In this document: positions 1-64,000 of the stretch, in pieces
How the letters are laid out: each line of letters starts with the position of its first letter
Position numbering within the stretch: the stretch's first letter is position 1
NCBI GenBank assembly: GCA_973895155.1
Contig: OZ316892.1
Coordinates: forward strand, 22,545,168 to 22,609,167
Origin: Marsupella aquatica
Lineage: Eukaryota; Plantae; Marchantiophyta
Reading direction: 5' to 3'
Length of the DNA: 64,000 nucleotides
Notes under the pieces: model-generated
What the model saw: the letters and a program-made list of their open reading frames with translations, nothing else
Told to the model about the DNA's origin: nothing
The model's database searches: none
Position numbers and translations under genes: made by a program

Positions 1-348
1 GTGCAGTAATAATTTTAGGAGGACGGCGTTCGAGAGTCCGAGTTCGAGTTCGAGTGTATTGTCTACGGGACCCATTGGCACACCCACCACATTGGCGACC
101 ACATCTCCGGAGGCAGGAAGGAAAGAATTCTGTTGGCCACGATGAGGTCAGTAGCACCCTCTTCATGTTCTAGAGTCCGAATTGCCTGTCGAGTGCTTCG
201 TTTTTGGAGAATAATTCATTGTGGGGACTTTTCGCTGTGGAGGTTTCTGTGCATTTCTTGCTTTCTTCTTCTTCGTCTTCTCGTTGCGGCTCTCTGACTT
301 TTTGGTGGGTTTTGCTGTTGTTGTCCTTCTTCTTGCAGCGCCAGACCT

Positions 349-1380
349 ATGGACGTCGAGGAGACAGTACGTGGTTCGGAACTTGCGCCTGCTCGTGCTG
401 TGTTTTGGGGTTTTGATGTTGGTTCCGTTCCGTTTAGGATTATGCGTCTTTTTAGGGTTGGAGGAGGTTGTGGCTTGTGTTTCGCCCGACTGGATAGCTG
501 CTTTTTGGCTTCACTTTGTTCGAATTGGAATGCTTTTATGAGGGTGCACGGATTGCTTTATCAGTGCCGAGATAGTGCAACGATAGCTGTAAAGTGAGAG
601 TTCCAACTCGAAGGAAGTGGAAGCCAAAAAGCAACTCTTCTCCTGTTGTGGTGGACTTGTCAAATGCTCTGCGGCCTTGTAACGAATGTTTCTGTACATG
701 AAACATGAAGGTTTTTGATGTAATGGTTTGACTGATCTCATCTTATGCGTGCATCAGGAGAAGACAGAGGAGGAGGAGTTCTCCACTGGACCCCTCTCGG
801 TATTGACGATGTCCGTCAAGAACAATACGCAGGTAACCCTTGCTTGTCTATCTTTGCAATGGATTATCTCTGCAATTAATGTGTTGAAAGCGGGAGAAAT
901 GATGCTTTTGCTAGATTGCGAACGTACATTGTTGGTTTATTTCTCTCTTTCGTGAAGTAGCTGCACACATTTGTGTACTATTCCTGATTCGCCACCGTTT
1001 GGACAGGTTCTCATTAATTGTAGGAACAACAAGAAACTGCTAGGCCGAGTAAAAGCTTTTGATCGGCATTGCAACATGGTCTTGGAGAACGTCAAAGAAA
1101 TGTGGACTGAGGTAAGTATTTGTCTCGTCTTCGTATCACATCTGAGTGGCAAATCCATCTCCATTTACTTTTGACTCAGCGATATGTTTGATTTGATTAA
1201 GTGTTTAAACTTCTTGAGCTGGGGTTGCATTATGTATCATTAAGCTTTTTTTCTTCTGTGCAGGTTCCTAAGACGGGGAAGGGGAAGAAGAAAGCCAAGC
1301 CTGTCAACAAAGATCGGTTTATCAGCAAGATGTTTCTCAGAGGCGATTCAGTCATCATTGTGCTCAGAAATCCTAAGTGA
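349..1380 (+). CDS. SmD2: Small nuclear ribonucleoprotein Sm D2 (4 exons, 104 aa)
   Basis: Exons 349-366, 758-832, 1007-1111 and 1264-1380, all with GT-AG introns in phase 0. They join to [104 protein letters not shown], the canonical SmD2 sequence. Confidence 0.96.
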
Positions 1381-2962
1381 TGGTTCCAAGTTGGTAGACG
1401 GTTTTGGGAGAGCAGTTCTCTACCTGGGAAAATTTGATCTAGAGAATACGAAGCTCAAAAGGAAGCTACATTGCAGAGCTGAGACACATCCCACATGGTT
1501 TGTTCTTGTCACGATTCTCCGAATCCTAATTTTGTAGGAAATGTACTTCGCTTACTATGTGCAAAGTCTTTACAATACGGTTGTTGTGCTCTACTTAGTG
1601 AGGTATCTGACCGCTTGTAGCGAAGAAGCTGGATGAGTGCGTGTCGACACCAAGTGTGAATTGGCTTTCTTACAATGTACAGATGCAACGGTAGGGAGAT
1701 GAATAGTTTTTTCCCATCCATCAAAGCATCCATGGTTCACCTCCGTTTTACGAAGGTATGGAAATCAATCTTGTATTTGTACTTGAATTTTGCGGGTACC
1801 ACAGTATTGATCAAATTGGATTTTGTGATGATATTCTAAAAACTCATTTGTACTAGCAGAGCCTTGAAATAAGTTTTTGGAAACTTCAGCCTGGTCTCAA
1901 CAATTGAGAAAGCATCTGCGTGAAGGTTCTCGAATACGCGTATATCATGTACACCTCTGCCTTGCTATGGAGCATGATCTCAGGGAATGGATCAACGTAG
2001 TTTAATGGAGAATAACCAGTGACAGACTTACGTACTGCCAAGCTTTGACTTTTTAGGGTATCAGGAGCATCTTCCTGGATTGCTCAACGTGGAAAGTGTT
2101 GATCATTCAGATTCTGGACTTCGGCAGGGGAGTTACTTCTGGCGCCTTCCCTGTCCGTAAAGTTGTGTAGGTTACAAGGAACTCCTCCATTAGGTCTGCC
2201 CTTGCAAACCGGTGGTCGGCTAAGTCTAACGACGTCTGGCTCACCAGTTTTCGAAAGGTAACTTACGGGAGAAGATTGTAACTGCTTCCAACTCCTGGTG
2301 AGGAGAAGCCATTTCACTTTGTTCAGCCAGTTATCTTTAGGACGAACTTCTAACTTGGACACAACAGGGGAGCTCCATCTAGACTTCAGCGGATGTCACC
2401 ACATTTAACACAAATACCATGAACTCCAGATTCCACCAGACTTTTATACAATCACAAATGCAATCAACTGGCTCAGTGAGGCAACTGGGTTGGAAAAACG
2501 GTTCGTATGTGACGAAGCAAGAGTTGTTACAACACTTCAGAAGATGATAATGATGATGATACTAATACAAGCGAAGCCAAGGATTTACTACGTTGTCGTT
2601 GTCCAGGTGCTTCATGACAGGCGAAATCTAATGTTACAGTCTTGCGGACCCTCCCAACTAGTCTTGTGGCATTCTCTGAATGAACCTGCACAACTAATAA
2701 CACAAATGGTAACATACATCTTGGGGAAAGCCAATAGCGCCCAATGGAGTAGTCATAGCTACTGCAGTTGTGTCAACAAATTTAAACATCTAGTCGTTGC
2801 CATCCCCCTTTTGGGACTTGAATGAAAACGCATCTAGGGAACAGTAGAACCACACTTGTAAATGATTGATCTTTGTCATGCGTTGCCCCCGTCCAGCACT
2901 AAGCATCCGAGTTGTGCAAGACCCTCGCACGAATCAACAAACAGAAGGATGGACTGTCCCTA

Positions 2963-4812
2963 TCATTCCCTTTCCTTGTTTTCCTTGCCAACCCCTTCCA
3001 AAGCCTGGGAAACAATTTGTGAATTAATGAAGACCACGATTAGCCAAACATAACGACGTGCAACCAAACGAGACCCCCTTGACAGCAAGAATGGAATAAT
3101 CTACACAAAACTCTCAATTGAGACGTGTTTCCACCGAACAATGGTTTTTAACGAGCTTGTGATATGACCAAGTTAACAAATAAAATTTCACTCATCCTAC
3201 CAATCCTGCTTTAACATCCACGGGACATTTGACTACATGGCAGTATAGGAGAACAAATACACCATTCTAGAAGCTGTAGCGGCTGTTCTGATTTGAGTAT
3301 CACAACAAGCATACAATTCGATCAAGGCAAACGCCCATTTCTGGAGTCCAACTTTAATAGTTACAAAGGTAGAGATAAACTTACAAGAATGAGTTTTTGT
3401 ACTCGGTTTGTCTGGGTTTTTCTGTGTGGGCGAACACTCTCATCTGACTGCTCAACATCAGTCGAAAGACATCAAAGTTTCGTCAGGATTTCCAAACCCC
3501 AGAGTTCTAAACTTACTCTAAGTGGCTCACACTACACCTCCAGGCCATCTCAATGCATAAAGGATGAAGGGCGTCTTCGAGGTGTACCTGAACGCCATCA
3601 ATTTCTAGTTGAACTTGGGTCAGGAGCTCCAGCAACCTTAAATGCTCCTGGAAGGCGATTAAGGAGATTATATTATTGTCTATTATTGTCGACACGAAAC
3701 ATAACTATTCAAATAGATAAATCTTCAGATCAACTGCTGAAGGCAATCAACTCTGAATGAAGCACATACAATATGTGTAGGATAACTAGCTTCTGAACAG
3801 CTTAACGTAGTCCGGTGATATTCTCATTCATTAGATGCTTCAAATTGAAGTCCACCTTATCAACTTCACTAATATGAATTAAGTGAGCAAACTTTGTGTC
3901 AGCCACTAAATCGTAAGCAGACATTCTGAAATGAAGATTCAAATGAGGCCAACATTGGGCGTCAGGCGGGTTTGACAGACCTTCTCCTCTGTCGAATTCC
4001 AAGTCTCGAGGTCTTTCACTTGAGCAAAAAACTGGGATGCCTCCTCTTCTAGCTTGTCGACCTGAAGCCCATACATACCCAAAAAAACCCACCAAGATCA
4101 TTGGCTTGCAAAGTTGGCATCAATTCTTCGCCGCTAGACCATTCTAGCGTTAGTTCCCAGCATTGAAGTGCTCAACGCTTTCCCTCATGCCTCACTGCAT
4201 AAGCAACCACGCAAACTGCCGACCAATTGAAGACTTTTGGAAGCTTGTGTAATTTAAAGAAGCAGGTTCAAATTTTGTTCTTCTCCAGCAATGGATTAAT
4301 TTTAATTTGAACAGCAAAGGCTCAACTATAAATGTGAATTTTGGGTGTCAAACTCAACTCAACTGTAGGAGATACCACCCTAGTTACATGACATAAGGAA
4401 CAAACTAATCATTAATAATATAATATAATCTGGCACGACTAGATCATCAAAGGACAGGTGCATGAATGGACGCACGAGGAAAACTCCCTCAGTACAAGAC
4501 TAGCTAAATTCAGAGGTTATCATGGTGCCACACCTTTCTGGCAAGAAGGAGGATTGAACCCAATGGCGTGGGTTTGGCACTCGCAGGACTGCTAGAAGCC
4601 CCATTCTTCAGCCTTGCTTCTGCAGCCTCTGCTCTCAGCATTCGAAGTTCTGCCAAGCTCATGGGTTGATTCCCCTGCCGGCCCACAATGTCGTCCCCTT
4701 TGCCATTGCTGTTGTCGGAACCGCTGCCTGGATCCTCAGACGAGGGGGCCCTTTTCTTATAGTTTCCGCCAAGACGCCTGTCTATATCATACAATCTTGC
4801 TTCAGTCGTCAT
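2963..4812 (-). CDS. BAG-domain (Hsp70 co-chaperone-like) protein, about 174 aa, 5 exons
   Basis: Minus-strand exons 4812-4534, 4061-3981, 3647-3588, 3447-3385 and 3004-2963, all GT-AG in phase 0. The C-terminus VDKLEEEASQFFAQVKDLETWNSTEEK-EHLRLLELLTQVQLEIDGVQ-SDESVRPHRKTQTNRVQKLIL-ALEGVGKENKERE* fits the three-helix BAG pattern (ELLTxxxLxxDGV...RxxRK...VQ). Confidence 0.8.
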
Positions 4813-5513
4813 GATCTCTCATTTTCTGCAGTCAGCACCTGAATAGCTTTATCTGGCACTTTGCCCGTTCAGACATGCATTTAATATTGGCAAGGAATCG
4901 ACGGAGAGGTTGACCCCAAAACCTTGGCTGGTAGCAGCAAATGCTTTGTTCGGTCCAATCTTAGCCTCCGTTCAATTGCTGGTTTCGTTACTAACGGTGG
5001 GAAACCTGAAAAACAAAAGAAGTCCCGGCTAGCCATCTGCCGAGTGTCACCTTTCATATTCGCTCCTAGTTATTTCCTTTCTTTACGTTTGGAATCTGAA
5101 TTCATTTCCTTCATACATCGTCTATTTTCTTACTTTTGGAGCTATGGCTATCTTATATTTTATGACCCCTTGATGAATTTGTCGACTGCAAGAACCAATT
5201 CGTCCATTCTCACATTCCCTTCAATGCTTTCGTGCATTGCTGTTCCAACAGAGCGAACATCAAAATACCTTAGTGGGCTCGATAAGAATCGCATGAAAGA
5301 GAACTGCAACCACTCAACCAACTAGGAACCAAAGATTCGTGACACACCTGCGCCCCGATTGGCAAAATGCCCCACAACAAATAGAGCTGCAGCAGCCACG
5401 AGCATGAATGGCCAATTCACAATCACCGGTTTCGCATAATCTTCGTAATACGCTGCCCTTTGCTTTGGGCCACCACCACCCACCTTCAACTCACCGTTCC
5501 TTCCCTTCGCCAT
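4809..5513 (-). CDS. Putative small single-TM protein (about 92 aa), upstream ORF of the BAG locus
   Basis: Predicted exons 5513-5348, 5005-4923 and 4838-4809 (GT-AG, phases consistent). They give MAKGRNGELKVGGGGPKQRAAYYEDYAKPVIVNWPFMLVAAAALFVVGHFANRGA-GFPPLVTKPAIERRLRLDRTKHLLLPAK-VLTAENERS*, with one hydrophobic stretch. The second donor (AG/GTTTTT) is weak. Confidence 0.5.
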
Positions 5514-6504
5514 CCTTCCCTTGCCCTCCCTCCCCTTCCCTACTCTTCAGGGATTCAAAATCCCGCTGTGCAACACAAAGCTTATTAGTATCCCTAGGGG
5601 ATGGTCGCTTTTTGCCTCCCGTCGTTTCCGATCCTCTGTTGAAGGGTTAAGAGAGGGACAAACCTTAAGTGCCTACCCCTTGCAGAAATAAGAATCTGCT
5701 GCCCAAAGAATTGAATTGCTCATATTTCAGCAAGGGAATGATGCAGTTCAGAAGCCCCAAGGGCGGGAGGCTTGCCCTTGACAACATTCACCCATCCATT
5801 CCCTTCCCTTCCCTCAGGTTTTCCACTCCTTCCTTGCCTCTGATTCTGATTCATCAAATTTCAAATGCTACTAGACATAACAAGCTTCTCCCAAATTCTA
5901 CAGATATCGGTGCTGCTCCAACGAACTCAGGGTAAAGCACAATGACGTAATTAGAGCTCGCAGGATACCCAATCGAGCTCAGCTCAGCTCTGCTCAGAGT
6001 TTTGAAAGGGGAAACGGTTCACAGTAGAATCTCCAAATCTAGACAGATTGGGAACAATTCATTCTCCGAAAAGTGAAAAGCAGTAGAAAACCACGTCAGA
6101 CAGCCAACCAACGTCCTGTTCTGTCCTAGCAACACGAAGGCACTCTAATTTTCATCACCATAACTGACATCAGATCTCAACCATCCGCAGGTACGACATC
6201 ACCATAAACCCAATCAAACTTCAAAACTACAGCTCATCTCGGATTGGATGCATTCCACAGTAGGGTAGAAGGATGCTGCTCGGGGTTGAAGCACTCACGC
6301 TACAGGGTTGTCCGTCTTTCTCTCCATTGATTGCCTGCCATGGAGTGAGTCCTTCGATCAATCTGCTCTCTTCTCTAGGCTGACTGCTGCCGCGCTTTCG
6401 ACCGACAATTGTTACACGCACAAGCTCCAGTGCCGTCAAAGGGAGAGGGAATCGTTGGGCTACAAAGCAGATGTGGTGCACGAGATGGTGGACGAGCACC
6501 TGCA

Positions 6505-7800
6505 GCGATGGAGGCAGAAGACCAACATTTTCCTCTCGTCCTCAAACGTGCGCTCCGTCGACATTGATGGATTTTGTAGAGTCACCCATGGGTTAGACGG
6601 GGTTTGTTATCTAACTACGGGTACTGTTCAGTCTAACCATAAGTGCGTGGGTAACTCCAGGCTAGTAGCGTAGGCCCCTAATACTAGAGCACTTCCTTTT
6701 GTAAATGCATCCAAAAATGTAAGTGCAAGTTGACTATGAGAGTGATGGATGTTGAACAAAGATGACATTTACAATGGCAAGCTTTTGATCATCCAACAAA
6801 CAAATAATTAACCCTGAGATATGTGTTTCACATCAACTGAGGTTATGCCACGTCAACTGAGGTAATGTCCATGGGATCACACAAGATCTTTATCATATTA
6901 GGCCCGTTGGTCATATCGAGCCTCCGTAATACAAATTCTCTTTATCTCACAACTGGTTTTATAACAATGAGCCTCAGTTTCTATTATCCACACATACATT
7001 GTTTGGAGAGATATTAGTAGTAGTATGGCTAACCTAACCAAGTCCGTGACTAAATTTAGCCCCAACTATGATTGCAATCCTAAGTTTAGACCTAAGAGTA
7101 ATTGCCTAACAATGGAGGCAGGAGACCGACATTTGACTCCCGTCGCCAAAGGTGTGCTCCGTATTGATGGATTGTGTAGGGTAACCCATGGGCTAGACAG
7201 GGTTATCTAACTACTATACAGATTGCCATGCAAAAGTGCATCATGTATATAACAACATTATGTGGGTAACTGGAGGCTACTTCTATAGTCCCCTAATATT
7301 ACAACACTTTCCTTTGTAAATGCACAAAAAAATGCACTTCTGTAAGTGCAAGTCAGTAGCCAGCTATGGAGGCAGGAAACCAACATTTTCCTCCCATCCC
7401 CAAAAGTGTGCTCCACACCATTGCCGGGTACATCGTAGCACCTTTGGAGTGTCACCGCACTTGACTAGACTGTACTTTTCATTGCTCACTACCATTGTGT
7501 CATAGAACTTAACTGAACTTTTCATTGATCACTTACTGTTTTTTTTCCATATGCTCTATTTATGTTATTTTATTCACTTACACATCACTACAAGATACAC
7601 ATCCCTACAAGACAAAATATCAAGCATGTGCTTGACAAAATATGAATTTCGAGGATGAACAAATGAATAACAAATAGTGAATACTCAAAGTACATTTTTG
7701 TCGATAAGAGTGCACATGCATTCATGAGATTGTGCAGGGTAATCCATGGGCTATAGAATCACGCAACACGAGATGGAAGCGGGCAGAGACCGACTGCTTC
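6505..7800. repeat. Diverged dispersed repeat module (2 long copies plus partial copies) in the divergent intergenic region
   Basis: An ATGGAGGCAG(A/G)A(G/A)ACC(A/G)ACATTT motif occurs at ~6508, ~7112 and ~7366. A downstream GCTCCGT..ATTGATGGATT.TGTAG.GT.ACCCATGGG.TAGAC..TTATCTAACTAC block occurs at ~6550 and ~7155, with a partial copy at ~7728. Confidence 0.7.
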
Positions 7801-8508
7801 GGCGATTCACAACCACATCCATCACGGCAGTGGTGCTGCTTACAGCTGACTGCGGCCCTCAGCCTCACGCGCTCTCCTCTGTAAGAAAAACTCTTGGTGC
7901 TCATTCCTGTCCATGCTTGATTCCTGCGTTCCTGTTTGTTTGCCGTCTTCCACGCTCTGCAGCCACTTGTTAAAATTGTTCGATTCTGTTCTCCGTCGTC
8001 GTTTTGATTACTTCAAATCATCTGGCGATCGGCTCATTCTAGCTCAGAAAAATGAAATCGTCTCCTGTGCATTTCGTCGGCTTGGGATTGTTTTGTGGAA
8101 GACAGAGATTGCAATCGTGTGCATTAATGCTGTCTGTCGAGTCTCTGGCATTTTGAGGAGTCATCAGAGAAATGTTTTAAGGCCCTTGTTTTGTCATTCT
8201 GGCGCAGCTCCTTTTTGGGGGTTATACGTGATTTACACCCCTAATTTTTATCTTGTAGGAGTAGTGTTTCTGGAACTTGTGCTCTCAGCTTTGTGTGACT
8301 GAAATCGAAGTCCGTGCTTCATCAGTTCACCTCCATTGTTGAGCTACGTGGAGTCCATCATAACATAGTGGAATTGCAGGTGTCGAGATGGTTGGATGCA
8401 GGCAAGGATTGGGTGCTGAGCCCCACTGAGAAAGAGCTGGCAGAGCTAGAGAAGAAGCGGAAGGTTTACTTGGGTCGGGACGAGAAGGAGGACAAAGGTG
8501 GAGACTAA
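7773..8508 (+). CDS. Small spliced protein (about 78 aa; in-frame alternative ATG at 7746), uncharacterised
   Basis: Exon 7773-7880 ends at a GTAAGA donor and exon 8380-8508 follows a TTGCAG acceptor, in phase 0. Product: MEAGRDRLLRRFTTTSITAVVLLTADCGPQPHALSS-VSRWLDAGKDWVLSPTEKELAELEKKRKVYLGRDEKEDKGGD*. The LLTADxGPxP motif resembles my recollection of a small conserved plant protein family (not verified). Confidence 0.6.
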
Positions 8509-9102
8509 ATTTGAGTGTTGGATACAAGCTTGGATGATCATCCAGACGATCGGCCAAATCGCCACCTGGGATCTTTTGCCCTGACTGCGCGTCTCAAGCC
8601 CGGTTGTTATGCCTAGCGGGTGTTACATGCTCATGAGCGCCTTCATACGTGATCAATTCATCTCTGGAGAGCAGGCTTCATTCTGGTTTCAGTTTAGTTC
8701 AGAATTCACACAGCTTGAGAGTGTCAGTTTGACACCGTTTGTTCCTTTCTGTAAACAATGCTACCCAATGATCGTCTGTACAGCTGTGGACTAACCTGTA
8801 GAGGTGGGAGTGCAAACTCATTGTACAATTTGGGAGGCGAGCTTGAACCCTTCGTAAAAACTTAACTAAGGCAGAAACAGTCGAACGTAAGATCTGGTAT
8901 GTCAACAATGGAGACAAAGGCATAATATCTCTGTATCTTAAATGCACTAATCTTGAAGCAAGGACAACTACATTCTTTAGCATATTTCCACGTCGAGCTG
9001 TTGCTCAAAGCAACGCCCAACGGGACCTCGTCCAGGTTTCCGAGCTGTGGAAAAAGTTTCCAACTTTACAAAGTTGCAGATCTTGCCTTCTTTTGGGCAA
9101 AT

Positions 9103-12100
9103 ATGGGAAGAAACGACGCGCGAACTTTACGGATTTGTTATCATGTACTGAAATTGAGGGCTTCTGGGCAACAAGGGGTGCGTACTCTTGCCCCTGGCAT
9201 TGGACATAGTTCAGCGTACTCGGATGGGACAGGAAAAGGTGATTGTAGACCTGGTCATCTTGGGTTTAAGCAGTTAAAGCCATCATGTGCAGATGTGCTT
9301 GGCATTCATCGTAGCATTGGACATAGGAACTTTGGGGTGGAGGGAGCAGACATGTATGAGCGGGTTCCAAAACCAGAAGCAGTGGGCAGGGAGCCGGAGG
9401 CAACATCGAAGGTGGTAGAATACCTGAACTCCTTGAGAAATTTTGAGAAAGAAGGAGTGCCGAAAGGGGCAGGTACTGAGTCTGATGAGGGCTTTGATCT
9501 TCGGCGCATGTCCCGTCTGCTCCTTCGCCTAGGAGATCCTCTTTCCAAGTATCTGGTATTGCAATATCGGCTTCAAGCATCTCCCCTAATGATGTTTGTG
9601 TCTTCCTGAGGGCAAAGTTTCGAACATCCTTCCTTTCAATGTACGTTCAGGTTAATTTTGCAGCTGGAACATTTGTCACTAACCTTATCAACGCTCGGAG
9701 TGCATTGTTGTCAATGTGGGGAGGTTTTGAGCATACCGTCCTAAATTGCAGAAATTATGGACTTTTGGCTTATTCACAAGACTATGACAACGTCTGCACT
9801 CTGTCATTGTACTCGAAGTTCGAAACCCTCAACCTCCATTTCTGGCGTTTCTCCAATCTCACAGGTTGTGCACGTTGCTGGAACAAAAGGCAAGGGCTCC
9901 ACAGTCAGCTTTTTAAGCCAAATTCTCCGAGCAGCTGGCTTCCGTGTTGGGTCATACACAAGGTAAGCAGATCCCAGGAGGCATGATTTCTTACATGCAA
10001 AATCGTAGACACCAGCGGGGTCATGTAATGCTCCAGTAAGCCTCAATTGTCCTTCGTCCTCCCCGATGGTCAATTCTTTTGGGTTTTCGTGTGCTCTGCT
10101 TTCTCCACGCTATATCTCTATTTGATTCGGCGTCGTCTCCTTTGAATTCTTTTATGAAGCACGAATGCATTGCAACGTCAGCTAGGCCTGGCATTGATGT
10201 GACTTATCCTCAAATTTTAGGGCTTTGTCGTGGCAGCCCACATATTCACAGCTTACGGGAGCGGATCACTTCTGGGACAACGGGTCAACCCATCTCTATA
10301 AAAGCCATCAATCAACTTTTTGATGATGTGCAAGAGAACGTTCATGAAGCTGTGATTGCTGAGGCTGGTGCACTAACTCACTTTGAGGTGACAACAAGTT
10401 CCTACATAGCCAGCTCACATGGTTCGGGCTCCTCAGAAGGACAGGGAGGATGTATTGAGTGGTAAACGTTGTCTTGCTCTAGGTGATGACATAGTTGTAG
10501 GCCCGAAGTCAAATTCAGTTTGGATACTAGCTTCAACTGTTTGAGCACACTTTACAAGTTGCAATATTCTCATTCTTTTTCGATGGAAATACAGGTGTTG
10601 ACGGCATTGGCATTTGTGCATTTTGCTCGTGAGAGAGTTGACGTTGCTGTCATTGAGGTACGTAATCATATAAATTCTGTGGACCTCCCCATCTATCTGT
10701 GTTACCAGTCTGCAAAAACCATTTCCTTGTGACACATGGAGGTGGGATACACTACAGGCCGGACTTGGAGGAGCTCGAGATGCAACCAATGTGATTCAAT
10801 CATCAGGTCTTCTGGCAGCTGTTATTGTGGGCATTGGAGAGGAGCATTTGGAGGCCCTCGGTGGCTCCTTAGAAAGTATAGCACTTGCCAAGGCGGGGAT
10901 AATCAAACACGGGCGTCCGGTATGACCTACTTAGATTCATGCTTATCTAGAACGTGTCTTATTTAAGACCTGGGTTTCATTTGCAAACATTGTTGAGGGA
11001 GCTGATTCATCATGTATTGGGGTTGTCTCGCCTATTTAGAAGAAAAATATCAGCTGAGAGTCTCTCTGCTTGCAACAGGTCATATTGGGCAGACAAACAG
11101 AGTCCGTTGCAGAAAATCTGGTACGACAGGTAGCAGCGTCAAAGAATTCTGCTGTGCTACCTCGACCTGGCCAGAGTGTTGTATTTAACACGAAGGGCAT
11201 CTGTTTAGACAGTTTCAACTCACATCAGATTTGTGATATCTCAATACCTGAAACAGCTTTAGGTGACAGTGCGGGTGACAGTGATGAGGTACCACATCTT
11301 GAAGTATTTCTGGCTCTGCAGATGAGTCAATTTGGTATTGTGAGAAATGGAGAGTTCTGCAGGTGCAGTGAGTTTTGAAAGTGAGACGATCAGCAGGAAG
11401 CTAACGAAAGATTTTCGCGTGGCTAGGCGTGGATGATTCAAGACTTGAAGGTCCCAGCGTTGGGGGCTCATCAGCTGGACAACGTCGCTGCTGCCATCCA
11501 AACTGCTCTGTGCCTCCGGAGGGAAGGTAAGCTCTGAGTAGTTCTGATTACCGATCACACAGACCCAACGTGTTTGGCGGACACGCACCTGTCCATGAAA
11601 TGCATACTTGTCCAGAAGTGAACGTATCCGATGTATTGCTCATTCGATGGTTTTGCGTGTGTTCAGGTTGGAAAATATCAGATTCAGCTATCAGACTCGG
11701 TGTGGAAAGTACCACTGTCCCTGGAAGATTTCAAGTTGTCAATCCACGTGAAGCCTTGAAGTTGGGCTCTCATGGCTCGACTATCATCTTGGACGGAGGT
11801 AGGCTCAAACTTTATGAAGAGTCTGACCTGGTTCGATCAAAGTCTCAAAATTTGGAGCATTGTAATTTGGCATTGTGTGTCGTTGTTACTGGTTGAATCC
11901 TTTGCCAATGACTACGAATGTTTTTCGTTATGCATACAATCTCTCAGCGCACACATTGGGCTCTGGAGCAGCACTAGCTCGCACTTTAAGAGAAGTATTT
12001 CCGAAGGAGTGTGTAGCCATGGTAATCGCAATGGCTTCAGACAAAGATCATGAGGGTTTTGCGAGGGCAATACTTAAAGGTAACGAAGAAGGCCAGCATA

Positions 12101-12705
12101 ACAGTAAAGGCTGAGCATGATCTTTTCGTGTGTAAACTCTGGACCAAGGAGTGCAGAATGTACATAATAGCAAGGAGTTTCATTTACTAGACTTGTCAGT
12201 GAACTTTGTCATGCCTGGTGTGGATCTTGGATAGACATTGGATCTAGATCGGGCAAGGCTTTTAGTTCAGTTAATTATCTGTGGCCTCTAACTTTGGGAT
12301 TGGGTTCCTGGATGTATTGCAGGGACACAGCCTAAGGTCATTGTGACAACAAGTGTTGATATTGCAGGGAGCTTGAAGCGCTCTACATCGTCAAGGTCGC
12401 TTATGGGTAGTTTTATGCTAGCTGGTAAAGACTTGAACATGACAGTCCTCAATGAACTTGACAGTTACCCTCACAGCAGATCTCCGATCCAAGTATTATC
12501 AAGTAGTACAGATTCCGTAGAGGTTAGATCACGAAGAAGAGAGCAAATGGTTTTACTGGAAGAAGCCGACTCTATCCAGCTTGCAGTAGCAAAAGCTGCC
12601 CAATTGATTCTGGACGTGAATAGGAAGAGACCAGGAGTGATATGTATCACTGGATCTCTTCATGCTGTTGCAACAACCATGTCTCATCTATCAACTATAA
12701 AGTGA
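9103..12705 (+). CDS. DFA: Dihydrofolate synthetase (FolC/FPGS family, DHFS type), probably organelle-targeted; 10 coding exons
   Basis: Exons approx. 9103-9555, 9865-9962, 10237-10387, 10595-10657, 10758-10919, 11079-11288, 11437-11526, 11667-11798, 11948-12079 and 12323-12705. Motifs: [21 protein letters not shown] (plant DHFS-like), P-loop [57 protein letters not shown]. Confidence 0.92.
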
Positions 12706-14529
12706 TCTTTCTGAAGGCGAAATATCCAGGGGCAGATTGCTTGGTTTTCGTTTGCTGTGATCGTCTTGGTTTGTTCTCGAAAACCTCCTGTTGTTTTCCC
12801 ATCCTCATTATATCAAGGCACAGACCTCTTCGTTTTTTCACTTCCTTCAAGGCACAGAGGAAGCTTTCTGTAAACATTCGTCCTGCAGAAACCCTGACCT
12901 AAGTGACGGGTCATGAAGAGTAAAAACTGGATCAATAACTTACGCCGCTAACAATTGTATTATTGGGTCGGTGCCATGCCAATGACGTGTAACACTAGTT
13001 TGATTATTGTAAGGACTTAGGGGGAGGGTTGAGTAGGAGGCGAGGGTGGTTCAGGAAGGGAAAGCTGCATGTCGTTGGATGGAGAAAATTGCCAAGATCA
13101 AGGGCGCACTTTCTTCAGGAAACTACAACCAAGACGTCGTTGCGTGACTAGAGTACGTCAGCGGGAAGTAGTGGCTGCGTGACAGGATCGAACGATCACT
13201 AATCACCTCCCTTTCTGCAACAAAGATAGCCAGATTACTGTCCCAATGTTGAGAGGAACAAATGGTGAAATTTGGTTGTGAGATTCCAGAAGAGAAGCAA
13301 AGCGTTAAAAATAGAAGAATTGGTGAACTTCTTCTGACCTATCAGTACCTCCTCTTCCAGTACTGAGAGAAACATGAGTGCTTGACAGATTCCGGGATAA
13401 GTACAAACGAAAATGCAGTGGACCTACCATTTCAGCATTGACTCCTCGAGCAGGAAAGGGGAAGTGCAATCTGAATCCCTGTTCACAAAAGGTCCTGTAG
13501 GGATAGACGTTGTCATATTGGGAACTGATTTTTGAGAGCCCGGTTAGAGGAGAGAACTGCCACAGTGCAGACTCTTGCCTCGACTCTTGGCAATAGTCTT
13601 TATCCTGTGGCTGAATGTGGTAGATGAAAAAGGAGGTAGGAAGTTTGCCAACCATAGGTTAAAGGGGCAAATCCTGAAGTTTTGTTGTTTTAAGTTTGTT
13701 GGTTGTGTTAGAAGGCAGGTGGAGCTCTGGACAATTGCACCAGAAGGGTTATTTGTTTCAACTCTCAACCAGGAGAAACTTGGACTAGAGTCATGATATA
13801 CATGAGCTACAACTCTCGAGATGAAAAGAAAGGAGATTGTGGTGCAGTGATTTTCATCGTGAAGGCCTTTGCACAAGAGGGTGACAGACTGGAAAGCTCT
13901 TGATTGCCTATCGTCAAAGTTTCTGATCCTTGAAGAGAGGACGGGTGAGATGATACATGAGCATTTAAGTTTTCACTCTACTAGTAACCTACAGCCATTA
14001 TACAGGCATTTGTGGTTTTATAATCTCATAGGAGGAGTCAAAACAGCCTGAATAGCCTTGTTGCTCAACTGTTGATATGCCACCTAAGCAGGTTGAGATT
14101 TTCCCTGATTTTTAGCCTATCAGAATTGAATCTCCCCCTTTTGAGGCCTTTTGGTTCCCTGGCAACTGTAATTTATCATTGTGTGCAGTGTTTCTCTGGT
14201 CTTTTCTCCCTAATTGTGTTTAGTTTGTTTTGTGACCAAGTGGCTGTTTACATGTACATATTCTTTATAGGTTTCCCATTTTATATCTTTTGGCTTGCAC
14301 ATGGCTCATTCACTACTTTCCCAAAAGTAACTCACCACTTTTTAAGTTGTATTATGTTATCATGTCATTGGGCCCTGGCTGTTCTTTATTTAAAGTTTTC
14401 TTGGGCGTGTTCAATTTGAAATATTGTTAAGAAGGGAAGAGATCCTTGGAGCTTGCGCACCTGGGGGGGGGGGGGGGGGGGGTTCAGTTTACATTTTCAT
14501 ATTTTTTAGAATTTCTACAATTAGGTCAA

Positions 14530-14886
14530 TGTCATGCCGAGGGACAGTGCCTCTTATGCACATCAGCATGTCCCTCTCATGCCCGCTAGGTATGTAGTTA
14601 GGGCTAGTGTACTACCTGAGTTAGCGACATGTTCTTGTAGCAAGTCTGGGCCGTTCTTGAAGCAAATGTGCTTGTTAGTGTGACGCTAGGACTTTGCTTG
14701 CTTAGGGCATGTCTTTCTTTGTTGGTTTTTAGTTCTTCTTGAATCGTTGTTGACAGAGCTCAGACAGTGTTCGTCAGTTCCGTACACGGGATTCACACAG
14801 TGATTCATTAGATGCTCCCGGCCGATCTTGGCATCCTGCCGGTTTCGATTCGATTTCAGTACATTTGTTTCTCTTACGCCTTTTAT
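14530..14886 (+). repeat. Terminal repeat A1 (357 bp)
   Basis: Matches 23550-23906 with 5 substitutions, all transitions. Confidence 0.95.
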
Positions 14887-15946
14887 TCAAAAAGAACTCT
14901 GGAGTTGGCGGTGAGGGGAAGAAGATAGAAGACATTCTTGTCTCAGCTGCTTATGTCGGTTCAAACAATTTCTGTCAAAGCTGGTGCAATTTCTTTGAGC
15001 GACAATGGAGGGACGAGTTGAAATTATGGGTTCAATATGGTGTTAAGTGTATACTTAACATAAGTATACACATAACCCTCCCGTTGGAGCCTGACTCTTT
15101 CTTCCCGGTTGTATCCGGGGACCCTTTGCTGCTTCCGACTATGGCTGCCGGCTGCTGACTGCCACTACCTTTTTCGGGCCAATTTTGTGATGTTTTTGTA
15201 GGAGGGGCTATCTGCATAGGGCCGCGCGCCCCTTCTCGGGAGTCACAATTTCACCAGGGCACGAGGCCCACAGAACCTTTCAGGAGGGGAGCGAGTGTGC
15301 CAGATGATCATTAAGAGGGCGAAGGGAATTTCCTTTCAGGAGCTCATAAGGAGGGGGAGGGGGCGCGAAGCCCTATGCAGGGCTCGAGCCCATAAAGAGG
15401 GGCCCATTTTTGCTCACTCGCCTCTTCCTGCCACCCGACTGTCAGTGGCCAATTCTCCCTTTTCCGGTTATTTTCCACCTCTCGACATTTTCTTCTCCCT
15501 GCCACCGGCCTCGGTGTATACACATACGGGAGTGCATAGGGCCGCGTGCCCTCCCTACTACTCCCTTCGACACTTTTCCCGGCTGTGACCTCCTTCGGGC
15601 TGCGATTTACTGTACTTCTTTCCGGCCGCGACCTGCTTCCGGCCAAGTTTTTCCCCCGGCCGCAACGACTCCAACAAAGGGAGCCGCACCGACATTGGGC
15701 ACCGGCCGGTGTATCTTACGTGTATACACATAAGGGAGGGGCCATTTTGTTGTTTTTATTCCTTTTTATTTTGACCCTCTTAGGCAAGGCCGGCATACAC
15801 ATAGGGGCCAATTTCATTCTCTTTAGCCCCGGCCTCCTTGCTTCACGCCGTTTATTTTATTTGTGGGTTTCACTTCCTAGCCTTGGGGCTTCCACTCCTT
15901 TTCTTGTTAGTTTCTTTCCCATCGGCACCCCGGGTGAGCATGCAGC

Positions 15947-17221
15947 ATGTCAGCAGAGGAGCCGAGTCGTAGCAGCTCATCACCACCAACACCCCGGTAC
16001 CACTTACGAAGTGATCCACGACCATTGGTGCCAATTTCATTGGAGTCTCGGCAATTTCGGCGACGTCAGCAAACAACAGCAGCACCCACACCACGCAATC
16101 CTTCTGCTACATTTGGCGGTCGCTCCACCTCTACCCTGAAGCCTGCTATCACTTCTTTGCCCTTTACTCCTTCTGCATCAGTGATTGTTCCAGCTTCACC
16201 GACATACAGCATGGATGCCAGTCACTCATCTGGCCGCATTGAGCGCTTCAGTGGGCGGCCAGGCACTGTTTCTTTGCGTGAGTTCAAATCCACTTTCTAC
16301 ACTGTCGTTTACGAATTGGAGCTGAAGTACGGCAGCAATTTCACAAATGCTTTTGCATTTAAGCAGCTAGCCAGGTATGTGCACCATGAGGCTTTGGATG
16401 TGTATGAGCAGCACTCTCAATGGCTGCTTGCTGTCACACAATTGCCTAACCCTACCTATGCCAATGCAATTGCGACAGCCTCACAATTGGCCTTACAGAA
16501 TGCCATTGCAGCCCATGCTGTTGCTCCTGCCATTTCCCCTCCTACTCCAGTTCCTACCACTGCGCCAGTTACTCCCACTGTCTTGGCACAGGCTACATCA
16601 GGCATTTCTCCCACCATTGATTCTCCTGCCTTTGCTGATCCAGTCACTGAGTTTTTCCAGGTTCTTGAATTGGAATTCCCAATCAAGAGTGCTGACAAAA
16701 TCATGCAGTTGGCCACCTTTGTGAGACAGCGCGATGAAACATTGAAGATGATGTATCGTCGGCTTCTCAAGCTGAAGGAGGACACCCAGAGCATCACTGA
16801 CCTGGAAGCTGCTCATCGCTATCTTCGCGCATTGGAGGGCACACTAGCTCTCCATTTGCAAGTGTTGCAGCAAGTATTCTCAGAGTTTGGAGACAGCTAC
16901 ACCCTGCTCAATGTCTATGACACTGCTGAGAAACTTGAGTTGGCCCATGCACATTATGAGGCCAGTATTGCGCGTCCACCGCAATCCAGGTACCAGGCTG
17001 CTGCCCCTACACTGGCCACCCCTTCCCGTGTGCCACAGTATGGTTCCAAGACCAAGCCAGCCCATGCTGCTTTCATGCTGCCATCTTGCAACTACTGTGG
17101 TAACCCCAATCACAAGGCTAATGAATGTGATATTGTCGCTGAGGACCTATCTTGTGATTTTTGCGGGAAAGTAGGTCACTTGGAGGCAGTTTGTTTTGCC
17201 AAATTCTCGGAAAGGAAGTAG
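15947..17221 (+). CDS. Retrotransposon Gag with two CCHC zinc knuckles
   Basis: IERFSG capsid-like start; knuckles CNYCGNPNHKANEC and CDFCGKVGHLEAVC. Ends at a TAG that is followed in frame by the next ORF. Confidence 0.85.
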   Translation: MSAEEPSRSSSSPPTPRYHLRSDPRPLVPISLESRQFRRRQQTTAAPTPRNPSATFGGRSTSTLKPAITSLPFTPSASVIVPASPTYSMDASHSSGRIERFSGRPGTVSLREFKSTFYTVVYELELKYGSNFTNAFAFKQLARYVHHEALDVYEQHSQWLLAVTQLPNPTYANAIATASQLALQNAIAAHAVAPAISPPTPVPTTAPVTPTVLAQATSGISPTIDSPAFADPVTEFFQVLELEFPIKSADKIMQLATFVRQRDETLKMMYRRLLKLKEDTQSITDLEAAHRYLRALEGTLALHLQVLQQVFSEFGDSYTLLNVYDTAEKLELAHAHYEASIARPPQSRYQAAAPTLATPSRVPQYGSKTKPAHAAFMLPSCNYCGNPNHKANECDIVAEDLSCDFCGKVGHLEAVCFAKFSERK

Positions 17222-17272
17222 CTACGACAGCAGGCCCCTCATCCTGCTCCTGCTTCCACTCCCCCACCAGCT

Positions 17273-20160
17273 ATGAGGGCTCCTACTGCATCCGAGACTG
17301 CATCAGTTGCTCCTCCTTCCAGTGGCAAAGCACCCAGTGCCAACAAATTGCCCAAGCAGCCACAGAAGCAACCAGCTCAGAAGGAGGCTCACAACGCACA
17401 GGCAACTCAACTCCAGTCTCTGACTCATGAGGTTGAGTCCCTACGTGCCCAACTTGCCAACATCAAAGGCAAGTCAACTGCCTCTACTGGTCCTTCTCAA
17501 CCGGCTGGTCACGTGCAACCCATCCCTGGCCCAGGCACCACTGACAGTTCAGCACCTCTACCCCGCTCTTTCTATGGCTTGCCATTTGATGCTCATATGG
17601 GTGAGTGTGTGTTGTCCTCTGCTACACAGCCTGGCCTTACAGCAGAATTTTCAGATTCATTCTGTCCTTCCTATTTTGCTTACCAGCAGGCCAGTGCTGC
17701 CTCCCGTATTGCTCCCACACGCCGCATTGTACAGGCTGATGGTCTTGCTGCTGGCCCTATGACTAGAGCGAGGGGAGCTCGGGCTGTCATGCCCCAATCT
17801 TTTCAGCCACTCACACTTGCTGAAGAGCGCACCTTGTTGGCGAGGGGGGAGGGAGCTGCAGCTACATCCATTCCACCACCAGGTGCTGCTGACATTTCAC
17901 AGGGAGTTATTTCTCCTGAGCTGCTTGAGCATTTCACCTCCGGTATGGCACAAAAGATTCTTACAACTCCACTTTTTAGTTGCCATAATTTACAGCTGGA
18001 TGCTAGAGCTGTCATGAGAGCGCTAGAGGGCTCATTGCATTCTTCATCAGCTCCTGTGCCACCAGTTTTGGAGGTCCCATCTCATGTACATACTGGACCT
18101 TCTTCTTCTCCATTGCATGCTTCCATTGGTTTGGCTATCCCAGTACCAATTTCTAGTGGTAGAAATGACAGTATTGCTGCAGATTGTGTGACCAGAGCTA
18201 CACTTGATTCTGGTCATGCTGCTCCATCTTTCCTGGCTATGCTGTTGAGTGGGAAGACCGTGGACACTAACTCCCTTCACAAGGTACCTCATCATTTGCC
18301 GAAAGTGGTACCTAGCGACAGGACTTTAGTTTCCACCACCATTGCCATTGTTGACAACAGGAATTCAGTGGTCAAGTTGGAGGGTCACACTCCTCAAGTG
18401 GTCATGCTAGACATAGGTGCTCAACCAGTGATATTGGGCATTCAGTTTGCCAAGAAGATGGGACTGTTGACTGATCATTTACAACAATCCAAGTGGCACA
18501 TTCGGACTGCTAGTGGCACTGTGGAGGATGTGTTGGGTGAGAGCTCTACTTTACTCACTCTCACTTTTAATGGAGGTACTGATCAGGAACTGCATTTCCT
18601 GGTCAGATGTTTGGTTACCAATGCCACTACGTATGATGTGCTCATTGGCCAGGAGGCTTTGTTCCCACCAGGTTTTACCATTGACAACTGGCATGAGCAT
18701 GCATACTACAGAGTTGATTGGCATACGGATGGCTCACACTTGGGCTACATTCCACTTGATTTGCATGGTGCCCATACACCTATGGCTCACCACTGTGTGT
18801 TGAAATCGGTGCACACAGCTACCTATGTCAACCACCCATTGCAGGATTGGATTGAGGAGGATGATGATGAGGTGGCTGCTGCACGTATAGCAGCACTTTC
18901 CAGCAATATGGATCATCAACCAGAGGTGGTACAACGGCTCCAAGCAGCCCATGGACCTTTGGTGGCTACATTGCGCAAATTTGAGGACCTTGGGCAGCAC
19001 AATGGACAACCAATAGCCCCAATCTTGAGCGCACCAGTTACATGGACTCCTCCTCCGGATGCCCTTACATTGCTTGAGCTTTTTGGTGGCATTTCTACAG
19101 GCCTGGAAGCTCTCCTACAGTCCGGCATGGTGGTGAAGCAGTACATCCACGTGGACATTGATCCAGGTGCAAGGCAAGTGGTTGAATCCCGTCTGCTGGA
19201 ATTTTCAGAGCGATTTCCTCAACAGTTTCCACACAGTGCCTGGAAGTCTGAATTTTCTTTCTTTCCTCCAGATATCCAGCTTGTCCAGCACCGGCACTTA
19301 ACCCTTCTTGGCTCCCTTGATTTGATAATAGCCGGTTGGGAATGCCAAGGGTTTTCAGCTGCTGGTCATGGTGCTGGATTGCATGATTCTCGTTCTGGCC
19401 TTTTCACAGCATTGGTTCAGGTTATCACCTGGGCTCAATCCCTTTACCCTGTTGTTGGTTATATCATTGAGAACACTCCATCTCAGTTTGACCAGCGTTC
19501 ACAGGTCAAAGAGGATTTCAGTGTGGTCCAACACTACTTTGGACCACCCCTTCTCATTGATGCAGTGCATTGTGGTTCTTATGCACATCATCTTCGTAAC
19601 TTTTGGACTAACCTGGTACCAGTTTCCTTGCTGGAGTTAGCTCTTCACCACACATCCAGGGACACTAACCTCATAGTGGACCAGATTTTGGATCCTGACA
19701 GTTCTTGCCAACCAGTTACACGGCAAGAGCCAGCACCTTGGTATCCAGCCAATACCATTGGACAGCCCCGTGCTGCTTGGCCTACATTTGTGTTCTTTCC
19801 AGGTGCACATGCTTTTCAGGGTGATGGTCCTGGCCTGGTTTATCAACATTCTACCGGTACATGGGATGAACCTAGTCCTGAGGAGAGAGAACAGGCTATG
19901 GGCTTCCAACCCGGTACTACAGGTCACACCAAGATCACCAGGTTGGCCAGGAATGCTTTACTTGGCAGGGTAATGGATCTTAATGCTCTCACTTGGCTTC
20001 TGGTTACTTGCATCCTTTTTCAGATGTACATTCATCCAGCATCAGGAGTTCCAGCCCTACCACTCCATGGTGCTGCTCCATGGCACCCAGACCAGGTGCA
20101 CTTACCTCTATTCAACACTCACCGCTTCAGTCCAAGTGTTGGGGGGGAGGAGGTCCCTTG
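17273..20160 (+). pseudogene. Pol N-terminal part: aspartic protease (~18390-18700) plus DNMT3-like C5 cytosine methyltransferase (~19064-20000)
   Basis: Protease motifs VMLDIGAQ (canonical DTG; D at 18410) and YDVLIG. DNMT motifs: I LELFGGISTG, II VDID, IV DLIIAGWECQGFS (Cys at 19343), VI YIIENT, VIII AHHLRNFWTNL, IX EREQAMGFQPGTT, X ARNALLGRVM. Confidence 0.85.
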
Positions 20161-20268
20161 TAATGTGGCTATATTATTTCTGAGTTTCATGGTGTGGATT
20201 AGACCAGAGCAACAGATACAGCAGGCCTTGGAGAGGCCTCATCACCTTATCAGCAGCATGCTAGCAGC

Positions 20269-23200
20269 TTGGCCAGTGGAGAGGCTGGCACTTATGGCTC
20301 TTCAAGCACGAGTACATCAGGTCCTATTCCTAGTGTTGCCAACTACACATTCATCATGGGCAACCACCTGAGTAAAAGACAGAAGGACCAGCTGCTGAAT
20401 TTGCTCCTCAAGCATGAGAATGTGTTTGCTTTCTCTATGAAGGACTTGGGTAAGTGCAAGACTATGCAGTTCTCCATTGAGTTGGCTGATGAAACACCTA
20501 TCTTCAGGCGGAGACACCGTTTGAGTAAGCATGAGTGGCAGCTGGTGGATGAGAGATGCCAAGAGCTCTATGAAGCTGGTCTTATTCAGCCATCTACATC
20601 AGATTTTGCAGCAGCTACAGTGATGCCAGCAAAGAAGGATTTCAGTGGATTGTGGTCAGAGAAGCGCATGTGTGGGGACTACAGGCCACTGAACCTGGTC
20701 ACACCCCAGGACAGGTACCCCATGCCACGGCCATAGGAGCTATTTGACAGCATTGGAGACTCAGACATCTTCACTCTTGTGGATCTAAGGCAAGGCTTTA
20801 ACCAGATTTTGCTGCTTGCAAAGGACCGCAAGAAAACAACTTTCCATGGTAGTAACCAACTATGGGAGTGGTTGGTGATGCCATTTGGCTTGAAGAATGC
20901 GCCCATATTCTTTCAAAGAGTCATGGACCAGGTTCTTCAAGGTGCTGAGTTTCTGAAATGCTACATTGATGATGTGTTGGTCCACAGCAAAGGATTTGAC
21001 CAGCATCTACTTGACCTTGAAGAGCTATTCATGAGGCTTAAGAAGGTGAACCTAAAGATACACCCCAAGAAGTGTGAATTTGCTGTCAAATCAGAAGTAT
21101 ACCTTGGGCACCGCATTCTTCCAAATGGAACCATGGCTCACTGGGCCAAGGTGGTATCCATCTTGGAAATGCCCACTCCTACCGATGTTCACACTTTGAG
21201 GAGTTTTATTGGGTTGTGCAATTACTACCGGATCTACATCAAAGATTTCAGTACCATTACACACCCATTGTATGCTTTGTTGAAAAAGAATGTGACTTGG
21301 ACATGGAGTACAGATGCTGAGGCAGCATTTGCCACTTTGAAGGAGAAGCTCTCAGAATACCCGGTGCTGAGAAGACCTGATTTCAGCAAGGTCTTTGTGC
21401 TACACACAGATTGGAGTGCCCTTGGGATTGGTGCCATTCTGGGCTAGCATGATGAGGAAGGTAAAGAGTACGTCATTGCCTATGCATCCAGGAGCAACAA
21501 TCAGGCAGAGAGTCATTATTCTTCTTATGAGGGTGAATGCCTTGCTGTTGTGTGGGCTGTCATACATTATAGGCCCTACCTCTATGGGACCAGGTTTGTT
21601 CTCTACACCGACCACCAGCCCTTGAAGTGGTTGATGACCAACGACAAGCTTACTGGCAAGCTTGCTCGTTGGGCGCTCATACTCCAGGAGTATGATTTTG
21701 AGGTAATTCATAGGCCTGGTGTGACACATCAGATTGCTGACACTATGTCCCACAGCCCTTTGATTACCTTTGATGATTCCTCAGATGCACGGCAAGATTT
21801 TGACCAGGTTTCTATCCTGCCTACATTTCATGCATCGACCTATCTTGCTTTGCTGCCATGCTATGTTGTTGACCAACCTGTGGTGGACATATGGGAGGAC
21901 AGCGACACTCTGAGATTTCTGCAGCATGGGGAGTACCCCACACATGTTACTACTGCCCAGAGAGACCGAATTCAGCAAAGGTCCAAGCGCTACTTGTGGA
22001 AGGGAGATCATCTCGTGCGCTGCTTGCCAGACAGGGAAGTGGTGGTTCCACCTATTCATGAGAGGGTTGGCCTTATCCATAAGGTACATTCTGAGCTTGG
22101 TCATTTTGGTGTTAAGAGGACTTACAGCCTCTTGGTCCCTCATTATCATTGGAGAGGCATGCATGGCCAGGTTCGAGATGTTATTGCCCGGTGTGATCAG
22201 TGTGATAGGGTGAGGACTTCCTTCACATCTCGACAACCCACACTTCATCCACTCCCTATTCAGGGCATGTTTTATCACTGGTCATGTGATTTGGCTGGAG
22301 AATTACCCCTCACATCTCGGGGTAATCTCTACATCATGATCATGATAGAGCATTTCTCAAAGTGGATAGAACTTGTGGCATTGCCGGATAAGACCTCCCG
22401 TAGCACCAGCCAGGCATTCCTGCAACAAGTTCTCAACCGCTTTGGAGCTTGTGCAGAATGTCTCACTGACCAGGGCTCAGAGTTTAGAGGAGAGTTCTAG
22501 GAGCTGCTTGATCAGGCCCTCATTGATCATTGTCGGACATCACGAGATCACCCACAGGCAGATGGCTTGGCAGAGCGCATGGTTCAGACATGCAAGAAGG
22601 GTCTCCGGAAGATTTGCCTCACCAAAAACAAGGAGGATTGGGACCTGGCCTTACCCTACATTGCCATGGGGTATAGGATGTCTAGACATGCATCATTGTC
22701 TAACTTTTCTCCCTACTTCTTGTTGTTTGGTCGTCACCCAGTTCCACCTTCTGCTATTGCTGCTCACATGCTTCAGGTGGTGGACTTGGATTCAGCTGTG
22801 ACTTGGTCTGATGTGATCTCTGAGAGGGCTGCCCTATTCAGGAGGGTTATGCCCATGGCCATGGAGAATTTGGCCATTGCACAACACAGGGACACACTGC
22901 GTTATGCACACACACGAGGGGGCACTTTTCAGCCCAAGGTCAGGAAGTTTGATGTGGGAGATTTTGTGTACTTGCAGCAGCAAGCTAACGACACCCTGGA
23001 CACCTCTACCAATCGTACTATTCTCAGGGTTAAAGCTATTCGACCGTCTGGAGTGCTAGAGTTACAAGGGGCAGATAGGCGCACAATTGCTGACAATGCC
23101 AAGAATTGTGCCCCTTGTCATCTGCCTAACCTAGATCCCACCATTGTGACTTCTACCTGGATTCCACCTGTGGACTACCCTTGTAAGGTGTGTTTGCGAA

Positions 23201-23334
23201 TTGATGATGCTGACCAGATGCTGCTGTGTGACAATTGCAATGGAGGGTACCATCTTTTCTGCCTTCGGCCTGAACTTACCCAGGTGCCAGAAGGGTTATG
23301 GTTTTGCCCTTCCTGTGCTCCACGTGCTACCTGA
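20269..23334 (+). pseudogene. Pol C-terminal part: RT, RNase H, integrase and PHD finger, in one frame with 3 internal TAG stops
   Basis: RT: RMCGDYRPLN, DLRQGFNQI, MPFGLKNAP, YIDD (20962-20973). RNase H: TDWS, YASR, ECLA, TDHQPL. Integrase: H-H-C-C (HSELGH...CDQC) and D-D-E (CDLAG, TDQGSEF, GLAER). PHD C4HC3 at 23182-23316. Stops at 20734, 21445 and 22498. Confidence 0.92.
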
Positions 23335-23372
23335 ATTTTCTTCAGCCCTCCTTTTGGCTGTGGTCTGGGGGG

Positions 23373-23547
23373 ATACAGAGGTTTACACCTCCACTACGTA
23401 CATACCACTTCATTTGCTTTTTCTTGGCACTTGTGAATGTGATTGGACTTTTTCTATGCATGTTGGTTGCTAGCAGCTTGCACATATGCCTTGCCGGTGA
23501 CTGTATGTTTTCGATACACTATGGCTTCGATACTATATGTCACGACA
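23373..23547 (+). repeat. Terminal repeat B1 (175 bp)
   Basis: Matches 23907-24081 with one mismatch. Preceded by a G6 run and ends CACGACA. Confidence 0.95.
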
Positions 23548-23549
23548 GC

Positions 23550-24081
23550 TGTCATGCCGAGGGACAGTGCCTCTTATGCACATCGGCATGTCCCTCTCAT
23601 GCCCGCTAGGTATGTAGTTAGGGCTAGTGTACTACCTGAGTTAGCGACATGTTCTTGTAGCAAGTCTGGGCCGTTCTTGAAGCAAATGTGCTTGTTAGTG
23701 TGACACTAGGACTTTGCTTGCTTAGGGCATGTCTTTCTTTGTTGGTTTTTAGTTCTTCTTGAATCGTTGTTGACAGAGCTCAGACAATGTTCGTCAGTTC
23801 CGTACACGGGATTCACACAGTGATTCATTAGATGCTCCCGGCCGATCTTGGCATCCTGCCGATTTCGATTCGATTTCAGTACATTTGTTTCTCTTATGCC
23901 TTTTATATACAGAGGTTTACACCTCCACTACGTACATACCACTTCATTTGCTTTTTCTTGGCACTTGTGAATGTGATTGGACTTTTTCTATGCATGTTGG
24001 TTGCTAGCAGCTTGCACATATGCCTTGCGGGTGACTGTATGTTTTCGATACACTATGGCTTCGATACTATATGTCACGACA
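23550..24081 (+). repeat. Terminal repeats A2 (23550-23906) and B2 (23907-24081)
   Basis: A2 is a copy of the 5' end of the element and B2 is a copy of 23373-23547. Together they run TG...CA. Confidence 0.95.
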
Positions 24082-27000
24082 TCAAGTGCATGTGGGTGCA
24101 AAACATGCTAAACCACCCTGGGAAATTTCTGACCTTGGGCATGTTGTTACCATCACAATTTTCTATATGGTCTCATTTCAGGATTAGGGCTACCCTACAC
24201 ATTTCAACCATTAAAATTCTAGACGTAAGTAATGGACGATGAAGTCCTGAATAAATAGGCCTAGCAGAAGCACTCCAGCCCTAGGGAGCCATAGTACTCG
24301 GAGCTAGCAATTGAAGATGTCTCCGAAGAGAGCTCAGCCATTCGTGCGGAGCCACCATTGGAGTCACTAGGCAGAGCCATTTGCATCAACAAAAGTGGAT
24401 GCACAACATAGAGCGGGCTCAACTTTTATTAGCTCAGGGGTTCTTGAAGAAAGAGTGCCATTGGTGGAGTAGTGTTGAGCTAAGACATGTCACCATGGCA
24501 TGCACATGAACATCCAACAAACAAGTAGTCAACACAGAGAGATATGTGATTCATGTTCTTTGAGGCTACGTTCACCCAAATACCCCGGCAAACACATGAA
24601 AGCTTTACTACACTCTATACCCATTGGCCCTGGGGGGTCACTTCCACTGAAGTGACATTCACGTGCAACAAAGTTTAGAGTCATTTAAATGGTTTTGACG
24701 GAATACTTATTAAGTTTTCATTCAATGGAAATATATGGTTGTTTAATTTCAAAATGCATATGTGTCATCCCATGATTGGTGTTGTACAACATTATATATA
24801 GTGACTTAGAGGGGTCATAACTGACCCACACTTTGGCACATGATGTATGGCCCTCCATATAATGAACCGACCCACCCCTTCCCCCCCGGCCTTTTGAGCG
24901 TTGGCCATACCAAATCTTGGTAGCATAAGCCCTCTCTATCTCTCAACTGGCTCCGTCACAATGAGCTTGAGTTCCTCTTCCACAAGCAAACACTAATTGG
25001 ATATATAGGATGCAGCATGGCTAACCTAATTAAGTAGTCCACTAAGGTTAGCCTAATTGCAGCTACAGCCATAACCCTACACCTAAGAATAAATGCTTAA
25101 CAAGTAGGCCGGGTATGAGGCTTCTTGAATCAAAAATGGAGTGTTCACCCATGCACAGAACCAAGACTCCAAGTAATTCATGCAAGCATTTTTGTTTGAG
25201 GTGAAAATTGGGTAGATTCCACCTCTCCAAAAGTATTTGCGACTTTTGGCAAACTTTGGGTAGGTTTCCTAACTTCATTATCTTGTTGCACAGACCCATT
25301 AGCCAAAGTTTAATGATCATCCTTAGATCTAAGAAGATCTGACGGTCCACATAATCTAAGAAAATTAGAGAATGAATATTCTTAGCATCTTCTCCTCCAC
25401 ACAAGGGCGACACTTGCCACACCAACCAAAAACAAGAAATAATAGTAAGCTCGCTCATGCCATCAAGCTAGTAAATTGAAAAGTGGATGTCATCCAAGGT
25501 ATTTAAAGTTGGGATAATTCATTTGTCTGTTGAGCAAACCCAATACAGCAATTTTTTAATTTTATAAAACCGAAGTCTGTGAAATCCCACCTAAAAAGAA
25601 CACTCAGCCACAACATTTGAAGTTTGGATCTATGAATCTCAACTCAAGTGAGTTACAACACACACACATGCCTATCTAGGAGCCAACACAACAATTTGAA
25701 CAGGGATAATTAACTCCTGTGTTGGGCAAATCCAATACAAGAATTTGAGACTAACACAGCAAATTTGAAGATACAATAATAATACAATACTCCAGTCAAG
25801 AAAATTATTTGGTGGGATCCCACATAGAGCAAAACCATAAAGCCCGCACCACACAAGAACGTCGCGCAATACAGGATCCACCAAGAAAGGTTTTGAAATG
25901 TCTGCAACACCAAGAAGTTTTGAGCTGTGCAGGGTCTCACGAAGTAATTTCCAGTTTTGGGCTGTGTAGGGTCTCACCAGTAATTTCCTCTACTTACTTC
26001 ACTGGCAAACATAGATCATATCCACAATGGATACGATCTTATCTACGAGAAAAACTCTTCAGCATTTGGGGGATTGAATTTTTGGTTTGGGGGATTGAAT
26101 TTTTGGTGTGTAGGAGAGGACTGGGGCATTTCTAGGCTATATAATTAATGCTACTTATGTAAATGAAACAAAATTCTGTAGACCATTTTTCCTGCAGAAC
26201 ACCACACGGGAGTACGCTTCATATCTCGCTCGTGTGATCATTTACTGTTTGCCAAAATAACGTAGGAGTGTCTTAAAATACCCGTGACTTCAATCAGAGA
26301 ATCAACGGCCTAATGAGTCCCCAGAAGAAAGGGCATCACTTGGACCGTCGATTGGATCTCCCCCCACAGTAGCAAGCGAGCTCAGTTTAAGAACTCCCGC
26401 ACCCCGAGTGGAATATTGTCGCACTATTTATTACAGTAGCAAAGCCCGACCGCTGCCTCGGTAGTCACAAGTACGGTTCGTACCTGACCCCACGGGGCAC
26501 GGGCTACAGGGTCCGAGCCCAGACAAGATTGATGACGCTGAGTTAAATGAGCGTCACGCTTCATACGAATCCGACGGCGCTAAATGCATATTTCTTCAAC
26601 CCGCCTCTGCATCGGGCGGCACAGATGAACCGGTCAACTGAACCCGCACGACGCCTCGTTACATCTTAACTCGACATCCCCTGCCCGACGGGCGGTCGGT
26701 CGTCTTTAAGGACAAAACCACTGCTCCGCTCATTTAGGGCCCTTTATGAAGGGATGGTGCCTTACATACCGTAGTAACTAGTAAGTGCCGCCGTGACCAG
26801 AGGCAGAGGAAGCAGAGCAGGCAGAGGACGAGGCGAGGGCTCCAGACTACAGAGCCCCCGGGTCCAGGCGTACAGGTACAGAGTGTGCCAAATACGGTAC
26901 TCCAGTGCAGAACAGAGCAGAGCAGCGCTGAGGCGGAACAGAGGAACAGAGGCATTGCACCAGACGAACAGAGTCGTATGTTATTACTACTGTACTGTGG

Positions 27001-27895
27001 ACGCAATGACGAGAGGAGAATGGTACGCAGAGACGGAGTGATTGCGTCCCTGGCTGCCCTGCCTCGAGGGGAGCACCGGGATCTTGGCTCTGGGTTGCGT
27101 TGTGTGTTTGCATTGCAATTCGAAGCGAAGCGGACTTGCGACGGCAATTGTTCATTGCCGGCCATGCAATTCAGTAGCGTGATTAGCAGCTGCGCAATGC
27201 GAAGAAAAAGCGGAATTGGAATGGGGGCCCGAAAGCCGCGATCTCGCAGGCAAGGAAGGGAGGGCGAGTGGGGCAGTTCCGAGGCGAATGCACAATCATA
27301 GCGCCCGAGGCCGAGGACAAGAGTGACGGGAGCCAGGGACGGAGGGAGGGAGAGGAGGGAAGGCAAGGCGGTGGAGGAGGTTTGGCTGTTTGTGTGCGTG
27401 TGATGCGACGCTCATTATAATATACAATAATCTCTCGTCTGCTCTGCCGGTGCAGTTTTTGCTTTGCCAGGGTCAATAATCAATTGAGTAAAATGGAGAG
27501 AAATATTTGGTTCAGAAAATATCATTTCAAAGAGAGGGAGGGAGAGATTTGGTTCAATAGAATACCAATTTAGGCCTGGGAGAGGGAGAATTGGCACAGA
27601 AGATGAGCACCGCCGAGAGCGGGACCGTCGGGAAGGGAGATGGGGTTGGAGCGGGCCCCGCTTTGAGGGAAAGGGGCCGAGGCGACGGTGTAGGTGTGGG
27701 GATGTGTCATCAAAGGAGGTCGAGAACGTCATGTTAGCAGAAGAGGATGTGAGCGGAGCAGCATTTGGGGCTGATTGATGAATGAACGAGGAAGAACTGA
27801 AGGAGGCTGGCTGTGGCTGCTGTGCTTGTTGCCTGGGAGAAATTCATAGCACATGAACATAGGAGCAGAGTATGAACGAACAAGTAGAGCACAGA

Positions 27896-27900
<5 letters not shown>

Positions 27901-27936
<36 letters not shown>
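27901..27936. repeat. (AG)18 microsatellite in the probable promoter/5' UTR of the F-box gene
   Basis: Perfect AG dinucleotide run. Confidence 0.9.
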
Positions 27937-27940
<4 letters not shown>

Positions 27941-29889
27941 AGTAGAGTTGAGGTCACACGTGTATCTGGTCTGATCTTTGATCTTCCAGCAGCGAGAGAG
28001 GGAGTGATTGGGGATATGGGTCTTTCATCACGTGAAGAAAGGGGGATTGTGATTTGAGTGTGGCTCAGTGGCTGTGTCACTTTGTGCAGTACGGCGAAAA
28101 ACTGGCAGAAGTGTTGAGAGAGCGCTATTGCGTTGGTCATGGAGGATAGAGTCTGCAGCAGTCCGTCTGTCTGAGCCGTCCTCCTCTCGAACGGCCACCC
28201 GGTGTTGTGTGGTGTGGTGGGCTAAGCGAGCGAGCGAGCGAGAGCACGCACGCACTCAATCCATCTATCAATCAATCAGGGAAGCTGGGTTCCGGTCGGC
28301 TTGTACCGTAGAATTGATGTATGTCCCTGTAGTCCAGTAAGCCACACACTCCCCTCCCGTGCTTCTTTTGTGATTGAAATACGCGTCCGTATCTGGGCAA
28401 CGTGAGGGTACACCGACCGATCTTGGAGTCACTCACTTGCTGCTGCTGTTGTACCCGAACCGAAAGTTGAATAGAATCGGAAGGATCTGGCTGGTGGGAC
28501 GCGCGTCCCTTCGCAGGAGCAGAGGACTTGACTGGACTGGACTGGACTGCTTTGCCTTGAGGGATCTGCCGCTAGGTACGACGCGATCACTGCTAGATCA
28601 AGACGCAACGTGATAGATTGATTGATACGCGCGACGCTGCAACTGAATGTAGTATCGGTTTTGACTTGCAGAAAGGATCTGCTCTGCTTCTGCAACACCA
28701 GAATCGAGCATTCTGTGGTAGGTTCTTACTTTCTCCGGTGCATATCTATGTCGCGCTGCTGCTGTCGTCGGTTAGGGGCTGTGCTGCGGGTTCTGCAGCA
28801 GAGGCCATCTTTCTTGCCAGATAACGTGAAGGAATTCACCACAATCGCAGTGTTGGTGAGTATTCTTCTTCACCCTTTCATTCAGTCAGCTTCTGTTCTT
28901 GATATATCCATCCATCTCGCCCACTCAAGAGAGGAATAGAGAGTAGAAGCCGAAATAGTATTCCACACCGGTGATGGTTGGGATTACTGGTATCTATCAG
29001 TTCGTGATACTCTGTTTTGGATGTGTCCTGAGAGGGACAAGAATGGCATCCGTAGAATAGAATCTGTCTATTGTGAAGTGTTCGAATAGTCAGTCAGTCA
29101 TGGAGCCGGTCCATCAAGCCGTTCTTCTCAGTATGACGGTGTGCTCCGATGTCATTCGTTAGTTTTGAGCATTACAATGAATTTCCTCGAGTGGGTGGGT
29201 GTTTAAGTACATTTGGGTAGTGGATGAAGTTATCTCTCCTGTGCGCCTGCACCATCTGTCAGTAGTTGTGCTCTCCTACCGATTGTAGCGGCTTCTCAAG
29301 GGCCGTTAGACTTTGTAATGCTGTAGTGGCTGGAGACGGTTGTGTTTTGTCGTTGTCCATGACCTTGGTACATTCGAGGGTATGAGATCGGGATTTGCAA
29401 GAGCTGACTCTTGGAGGAGTCAGTGAGCTCTGGGAAGCTACCAGATTATTGGGTGAATTTTGGAGTAATTATTTGACAAATTTGATTGTATTTCGGTTTG
29501 TGCTGCTGCGTAAGGCAGCAAGCAAAGCCCCCCTCGGAATGCTGGTTGAATGTAGTAATCAGGTCGAGGCAGAACTTTAGCTGGGTGTAAGATTTCAAAC
29601 TGCGAAAAGAGGATGAACATTTGGCACGTCAGTCAAAAGAGAGCTGAAGAACTCTGAGGAGCTGGATGGCGTGATTTATCGGCTACATTTGCGAACGGCA
29701 ATTTGGCCACCGAGGAGCTAAAGGCCGTGATTGATTGACTGCATTTGGGACGGCAAATTTCTTCTCACTGAAATGAATCAATAAAGTAGCAGCTGAGTCG
29801 TGTTTGCTGTATGTGTGCGTGGTGGCTGACTCAACAGGTGACACGAAGTAGAAGCGAGTATTGGCGGGATTCGACTGTCGGGAGATAAG

Positions 29890-31077
29890 ATGAGACAGAC
29901 AGACAGAGAGACAACAATGAGGGAAGTGCTCCTCATCGATGGTGAACATACAGAAGATCAAATGATGGATTCGTCCCTTTGGGGTAGTTTGCCCGACCAT
30001 CTGGTGGAGAAAATTCTGTCCCGACTTCCAGTCCAAAGCTTCTCTCGCTTCAGAACCGTTTGCAAAAGCTGGAACGAACTAGTCCACTCTCGGAGCTTCC
30101 TCAAAGCCTGCGAAAATGTCCCATCAGCGGGACCTTGGTTCCTCGTCTTTACAGGTGACAAGAACAAGACCGAACCGACCTACGACCCCTCTCTAGATAA
30201 ATGGCATCGGATACGCCTCCCATCCCTCCCTCTCCAGTTCGACCCTTTTATCATGTCATCCGATGGGGGACTGATCTGTTACTACACCTTCGAAGGTTTC
30301 GTCGTGGTTCTGAACCCCTTGACCAAGGCCTGCCGCTCCCTTCCTCCCATGGAGGCCTCTCTGGCCTGCGTTCACATGATATGTATGGTGACAGACAGGG
30401 CAACAAAGAGCTATCAGGTCTTCGTGGCAGGCAGGGCAAGGAACGAGGAGGGAATGTACATCATTGAAGTGGAAGTTTATGACTCTTGTAACGATTCGTG
30501 GTACAGCGTAGGCAATTTGTCCTCGAAGATTAGCATCATCCGGAACCAAGGAGGGCGAGGGGCCGTTTATGCCAGTGGATGTGTTCATGTCATTTGTTAC
30601 GATGAGCCGAAGGGTTTACTGGCCTACAGCTTAGATGACCACGTCTGGACTCGGATTGCCACTCCGCTTCCGGAGTCCGTTTCTTATGAGGAGTTGGTGC
30701 AGTGGCGAGAACGGATTTTCATGGTTGGTGGTCGGGAAGATGGTGACTTGATCGCCAGTATCTGCATTTGGGAGCTTCACACTGCCAGCTGGGAGTGGAT
30801 TCTGGTTGACAAAATGCCGGACGATCTGTTCCAGGATTTCTTCCTGCCTGATGAAGCGGACGACGTCTCGCTAAGCTGCACGGGCTGTGGGAATTTAATT
30901 CTTCTTCTCTCTACGAAAGCAACTGTGGACTGCTCTGGCCCACACCGGCATGTCCTGTACGACTTTGAAAAGAGACAGTGGACGATGGTGCAAGGGTACG
31001 CACCGGATGAACACATCATGGGGTCGGGTAGCTCCGAGGCCATCGGATATGAACCTCGTCTGGATGCCGTTGTCTGA
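29890..31077 (+). CDS. F-box protein with kelch/beta-propeller-like C-terminus (single coding exon, about 395 aa)
   Basis: F-box LWGSLPDHLVEKILSRLPVQSFSRFRTVCKSWNELV, followed by YDPSLDKW, SDGGLIC, VLNPLTKACRSLPPM, EVYDSCNDSW and a C-terminal YEPRLDA typical of plant F-box/kelch proteins. The start could be a downstream Met. Confidence 0.92.
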   Translation: MRQTDRETTMREVLLIDGEHTEDQMMDSSLWGSLPDHLVEKILSRLPVQSFSRFRTVCKSWNELVHSRSFLKACENVPSAGPWFLVFTGDKNKTEPTYDPSLDKWHRIRLPSLPLQFDPFIMSSDGGLICYYTFEGFVVVLNPLTKACRSLPPMEASLACVHMICMVTDRATKSYQVFVAGRARNEEGMYIIEVEVYDSCNDSWYSVGNLSSKISIIRNQGGRGAVYASGCVHVICYDEPKGLLAYSLDDHVWTRIATPLPESVSYEELVQWRERIFMVGGREDGDLIASICIWELHTASWEWILVDKMPDDLFQDFFLPDEADDVSLSCTGCGNLILLLSTKATVDCSGPHRHVLYDFEKRQWTMVQGYAPDEHIMGSGSSEAIGYEPRLDAVV

Positions 31078-34000
31078 GATGGACTGCTCTGACTATCCCT
31101 AACCTGAGAAAGTTGTGAAGGTTAAGCTACAGCAACGCTTGCACCGTGACCCTGATCAGAGCAGGAGCTTTCTATCTCGTTTCCTTTGCGATCCAGATTA
31201 TGATCCGAGACAAAATTTCGCTTCTGTTCTACGTTCTCTTCCTCTTCTCCTCCTGGTTGGAAAATTCTAGTTTTGTTTTAAGTCCAATCAACAACGACCA
31301 CATGAGAAGGTGGAAGTTCCGAGCATATTTTCCCTCACAGCTGTCTTTGCAAAACAGCCAACGTACAGATCACCCCGCTAGGGCGGAGAGAAGTATAAGT
31401 CATTGAACAACCAACCATCGTCAAAAGTCAACGATACTCTTCAGGGGCAATTACAGTAAGTGAGATATGCGTGTACTGTATAGTGAAATGGAATTTTCAG
31501 TGCGAACAATTCTCAGCTCGGCTAGGATAATGGGTGCACAGCCCACCTTTGTCTTGTGGGCGTCTACCTGCGTGTATTTATTTGAGTCCATTTTCTCCGT
31601 TTATGTTAATGTGGATTGAGTATATTCTCCTCTAGATCTCTAGTACAGCAGTCAACTGTTTGTTCTTTTATCATCGATAGTTTTCTCGAGTAGATGCTTC
31701 AATAGTCCCTACAAATGGGGGGATCCAATGAACAGGGTGGTGGTAATATTCTCGGTTAGAAAGATGTCCATAGCGTTCTTGAACCTATGGTGAGTAGATC
31801 TTAGTTTTTTGTGGAAAACCTTATCACGGATAGTTTACTCGTGAAAAGCATAAATCTTCTGAAATTTCACTTATTGAAGCTTATATCTCAATGATCTGCT
31901 TTCACCTGGTCTCTACACGCAAATCACATTCACATTTTCAGCTCAGTCCCAACATTTCATCCACCTGGAAGTTTTTTGTATGGCCCATTGTCGTGTTGTT
32001 AGAAAAGCCAGAATGCTCAGGACAGTCTCGTCTGTGCGGGCTCTCTGAACACCCACCATCTCCGACGCAGCAATGGTCGTAATCAATCTTGTCACTTGAG
32101 GAAGACTTCTTTGGATCTGGGAATGCCTCAAGTTGGACAATGTTGGACACAATACATATGATCACGAGCGAAAGACCTCTAAGATGTCAAAGAACATTTT
32201 CAAATTCATTTTTGTGACTTGTGAAGTACATATATTGTTCTAGAGAGAATGCGCACCTAAAACAGAAACAACATCCAAACAACAAATCACGCCGATCAAG
32301 AAGGTCAGGTCAAGGACGTCCTTCCAATAGCAGTCTTCCAGAAAGCCAAACGAAATTGAAGGTCGTTTCACTCAGTATTTCTGTGTCCAACGAAGTCCAC
32401 TGCATCGTTCGAGAGAGAAAGTGCACACCTCCACAGCGACAACAGATAATGCACCACACTAGTTTCTTTGTCTGAGGACTGAAACAAGAAGAGAAAGAAG
32501 GGGAAATCATGAAAACTCCACTCGTTTCCAGCACTGTTCCAATCAGGAAAAGACAAGAAACATTCACACAGCAATGCTTCCTCGTGATACCAGATCATCG
32601 GACTTTGACCCAAAACCTCAGTTCTTGGTCGCATCTTCGGAGAAAACTTAGAGTCTCGTCCACGATGTGATGTCAGACCAGACATTCTTGGAACTCAGTC
32701 TTCACTGTCAAAAAGCATCTTGATTTCATGGTAAAGGTTCTCGACACTTTCGTTCGAATGTTCTCTCTGACAGCATCAATGCTTTGGCTCATCCCTACCT
32801 TGGCCATTTCCTGAAGATCATTGTGCAGTTTGGTTTTTACATGGACACCTTTCTGCCTTGGACCTTCGTGGGTGAGCAGGTCTCCCATCAAAGAGATGTG
32901 GTTTCCATGATTGATTGGTATAAACTTAAATACCCCCAGTTGTGGTTTAAGCAGTAAGCGAGACCTCACTTAGGATTGTGGGATTAAATCCTAACTATGG
33001 GTTTCTTCTCTTCATAAGTACTCATATGAGTTTGCATGAAATTAACATTGATTATACCCTGCAAAGCCAACTGAAAACCAGACCCTTGGCAATTATTTGA
33101 TGTTTTATGTTTGTTGCATATGCTATGGAGGAACCCTCGCATCAAAACATTATGTTTTTCAATGTATGTTAAATAGTCAGACCTGATCTTGTAACCTGCT
33201 TGGAGCTTTACATCCAAGTTTTAATAATATGGCGGGTAAAGTGATGACAACTGTTTCAAGCAAATTTGGCATTTCTATTGTACTGCATAAGGAGTTGACA
33301 AGTGTTATGTTATACACTATTACAGATGAGGATAGATGTCACCAAAAGAGTGTATGATGTCTTTGCCTGTTGATAGTGCCCAAAAAGATGTTCTTATCCT
33401 TTCAGACTCTACCATCTTTGCGCAATTTTTTTGTCTTGTGTATTCATGTAGACATACCCTCTGGTGAGGTAAATCATGTATCTTTTGTGTCGGCTCCTAG
33501 TGTATTAGTTCTATGTTGCACATGTGCATGTTGTCTTATGAGTGATGATAATTTTGCTCAACAAGGGAAACCCTTCTTATTATAACTAAAAGAAGTGTTT
33601 ACATCACCCACTTCAAGCCCATGCATGCTGTCATACCAACCTTGGTCATCATTCTGGATGGCAGATTAGACCCAATGACCCGCTCAGTGTCCTGTGTCCA
33701 GGGATAGTAAACCAATGAGCCTTCTTGACAAATTGAGTTGCAACACACTTTTGGGTTTCTCTTGTGCCATTCTATCAAGTCCAAATGGTTCTTCATAAGA
33801 AAGAAAATAATCATCTACTATGGGGCAAATTGCCATGGTGGCCAGACATGCTCAGACTATTTGTTCATTGCATGGGAATGTAGAGACGTAAGTAAATCCT
33901 TCACAAAGAAATATACAATATCACCTATATTTCTTTTTGTGACATTTTGTTCAAATCCATTTCTTCCTCACCCAAGTTTTTTTGGTTGGGGCTTTTTGAA

Positions 34001-35389
34001 CGGGACCAGATTGTTTGAGACGGGAGAAGAATGATGGTTGGACAATTAATAATGATTATTTGGACAGCTTTTCTTTTCCTACTGACCCGCACCAACTCTA
34101 GTTTCTAGCCACAGCAACCCATTTCTACTTCAAGCCAATTATCCACCTTTTTTTGTTTTTGGAAGCGGAGTCCAAACACACACTTCAATTAACTATGAAG
34201 AAATGTTTTTTTCCATGGAATTGTTTCCATTTGCACTACACCCACCATGCAAATAAATAGTATATCCAATTGGGGGACCAAGGAGACCTAACTCACCTGC
34301 TTTGCTACTTTTTCACCTGCTTTGCTGCCTCCTCTTCAGTTGTTTTTGGGTGGGGGAGGTGGAACTGAAACCCCAACCAAGAGTACAAGCCACAGCCCAT
34401 TGCCAGCTTGGGCAAGGGGAAAACCCTGCCTATCATTGCAAGGAGAGATAGCTAGAACACCTAAGACCACTCGCAAAAGTCAGCAAGAAAGCTAGACCCC
34501 TGTCTATGGATCGTAAAGTAAACTTCAACCCCAAACACCTCGGCCAAGCATCCTAAATTTGATTATTGCCATGTAGAAAGCCTACCATAGCGCCTTCCTA
34601 GTTCGTGCAATCAAAAAGTAATAATTTCATGCCCGACGAAAAGAATATTTTCATTGGGGTTCCGTGTCAAACCTCAAAAGAAGAATGTTATGTAAATTTT
34701 AATAAAATCGTAAGCATCTGGGTGTAAACATTGACTTTTCAATGTAGACTTTATTCTTATAATAATAAAATGAAAAAGGAAGGATAATATTCCGATCCGA
34801 ATGGTGGGGCTCACTGCATGACAGTTCTGTAGCCTTGTGGCCCATACATATAAGTCTTATCGTGAGGAGAATGCTTTATTAGTTGAGCTCAAGGAATCTA
34901 ACGGTGGACCTTGAGCTTACATTGGATTGGGGTTGAGCCCAGAAAATGACTATACTGAGCGCACTACGTAATTCATGGGACCAATGAGGTCGTTAAAGAA
35001 TTAGTATTAAATTATTATTGTTCGAGGGGGGGTGGTGGTGTGTTACTGGTACACGGGATTTCTTTTTCACTAGTATTTACCGAGGGTCTCTTTTATAAAA
35101 CAAGAGAGAAGAACAGAATGAGGGGAGATTATATGACTTCATCGGAGTTAATTGCCTTGGAAAATCAATAATCATATATCTGTCCAAATAATCATATATC
35201 TCCATCATAGATCCATATGTATTTTAATTCTGCAAATGTTTTGTTAAAATGTGTTACTTTGATCCTTGTATTCAAGTTAAATATCAAGATAAATTGATTT
35301 TTCATACATAAGGGACACTTAAATCTTCCCAGAGAGGCATGGGTGTGTGTAGCTCACTTGAGTAGTCACTCATAGGGAGGCTTGTCAAA

Positions 35390-36170
35390 AAACATTTACA
35401 TGACAGACCCCTACTAAGCTTTTGCTACAAACTAGGCCCCCCACAAAAATGCGAGCAAAAATGTTCTTACAAACTACGCCCCCTATATAGGTTCCATACA
35501 CATGGTTCTTATGTGATGCCTAATTGCATCCATGGTCAACTGTACATTTTCCACACCAATCCATCACGCGCCGCGTCGCAGTGTATAAAATTTAGTCTAG
35601 TGCTTGCAGGCTAGCAAAACTTTCTGGTATGATTGACTCCACGGTGTCTTTGTTTCACACTTGGACAATTTTTGAAAGTTGCAATAAAGAAATACAACCA
35701 AGAGTAAAAGATCCTTGGTTCCTTCCATACTTAGACAAATTTGGGGTCTAGATGTGAGAAGACAACATCCGTGACATTGTCTTTGTTCCACACTTGAAAA
35801 TATTTTGAAAGTTGCAGTAGGGACCAATGGCCAAAAGTGGAGGATTCATTCAATACATAGCAAAAGAACAAAGAGAACCATCAAACGATCATGCAAACCC
35901 TATGCAACCGAAAGATGGATGGTATGGTAAAAGTTCAAATCTGAAGACATGAATTATATTGTCTTCACTTAGAAACTTGCACTTTGCCCGATGGCCGCCA
36001 TTACTCCACGGTTCCCCCAAGAGTGTAGTTTGTCATTCAGCATGGTTTGACTTAAAACTGTACAGTAGCTAAAACTCCTTATAAGAACTTTACAAGAATG
36101 TCTGACGCAAAAGTGTTAGAGGGGGCCTAGTTTTGTAACAAAAAATTCATAAGGGCCTACCACCTAAATT
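35390..36170. mobile_element. Degenerate inverted-repeat-bounded relic (possible old DNA transposon)
   Basis: TTTTGCTACAAACTAGGCCCCC (~35419-35440) is inverted relative to GGGGGCCTAGTTTTGTAACAAAA (~36121-36143), with weaker similarity on both sides. No TSD identified. Confidence 0.4.
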
Positions 36171-39100
36171 TCTTTTAGTTGGGGTCCCATCAAGCATACA
36201 CCTCCACTCCTAGCTCTGGGGTTCAAATATTGTGTCTTGTCTTGGCTATTCTCAGGTTCACAGATTTCATTAAAAAAATTAATAAATTAGGGATATTTAA
36301 ACCTTATCTATCTCTTCTCAAGAGTATGAAAATTCCCATGAGTGTCAAAACAAACACTTTATTAAGGAACAAACAGTGAGGAGAGGTCATGTATACAAAG
36401 TCATCAAGAGACACACAACTAATTTCTTCTTACTATAAGATAGGTTTCCAATTTGTTTATTCTAGCTTTAAAAAATAATGATTAAATATTCTTTTTGACA
36501 TTAAAATATTTTTTAGCAAAAAATACTGATAAGCTACTTAATTTCTATTTGGACCCTCTCAAAAAGTGTTTGCTTTGACACCTTTAGTTATCTCAAATAA
36601 TTTTTTATTTGGACCCTAAACCTTAATCAAAAACACCTTTAGTTATCTCAAAAAATTAAAAAATGTTATGCTGATTTTTCAAGATTAAAGCATTGTAAAA
36701 CCATTTGGGGAAGGTTGTTTAACATTACACACAACCTCATGAAACTTTGTAGAATTTTGTAGTGCAAGTATTAAATTGCCCTGAGAGGCATGGTTGTATG
36801 GTAGCTCACTTAAGTGGCTACTTATAGATGTTACTATTCCTTTATTCTGCGAAATTTAGTAGATTTTTCCTTCAATTATCTTTTTAATGTCTTTAAAAAA
36901 TTTGGAGGGAAACATTGAATTTGGAAGTGAAAGCATGGATGGACACGTTGTCCATGAAACCCTGATAAGTAAAAATGTAAAAGAGAATAACATTCTGGCA
37001 TAAGATTATTTCCCAAAATAAAAATAATTAATATGATTTGCAAACCTGGATTCGTGATTGTGCCAACGCTCTGCAAGGGAATAACTATGCCCGTGGATGC
37101 ACTACTCGCACTACCCCCAACGTCACACTTTTAAAATTACTATAGTGTGCTATTGGTGTATGTCTTTACTACATAAATATATATCAAACTGCCAAATATT
37201 TTCTAATGAGCTATTTTTTAAAATGTACTATATATGTAGCAAGGGTGGTATGCCAAAAGGATGATTAGTGAATATTTTCTACATGCCCAAACAGGCATGA
37301 TTGGATAGCAGATCTTGGATATTAAGCCAAGTATGAATAAATTATTCAGTCAATTCTTCATAGAGTCTCTCAAGTAACCCAATCAGCTGGCAGTTGAATA
37401 ATGTTCAATTAGTTTGTGGACCCCATCTCCATGTAGAGATTCTTAAATTCAATGAGAGACAAGTATGCGGGGATATTTGCCTTATTGCATGAGTCCTAGG
37501 TGACCAGTGACCACCTATGATTATATAAACAAAGCATGTGGGTCTCTAGGACCATGGAGCAACTTGGAAGATGAAAGAATTTGCATCTTGTATTAGTGCT
37601 CATCATGTTTCCCCCTAATTTCAAATTGCTTGTACCTTCCAGATCATTGAAGCTAGTTGTACAGATCAAATTAATTTTGTATCATTTCCATTCCAAGTAG
37701 GTCACTTGGAATGATAATTTTGTTCTGTTGTTGATCTTTTTACCATTACTGGGTATAACTGTTTTCTCTTGCCTTGCATTAAACACAAACAATTATGTTT
37801 GTATTTTGTTGAAAACATCATTATTCCAATTTGTGAGTGAAACTGATGATCTGATTCAATTTGGTGCCAGATATTTTGGGAGGAGCTTCCAATGGGGGTC
37901 TGTAATGAACTGATTGGGATGACTTGTTGGCCCAATGTTAGTGGATTATGTCCTGGCGTTACAGTCGATCAACTGAGATGTTTTTAATATTATTAGCATC
38001 AGGATAATTGCACATCAAAATGTGATATCTAACAGTGTACAGTGTAACTCCATACAATGAGAACCCATTTATTTTGTTTAAATAATTGAGTGTTATTCTA
38101 AATACGTATCTGGTTGTGGATTCTTGATGTGTTACCATGATGCATATTATACAAGTACTAATTACCCAAACATGCCTTGCACATCAAAGATTATTTGGTA
38201 TTCCATTGTTATGCTTATGAAACCGAATCTAGGATGGAACACCACGTTAAACGTGGTGCACGTATGGACCACATTTGGGTGGTCCATGGGAGTTTAGGGC
38301 CCCTAAATTGATGAATATCAGTTCTAAAATTATTTTTAGTTTTTCACCCGCAAGACAACTAGAGAAGGAGGAGACAAAACACACGTGCCAAAGTGTCACA
38401 ATGACAATTGATCTAGGGAAACTTACCCCTTTGCATTTCAAGATGCAAAATTTAACCAAATGGCCCAAAAATCACTATCACTTTGATGGAAGTGTAGCTA
38501 CCTACTCCTCATGCATAAATACTCATGCTCACCGGGATGTGACCAGCAGTGAGCAACAATCAGCAAGAGGTCCAACAAAGAGACACCATTGCCACCGCCA
38601 CTTTCTTCTCGGCTCTTAGAATCAAGATTCTCCTCTCTGCATGTGGAGAATCCAATTGCAGTGCCATTGCAAATCACGTATGAAGAAGCAAAATTGGAAA
38701 GTGGAAGAATGACGAATTCATGAGTACTTCAATTGAGCCGAGAGATTATGTACCGATGATGAAAGAAGGTGCTGGTGAAGTGAAGACCAAAGTGAGTTTG
38801 CATAGGCTGATAAGAGATGTAAATACCATTTCTTAGGTCACAACAGGAACAACATCACTGCTCGTCAAGATTCCTAACTTGAAAATGTAAGAGCAAAGAC
38901 AACTGTCTATATGAGACGCGCAGACAGTCACTGGCGGTATCCTAGACTGTGATGAAAAACTCATCTCATGGGAGCTTCTTCAAGCAGAGCATTCCGTCCA
39001 CCCTATCATTGGAATCGTGAGCTTGTCAAGTGTCAGTTCAAGCCCTCTCGCTGGCCTGTACTGCTAATGTAGCTGTAAGGAAGTTGATGATCGTGCAAAT

Positions 39101-42100
39101 ATCGAATTTGAAAACCTTGACTCAATTTTAGATCATGAAAAAGTCACTTTCATTCTCAAAACTTCCTCAACACCACAAACCTGTTTTCCAGCCGTGCCCA
39201 TTGGTCGAAGGAAAACAACTTGGGTGAAAGTTTTGTCTCATGGATGGGAATGTGACAGAATGACAGTACCCTGTTCACAATCATCTCTTGTTGGTATCTC
39301 TCTTATCGAAAGAGAGAAGATCAGGTATGAGTTGTTAGTTACTTACGTTATTTTAGAGGTAGTTATCTGACTAGTTACATAGTAAAAAATTAAAAAGCAC
39401 TTGAAAGGTAACTAATACGGTTGTAGTGAAACAAGGGCATCTCTTCCTTTGTATTCTGGTTTTTTTACACTTAATACTTACTGAATGGCGACCCATACTT
39501 TACACGAATATGAACACAAACATGATAAGGACCTTCTTGTTTTCCAGAAAACCTGCTCTGTCATTTTTGTCACCATCCTTGCTGAAGTGGCGCATCCTCG
39601 TGCCAGGCAATTTGCAAGGGACCCCTAATGGGGCTTCCTAACTAAAACTAAAAAATATTTGAGTGTGAGAATATCTAGTTATCACAATTAAACCAAATTC
39701 TGGGAAATTTGATATTTGATTCAAGAATATCAACCTTGTGGTCCTTGGGGCTTCAAATTCTTACAGCCAAATTCCCCCAAACATATGTACCAAAACATAT
39801 GTGTTACTCCCTTGGTAGCCTCCTCCCAATCATGATCCTTGCTATTACGGCCGGTAAAATAAATGAGTTCATTCTATCTAGCTTTTAACTAATAATTCAG
39901 AATGGAAAGCTACACTGTGGAGCCTACGTTCTCTAGAGTGAAGCCTCTCGATCCATCATGTGTCTCGGTGGCTGCAACTTTTGGGTGAAGCAAATGATGA
40001 GGAAGCCAACCACGGGCTTTGAGCAAAGCTTAGGTGGTCAGGCTACTGATAAATATTAAGAAGATCTGAAAATGCAAACAAGTGAAACACAAGATCTTGT
40101 TTTCTGACATTTATCTGACATTCTGACATTGCTATATGGGGCATCAATGTTTCAGTCTTCCTAGTTACCTTTTATTTGGTTATTATTTTAATTTTAATTT
40201 GGCCTACGAGGGCTGTCTTCTTTGTTATTTCATCAGTTTTGAATTTATCTCATGCCCCCTATATGCTCGTTGTTATCTCAAAATCCTTTGTTTTTCTTTT
40301 TTGCACTTAATTGTACTCCTTTCCACAATTCTTACATAATTTTGCCCCTTCAAAATAATCTTGACTTTATTAAATAATTGTTAATTGCAAGGCTCGAACC
40401 CCCTACCCACCAGATCCCACAGAAGGCCACCAGTACTGTGCTACACAAAATTTACTGAAATTTGTCATTTTGGATAGTTATTCTCCTATCATACATTTTG
40501 TGTTATTGAGAATTTTGGTCATTTATTCATTGTAATCATTTGGTGGTTGGTCACAAAAGGCCATATTTTCTTCTAGTGAAGGTTATGCTACACATTATGC
40601 TTCTGACATGATATTTATTACTTAAATTACTTAAATGTTTATAATTTTACAATGCACGCTGTCCAAGATTGAAGCGCCTCTCTTTCTTCACAATAAATTC
40701 ATTTCTGTACTTTAATTCAAATGATTACTATAATAAACTCAAATATGATATAATAAGATCATTTTTACATCATTTTCAATAAGTTAAGATAGCAAAGTGT
40801 TAGAAGGGTGTAGCACAATGAAAGGCTGGAATATGAGCAATGCAAGCCTGAACTTAGTGACAATTCTTGGTAAGGAACACTACTTGCAAAGTTTTAAGGC
40901 ATGAGAACACTACTTGCAAAGTTTTAAGGCATGAGAGTAGGTTACAAAGGGTAGGTTTGGCCGGACAGAATAGCCAGCCAGACCCTCAAAGTTCCAATGA
41001 GAGTAGGTTACAAACAGTAGTTTTGTATCTCATAGGAACTTTGAGGGTTCATTTCGTGTATTTCCTGGGATACCATGTGAATTTCAGACTAATTTAATCT
41101 CTTACAAAAATTTCCTGAATTTGAGTGTCTTCCTAAGCTCTGAGTCGCTTCAGTCCTTTGACTAGGGATCCGATCCTTGGGGAGAAGAACTTCCGGGCAA
41201 CTTATCATATTTCCTTTCATGGAGTGGCACTCCTAGGATAAGGTCTCTTTTGAGGTGCTTTAAAGCTTTTTTCTATGGAGCTGCAGCTTGCTGAGGAGAG
41301 GGACGACCTGGGAAAACTTTCTCCTTCCAAACATGTGTGAATTTGCCTAGGTGCATTTGGTGCATTTGTGCCCTGTCTGTGCTCTGCTTCTGGTCCACAT
41401 TATCGTAGATAATTTCCCTCTCCAAAAAGGGACTTCCCTTCTTTGCCCTTTGATGGGGTCCTAGTGCCAACTGCTCAGTACTATCCCCGTTTGCAGGCCC
41501 TGGTTGAAACATTATTTATTTATTTATTATCCCAACAAATAACCCTATGTTCGGACATTATTCTCTTGTTCTCATTTTCTAATTTAATACTGACTTATAC
41601 ATAGAAAAGTAAGTGTTCATAATGATTAGAATGTTCTTTAAATTGATATGACAAAATTATCTGGAGGTTCCACACATACCCCATAATATTTTCCAAAACT
41701 AGAATATCCATTTATTTATTTACTGTGCGAGCCTGGATGGCTGGAGGGTATTGGAGACTTCTAAGCAATAGATGGTTGCTAAGGGTAGGGGTGGTCTTCT
41801 CTGTAGCTCTGGGTCTGGTCAGTGGGTTGTCTTAGAGGTATACCTTTGTCAGCTGTTGGGGCTTTTCTCCTCTTTTCCTCCCCTTCATTGGGCTGCTTTC
41901 CCTTTGGGATCTTGTCTCCGGGATTGACGTTTTTTGCCCTTGGGGAGTGTGACATACATGGGATACACGATCCTGTGCCCTTCTTGGCTCTCCTATCTGA
42001 TGTGGCTTTGTCTTGTTGTGGACCTAGGTGTGAGAGTTTTCAATTGTCTCTTGCTTGTGTGTCAAGGATTTCCTTACTTTCGTTTGGCATGTGCTGTTTT

Positions 42101-43066
42101 GCATCACAATTTCATTTTCAAGAAAGGGTTGGAATTTAGAGGGAAAATGCTAAGAATTGACTGTTACAACGAGGGACGATGACATAAGCTACTCGATAAG
42201 ACAGTGTGGATGTTGCTGCATAAAAATAATACAAAACCCCATGGAATCTGGTGGGGAAACTCACAAACAATTGTGAAAGTCAATTGAGGAATGATTTCGC
42301 GAGCAAAATCCGGAGCTGACAAGAAAGATCTACAGTGTTGTGTTCTGCAAGGTGTGCTTTATTATGAAGAGGTTTTTTGCCTTGAAAACGCAACTGATGA
42401 ACTTTATGAAGACTTAGAGTGCATATTGCTCTGCCAAAAGTAGAGCGGTGTAGTGTGGGGGCAGGCCTACCAATTTTGAGTGCTTAGCAAGCTCACCATC
42501 ATCGTTGCCAGATGGGGCTGCTAAAGCCTACCATGTTCAATGCTGAGCCAAGCTCACCATCATCTTTGCGACTTGGGGCTCGTCAGATCACAGACATGTA
42601 CACTTCGTAAGTTATATATATACCGCTTAGGTTAGTGTTGCTGACACTCGGATGAGAACAACAATTATTTTATTAGTTTGTGGGCCATATTGGTGGTCCA
42701 TGTCGTTGACAAAGCATTTTTTGCTTCTTTATGATATAGCATTCTTACCTATCATGGCTACGCTTACACTAAAATAAATTCTAGAGTTGGTATTCTTTTA
42801 ATAATTAAGGCAGGCCGCTTCCTTTAGAGCCTGGAAAATTCCCGTATCGACAATAACCTGTGACGAAGAGTATCCTTGGAGCGGAACCTGTTAGGGGCGC
42901 CAGTGCATTTATCCTCACAGGCTTCACTTTTACTTCACATTCTCCTCTTTGCAAGCATAGCTCTGGATTAGCTCTTGATTATAGTGAAACTTGCGGAATA
43001 GCACCCTGAAAAGCTGAGATAATGGTGTGCGACTAGAGTGAAGTCGCCAAAACTAAAAACCAGAAA

Positions 43067-43520
43067 CAGTTTTTTACTAATCTATCTCCCAAACTATGCT
43101 ATATTACTGATTGCACCCCAAAACAAAATTAATTATCAACCTGCCCCTTATTTCATATTCAGGTTAATATTAACTTGTACACGGGTTCTTGTTGCCATGT
43201 GGCAAGTTGCTACTGGCCAGCCTCAACAAGCCGGGACCCCCCTTCTCGTGCAGGGCACAGTCGTAGGTCTAGGAGGGGCAAAAACATGTCATTTTTTGCT
43301 CTGCCCCCCTCACAAAAACCCAACACTTTCGGTCATCATTTTCACTCAGGAAAATGCAGCTGGTAAGGGGAAGGAGGACCAATTGGGGTTGCAACGGGAT
43401 AGCCAATAGCAACTTGCTACATCACAATCGGAATCCGTACATGAGTTATTACTATCCCGAATACAAAATGGGGGGTGGGTTGATAATTAATAGTGTGGGT
43501 GGCACGTTAGTAAAAAGCTG
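43067..43520. mobile_element. MITE/foldback-like element with long imperfect terminal inverted repeats
   Basis: Ends CAGTTTTTTACTAA and TTAGTAAAAAGCTG. ~43128-43222 (ATTAATTATCAACC...GCAAGTTGCTACTGGC) is inverted relative to ~43400-43492. AAA lies on both flanks. Confidence 0.7.
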
Positions 43521-43779
43521 AAACTGTAAATGGGCACGGGTACACACCCCATCTAATTAAAAGACAGCTCAGGTATTTAAGCTAGGGTTATGATCGGAGT
43601 AGGGTAAGCAAGGAAAAGATGCATTAGATGGTAGTTTCAATGGTCTAATGCATCTTTTCATGGGTTGGATCCTTCTATCAATTTTTGAATATATTTTTCT
43701 CCAATATGTTAAGTGCAAGGCTGGCGACTTGAAACAACATCAACATAATGGGAGCTTAGGGTAGGGATGGAGGAATGGG

Positions 43780-44134
43780 TGTTGGGAATAAATGTAGACT
43801 ATACAAGACAACCTCAACACATGTGAACAACATCTATAGACTCTGAAAATGAAGGTATGTGGTTCACCTTGTGTGGACTATGTCCACGACCATGAGAGAA
43901 ATCTAGTAATACTCAACGTGATTACACCCGCTCCATAGCCAATAGCTAGAGTTCCTCCTCTCACCTCCTCACTCTCTCTCCTAGAGAATGAACCTTCAAG
44001 TGTGAGCACAAGTTTGTGTTCCCCTTGGGCATGGACTATGGGAACCTGGAACTCAAACTAGTGTTATCCTAGTCTACTAAAGTCTAGCTAGTACTATGGA
44101 AGTAAGTAGGTTATATTATAGGCATAACCTAACA
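43780..44134 (-). mobile_element. Solo LTR (355 bp), opposite orientation to 47483-47840 (strand assignment is relative only)
   Basis: TGTTGGG...CCTAACA ends. Flanks ATGGG and AGGGG give a 4/5 TSD match. Alignable along its length to the reverse complement of 47483-47840. Confidence 0.75.
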
Positions 44135-46084
44135 AGGGGAACCTTGGGGTCAGTGGGAGGGTGGTGCAGTGGAATATACAAGGGGGTTTTATGTAAAACC
44201 ACATGACAATCCAATATTTTCTTGACATTTTTGGGTACCAATCTCTGAGTTGGCTTGCTTCCAAGTCACTAGTGCCTTGAACCCTGCTTTCTGTTGTGTC
44301 AACCTTTGCCTGCCTATTGGCCTGTCACCCCACCCACCCAACTCTTGTGTTTTCTTTCACTTTTGCTTCTTGTCCAAATCCTGCCTTCCCTTCTTGCCCA
44401 ATGAAGTGTATTGCAACATGACTAGAAACACCAAACAGGTTTCTTGTTATCAATAAAAAAAATTCTGTTACAAGCAAAATGTTCTTGTTACTAGGAAAAA
44501 AATCAATATGAAAATGTCCGATGAGAATTCTCATTTTCCAAAAAAAAATTAAACACAACATGTTTTTTCTAGCTTCAAGCGCTACTATTATCAACGCTGG
44601 GCACTAGCTAAAAATGTCAACTAACACAAAAACCCTTTTTCAAAACAAAAAACAAAAAAATGACCACCATTTTTCCTGTTACCAGTAATTGTTTCCTGTT
44701 ATAATTTACGGTCGTTTGTAAATAACTCATGGTCACTCAACAAGGTTTCCTTTAAGGTATGAGGCAAGTAGCAACTATGGCTACTGCCCATTCCTAAGAA
44801 GAGGTGGTGACATCATGTTTCCATCCCTCAGCAGGACCGGTGATGTTTCTGGCAAGCAATCGGTTCCGTTTGTAAGCATCTAGTAGTGAGAAGTCTAGGG
44901 TCTATATCAAAATATTTGACAAATTTAAACCAGACCCTGTAAGAGGAGCAAGTGAGGAAAAATAAGACCGTGTAAGAGACACCTGAGTGAACTATATATC
45001 ATAATTAATTATTAACAATGTGAATTTATATTAAATTTGTGTAAGGGAATTGAGCCCCTCCGCTACTTATAAATCACAAAGAGGTAAAGCCTTCTAGAGT
45101 GAAGTCCCTAGAGAGTGACTCTAAGGCCCCACCAAAATTTATGTGGACTAAAAACTATTGAATCTACAACCATAATAAGGGATCCCGTGTTTTTTTGTCA
45201 TTCGTTCTAATACAAAAATCACTTGGGCGGGAAAGATCATCCACAAGCGTTGGATTTGTTTTGTTGTTTTCCTTGACCTTTGATAGAGGAAATTGGCACC
45301 CCTGATGCATAATTGCTTCCCCGCGGTGCCCCATAAATGCTCCAGCCTGACTCCCTATGGGCAGGCCCTCCTTGCACATTGCAATGCACGGGCATAGGGC
45401 TCGTGTTATATATAATATTAAAATGATGATCATGTATAGTGATTGTTGTCCTTGTCTCCTCTAGCATTTAAAGAATGAGCATTCAGGCTTGTACACCCAA
45501 TGCCAAGGGCCGGGGCTAGCTACCTGGTTTATAGGTATGTGACCAGGAGATGTTGATCAAGTACATTTTTGGCTACCTGGTAGATAGCCTTGTATGTTGG
45601 TATTGATCAAGTACAACAATGTAGTAGAACTCACACTGGCAACCAAGAACATTTTTGTGGTAGGATGTTGGCGAGCTAGCCCAAGAGTGGCTTGGGAGGG
45701 ACTGGAGAGTCTACATAGTTAACTCTCAAAAAGTGCTCCTGACTACACACTTCTGTCACCTCAAAATATGGCAAATTCATTTGCAAAGACTCCCCTGAGC
45801 TATTAGGTAGCCTACCCAATCCCAAGGCGGGATTTGGTAAAATTTGCCAATGATAAACACCAGTACTCTCCTTTTCTCAATGTACTCTCATACGCTATGC
45901 AATGCAAAGCACAGGTGTATCAACATCTATACTCACACATCTCCATGACACCGACATGAGAAAATATGTACACTCTTCAAAAATGAGCAATATATGGGTT
46001 TGGGGCCAATACTAATGGACCAAAGTGGGGCCAGAGTTGGCAGGGTTTAGGGGCTTGTATATGAGGGGACCACCATATATGAAA

Positions 46085-46845
46085 ATATCTATTATATAAT
46101 GTCATCTTTTGGGCAACGACATCTTTCAAAAAAAAACATTTGCACCACAATAGTTCTCTGCAAACAACAACTTTTATACAACAAGTGGCATTTTTATGCA
46201 AATGACCTCTTTTCTGCAAATAGCATCTTTTATGCACATAACATCTTTGGTAATTTTTGTGTAACGCATGGGTATTGAGCTATAAGTTTATATTACTAAA
46301 AGTCTACATCTTTTATGCATTGAGGTCATTTACACAATGAGACCCTAAATGCAACAAAATCTTTGGAGGAATGGCCTTGTTGTAAGTGAGGACTTCTTTC
46401 CATACCCTCTGTTGTGCAACAACTTTTGTTAGAATATTAGTGATGTCCTTTCTTCCACGATATGTTTTGCAGAATCAGATAATTTCATGAAGTCCTTTCA
46501 AGACAACATCATTTCCATAACAAAAACTTTCCCACAATGATGCCTAATTACACAAACATAACATTTTGTAATGACACCTTTTGCAGAATGACATCAGTTG
46601 TATAACAGTATCTTTTGTGCAACACACAGGTATTGAGCCAGTAATTGGAAAAAGGAATGAATAAGCATGGCCATGAGATACATATTTCCTCAATTACTTC
46701 TTTTAAGGAATGACATCTATTGTATAACAGTATCTTTTGTGCAACTGGATTTGTTGTGCAATGACCTCTTTTGTGTAACGCATGGGTATTGAGCTAGTAA
46801 TTGGATAAAGGAATGAATAAGCACGACCATGAGGTACATATTCAG
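46085..46845. repeat. Degenerate short-period repeat array (ATCTTTTGTGCAA-like units) with a ~110-130 bp duplication
   Basis: Recurrent (G/C)ATCTTTT..GCAA motifs. The block GAATGACATC...GTATAACAGTATCTTTTGTGCAAC...GGTATTGAGC.AGTAATTGGA.AAAGGAATGAATAAGCA occurs at ~46586 and ~46708. Confidence 0.55.
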
Positions 46846-47482
46846 CACAAAACCCTCCTGTTTGACAGGTACTAAAGCTGGACAAAAGAAGATTCTCAAA
46901 AATCCATTTTGTCATAGTTTTGAGGGTATCCATGAAATCTATGGCATAGCTCTAGAGCTGTTACATAAACTCCACAATAGCCCAATCATTTTCTTTCAGA
47001 TGTCCCTCACGTGTAACTATGGACTGAATGGAAAAGTGGAATGGAATTTCATATGCTCAACTTTGACGATCCCTAATAGACAGGATGGAATTTTTAGGGT
47101 TTAGGGTAACCACGTTTGTAAGGGCCCTTGTCCCCTGCATGCAACCTCCATCCAGACCAACTTGCATGTAGAGAGTCCCTAAGAATTGTATTCTTGGATT
47201 CACAACTCCTATCTAGACAAAAAGAGACACAAGTGGAGGGAATCATTTTCAAAAACTATGATGTGGATGAGGATGTGGAGCAATAAAGTGAGCTAACACA
47301 CTTCACTTACAATTGACTATTTTTTCAAGATTTCAATTTTGCATCCTCCTACAATTGTCTTCCAATTATGAGGCAATGTATAAGGATTGCCAACAAAGAT
47401 TTAGAGGAATCCACGGATATTTTGTAGGGACTACTTTTGGGGGCTCTCACATGTGTAAAATACCCATATACTCTCACCCTAA

Positions 47483-47840
47483 TGTTAGGCTATGCTTCTA
47501 GTATAACCTATTTACTTCCATAGTACTAGCTAGGCTTCAAAAAACTAGGATAACACTTGTTTGAGTTCCCATGGACCATGGGAGGAGGTATATCCAAGGG
47601 GAACACACACTTGTGCTCAAGGTCCACTCCCGAGGAGAGAGAGTGAGAGTGTGACACGAAGAGCTCTGGCACATTGGCTATGGAGTGAGTGCAATCGTTT
47701 GTTGTACTGGATTCTCTCACGGCTGTGGACATAGGTAGCCAAAAATAATATGGTGATCCACATACTTCCAGTGTTGGAGTCTATGTATATTGTTCACTTG
47801 TGTTGATGCTATCTCGTTTGGTTTAGATTTATTCCCAACA
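47483..47840 (+). mobile_element. Solo LTR (358 bp) with perfect 5-bp TSD
   Basis: TGTTAGG...CCCAACA, flanked by CCTAA on both sides (47478-47482 and 47841-47845). Confidence 0.85.
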
Positions 47841-50800
47841 CCTAATTGGGAGGGGTAGCTCTCATTGTGAGCACATTTTGGGATTGTTCATCAAGTGATC
47901 CCAAGGTATGGGGCAAGGGCAGCTGGACTAGGGGAGTAAAATTTGCTAAAGTGTATCAGTGGAATCTTGCATGGTATGAAGACTTTGCAAAGAAGGTTTG
48001 ATGAAGACCAGGGCCAAAACATAGGCAGCCTCCGGGCTGTCTCATTTCAAATTTGGGCTGTCACCAATGGCCAACTCCTATTTTTAAGCAAAGTTTGTGT
48101 GAGAGACAAATTTACAAGGTCATCAACACAACAACATATGGCTGCTATTTCTCACCTATCATTTACTAGTAGGACTATCAGGCATACCCACGTACATTAG
48201 CAACAAATTAAACTCAATTTAAGCCATGAGCTGTTGTATATCAGGTGTCAAATCTTGCCCAAACTGGAAAGCACCGCAATATTTCTTGCTAAAAGACAAC
48301 CCATACAAGAGTTTCACGGGAAGCGGATGAAGTTCAACAATTCATTTTGTTTGGCCTGGGGGAATAGGGGATGAGATTGGTTGTTAGTGGGCTCCCCAGT
48401 TGTTTCTTCCAGTTAGTCATGGAAATGGTTGCCTAATAGGATTCCTGTCATCTACCCTATCAGCAATTTGCAGTTAAGGTTCCTTTGCAGACACTTAATA
48501 TCTTGCAACCCACCATACCTTGTTAGATGTATAGTCAGATAAGTTTCTAACTTTCCAAAGATTGCTTGATTTGGCTCATAGATGGTGAACTTAAAATTCC
48601 TAAAATCAACATGGGTCAATGGATGTGCCTCATCTCATGAGCTGGACTTCAAGTCAAGCAAGCATTTGGACAACCTATTTGCCTATTCTAGATTGGCACA
48701 CAACAATAGTGCAAGAGAATTGAGCTAGATTTTACATGCCTTTTCATTGTGACATCACCTAGTAGGTCCCCAAGACATGGAAGGATTCAATTGAAGGTAC
48801 ATCAAGACAGAACCAGGGTATGCGGGTTTCTTTCTGAGTGCGTGTGCATTGTCTCCTTTGTGATCTTGTTCAATAAGTTTGAGTGTCTTGGTCTCAGATT
48901 CGGTTATGTTAGTGAAGTTTTCATGTAACCACATCTTCCTTCCTAGCTATGGTCCATTCAGTACCCTAGTTTTCAAAAACCTCAACTAGCATAATGACAT
49001 TCATCAGTCACCTCACCTGCCTCATTCTGAATATGGTTCCTGAGTGTTTTCAACCTCTCAGAAACACAATCATTCCACAATTGTCTCTCATTCAACAGAC
49101 ACTTTTAAAGGCAAGTCTTGTGTCATTAGAAAGCTCAATTGATAAGGTTTCAATAGAATACTAGACTGGCCATGAAACTGAAATTTCAGTAATAAGAAAG
49201 GCCCACAAAATTTTGCTTTCAAGACGGTTATCCGGGTTTATGAAGATGCTAAAATACACAGTTCAAGTACAACTTTTGAAGAACATTACCTCACAGTTCA
49301 CAATTTTTTAGAAAACATGCCAAATGTTGTTTGAAAGCATTTTTGGAGAGCTTTCAAATGGTACCAAGAACATAAGCAAAGAGTTTGTAAATTAAGAAAT
49401 ATGAATCAAAGAGACTCTCTGTGAGTTTTCAACAAGGCCATATTAGAGAAAGAGGTGAAATGGAGGGTGATACCTGCGCTTCAGCCCGACAAATGAGTGA
49501 AGATAAACTCTCACCCCAATACTGATTGACTGAAACTCTGGTTGAGGTCCCTAGGCAATACTCTGAACTAGAAATTGTCTTTCTTCTGTTCCAGGGGAAC
49601 TACAGGTGACTTCCAAAGAAGTAGATTCTGAAGCCCCCTAAGCCCCTTTGGTAGTTTAGGTCCCTATTCAAATTGTGGGTAGTTTAGTTGAGGAAGCACT
49701 CTGACTCACACTGGATGGGTGCTTAAATAGAAGTGGACTCACCTGGTTAACCATTTTAATAGGGGGCTTTACAAGAACCAGTGGACACACAGTCTTAGTT
49801 TTTCCCGTAGTTTTTAAACAGAGATGCCATCCTAACAGTTAGGGGACTAGCCTTTCTTGACTCCAGAAGACTTTTGGAGGCCATTTCAGCTTTGGTTTGC
49901 ACAAACCTCCTTGGCAATTGGTAGGTCCCTCAATGAGTGAAGGTTGTATGGTTATTTGGCCAAAGTTTAGACCACCTTTGTCCATATAGCATACTCATCC
50001 TGGAACATGAAAAGTTATTTTGTCCTCTAGCAAAAAGTTTAAGTTTTTTAGTGAAATACAGGTGATCTAATTTTTTTGTGGCAAATATAAATAGGACATT
50101 GATTAGGAAGCGTGACATTGAAAATTTGTGCACATACGGTACAAGAATAAAAGTACACATGTAAAGAAAAGTAATAATGAACAGAAAAAATTTAAGTCTA
50201 TGGTATTGGGTTATGCACATACTATACACCAGTAAAGATATTCATGTACTTATCTTAGGTAATGACACTCAAATGAATTAAAACCATAAATTTAGGACAC
50301 AAAACCATGAGTAGAACTTAAAGACATGAGGAGTGCACTTTAATTAGATCATTTCTTCTTCACTAAGGGCTAGAACTTCCGTGAGCTTTGTTAAAGGGTG
50401 GATGATCAAAAGTATATGAAAGATTAAAAAATTTAGAGGGGTGCCAGATTAAATTCAAAATCTAAAGTATACAAGGGATGCACCTTGGTAAGACACATTG
50501 AATTAAAATACACAAAAAAAGAAATTTGAATAAGACAAAATACTGGAAGATGGATTCACCATATAGCACTTGAGATATTAGATCTCTTGGAATGCATTCA
50601 TTGCAATCCCTAGTCTGCGACAATTGATTGCATATCAAAATATGATAATATATCATGTATTGTGTCACTTCATATCATGATAAACCCAATTATTCTGTTT
50701 AAATCACTAAGTGTTATTCGAAATACATACCTGACTGCCGGTTTCTGATGTGCAATTACCGTAACACTACTAGCCCCTCCATTCGTCACACACCTGGAAG

Positions 50801-53735
50801 CTTAAGTGACTTTCCACTCATTTTGGTATGGAATGGACCCACCTGGATTATCTTAGGCTACAGCCCAAGGATAGGCAAAATGACGCACCCAGGCCACATT
50901 GACAGCAATAGATGCCCCTGAATTTTAAAAGACCCAATCAGTTGCTCATTGTCCCCCCCCCACGGAGTGTCAATCCTCTCGTTCTTGTAAAGGTCGTGTG
51001 GAACTCATAAGACTCTAATTACATAAAGTTGTACTGAAAGGCCTGGGACCTGGACGCAGCCCCAACCCCTTAGGTATGGCCAGTGGGGGTTCAAAACAAG
51101 ATAAGTGCACTAGGAAGGTGGGAGAGTAGCTAATAATAAAAGGACTTACAAAACGGCCTTCAATCCCGTCTCGGAAACGCCCAGGAGCTCGATCACTAGG
51201 CGACGAGCATTATGCAAAACGAGTATAGTCGGAGGACTCGAGGAGGTGCAGGGACCTGGAACCGAAGTACCGCACTCGCGGACGGGACAACGGTCAGTAA
51301 GAACGACCCTTCTCAGTCCAGTCCCTGGTTAGGGGCGTTCATGGAGGACAAATAAGGGCAGCGACGAAGAAAGAAACGGCGGTGACGCTGTAGAGGACTT
51401 CTAACCACCTGACCCCCCCTCGATATTCTCCCAGACATTCGGAGGAGATCTCGACCGTTAAATCCTCGACTGTACCCACGGACAGCGATCGCGAGCCAAG
51501 GCCATGAGCGACTGTGCCTCCATCTCCGACGCCCAGATGCTATCCCAGATATTCGGAGTCGATCTCGATCATTGAAAGGCCCGACCGGACCATGATCGCA
51601 AGCGAAGTATTCGGCCCAAAGACGCTTGAGGATCCGAGCCCTGAAGGACTCAAGGAGAGTCGAGACAGCGTCGGGGGCGGATGGCGGGGTCCTCTGCCCC
51701 CGCCCCCATTCCGTCCCCGTCCCAGTCCAGTCCAGTCCAGTCCCCTGTCCCATCCCGTACCGTCCCTCCGTTCGACGAACTTACTAGGGAAGTACAGGGG
51801 GAGTAGTAGTGTTGGAGTAGTCGTTGGATCACCGAAGGAGCAAAGAGCAAGGTAGCAAGCAAATCACAACTCTCGTGTCTACTCTTGTTGCGACGAAAGA
51901 TTTACTCATGCTGCGGATTTGGAGAAAGGAAGTCAAGCACGGAGAAGAGAGAGGGAGGAGGGGAGGGCCCGAGCAAGAGAGAGTACCTGACCAGGAGAAG
52001 GGCCGACTTTAGATAGAGAGTGGAGAGGGAGGAGAAGGGAGAAAGATGGAAGGGCCGGAAAGGAAGGAGTAGAGCTTTTTTCTTGCTCGGTGATGACATG
52101 CGCTGCTGGTGCATCATCATCGTCGACCTGTAGCTGCTCTTTTGCGCCCGCAGTTGTTGTTGTTGTGTTGTTTTGCTGAAGGTCGGTTTTCGTTGTTGCG
52201 TGTTTGCATGCATGCTCGGTCGCCTCGTTCCTTCAAGCGGGCGGTCGCGTGTATGCGCGAGTCACGTGTTCGACGCGACTCCTTCCACTACCACCAGCGC
52301 CATTCCATTTTCTATGCCATGCCATGCAGGGCGAGCAACTGTTGCTACTAGGAGTACTACTGCTGCTACGACGACTGCGTCTGGAATAATTTAGGTCAAG
52401 AAACTTTTTGCACTTATCCTCCTCGTCGATGATCTTGCTGCCCATCCGTTCGTCCGTCGGGTTGTTGCTCGCTTAGTCAGTCAGTGAGTCCGTCTCGCTT
52501 TACGGTGGTAGTGCGTTGTGGAGCGACGGAGTGGGGTGTCAGTCTAATCGCCTCATCTCCCACTATCATCAGCATCCAATCAATCGATTCCCTGCATCGA
52601 ACGCCAAGTGAAAGCCCTTCCAGCGACCAATCAAAGCCTTGGCTCCGGTTGCCATCGAGTCTGCTGGCTTCAGGCTTGTCGTTGTTCTTCTCTTGTTGTC
52701 CGCGACGAGTCCCGTCGTGAGCATCAGGTCCTATCTTCGTGTCTAGCTTTGAAGGAGTTCAAGGAGGGCGAAGAATGCTCTGATACGCACACACTTGTGG
52801 ACTGGACTGTTGTCGGAAAGGGACCTGAAGGTGGAGGAGGGATGCTGTAGGGGACAATAGATGTTATGATGAGAAGGTGATGGGACGAGGTCTTATTGGT
52901 TTATTTGACGTGCGTGGTCTTTCGCAATGGAGACGAATCGCGTCTCGAGGAGTTGTGTCCGACTAGTCAATGTCTGTGTTTCAAAGTAAGACCTCGGGTT
53001 GGCCTATGATCAATAGTCAGTTGTAATATGCTGCCGAGGAAAGATAGGGAATAGAGGAAGCAATAGCTTTGAATAGAAAGAAGAACTGGTGGCACATTGG
53101 TTACGTTATGGTGGTTTATCCACTGTTGCTACTACCTTGCCGTTTTTTCCATTCCCAATCGGATCCCGTTTGGCATTATGGACTTGTTGCTATAGGATCA
53201 TGAGGGTTTTGGAAATTATACTAGCGTGGAAAATAACTCATTAATCTGCAGAAAAGGCTGGTTGCTTCTCTGCCGTACACTTGGAAGAAATTTTCTTCCA
53301 CTTTAGCTGTTGCTAGTGGTTGTCTCCTCTGTCTACTTCGTCTTGCAACCATCGTCCAAACACCGCCGCAGAAGTGGTTACTGTCAGTCTAGAGGTTCGA
53401 TTTTCCTTCGACGAGGTGGCTTAGGTCAAGTGGACAAGAAAACAGTTTACACAAGTCAGATAAATGCCATGAAACATGGCTTAGTATGCTTTGAGTTTAT
53501 GTTTGTGAGCGAAATTCTAGCGTATGAGGGTTAGTCCGGAGAGAAACTAGCTAAGCATCTGAGTGACATAGCAGTTGCATTGGAATTTAGTGTGAGACTT
53601 TCTCGTCAGCTTCAGACGTAGATCAGCTATGGAATGTTGAGATGGACGCTGATTTATCAACAAAATGAATTTGATTTGTTGATTTTTCCAGGTTAGGCAT
53701 TGCAAGTGCTTTCTCTGCTGGGGGACCCTTCTTCA

Positions 53736-56700
53736 ATGGGGACGCCGGGACCGTCAGGAGGAGGGTTTGATATACAGAACTTCTTCAAGACCGCGCCTCC
53801 ATCATCACTCTCCTCGTACACTGCACCGTCAGCACCTTATCCGCCTGGTGGAAATCACCCTTACCAGCAGGCGCCTACCTCTTCCCATACCTTCTCTAAT
53901 TTTGCTCCGTCGAACTCATTACACGGGAACAATTTTACTCAGCTTCCAGGCTCGGGATATCCTTACAACTCAGCACAGCCCCCTCAACCAGGGATGCAGA
54001 CACCAGGGATGTATAATCCCTACATGCACTTCCATCCTCAAGATCACGGGAATCGCCCCCCTCCTTACGCGCAAGGTCCTTACGTCAGTGCTCCTGGCTT
54101 CCCCCCTCAAGGGCCTCCACACGGGACTTTTTCCCAGCCTCAGTTTTCCACTGGCACTTCGCCAGCATTTAGCCAGGCTCAATCTTCTACTTCTGCTGCT
54201 ACCCCATCGTCATCTGGCCCGCAGCAATCACAAGTCAGTCCTCAACCTTCTGCCGCGCCTGCATCCTCTGGAGGCCAGGTAGCCCATGCTCCGGAGCCAA
54301 TATCAAGCCCTCCCTTAGATGGGGCACATCTGATGGCACTCCTGACAACTCAATCGTCAGCTGAAACAACCAGCAAAGAGGAATCGGTTCAGTTTCAGAT
54401 GGGGGCTCCCAGCTTGCTCGATCTTCCTCCTCCTGGTATTCTCTCTTCTGACGCTTCGCAAGGCGCTGGTCCTGAGGTGTCTCTTCCTCCTCCAGCTCTT
54501 GCTCCGGCCTTACCCACAGCTCCCCCTGTAAACTTGGCTCCACCTGCCTCAAGAATGCCCGGCACCAAGCCCCCGCCCAGGGGTCGGTCACTGAAAGGAG
54601 AACATGTATTGTACGATATTGATGTTAGGATGCCGTTTGAGGGCCAACCACAGCTGGAGGTTTCCCCTATTACTCTTTACGGTTCGGATCCCGTTCTGGT
54701 ACTGGGGCGGCAAATTGCAGTCAACAGAAGCTATATCTGTTATGGATTACGAGCAGGCACTATTCGAATCCTGAACATCAACACTGAGTTGCGAGTTTTA
54801 CTTCGGGGTCACTCTCAGGCGAGTGTGTTCATTTTTTACTGCTAGAATTCGCGAGGACTTATTTTGGTGTTGATTAAGGAGCACGATTTCATAGAACAAG
54901 TCATGTACAATATTTCCAGCTAACGCGTATTGCCGTCTTGGACCGCAGAGGGTGACAGACATGGCATTTTTTGCCGAGGATGTCCATTTGCTGGCCAGGT
55001 ACAGTTGGTCATTCAAATCTTGTTTCTTCGTCTCGATATAAAAATTATTACTTGAAGTCTCCACCAGTTCGGTCTTTTCCTTTAAGTGTCTTTTCTCTTT
55101 CGTCTGACATTTTTCTGCACATCGACAATACTAGCAGCTCTTCACGAAAATATTGAAACTGGTTGTCGGAGTCGAGCTAGCAGTAGAAGGCAAGCTTTTA
55201 GTGTTGAGGATGTTGTGGGCATTTTGGATTGGTTCAACGAGGGGAGCCGTTCATGATTACTGGAAGTTTGTTCCTGCTTGTTGGTTCCACTCCATCTATG
55301 TCTTTGCTGTGTCATGGAAATCGTCGATTTCTTTATGAGCTTTGCACTCCCAGGACGAAATCAGCAAGTGGATGCTGAAGCACTGGCATTTAGAGATATT
55401 GTTATGCGTGTTGGAGTGAGAAACTTGATTGCTGATTGAGGCTATATCCATAAGAGGAGAGTTGTCAGGAAATTACTCTGAATGTTGAACAGTTGAAGGG
55501 GGAACCAGCAGTTTCAGTGCCGAACATATTGCCCTGAGTTTTGCGGATGTTCCTTCTTGGATGCTGCGGGTCAAAGTTCAGCGTGAGTCCTTGCCAGGAT
55601 TAGTTGTTGTGGATGCTCCTATTCCTAATTCCTTTTTATTGGTGGGCTTGCAGTGCAAGTACAGATGGCCGGATTTTTGTGAGGAAGATAGTGGAGGGAA
55701 ATTCGGATGAGTCAAGAATCATCAAAGACCACATCCTCCTGGTTATGCAGATTGTTGGAGACTGGGATACAGTGCACCCCCGGGTTTGTTGGCATTCTCA
55801 AAATCAGGTAATTTACTCTACTCGTTCAGTAGTTATGTAGCAGTGTTCCGTATTAATGATGTCTGAATGGCCACAAGAGTCATGTGGTTGCTCTTTCCTG
55901 CGAAAACGAGAAGATGTTCATTGTTACATCTGATAAATCTGAAATAACTGGCGCGTGCTCTCAGGGAGTGCAATTCCTGTTGTTCTTTGCTCTGCCTCAC
56001 GTCTTTTGCCACGACGTATAGTCATAACTCTATGTCAAGTTGTGGACCATTAATTAGCTGGAAAGGGTTCGATAAGATCGGTTAGCCTAGTTGTTATTCA
56101 AGATCTGCGTTATATCCAGAGCACCGGGGTCACACAGTTTATTTTGCTAAATTGCATCAACGGATTCACATGGTCAAAATTTTGTGCTAATACAGTTGAA
56201 TTTTGGCATTGCAGGACATATTAGTGGTCGGAATTGGAAAGTATGTCTTGACTGTTGATATAAGTAAGGTCAGGGTAAATGCTCCTCCTGGCGGCTTCAC
56301 AGCAGAGGATCCAATAACGTGTGATATGAACAACCCACCCGAAGGAGTGCACGTTGTTGGTGAACACAACAGTGATGTCACGGACCTTTCTGTTCCACTG
56401 TGGATTCCGACTTGCTTCGCATCTGCCTCACTAGATGGCACGGTAAGAATCGTCATAGTTCTATGATACAGTGCTTTGTCTTTGGAAGCGATGAAATCTT
56501 GTTCGCTTTTGTTGCAGGTCTTTCCTGAGATGTGTTTCCGAGTCAGCTCTTCAGATTTGTGGAAATGTGGCTGAATAGGGCATATTGAAAGGCCTGATAA
56601 GTTATGTCTTCTACTGACCTCTTACTACCCCCTGAATTCATAGAAGGAAACCTCTTTCCAAGTGCGAATTTCAGCGCTGATATCTTTATTCTTGGTATCT

Positions 56701-59700
56701 GTTCCAGGTGAGGATATGGGGAGACAAGAAGGCCCCACTGGCAGTTTTTGTTCCGCATCAAGGGCAACCAGTGAATTTTGTTTCCTTCGTTTCGGCTCCA
56801 CGGCGTCCCGATCATACAGTCCTTGTTACTGCGGTAAGTACAGGACGGTAGTTCATAGCCCGAGTTGTAGAAATGGTATGGTGTCCAATTGATGAGATTT
56901 CCATTGCCACAGCGATGGGAAGCCATTGCCATGATTTCTTGCTTCAGTTTCTATTTTATTCCTCTATTTGGGTTTCATATAGCGACATACTTGGTATCCA
57001 GTGTTACCGTTGCTGTTACCCTGTTGTTTCAAATAGTCCTAATATGGTCCTTTGCTGTCTCATGTTTGTCAGGGTCCTTTCAACCGGGAGCTCAAGTTAT
57101 GGGCACAGTCTACTTTGGATGGACCACCTGCGAGATCTGGTGCTGGCAATTGGCATCCTATACAAACTTTAGAGCTTAAGAGTTCATCTACAGACGGAAG
57201 ATTAGAGAAAGCGTTCTTTAACCAGGTCCTGGTTGTCCCAAGAGCAAGTCTGGTAATTCTTGCAAACGCAAAAAGGAAAGCAATATATGTGGTGCATCTG
57301 GAGTTTGGATCTACTGCTGCAGCTACTCAAATGGATTACCTTGCTGAGTTCTCCGTGACAATGCCTATTCTAAGCTTGACAGCAACCAGTGAAGGTGTGT
57401 CTGATGGGGATGGTACGGTACAAGTCTATTGCGTTCAAACTCAGGCTATTCAGCAGTATGCACTCGAGTTAAGTCAATGTTTACGTCCCCCAGAAGAAGT
57501 GGTTGGAAAGGCCCTGCTTGAATCACAAGTGACTAGTCAAGTGTCCGCTCAATCCTTCACTGCAGTCGATGGTGGCTACTCCACCAGTGTGAGTGAATTA
57601 ACATCCGTGTCGACATCAACTGCGAGCGTTGTGACTGTGGGTCCAAGTATCACTGCTCCGGGCGTTCCTCCTGGGATTTCGTTAGAACGGGCTGGTTCTT
57701 ATGAACAGACAATATCATCCGAAACTACTAAGGTAGGGGCTGAGTTGAAGGCAACAGTGACACACCACTCTGTGGAAGTGGAGGAATCGGAGGGTATCGA
57801 CTCGTTAAGCGCCCTTAGTAGATATAGTGAGTCACCTTCATCTCATGTGCGGCCTGTTAGTCCAGCACAGGTTCCATCCTTCTTGAAAAGGCAAACTCAG
57901 GTAGAAAGCCCAACCAAGGTCTCGGACGATGGATACGTTCTAGTTTCAACAGGCTCGGGAGGTGCTCTAGAGCAGCCTGAGGCTGCCCATGCCCCGGTAA
58001 AAGAGCAGCCAGAATTGGAGTCCGTGCTAGGGGATATTGGAGGATTAAGTTCTGCTTCGACTGGCTCTCACGGCGGAGAGAACGTGTTTGAGAAAGACGA
58101 GGAAGTCCCGGCAGCATCATCAAGTAGTAAGGCACCCAGCACAACCCAGCAGCAATCTTCTGCAGGTCCTGTTCACCTCCTTTCTCCAACAGAACTAATG
58201 AATATGGTTGCCCGCTCCAAGGCGACAGAAGCAGATACCATTGCACCTCCTCCTCTGGCTCCTGTAGCAAAAGAGCCGAGCAAACTTGAAGTGAGTGCGG
58301 AGGAGGAGGTCCCTGGCCCTGAGCTGGATGTTTTACGAAAAATGCCCAATGTTGTGACGGACAATGATGTTGCCCAGTCAGATACAGTAGGTGGGAAGGA
58401 TGGAGGAGGGTTTGATGACAAGCCTAGTGCTTTGCTGGATGTCAAGGACAAGAATCTAGTGAACACGAGTTTGGAGTACAGTAATAAAGAGTTCAGTTGG
58501 GATGGAAGTAGCTCTGGAACTAATTTTGTTGAAGCTAGTGCTGCAGACGAAGTACACCAAGTTGAGGATGGAGAGGCTGTTGATGAGCGGGAACTATTGC
58601 CAAGTTCACCTGCAGAAGAGGTTTTAGATCTTGTAAAGGAAGTTGGTCCCAAAGTTGGGGAAGCAGCTTCAGTTACTGCGACACCAGTCCAATCCCCTGC
58701 CGTGACAAAGGGAAGGAAGAACAAAAACAAGACAAATGTCGGCGGTGTTGCGATCCCTGCGGTTGCTTCTGTTCCTCTCCCAGTACCGTTCCCGACCATG
58801 CCTTCTGCTTCTGAAGGGGAAACCTCTAGTACGAATGTACCTGTGGCAGATCTTGGTTTCGGTTACCAAATCGCAACAATGCAAGAATCTCTGAATCAGG
58901 TTAGCAGTGGTGGTCCTTATCGCTTTCAGCTATGTTAGGCTTTTCTTCTCCCTAGGACGGGCACGGTAGCACCATATAGATTACTACTGCAACAGTGCTG
59001 TGACCGGACGTTGTCAGTTGTTGCACCGATCGAGTATGTTGGACGGCATTCTTGCCAATTAAAATTGTCTGTATTTGGTTGTGTGGCAGTTGGTAGCCAT
59101 GCAGAAAGAACTGCAGAAGCAGATGACAGTGATGGTAGCTGTCCCTGTTGCTAAGGAAGGAAAGCGTATGGAGGGCGCTCTTGGTCAACGCATGGAGAAG
59201 TTGTTGAAAGCCCATCTGGATGCTATGTGGGCGCGTATTCAAGAGGAGAGTGTGAAGCGGGATAAACTAGAACGGGAGCGTGTGCAACAATTGACGACAA
59301 TGCTTTCTAATTCTTTCACAAAAGATATACCAGCTGCATTAGAGCGAGTTTTTAAAAAGGAGTTCACCTCCATTGGACCAGTCATTGCTCGTCTGGTGAC
59401 CCCGAGTGTCGAAAAGACTACGATGACTGCTATAACGGATGCATTCCAGGTGAATTCTACTTTCTAGATGTCCATTTGGAGAAGTCCTGTCAATGCCTTA
59501 TATGACAACAATCATTGAATTGGTATTTTCCTTGGTCGGTCCATTAGTGATAACATAAGATGTGGGAACGATCAGGCTAGAGTTGCGTTGTGAGTTGGGT
59601 ATGTATTGGTCTTACTGCTTGTATGTGTGTAGATTAATCTATTTCTTGAGATCTTTGTAATTAAGTTGGTTTGCGTCAAAATAGACTTATGCTGAACCCA

Positions 59701-62024
59701 AGACTTGTTCGAGCCAACTGAATCACATGCACAGATCTGAGAATTTCTTCGCGACCTCATCTGATGAGTGGATGTCTGTTTCACTCGTTATGCACAGAAG
59801 GGCTTGGTAGAGAAAGTTATTCCTCAGTTAGAGAAGCAGGTCGCCACAAAGCTCGAAACTGCTGTCACACGGCAACTGCAAGGCCAACTGCAGCAGTCCT
59901 TGAGACCAGCATTACAGGTGTGGATTTTGTCCCTGAGTCGAATTTTGGACTGGAGAATGCAGTGTGAAAAGATAGACAAATACGAACACATGGTTGAAAC
60001 TGTTGTCATCCGAAAATCAGTGGTTGCAAACATAGTTAGAGTATGGCAAATGTGGTCAAGAAGCGGACGGTACGGCCATCGCAAGACACTAAGATGCCGT
60101 GACGTTAATTGAAAATTGTGTAAAGTTCGCTGTTATGAAACCTAAGCCAAGCTTTTTGTGCGTTGAATTCCCCGCAGGAAGCACTTCGGACATCCTTTGA
60201 GACGTCAGTGATACCTGGCTTCGAGCGGGCATGTCAAGCTATGTTTGAACAGGTGGATGCCAACTTCCAACGGGGATTGGCAGAGCACACATCAAATGCT
60301 CAGCAACACTATGAAGCGTCTCACTCTGCCCTAGCTGCCACTCTTCAGGTTTGGTTCTTTTGGCAGACTTCTCTTTGTGGGTTCCAGATATCCATTAAAG
60401 ATGTGCTGACATGGATCAGGGAGCTAAAATTAGGCAGACAACTATAAGTGCGGTCATTGGTGATCAGTTTGTCCTTGGTAGGCGGATCCAGGGGTTCTGC
60501 CTTTGTGAGTCATTCTCGATGGTGCAGCAGAATGCTGGATCGTGGTCTCTAATCCAGCTTCAATATGTGGGATGTTAACATCCCTTCTGGTATTCTTCTG
60601 GGTATATTCCAACACCAGCCTGCTTGTTATGGTGCAGGATACTATGATGTCAGCGTCAGCCTTGGCATCGTCATTGAAGGGTGAGTTGACTGAAGGTCAA
60701 CGCAAGTTGATAGCTCTTGCAGAGAATGCAGGTGCCACTGCTGCACGAGTATCCTTGACGTCTGTCAAGCAGAGCAATGGTGGTCTTCCAGATAAGGTTT
60801 GAATTAGTTTTCTACTCTGTTCTCAAATTTATTCCCTTTGAATTTAAACCGGTACTGTAGACTATGCACAATTTAGTGGTCCATGGAATGTGTAATCCAT
60901 AGAAGTTGAAGTGTTTCCATTTGAAAAATGGCCGTCACCTGGAAGCCTTGTATGAGTTTCTGCTGGATGAGGTAGGCATCCTCTATCAGCGACCTGTGGT
61001 CAGGTGAAGCTCAAATTTGCTTCTTATCTTCATTTGAAAGATACTGATGTTTTGTCTGAAATCTGAAGATCTGCAGTGGGGTAAAGATAGTTTCGTTAAT
61101 GCGGTTGTATTTACGATTTGTAGGTCATATCCTTACAACACTTGGAGGAATCTCTTGACCCTACTATTGAGTTGTCAAGACTGGTTAGTGAACGAAAACT
61201 GGAGGAGGCATTCAACAAGGCGCTGTCCCTGAGTGATGTTGCCATAGTTTCCTGGCTCTGCACCCAGGTATTCGAAGCACGACGTCCCAATCTCACTGTG
61301 ATAGTATTTTTACAGAGCTTGATGTTGTGATGGAAATCGATAGCAGAAGTGGAAATTACTTATTAGTCTGGTTAATGAAACATCGTGGAATTCTGTCCAG
61401 GAAGTAAGTTCCAGAGTTAATAAGAAAATACAGAGCGTTTGAAAATTTTGATGCGGGATGGCTGTCATCAACTAGATGGTGGCGTCATTTTAATCAGAAT
61501 CAATTTTCGCTGTTATTGCTGTCGATCGTAGTCCCACGGTGGTGGTGGTTTCAGTAGAGGTCACCTATTATTGAGAAAACAAACTTATGTCAAAGCGTTG
61601 AATAAAATACTATAGTGAAGTTCCTAATGATGGTACTCTCGCTTAGTAGATTTCTTCAATGATATTTACAACGGTAGTTTTGATTTATGGAACTGACTTG
61701 TGGGTTAAAATTCAGGTGGATGTCAAAGCACTTTTCGCAGCAACTCCTCTGCCACTAAGTCAAGGAGTCCTCCTGTCGTTAGTCCAGCAATTGGGGTGCG
61801 ACCTTGGTAAAGACACGGGCCATAAATTGGAATGGATTAGGGAGGGAGCCTTGGCTTTGAACCCGAAGGATCCAGTCCTTGCTCCTCATATGCGTCCGTT
61901 CCTAGAGCAGCTATATCAAAACCTGCACCGACAAATGCAACTGACAACAAGTGGCGGTGAACTTACAAACTCGATGCGGCTAGTTCTACATGTTGTGAAC
62001 TCGTTGCTAACAGCATGCAAGTGA
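53736..62024 (+). CDS. VCS: Enhancer of mRNA-decapping protein 4 / VARICOSE (WD40 plus C-terminal helical domain), 12 coding exons
   Basis: Exons approx. 53736-54818, 54949-54998, 55654-55807, 56215-56442, 56708-56833, 57073-58899, 59090-59449, 59798-59917, 60178-60348, 60638-60796, 61124-61267 and 61716-62024. Motifs: [119 protein letters not shown]. Confidence 0.95.
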
Positions 62025-62320
62025 TCTTTAGCATAGTGGGTAGCTTTAGTTGTGAAGAAGAGTTTACCAAAGCTTAGCAACACAGGTAGACTAGTTGGCA
62101 GTTCGGGCATCCCTTTCTTGAAGGGGATCCCTCTTTTGGGGTATCTTTCAGGTTGTGCCAGACAAGAACCATGATTGGAAACCACTCTGTACAGTTACAA
62201 GTGAATATGTGTATCAAAAGGCCTATGTAGTGAAACTGTAGAATTTGGAAGAAACTTTTCCTGGTTGGGTAACATTGAGCTTCATTGTATCAATTTTGGA
62301 AACTTCTGTCGTCATGAGAT

Positions 62321-62491
62321 GCTTTTGTACCTTGTTACCTGTATATGAGCTTTACTTTCTCATCCTTCTCAACCTAAAGATCTCCAATTGTTGAATGTAA
62401 TATCCACTGCTTTTGTACCTTGTTACCCTTATATGAGCTTTACTTTCTCATCCTTATTAACCTAAACATCTCCAGTTGTTGAATGTAATAT
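62321..62491. repeat. Imperfect tandem duplication (~88-bp period) downstream of VCS
   Basis: GCTTTTGTACCTTGTTACC..TATATGAGCTTTACTTTCTCATCCTT..AACCTAAA.ATCTCCA.TTGTTGAATGTAATAT occurs twice. Confidence 0.85.
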
Positions 62492-62799
62492 GCACAGCCT
62501 TGAATGGTTTTTATGATTTATGAGGCCCTATGCCAGTGTTTTGCATTGTGCAAGAAGGGTCGACCCATAGGAAGTGGGGCCAGGGTATTTATGGGGCAGG
62601 GGAAGCACATATGTACCATGGGTGCATATTTCCTTTATCAATAGTTAGTAAACAGCTAATCGAATCAAGGGGAAGCACATATGTGCCAGGGGGCACATTT
62701 CCTTTATCAATAGTCAGAGTAAACAGTTAATTGAATCCAAGCTAAACCACCCGTTGTGGATCTTTCCTGCCTAGGAGTAGTTTTTTGTAATTGAATCCA

Positions 62800-62955
62800 A
62801 TGGCTGTGGATTTTTACTGCCCAGGAGGTTTTTTGTATTGGGACAAAGGCAAAATAAAAAGGTGGGATCCAGATTGCATGGCTGTGGATTTTTACTGCCC
62901 AGGAGGTTTTTTGTATTGGGACAAAGGCAAAATAAAAAGGTGGGATCCAGATTGC
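62800..62955. repeat. Perfect 78-bp tandem duplication
   Basis: 62800-62877 is identical to 62878-62955. Confidence 0.92.
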
Positions 62956-63520
62956 GTGCTCACTATTATAGCTGTAGATGGTCCTTGGAGTGACAGACTG
63001 CTTGATCACTTATGGACCTCTGGGTCATCTTTGTGTTTTCCGACCTTAAGACCTGTGAAGCCTAATCAATTTCGACACCTTGACCATGCAACATCGTACT
63101 GTTATCGAATTTTGAACGCACGGAATGACTTGAGATCTAAGATCCCAGGAACGTGTCCAGTAGGTTTTGCATCTTCCACCTTGTGACCGTGTTAGGGCAA
63201 CATGAAATCGCATCTAGTCGCCTGGCTGACCCTAGAGATAGACATGAAACTAGAGGCAGAGGTCAAATGGCTTCATTTTCAGGTGAAGTGCGAGTTAAAT
63301 GCGTATCTAGCACCTATGGGGTAGAAAGTAGTGGAAGAGAATACAGGTGAAATGTGAGGTGAAATGCATATCTAGAACCTATGGCGTAGAAATTAGTGGA
63401 AGAGGAGATGTATCGCTATGTGTATATTCTTTTCCTTTGCCTTTCTACCACGGAACACATATACCCTTTGTGTATTACTTTTCTTTGCCATTCTACCACG
63501 GAACCCAAGCAGCCTGGCCT

Positions 63521-63716
63521 GGGGATTCTCAAATTTGAATGAGAATAAGGTAAGATGCAATTTGGAGGCCTGAATATTCTCAAATTTGAATGAAAATACA
63601 AGTAAGATGCAATTTGGGGTCTGGTCTCGGGCTTATCAAATTTGAATGAGAATATAGGTAAGATGCAATTTGGGGCCTGGGGATTCTCAAATTTGAATGA
63701 GAATACATGTAAGATA
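63521..63716. repeat. ~50-bp minisatellite, about 4 copies
   Basis: Unit ATTCTCAAATTTGAATGAGAATA..GTAAGATGCAATTTGGGGCCTG repeated with variation. Confidence 0.85.
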
Positions 63717-64000
63717 CATGTGGCAAACCTTTACACATGACAATTTTGCAGTGTGAAAGTGAGGTGAAGGATTCAAAAATTCACTTGGGGCTTCTGCTTG
63801 GTAACTCATCCCCACTTGGGGGTATTGGGCTGTAACCCCCTCAAGCTCACCTCCCATAGGGAATACATCCCATTACCCCTCTTGGGGATGGGTTACCACA
63901 CAAAAAATAATGTCTCATATGGTGCATGTGCATGAAAGTATAGGAAGAGGTCATCTAGAGGTCACTTATGACAAAGTTTGAAGTGAGCTTTCGGTAGCTA

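What the first reader, a model, noticed from the sequence alone, without database searches (positions are those of the whole stretch)
14530..24081. Retroelement combining its own DNA methyltransferase, a histone-reader integrase and non-LTR split termini
Seen: one TSD-bounded unit encodes gag-PR-DNMT-RT-RH-INT-PHD and has A...B-A-B termini. Known: each trait has separate precedents. DNMT-carrying Gypsy elements are known from dinoflagellates and the charophyte Klebsormidium, PHD-integrases from Selaginella Selgy-type elements, and split direct repeats from PAT/TOC/Ngaro tyrosine-recombinase elements. I know of no described land-plant family combining all three. Inference: a retrotransposon lineage that can both write (5mC) and read (H3 tail) chromatin marks and replicates by a non-standard route.
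Basis: partly seen in the sequence, partly recalled or inferred. Interest (0 to 1): 0.93.

Follow-up and report, generated by a model that had tools for sequence, protein, structure and literature searches.

The report
Liverwort retrotransposon with permuted terminal repeats
This is a young, decaying liverwort jumping gene that encodes a DNA-methyltransferase-like domain and a predicted histone-reading finger, and whose rearranged end repeats, shared with relatives from peat moss to green algae, likely arise because its integrase cuts its DNA copy in the middle of a repeat instead of at the ends.

Summary
14530-24081 is a Ty3/Gypsy element (gag-PR-DNMT3-like-RT-RH-INT-PHD) with A...B-A-B repeats and a 4-bp target duplication, proved by an empty-site contig. 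The host is a leafy liverwort. It is not a chimera: copies in Sphagnum-like contigs share the domains and the termini.

The novelty claim needs correcting. De Mendoza 2018 already reported DNMT3 plus DIRS-like repeats in Klebsormidium KnitGypsy-Dnmt3, and Klebsormidium proteins of this lineage carry the PHD.

New here:
- The lineage reaches land plants and chlorophytes (247 protein clusters at E<1e-30), with two DNMT positions and members without a detectable DNMT.
- The polypurine tract lies before B, and a likely Tf1-type self-priming site follows A. Primer and site covary across three families.
- The real LTR is therefore B+A, and the integrated ends fall at an internal palindrome, GACA-GC-TGTC, also found in Chlamydomonas Gypsy entries.

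Best model (inferred): ordinary reverse transcription, end-joining of the cDNA, then integrase cleavage at that palindrome. Methyltransferase activity and histone binding are untested, and this copy is broken. The mirror product A-B-A...B was not seen, which is unexplained.

The parts
14526..14529 (+). Left target-site duplication (TCAA)
   Evidence: empty-site contig
14530..14886 (+). A1: left terminus; inferred 3' part of the LTR (rest of U3, R, U5)
   Evidence: A end fixed by loose ends at the matching place 23906
14731..14744 (+). Predicted transcript start and self-primer, complementary to the site after A1
   Evidence: 13 of 14 Watson-Crick pairs; pair probabilities 0.71-0.94; centroid fold
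14885..14898 (+). Predicted primer-binding site (self-priming type; no TGG start of a tRNA-type site)
   Evidence: covaries with the primer in Sphagnum-like loci and L081
14887..15946 (+). 5' untranslated region; little cover by contigs at 85% likeness, so probably variable among copies
   Evidence: table 2
15947..17218 (+). gag with CCHC knuckle, ending at a premature stop
   Evidence: continuous into PR-DNMT in relative P0002
18344..18730 (+). Aspartic protease, catalytic motif altered in this copy
19040..20041 (+). DNMT3-like C5-cytosine methyltransferase domain; motifs I, IV (Cys) and VI (EN) present, motif VIII altered in this copy
   Evidence: AlphaFold pLDDT 95.6; Foldseek DNMT3A E 4e-18, target TM 0.85
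20575..21147 (+). Reverse transcriptase (YIDD), one in-frame stop
21313..21717 (+). RNase H, one in-frame stop
22051..23160 (+). DDE integrase (zinc finger, core, C-terminal part), one in-frame stop
23161..23334 (+). C-terminal PHD finger and the natural stop
   Evidence: Pfam 3e-12; best PDB matches WSTF, CHD4, lid/KDM5, ATXR5, BAZ2B
23367..23372 (+). Polypurine tract (G6) directly before B1
   Evidence: same position in 26 of 27 sister loci examined
23373..23547 (+). B1: inferred 5' part of U3 of the true LTR
23544..23553 (.). Palindromic B|A junction GACA-GC-TGTC, the inferred internal integrase site
23550..23906 (+). A2
23907..24081 (+). B2: right terminus, joined to the end of A2 (inferred cDNA end-to-end joint)
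24082..24085 (+). Right target-site duplication (TCAA)

Best explanation
This is a recently inserted, now broken copy of a green-lineage Ty3/Gypsy retrotransposon whose true LTR is likely B+A and whose integrase likely cuts the cDNA at an internal palindrome, which would give the permuted A...B-A-B form seen in the genome. Steps: (1, inferred) Transcription starts inside A1. (2, strongly inferred) The first 12-14 nt pair with the site just after A1 and prime the minus strand, as in Tf1. (3, position shown, use inferred) The G-run before B1 primes the plus strand, so the cDNA is [B-A]-body-[B-A]. (4, inferred) The primer-defined ends, A-end and B-start, are joined, either as a 2-LTR circle before integration or by host repair just after strand transfer. 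(5, inferred) Integrase cuts GACA-GC-TGTC in the left LTR, drops the 2 central bases and inserts with a 4-bp duplication (duplication shown). The DNMT3-like domain is predicted to methylate CG in the new cDNA. The PHD is predicted to steer insertion by binding H3 tails. Both are untested, and neither is needed for steps 1-5.
For: The G-run is directly before B1 in the window and in 26 of 27 sister loci examined (two of them repeat an insertion already counted); what precedes A2 is the end of B, not a purine tract. Primer complementarity reaches at least 12 of 14 pairs in 18 of 24 distinct left ends, lies 31-34 nt after a TATA-like motif in 20 of 24, and is reached by 9 of 4800 shuffles. Three families have three different, matching primer/site pairs: window, Sphagnum-like loci, and L081 with 13 of 13. 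G-run + short B + the same palindrome occurs in 5 of 9 distant loci (L081-L084, L087). Of the other four, L085 and L086 end soon after the PHD, and L088 and L089 lack a PHD and look like another lineage. It also occurs in 9 of 11 palindrome hits in the Chlamydomonas repeat library. The A|B joint is full-length in 9 of 15 distinct insertions and altered in 6: 2-3-nt losses, one substitution or extra G, one deletion of about 150 nt. The target duplication is an exact 4 bp in the window and 7 of 11 sister loci with both ends (L003, L017, L023, L030, L042, L047, L052; L017 and L023 are one site), near-exact in 3 and absent in 1. Precedent: foamy-virus integrase cleaves a palindromic LTR-LTR junction and loses the 2 nt between CA and TG (PMC1180852 abstract and section 9). 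DNMT dN/dS between window and sisters is 0.269/2.14.
Against: A circle has two equal B|A junctions, so the mirror product A-B-A...B is expected, yet 0 of 23 distinct sister left ends (21 with at least 400 nt of flank) have B before A1. No cDNA, circle, transcript start or enzyme activity was observed. The window family has no TATA-like motif at that spacing. Two-nt losses at an ATAT joint can arise after insertion. B1 and B2 of one copy are only slightly closer to each other (0.088) than across copies (0.107-0.126), and are nearest neighbours in 7 of 26 cases. The Klebsormidium DNMT showed no activity in yeast, called inconclusive by the authors. L083 and L085 show no DNMT by HMM.
Confidence: 0.66

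Rival explanations
1. RT-only route, like models recalled for PAT/DIRS: extra template switches, using RNA that runs into B2, build a linear cDNA that already ends at A-start and B-end, and integrase then processes ordinary ends.
For: It would explain why only A...B-A-B is seen. Most A|B joints are precise (9 of 15). In the L081/L082 family the A end and B start share a 7-nt sequence.
Against: The primers define B-start and A-end, not the integrated ends, so precise stops at the palindrome would still be needed. The palindrome with its 2-bp spacer is kept from liverworts to chlorophytes. There is no sign that B1 and B2 form separate lineages (cross distance 0.115 against 0.107 and 0.126).
Confidence: 0.2
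2. Integration from head-to-tail cDNA multimers or tandem read-through copies; integrase or recombination resolves them at B|A, and the single-unit A...B form is the main product.
For: About 11 distinct sister right ends have B only. L081 assembles as a circular unit B-A-body. One B-B tandem joint was seen.
Against: L017 (B-A-B) and L023 (B only) share one insertion site, so monomers can be secondary deletions or assembly collapse. Monomers lack the second A needed for strand transfer. No tandem full units lie in the window.
Confidence: 0.1
3. One-off chimera or assembly artefact.
For: No whole genome was held to inspect other copies.
Against: Full A...B-A-B with all domains in L003, L017, L018, L030, L038, L065 and L071; empty-site contig; same ends in algae.
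Confidence: 0.01

Closest known systems
KnitGypsy-Dnmt3 of Klebsormidium nitens (de Mendoza et al. 2018, PMC5890265; parts 1-4 of 7, term passages and 3 supplements searched; figure images and the main supplement not seen)
   Same: Gypsy domains, a DNMT3-related domain in Pol, and DIRS-type A-coding-B-A-B repeats. K. nitens GAQ93235.1 has gag-PR-DNMT, 29% identical over 577 aa, E 1e-58.
   Different: Land-plant host, very many copies, recent insertion. The PHD is not mentioned in that text. The text seen gives no mechanism, polypurine tract, primer site or target duplication for the repeats.
Chlamydomonas Gypsy families (Gypsy-3, -6, -14a, -14b, -18, -7a_cRei; PMC9940879 passages and supplement passages)
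   Same: Library entries show G-run, short B, GC, A, B. Gypsy-7a has a PHD, and its left LTR lacks the final 8 bp of the right.
   Different: Catalogued as sequences and not explained in the passages seen. Gypsy-7 to -9 start their internal part with TGG, like tRNA-primed elements. DNMT content not checked.
PAT/TOC/Kangaroo and Ngaro tyrosine-recombinase elements (PMC4157794 passages)
   Same: A1-B1-A2-B2 layout.
   Different: DDE integrase instead of a tyrosine recombinase, TG...CA ends and a 4-bp duplication.
Tf1/Tj1 and plant Tcn1 self-priming Ty3 elements (PMC4600332, PMC6317226 passages)
   Same: Primer site complementary to the predicted RNA 5' end.
   Different: Those have two whole LTRs, and most chromoviruses have a chromodomain; here the LTR is permuted and there is a PHD.
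EpiLTRs (bioRxiv 10.64898/2026.05.21.726589, section 8 and passages)
   Same: Retrotransposon with a cytosine methyltransferase and a chromatin reader.
   Different: DNMT4-related enzyme plus DAM plus chromodomain; the authors call it distinct from streptophyte Gypsy-DNMT3.
Foamy-virus 2-LTR junction cleavage (PMC1180852, abstract and section 9)
   Same: Integrase cuts a palindromic junction and 2 nt are lost.
   Different: There the palindrome is formed by the cDNA ends; here it is encoded inside the LTR and is inferred to be the only attachment site.

Membership tests
KnitGypsy-Dnmt3-type (streptophyte Gypsy-DNMT3) | Gypsy domain set with DDE integrase | tested here: met
KnitGypsy-Dnmt3-type (streptophyte Gypsy-DNMT3) | DNMT3-related domain inside the polyprotein | tested here: met
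   homologous to K. nitens GAQ93235.1
KnitGypsy-Dnmt3-type (streptophyte Gypsy-DNMT3) | A-coding-B-A-B repeats | tested here: met
KnitGypsy-Dnmt3-type (streptophyte Gypsy-DNMT3) | Same RT lineage as the K. nitens element | tested here: inconclusive
   K. nitens P0272 and P0262 are close hits but not sister to the window in a tree rooted on one distant outgroup. That these proteins are the paper's copies is my inference.
KnitGypsy-Dnmt3-type (streptophyte Gypsy-DNMT3) | Whether the published element already shows a PHD | not testable with these tools
   figure not held; 'PHD' 0 times in text and 3 supplements; other K. nitens proteins of the lineage have it
PAT/TOC/Ngaro (YR elements) | Tyrosine recombinase | tested here: not met
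   no such Pfam family in the six element ORFs; rve integrase instead
PAT/TOC/Ngaro (YR elements) | Split direct repeats | tested here: met
PAT/TOC/Ngaro (YR elements) | No target-site duplication (recalled) | tested here: not met
   4-bp duplication with empty site
Phygy/Selgy (REXdb) | NCGN target preference (Phygy) | tested here: not met
   none of the exact duplications TCAA, GGTC, CCAA, TTTT (twice), ACAA, CCAC fits
Phygy/Selgy (REXdb) | RT placement against REXdb references | not testable with these tools
   REXdb sequences not in the held supplements
Chromovirus Tcn1 / Tf1-Sushi | Chromodomain after integrase | tested here: not met
   PHD instead
Chromovirus Tcn1 / Tf1-Sushi | Self-priming site | tested here: met
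   sequence complementarity only
EpiLTR | DAM + DNMT4-related DNMT + chromodomain | tested here: not met

The most novel reading that the evidence does not exclude
A large, unrecognised branch of Ty3/Gypsy elements, from chlorophytes to liverworts and peat mosses, has abandoned end-based integration. Its integrase attacks a palindrome inside the LTR of an end-joined cDNA, which makes a 2-LTR-circle-type joint an obligatory step, and its DNMT3-like enzyme may methylate the CG-rich repeats beside that palindrome to decide which of the two junctions is cut.
Probability: 0.45. Interest if true: 0.9.

Novelty: new variant of a known kind. Interest (0 to 1): 0.74.

Why it matters
Circular two-LTR DNA is usually treated as a dead end for retroviral-type integrases, and junction cleavage has been proposed mainly from foamy virus and HIV work. 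A natural lineage whose insertions carry the footprint of an internal cut would make that question testable, in Chlamydomonas strains where Gypsy-7a is already moving and in Marchantia. These elements lack paired whole LTRs, so LTR-finding pipelines probably miss or mislabel them, and their DNMT ORFs appear in gene sets as hypothetical proteins (e.g. Marchantia Mp_4g09160). Bryophytes thus carry many transposon-borne DNMT3-like genes, which bears on how their methylomes are read.

Tried and rejected
- No whole host genome is held, so copy forms were not counted in the host.
- Summed contig depth is about 1e5 inside the element and about 1e2 in the flank. This shows a large family but is not a copy number.
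- No RNA holder listed.
- Viral contigs gave no relatives in 2 scans.
- The protein atlas did not answer.
- Earlier scan findings: none in 3 look-ups.
- The minimum-energy fold of 14731-14905 is no more stable than shuffles (z 0.79); only the centroid and pair probabilities support the primer helix.
- B-only monomers as proof of 1-LTR-circle integration: rejected, because L017 and L023 share a site. L081's circular contig as proof of a circle: rejected, it may be repeat collapse.
- CpG depletion (o/e 0.22-0.29 from the protease region to the integrase, 0.44 in gag, against 0.52-0.79 in two host exons) as proof of self-methylation: rejected, host silencing gives the same.
- All 80 JGI loci were found through the DNMT, so they cannot show how often close sisters lack it.
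- The clade counts printed mislabel 2 Scenedesmus and 2 Closterium rows. Corrected, 34 PR-DNMT-RT rows separate from 128 RH-DNMT-INT rows (support 0.57, or 0.92 without P0051).
- The REM1 paper was not held. Craig's thesis, Repbase, REXdb and GyDB could not be consulted, and any of them may describe these termini.
- Searches that found no description of the mechanism or of a land-plant family.

Full report
Observation. The unit 14530-24081 carries two repeat pairs, A (357 nt, 5 differences) and B (175 nt, 1 difference), in the order A...B-GC-A-B. It begins TGTCA, ends GACA and is flanked by TCAA. A contig of run X1 joins 14525 to 24082, the empty site, which fixes both ends and the 4-bp duplication. 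Contigs from four runs leave the element at 24081 into unlike flanks. Pfam gives gag knuckle, protease, C5 methylase, RT, RNase H, integrase and PHD in that order; the first two are below their curated cut-offs. This copy has four in-frame stops, a frameshift and altered catalytic motifs. Laid contigs of other copies differ from it at the three of these breaks that one search lists, so those lesions look private. About 1% divergence between the repeats points to a recent insertion.

Host. A window exon of EDC4/Varicose is 89% identical to Calypogeia fissa, 73% to Marchantia and 61% to Ceratodon. The host is most likely a leafy liverwort (inference).

The DNMT and PHD. The domain at 19040-20041 matches DNMT3A best by sequence (E 6e-6) and by fold (pLDDT 95.6; Foldseek E 4e-18). 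Among 158 relatives, a motif-IV Cys was matched in 132, EN in 150 and the motif-VIII Arg in 127. Window against 34 gapless sister domains gives dN 0.269 and dS 2.14; all 34 sisters are themselves broken by stops. The PHD is closest to those of WSTF, CHD4, lid/KDM5, ATXR5 and BAZ2B, which I recall as binders of unmodified H3K4. Neither activity was tested.

Not a chimera. An exhaustive search found 247 clusters at E up to 1e-30. Of 172 proteins then held, 36 read RT-RH-DNMT-INT-PHD, as does Scenedesmus KAF8056149.1, and others read gag-PR-DNMT or DNMT-RT, as in Marchantia, Closterium and Klebsormidium. The two DNMT positions separate in both the RT-RH tree (support 0.925, one distant outgroup) and the DNMT tree, which fits one old capture and one move. 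RT-INT relatives are named in Calypogeia, Riccia, Klebsormidium, Haematococcus, Tetraselmis and Volvox. Eighty of 463 matching metagenome stretches were fetched. Flank genes of two cluster with Sphagnum proteins. Seven hold the whole A...B-A-B unit with all domains, 13 distinct insertions end in B-A-B, one ends in B-A plus 24 nt of B, and about 11 end in B only. One B-only copy shares its site with a B-A-B copy, so monomers may be secondary.

Prior art. De Mendoza et al. 2018 (PMC5890265, Fig. 4c legend) state that KnitGypsy-Dnmt3 has DIRS-type repeats with Gypsy domains, so DNMT plus split repeats is a known pair. Klebsormidium proteins of this lineage carry the PHD. A 2026 preprint names streptophyte Gypsy-DNMT3 and describes other writer-plus-reader elements. 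I found no land-plant description and no mechanism. The figure itself, the main supplement of that paper, Repbase, REXdb, the REM1 paper and Craig's thesis were not seen and may bear on this.

Mechanism. Two signals show where reverse transcription starts. A G-run sits directly before B1 in the window and in 26 of 27 sister loci. The 14 nt at the end of A1 pair with a motif inside A: at least 12 pairs in 18 of 24 distinct left ends, against 9 of 4800 shuffles, and 31-34 nt after a TATA-like motif in 20 of 24. The window and Sphagnum-like families differ by two compensating pairs, and the distant L081 has a different perfect 13-mer. This is the Tf1/Tj1 self-priming signature. By the standard LTR scheme the LTR runs from the polypurine tract to the primer site, so it is B+A and the cDNA is [BA]-body-[BA]. 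The integrated ends instead fall at the palindrome GACA-GC-TGTC inside that LTR. Joining the cDNA ends and cutting the left palindrome yields exactly A...B-A-B. The A|B joint is full-length in 9 of 15 insertions and scarred in 6. The same G-run, short B and palindrome occur in 5 of 9 distant loci, including one with the other DNMT position (L087) and one without a detectable DNMT in its contig (L083). They also occur in 9 of 11 palindrome hits in the Chlamydomonas repeat library (file cut when stored), with Gypsy-14a a whole A...B-A-B entry. The active Gypsy-7a ends its internal part in ACA-GC, and its left LTR lacks the last 8 bp; it is probably the same arrangement. Foamy-virus integrase cuts a comparable junction with loss of 2 nt.

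Against. The mirror product A-B-A...B was seen in 0 of 23 sister left ends, so something must favour one junction: methylation, strand asymmetry or collapse of that product. No intermediate was observed. The B1/B2 homogenisation test was weak. An RT-only template-switch route remains possible.

Verdict. Real and widespread; a land-plant variant of the KnitGypsy-Dnmt3 kind rather than a new kind. The permuted LTR with an internal integrase site is the part worth pursuing.

Noticed in passing
window 17222-23334 against L003/P0001: The liverwort element is much closer to copies in Sphagnum-like contigs (RT-RH 84%, DNMT 70%, 72% nucleotide over 5 kb) than its DNMT is to Marchantia's (about 40%), while host EDC4 is 61% identical to a moss. 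Old liverwort-moss horizontal transfer or lineage sorting; dS is near saturation.
   Followed up: partly
P0005, P0008, P0009, P0013 (Marchantia Mp_4g09160, MARPO_0063s0090, MARPO_0204s0011, MARPO_0020s0163): Annotated hypothetical proteins that are gag/PR-DNMT ORFs of this lineage and could be mistaken for host methyltransferases.
   Followed up: partly
L081-L089: Eukaryote-type retrotransposon contigs inside prokaryotic genome bins, likely contamination; L088 and L089 are a short Ty3 element without PHD.
   Followed up: partly
window 43778-47842: Long nested inverted arms about 4 kb apart (I1, I3, I5, I6); possibly a foldback or Mutator-like DNA transposon.
   Followed up: no
window 24448-25200: Repetitive sequence just right of the insertion, with high contig depth and weak likeness to 6771-7061; probably another small repeat family.
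   Followed up: no
window 29842-31077: Single-exon F-box/kelch gene.
   Followed up: partly
window 8926-12705: Exon-like ORFs that I recall as resembling folylpolyglutamate synthase; Pfam gave no hit on the two ORFs tested.
   Followed up: no
window 62320-63731: Cluster of short tandem duplications (periods 51-107 nt).
   Followed up: no
ends of B in the window and L003-L079: Two or three short CG-[17 protein letters not shown] lie just before the palindrome; candidate integrase-binding or methylation sites.
   Followed up: no

Follow-up and report, generated by a model that had tools for sequence, protein, structure and literature searches.

Split repeats, putative self-priming signals and a proposed permuted LTR in a Ty3/Gypsy-type element from Marsupella aquatica

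Split-repeat and self-priming elements compared

On the usual view, LTR retrotransposons and retroviruses integrate the ends that reverse transcription has made. Tf1/Sushi and Tcn1 elements carry complete LTRs at both ends, and their integrase ends are the cDNA ends. Like the element described here, they have a primer site that can pair with the predicted 5′ end of the RNA, a polypurine tract (PPT), a DDE integrase, and a short target-site duplication (TSD) (PMC4600332, PMC6317226); they have a chromodomain, whereas our element has a PHD finger and a cytosine methyltransferase (DNMT). PAT/TOC1, Ngaro, VIPER, and TATE share with it the layout A1-internal-B1-A2-B2, but are described with a tyrosine recombinase and no TSD (PMC8969392, PMC6681497); our element, by contrast, combines a Ty3-like RT and an rve integrase with TG/CA ends and a TSD of 4 bp.

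KnitGypsy-Dnmt3 of Klebsormidium nitens has Gypsy domains with a DNMT in Pol, and the legend to Figure 4c of its description calls its repeats "the same as that of a DIRS retrotransposon", with no mechanism given (de Mendoza et al. 2018, PMC5890265). On that account, the split-repeat layout on a DDE element is not a first. A 2026 preprint names "streptophytes (Gypsy-DNMT3)", in its available text without detail (10.64898/2026.05.21.726589). In the accessible literature we found neither a permuted LTR whose att sites are internal, nor the A..B form, nor a bryophyte occurrence of this family described; subscription journals, Repbase, and theses may hold more.

The window analysed here, a stretch of 64,000 nucleotides of the M. 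aquatica contig OZ316892.1, holds an element that resembles KnitGypsy-Dnmt3 in its DNMT inside Gypsy Pol and its A-coding-B-A-B repeats. The first-pass annotation had recognised the layout, the DDE integrase, and the TSD; it had missed the methyltransferase and the K. nitens precedent. The two elements differ in methyltransferase motif IV, which is GWECQG in the window and GWPCQG in Klebsormidium, and in setting, since the window element is probably in a liverwort host, high-copy, and insertion-polymorphic, whereas KnitGypsy-Dnmt3 is algal. We describe the TSD, priming sites, and junction, on which the passages of PMC5890265 that treat KnitGypsy-Dnmt3 are silent. A DNMT-bearing retrotransposon protein of K. 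nitens is 48% identical to the window element in RNase H-integrase. The window's protease-DNMT region aligns with the K. nitens retrotransposon protein KFL_009030040 (29% over 620 columns, E 4e-70), possibly one of the elements named in PMC5890265. An RNase H-integrase tree did not resolve the deep forks that bear on a common clade with the K. nitens elements.

The PHD-bearing Gypsy-7a_cRei of Chlamydomonas, whose left LTR is reported without the last 8 bp of the right (PMC9940879), may be related. Troyka, like the window element, is an LTR-class retroelement with a DDE integrase. The first-pass annotation mentioned split repeats in Troyka as a point to check, but this was mistaken, as these animal-only elements are described with paired ordinary LTRs, CG..CG ends, and a 3-bp TSD (PMC12440569). 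Membership in Troyka was rejected, since the window element has TG..CA ends and a 4-bp TSD.

The window element and its family

Self-comparison of the window placed the repeats exactly where they had first been annotated (coordinates refer to the + strand). A1 (14530–14886), which starts TGTCATG and forms the left integrase end, and A2 (23550–23906) are 357 bp long and 98.6% identical; B1 (23373–23547) and B2 (23907–24081), both ending in CACGACA and the latter forming the right integrase end, are 175 bp long and 99.4% identical. A1 has no adjoining B. A GC dinucleotide (23548–23549) stands between B1 and A2, in a palindromic junction GACA-GC-TGTC (23544–23553) where two integrase ends abut across a 2-nt spacer. 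A and B joined would read TG...CA, as in a normal 532-bp LTR. TCAA is found on either side of the element, at 14526–14529 and 24082–24085, and a 683-bp contig of run X1 links 14525 straight to 24082 with one TCAA. The left part of this contig differs from the window by 19 letters and 12 gap positions, and its right part is identical at 333 of 333 letters. This empty site fixes the ends of the element at 14530 and 24081, confirms the TSD reported earlier as one of 4 bp, and makes the insertion polymorphic. Single-copy contigs of run X3 also enter the element from either flank, by 26 and 30 nt, but are not independent, X3 possibly having the same source as the window.

A Gag-like frame with zinc knuckles, ended by a stop in the window copy (15947–17221; zf-CCHC E 0.003, under the Pfam cut-off), precedes an aspartic protease and then a C5 cytosine methyltransferase (17222–20371; protease E 1.4e-4, PF00145 E 8.6e-6). 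RT, RNase H, an HHCC-DD(34)E integrase, and a PHD finger follow as Pfam domains (20203–23334). The window copy is broken by a frame change and several stops, those within the RT-to-PHD frame lying at 20734, 21445, and 22498. The order PR-RT-RH-IN with an HHCC-DDE integrase is that of Ty3/Gypsy (Metaviridae). The integrase D-to-E spacing of 34 is also found in 66/67 motif-bearing homologues, the best solved-structure match of P0001, a relative that is 82% identical, is Ty3 Gag-Pol (E 1e-94), and the TG...CA ends with a 4-bp TSD fit this group, where the TSD is 4–6 bp. Two complete LTRs, with a primer-binding site (PBS) after the first and a PPT before the second, are not found in the window element, because its left end is A only and its G-tract lies before B1; they appear only if the LTR is read as a permuted B-gc-A. 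From its sequence, we class the element as a retrotransposon of the Ty3/Gypsy type that also encodes a cytosine methyltransferase and a PHD finger. A Pfam scan of 31 reading frames, comprising the six main ORFs and 25 others and covering most frames of ~85 aa or more, detected no tyrosine recombinase. Of the characters of PAT/Ngaro elements, the split direct repeats are present; no tyrosine recombinase was found in those 31 frames, and there is a TSD, which PAT/Ngaro elements lack.

Motif IV of the methyltransferase (GWECQG, ~19322–19345) departs from WPCQG in the window copy and in 12/15 close relatives, which have WECQG or WECKG; in the other three the motif was not found. The cysteine is kept wherever the motif is present, despite this change. 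A DNMT-region match was obtained in 15/16 related loci. Homologues named among the matches come from Calypogeia, Coleochaete, Klebsormidium, Closterium, Pleodorina, and Tetraselmis, and no relative was found in a scan of viral contigs.

Elsewhere in the window, an F-box/Kelch gene (29842–31077) is 95% identical to a Calypogeia fissa protein, from which the host was placed as probably a leafy, Calypogeia-like liverwort. About 380 bp (24553–24932) are skipped in other contigs, which suggests a small insertion inside another repeat adjoining the element. Nested inverted repeats of 52–100 bp and 74–87% identity at 43123–47842 may represent an old DNA transposon bounded by long terminal inverted repeats. 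Two long reading frames of 382 and 631 aa (53697–54845 and 57043–58938) have no Pfam match, and several short tandem duplications of 48–88 bp, one of them exact, lie at 62320–63731.

Copies of the window's own family are known as short Logan contigs of runs X1 and X3. Unrelated flanks stand directly before the start of A in at least 13 contigs of X1 and at least 14 of X3, and A followed by internal sequence occurs in at least three contigs of each run. The B-gc-A junction (at 23548) is crossed by many contigs of both runs at high depth. The family is high-copy and insertion-polymorphic. Individual element contigs in X3 have a depth of 1200–1500, against 15.5 for the flanks, which suggests, as a rough figure, some 80–100 close copies. 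Short contig variants in X1 and X3 at window positions 23623–24038 join a truncated A to the start of a B that lacks ~80 bp; they are possibly non-autonomous derivatives.

The related set comprised the best 80 of 560 stretches from metagenome contigs, with 65–79% amino-acid identity and one at 53%; the junction statistics therefrom come mostly from one related family, not the window's own. Among these best 80, the right end is B-A-B in 33, B alone in 26, B-A without B2 in four, and cut in or just after B in two, and 15 have no B1. Grouping by right flank gave 41 independent insertions, of which 22 end in B-A-B and 19 in B only. L056, which has no right flank and whose junctions are those of L036, was left out of the B-A-B count. 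Two insertion forms are therefore seen, A..BAB and A..B, and ten full-length relatives have the former. B precedes A at 0/21 independent A ends, which leaves no example of a complete A+B LTR on the left or of the mirror form A-B-gc-A..B. The A..BAB layout is family-wide, and the first-pass view of split repeats on a DDE-integrase element holds beyond the window copy. The expectation that independent insertions would all start with A alone and end in B-gc-A-B was borne out at the left ends and in only part at the right. That each would have its own TSD was likewise true in part: among 16 related insertions with both ends, it is exact over 4 bp in eight (in L066 after allowing for one extra 12-nt subrepeat), has one mismatch in three, and two or more in five. 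L019, L020, and L022 carry a second B-A-B block with partial pol 3′ of the first, perhaps a nested or tandem copy.

Candidate priming signals and repeat junctions

A G-rich run lies directly 5′ of B1 in the window, where it is a PPT-like G6 (23367–23372), in all 46 related rows listed, and in L075; no such tract precedes A2 in the window or in those 46 rows. Directly 3′ of A1, 14–15 nt are complementary to a site inside A. In the window, this PBS-like site is 14885–14898, and 13 of its 14 positions pair with 14731–14744, the candidate self-primer and 5′ end of the RNA. The one mismatch (14891) is specific to the window copy, the other contigs of the family being complementary there. This pairing was the best-scoring match to A in 10/10 elements tested, with that of L060 shifted 2 nt from the A end. 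Among random internal 23-mers, 0/150 reached the score of L036 and 2/150 the weaker score of the window. Two compensatory changes separate the window family from its relatives, and the distant family of L075 has an exact 16-nt pair of unrelated sequence at the corresponding places, so that the pairing covaries across three families. The distant member itself (L075:976–9038) has two long open frames, the motif GWPCQG, and the G-tract, B, CA-GT-TG, A, and primer site; as a circularly permuted or collapsed contig, it is informative for the priming anatomy and not for B-A-B.

A TATA box, TATAAAAG, stands 31–32 nt upstream of the primer-equivalent site in 26/27 related rows, and none was found at the expected place in the A of the window copy. 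A1 is predicted to hold the promoter, R, and U5. No tRNA-type primer site (TGG...) was seen by eye directly after A1. The minimum-energy fold of 14731–14905 does not contain the primer helix (z 0.79); the centroid structure forms it. At the sequence level, the region 3′ of the predicted U5 holds a site that could pair with the predicted start of the RNA, as expected for self-priming of the Tf1 type, and the priming signals match that mode. Taken together, the signals point to ordinary LTR-type reverse transcription with permuted repeats in preference to a PAT/Ngaro-type cycle.

In 27/27 related rows, TG and CA meet at the B-A junction across a 2-nt spacer (GC 11, GT 9, AC 5, AT 1, GA 1; three rows are one insertion). 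The A2|B2 joint (23906/23907 in the window) is less constant, being exact in 11/22 related insertions and altered in 11/22. Clear length changes affect 9/22, whereas the rest of the repeats has 0.0073 indels per nt (P 1.7e-6); slippage at this AT-rich joint (AATATA) could inflate the indel count. From its imprecision, we infer that the joint may be an end-joined seam. One insertion, assembled as L038–L040, has kept both att ends and a near-TSD (CCCT/CCTT), and its inner part is inverted (L039:2527–6073 and L040:6501–12404). The inversion breaks fall at the exact end of A2 and ~15 nt into B2, as would be expected if free DNA ends had existed there. Separately, L043 and L048 (~7702–12822) contain a minus-strand element that ends in B and holds a 2.2-kb inversion inside, with a 4-bp overlap at one of the breaks.

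Proposed replication cycle and alternatives

On balance, we consider it likely, with somewhat better than even confidence, that the element replicates via a permuted LTR whose internal junction is predicted to be cut by the integrase. The RNA would start inside A1 and prime itself, in the manner of Tf1, at the site after A1, and the plus strand would start at the G-tract. Plus-strand priming at B1 combined with minus-strand priming after A1 would make B-gc-A the reverse-transcribed repeat, and the cDNA would be [B-gc-A]-internal-[B-gc-A], whose ends differ from those used by integrase. Integrase would then cut both strands of the palindromic junction at CA^GC, leaving CA-3′OH ends with 2-nt overhangs that would resemble processed retroviral ends. 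A precedent for such a cut is the foamy-virus integrase, which is described as cleaving palindromic end-to-end LTR-LTR junctions into processed ends; there the junction is formed by joining cDNA ends, whereas here it is encoded inside the repeat (PMC1180852). With the left junction cut, end joining could seal the free end of A to the free start of B, before or after strand transfer, to give A..B-gc-A-B, which corresponds to a two-repeat cDNA in which A has been joined by its end to where B begins and the left CA-GC-TG junction has been opened. The A..B form would be the product of a one-repeat intermediate, or of cutting both junctions, and is presumably a dead end.

The G-tract before B1 and never A2, the covarying primer site, the position of the TATA box, and the fixed 2-nt spacer argue for this permuted-LTR model, as do the imprecise A|B joint, the L038–L040 inversion, and the interleaving of A..B copies described below. 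Against it stand the minimum-energy fold without the primer helix, the window's A without a TATA box, slippage at the AT-rich joint, the possible short-read collapse of young copies, and the origin of most junction statistics in one related family. The model also has to assume an extra asymmetry, because free closure of a two-repeat circle should give the mirror form and the observed form equally often, and the mirror form was observed at 0/21 A ends. A speculative reason for its absence is that the left junction would be double-stranded long before the right, directly after second-strand transfer, when the right junction would still await ~8.5 kb of plus-strand synthesis; we regard this explanation as doubtful.

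The alternative that survives best, though with a low probability, is that a host-ligated two-repeat circle is the sole precursor and always yields A..BAB. A..B copies would then be secondary, produced when B1 recombines with B2 or when an assembly collapses the two. Recombination between these neighbouring direct repeats would leave the TSD intact, as observed in L034, L037, and L049, and the imprecise A|B joint fits circle closure, but a circle with this symmetry should also yield the mirror form. On a DNA tree of the 41 insertions, A..B and A..BAB are interleaved (14 label changes against a shuffled mean of 13.85), and A..B copies are not older (median terminal branch 0.064 versus 0.087 for A..BAB, one-sided P 0.92), which argues against both a separate lineage and slow later recombination. 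Short-read assembly could have collapsed B-A-B in young A..B copies; old ones are also present, however, whose B1 and B2 would have diverged too far for this, and duplicate assemblies of one insertion agree in form every time. Nor was a solo A-B found in the 80 best loci.

Models of the PAT/Ngaro type use an internal junction that matches the joined ends, which counts for a second alternative, a cycle of this kind run by a DDE enzyme. The RNA would extend from A1 into B2, the ends would be rebuilt from B1-gc-A2, the circle closed, and only the new junction opened by integrase. The layout A1-internal-B1-A2-B2 is what defines the split-repeat DIRS elements as described in PMC8969392, and this cycle could account for the missing mirror form. 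However, it assigns no function to the G-tract upstream of B1 or to the covarying primer site that follows A1, makes A2|B2 RNA-templated and hence precise where half of the 22 copies are altered, and does not explain the 19/41 A..B copies. We consider it improbable, and slightly more so than the circle.

That a normal Gypsy with full A+B LTRs was rearranged in the window copy or misassembled, as the TG...CA reading of A+B and the stops of this copy might suggest and as the first-pass annotation had allowed, is refuted by the related insertions and has next to no probability, given the ten full-length A..BAB relatives, the A ends never preceded by B, the A-internal and high-depth B-gc-A contigs of the window's family, and the lack of a G-tract before A2.

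For the permuted-LTR model we also considered a wider reading, which as a whole we judge evenly balanced. In a green-lineage Gypsy-DNMT-PHD clade, from algae to bryophytes, the ends of reverse transcription would be uncoupled from the integrase ends; the att sites would lie head-to-head in a permuted LTR, with integrase acting as a junction endonuclease in each cycle; and host end joining would complete the replication-competent insertions, about half of the products being dead-end A..B.

The layout is known from one alga, and its replication anatomy appears undescribed. New here are the G-tract before B1, the covarying self-priming site after A1, the abutting TG...CA ends with a fixed spacer, and the imprecise A2|B2 joint in 11/22 copies. 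This anatomy points to a variant of LTR retrotransposition in which the priming signals lie apart from the integrase ends, so that internal cleavage and end joining would be obligatory. It offers a concrete cycle, open to experimental test, for a layout that was reported in 2018 without an explanation. LTR finders would mis-delimit the family as A..A, or miss the A..B form altogether, and so misread a large, recently mobile bryophyte family with its own cytosine methyltransferase. If true, the cycle would represent a separate way for LTR elements to replicate and could serve to model the origin of split-repeat elements, and it may bear on the evolution of the split repeats of PAT and Ngaro.

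Follow-up and report, generated by a model that had tools for sequence, protein, structure and literature searches.

Why should a retrotransposon carry, inside its own body, its two termini joined head to tail? The question is raised by the sequence CACGACA-GC-TGTCATG at 23541-23556 of a 64,000-nt stretch of the Marsupella aquatica genome (contig OZ316892.1, forward-strand positions 22,545,168 to 22,609,167), the whole of which was analysed and is referred to here as the window. It is generally taught that the DDE integrases of LTR elements act at the termini of linear cDNA, and 2-LTR circles are considered by-products and usually viewed as a dead end. The analysis presented here makes the palindrome a likely candidate for the integrase attachment site of a Ty3/gypsy element, located within an LTR that is circularly permuted.

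The element, of which the window contains one copy, spans 9,552 nt (~9.55 kb; 14530-24081) and is arranged A1-internal-B1-GC-A2-B2. Its features are as follows.

14526..14529, + strand: left target-site duplication (TSD), TCAA; the same 4 nt lie at 24082-24085
14530..14886, + strand: repeat A1, 357 nt, with the left terminus TGTCATG; 5 differences from A2; predicted distal U3, R and U5
14731..14742, + strand: putative transcription start with 12-nt self-primer, complementary to the 12 nt following A1 at 11/12 positions in the window
14887..14898, + strand: putative primer-binding site (PBS) of the Tf1 self-priming type, directly after A1, from its complementarity to 14731..14742
15938..20371, + strand: gag-like region, aspartic protease (PF13975, below cut-off) and C5 cytosine methyltransferase (PF00145); in-frame stop at 17219
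20203..23334, + strand: reverse transcriptase (RT), RNase H, zinc-binding and DDE integrase, PHD finger; in-frame stops at 20734, 21445 and 22498
23367..23372, + strand: G-tract, putative polypurine tract (PPT), directly before B1
23373..23547, + strand: repeat B1, 175 nt; 1 difference from B2; U3 and the linear cDNA (left end) are predicted to begin here
23541..23556, + strand: CACGACA-GC-TGTCATG, the join of both termini; putative integrase attachment site inside the LTR
23550..23906, + strand: repeat A2, 357 nt; its end is the predicted right end of the linear cDNA
23899..23914, + strand: A2/B2 joint at 23906/23907, blunt in the window copy; probable true end-to-end (2-LTR circle) junction
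23907..24081, + strand: repeat B2, 175 nt, with the right terminus CACGACA
24082..24085, + strand: right TSD, TCAA; matches 14526-14529

The internal region encodes a gag-like region, protease, C5-methyltransferase, RT, RNase H, a zinc-binding and DDE integrase and a PHD finger, the frame of 20203..23334 being shifted with respect to the upstream open reading frame (overlap at about 20203-20371). The gag-like region has no Pfam match and is so labelled from its position and its Cys/His motifs. The PR-RT-RH-INT domain order, the DDE integrase, the TG...CA termini and the 4-bp TSD (4-6 bp expected) are those of a Ty3/gypsy element, and the closest solved integrase is that of Ty3 Gag-Pol (E 1.4e-18). 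Scanning of the six main frames revealed the rve integrase and no tyrosine recombinase, and a Pfam scan found no chromodomain match after the integrase, where the PHD finger is located instead. The element does not possess two whole terminal LTRs with a PBS after the first and a PPT before the second; its LTR is permuted, with A at the left and B-GC-A-B at the right.

Named relatives of the element come from one liverwort, peat mosses and green algae, the integrase being 86% identical to that of Calypogeia and 51-55% to those of Klebsormidium (K. nitens); viral contigs, which were also searched, contained no useful relatives. The methyltransferase domain (19046-20065) lies between the protease and the RT. 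Its named relatives are from Calypogeia, Sphagnum and Closterium, and methyltransferase-bearing Gypsy elements, as identified from these sequences, thus appear to extend beyond Klebsormidium; K. nitens is absent by name from the 120 methyltransferase matches listed of 126. By its repeats the window copy is young (6 differences in 532 nt), yet it carries four in-frame TAG stops in addition to the frame shift. Programmed read-through at the gag/pol stop, as in the fission-yeast Tosmo elements, was considered and rejected, as 19 of 30 aligned relatives are open at this position.

Near-palindromes such as that at 23541-23556 are not rare, the window containing 34 16-mers with at most one mismatched pair, which is what might be expected if the sequence were a chance palindrome in a normal LTR element or the product of a one-off rearrangement. 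What makes the palindrome noteworthy is that it joins both element termini exactly, head to tail: its left arm repeats the final 7 nt of the element (24075-24081), its right arm the first 7 nt (14530-14536), and two bases separate them, exactly as the earlier note on this DNA had described. A sister family was drawn from 549 metagenome matches, of which the best 80 were used (66-83% identity across the best-matching segment). Among these, twelve pairs proved to be the same insertion, giving 68 sister-family insertions, comprising 29 long forms, 26 short forms (A-internal-B) and 13 that were uninformative. Although A and B of the sister family do not align with those of the window in BLAST, the junction is the same, and its recurrence in 29 independent insertions refutes a chance or one-off origin. 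Such an origin is further opposed by the report of this layout in Klebsormidium (PMC5890265, a single legend sentence), and is given virtually no weight here.

The spacer is 2 nt long in 29/29 independent sister-family insertions, a conservation across copies that the earlier note had named as a check of its proposal. In composition the spacers are GC (8), AC (9), GT (6), AT (3) and others (3), such that 26/29 are GC or its G>A/C>T derivatives. For two insertions that were sampled twice, the two copies have different spacers, AC and GC, and an identical joint type, indicating that such variants post-date insertion. The G of TG is altered in 8/29 internal junctions compared with 0/23 left termini. 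These changes, together with the AC/GC differences, fit the decay expected of a methylated CAGCTG after insertion. By contrast, the proposal that the single mismatch of the palindrome reflects CpG decay did not survive: the mismatch is present in both A copies and both B copies of the window, and TGTCGTG at the start of A occurs in 0/29 internal junctions and 0/23 left termini of the sister family, which identifies the asymmetry as ancestral. Among 21 complete sister-family units the 4-bp TSD is exact in 14, retained at 3 of 4 nt in 4 and absent in 3.

The termini were also evaluated in the window's own family, using contigs of four runs from three organisms aligned to 23427-23960. Contigs switch to unrelated flanks exactly behind 23547 (at least 17 contigs in X1 and at least 9 in X2) and exactly before 23550 (at least 14 in X1, at least 15 in X3 and at least 1 in X5), and the termini are therefore precise. 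Behind 23906 the contigs run on into the sequence that follows A1, the first 12 nt of which are the exact complement of 14731-14742 in X1, X3 and X5, compared with one mismatch in the window.

The position of the reverse-transcription signals bears on where the ends of the cDNA lie. A G-run directly precedes B1 in 58/58 sister-family loci shown. Within A there is a site to which the 12 nt following A1 can pair at 9/12 positions or more in 20/21 sister-family copies, and a TATA is located 31-34 nt ahead of the primer site (-31 to -34) in 20/21 copies; in the window A there is no TATA at -32. In a control with 300 shuffled primers, 9/21 copies were never matched, while the more decayed copies often were. 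The primer of the sister family differs from that of the window family at two positions, and the PBS has changed to match at both. In the minimum-energy fold of the window sequence primer and PBS are unpaired; the corresponding fold of one sister-family copy, L013, pairs them. This self-priming pattern, in which primer and PBS are as read from the sequence, appears to be of the Tf1/Tcn1 type. As the self-priming site follows A1 and the G-tract precedes B1, reverse transcription probably produces an LTR of the form B-GC-A, in which the palindrome is internal, and B2 would then be a segment that cannot be copied from RNA in its place.

The location of these signals disfavours two readings in which the palindrome marks the cDNA ends. 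If integration were conventional and linear, the cDNA would end GC-TGT...ACA-GC, the integrase would remove GC, and the internal copy would only supply the 2 nt. The number of bases agrees with the usual length removed by retroviral integrases (PMC1905944), and the ends and 4-bp TSD are compatible with such a route. There is, however, no priming signal at the TG/CA termini, the PBS and the G-tract marking instead the end of A and the start of B, and scars at the A2/B2 joint, described below, are left unexplained; we regard conventional integration as highly improbable. The earlier note, for its part, had regarded the palindrome itself as a copy of the circle junction, where the cDNA ends meet, and this placement is not supported: the putative PBS and PPT locate those of the cDNA at the end of A and the start of B. 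Its suggestion that the internal copy templates both termini gains support, since the palindrome sits in transcribed U3.

The A2/B2 joint displays the variation that the palindrome lacks. Classed by eye in 28 sister-family insertions, the joint is blunt in 11 and imperfect in 17. The imperfect joints comprise 6 microhomology deletions of 2 nt at the shared AT, 2 deletions of 1 nt, 3 larger deletions (up to about 215 nt), 5 joints with one extra nt (T twice, G once, A twice) and 1 that has lost 1 nt but gained a G; among the added bases, T is the first base of the PBS and G the last base of the PPT. Both families keep AT at both cDNA ends. The frequency of imperfection, 17/28 at the joint vs 0/29 at the spacer, differs significantly (Fisher p 1.5e-7). 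Variable small deletions and additions at 2-LTR junctions are known marks of end-joining. The palindrome, fixed in length in all 29 insertions, does not show the variability between events that is characteristic of a 2-LTR junction, and A2/B2 is the variable joint. On an integrase tree joint type is unclustered (17 changes vs 15.9 +/- 0.9 in shuffles), although this is a weak test as the tree is star-like with 39/53 inner branches open; one supported clade (SH-aLRT 96) contains three different joints and a short form. These patterns suggest that each event involves a fresh round of end-joining, of which the scars are the result. In the window's own family 0/12 indel rows of the contig alignment fall at the spacer or the A2/B2 joint, contigs being prone to drop rare variants, and the argument from joint variation is thus drawn from the sister family.

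The absence of listed joint indels in the window's family would suit a DIRS/PAT-like reading akin to that of the earlier note, in which RNA runs from A1 into B2, B1-GC-A2 is a stored circle junction that regenerates the termini by template switching, and A2/B2 is simply inherited. The A1-B1-A2-B2 layout is indeed that of PAT and Ngaro (PMC4157794), and both the fixed 2-nt spacer and the lack of a mirror form (see below) would be accounted for. An inherited joint, however, should not vary in 17/28 insertions, nor in three ways within one clade, and this reading leaves the primer site that abuts the A end, and the G-tract that abuts the B start, without a function. We consider it improbable, although less so than conventional linear integration. 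With respect to integration from a circle, the part of the earlier proposal that stands is an end-joined cDNA, which is likely; the part that falls is the identification of the palindrome as the circle junction, as the scars sit at 23906/23907. The earlier interpretation is thus partly supported, being right on the integrase site and the end-joined intermediate, but misplacing the junction by ~350 nt.

In the replication cycle that we propose, the RNA would begin within A1, at about 14731, and terminate within A2. Its first 12 nt would prime the minus strand right after A1 and the G-tract before B1 would prime the plus strand, as their positions, the complementarity and the compensatory changes suggest. 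Reverse transcription of the ordinary LTR type would then generate a linear [B-GC-A]-internal-[B-GC-A], with the ends AT...AT rather than TG...CA. The A end would next be joined to the B start, presumably by host NHEJ, leaving the scars that are seen to differ between sister-family insertions. Finally, the integrase would cut after CA on both strands of the palindrome in the 5' LTR, producing 5' overhangs of 2 nt that resemble a retroviral end after processing, and insertion with a 4-bp TSD would yield A-internal-B-GC-A-B. The ends and the TSD of this product are observed and the cleavage is the predicted step; the staggered cut after CA invoked by the earlier note is likely, as the ends match. 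Precedent is provided by HIV-1: in vitro its integrase can cleave both strands of an internal CA...TG palindrome, in each case after CA (PMC1905944), and its circles are reported to be able to feed integration (PMC4372172). That an internal attachment site is combined with end-joining by some route is, from the sequence evidence, very probable; the specific proposal that the cDNA is joined into a 2-LTR circle and then cut by the integrase at CA^GC-TG is advanced with less assurance, as a probable route.

The main difficulty for a simple symmetric circle is the mirror form. As a symmetric 2-LTR circle has two equal sites, A-B-GC-A-internal-B is expected to be as common as the long form; in the sister family it was found in 0 cases vs 11 long forms with both ends in view (p about 5e-4), a result that does not fit such a circle. 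Similarly, A followed by the PBS is preceded by flank in 23 cases and by the junction in 0. Either the left site is preferred, or mirrors collapse to short forms, or the joining takes another route. Preference for the left site could, speculatively, reflect earlier double-strandedness or differential marking of the two sites.

Another joining route is the essence of an alternative in which there is no free monomer circle. The integrase would cut the left palindrome in linear cDNA and insert both halves, the host then joining the free cDNA ends in the chromosome; or head-to-tail concatemers, or an end-to-end jump of the RT, would precede the cut. The same integrated structure and the same scars are predicted, an RT-linked route could favour the left site and so would explain the missing mirror form (0 vs 11), and the AT kept at both cDNA ends in both families is in keeping with it. 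Insertion followed by joining would, however, require a chromosomal double-strand break per insertion, and the clamp activity of retroviral RT needs C or G in the dinucleotide (PMC3035444), which here is AT. This alternative is judged unlikely, although it is the strongest of those considered. Returning to the 2-LTR circle, the fuller proposal is of a Ty3/gypsy lineage of non-seed plants in which the attachment site has moved into the LTR, the 2-LTR circle is obligatory, and the DDE integrase, as a site-specific endonuclease, cleaves CA^GC-TG at one of two identical sites, its choice possibly guided by marks from the element's own methyltransferase; the balance tips only slightly in its favour. 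The CAGCTG core of the attachment site is a CHG methylation context.

Short A-internal-B copies, which make up 26/55 informative sister-family insertions, have a TSD in 7/9 complete cases (6 exact) and are interspersed with long forms on the tree. Their origin may lie in 1-LTR circles, in cleavage at both sites or in B1-B2 recombination at a later time. The last would be expected to leave short and long forms of different age, and no such difference was observed between them in the sister family (median end branch 0.090 vs 0.073, p 0.33). Without a 3' R region the short form would be a dead end. Mean divergence is 0.113 for A and 0.093 for B, and the two are uncorrelated across 11 copies of similar age. 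In most sister-family copies the end of B carries a terminal 10-nt motif twice, at 15-nt spacing; the short copies L014, L068, L072, L074 and L076 end at a single or first motif. L030 contains, at about 6131-6610 (3958-4437 after the match), a blunt-jointed solo A-B unit flanked by an exact 4-bp TSD, which is either a product of A1-A2 recombination or a direct insertion of a small piece. The left end of L007 is preceded by AGC and lacks a TSD; it may be an aberrant insertion that retained the spacer.

The layout has a precedent in KnitGypsy-Dnmt3 of Klebsormidium nitens, for which DIRS-like A-ORF-B-A-B repeats are stated in one sentence of the legend to Fig. 4c (de Mendoza et al. 2018, PMC5890265). 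As described there, that element resembles the present one in its Gypsy domains, in a cytosine methyltransferase within Pol (PF00145 in the window) and in its repeats, and the K. nitens integrase matches noted above are candidates for KnitGypsy-Dnmt3 itself. A term search found no mechanism in the main text, where 'circular', 'primer binding' and 'polypurine' are absent, or in three supplementary files. Thus, the layout is already known from this legend, while a literature search, with most subscription papers, theses and Repbase reports outside its scope, found no published mechanism for the permuted arrangement. Troyka and Gypsy-7a_cRei, by the descriptions available, do not have the A1-internal-B1-GC-A2-B2 layout.

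Tf1/sushi and plant Tcn1 elements, as described in PMC6317226 and 10.1101/2022.12.06.519325, share with the window element the lack of a tRNA site, a PBS complementary to the 5' end of the RNA itself and, in non-seed plants, their hosts; here the likeness is at the sequence level. They differ in that their PBS follows a 5' LTR ending in CA, whereas in the window element the PBS follows ...AT and the CA/TG site is inside the LTR, and their integrase bears a chromodomain, whereas that of the window ends in a PHD finger. PAT, TOC, Ngaro and VIPER are split-direct-repeat elements with the same A1-ORFs-B1-A2-B2 layout, but they use a tyrosine recombinase (PMC4157794), in contrast to the DDE integrase, TG...CA ends and 4-bp TSD found here; the window element resembles PAT and Ngaro in layout only. 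Retroviral 2-LTR circles are alike in two respects that are predicted for the window element: the cDNA is end-joined, and the integrase is able to cleave both strands of an internal CA...TG palindrome. In HIV-1 the ligation joint is the cut site, the overhangs are 4 nt and circles are a side route (PMC1905944, PMC4372172), while in the window element joint and predicted cut site lie apart, the spacer measures 2 nt, and a replication-competent copy apparently requires the joining.

If this interpretation is correct, the element represents a natural high-copy lineage dependent on end-joining and internal cleavage. Each insertion would then record its own joining event, such that circles as integration precursors become testable from genomes alone. 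The permuted layout also offers a simple way for split direct repeats to arise from an ordinary LTR. Programs that find LTRs are likely to mis-annotate permuted elements of this layout.

Elsewhere in the window, long open frames at 53697-54845 (382 codons) and 57043-58938 (631 codons) have no Pfam match, and nested long inverted repeats occupy the region around 43-48 kb (43123-47842). Degenerate repeats are common to 6493-7414 and the right flank of the element (24492-25053), and an F-box/kelch-type plant gene is located at 29842-31077.
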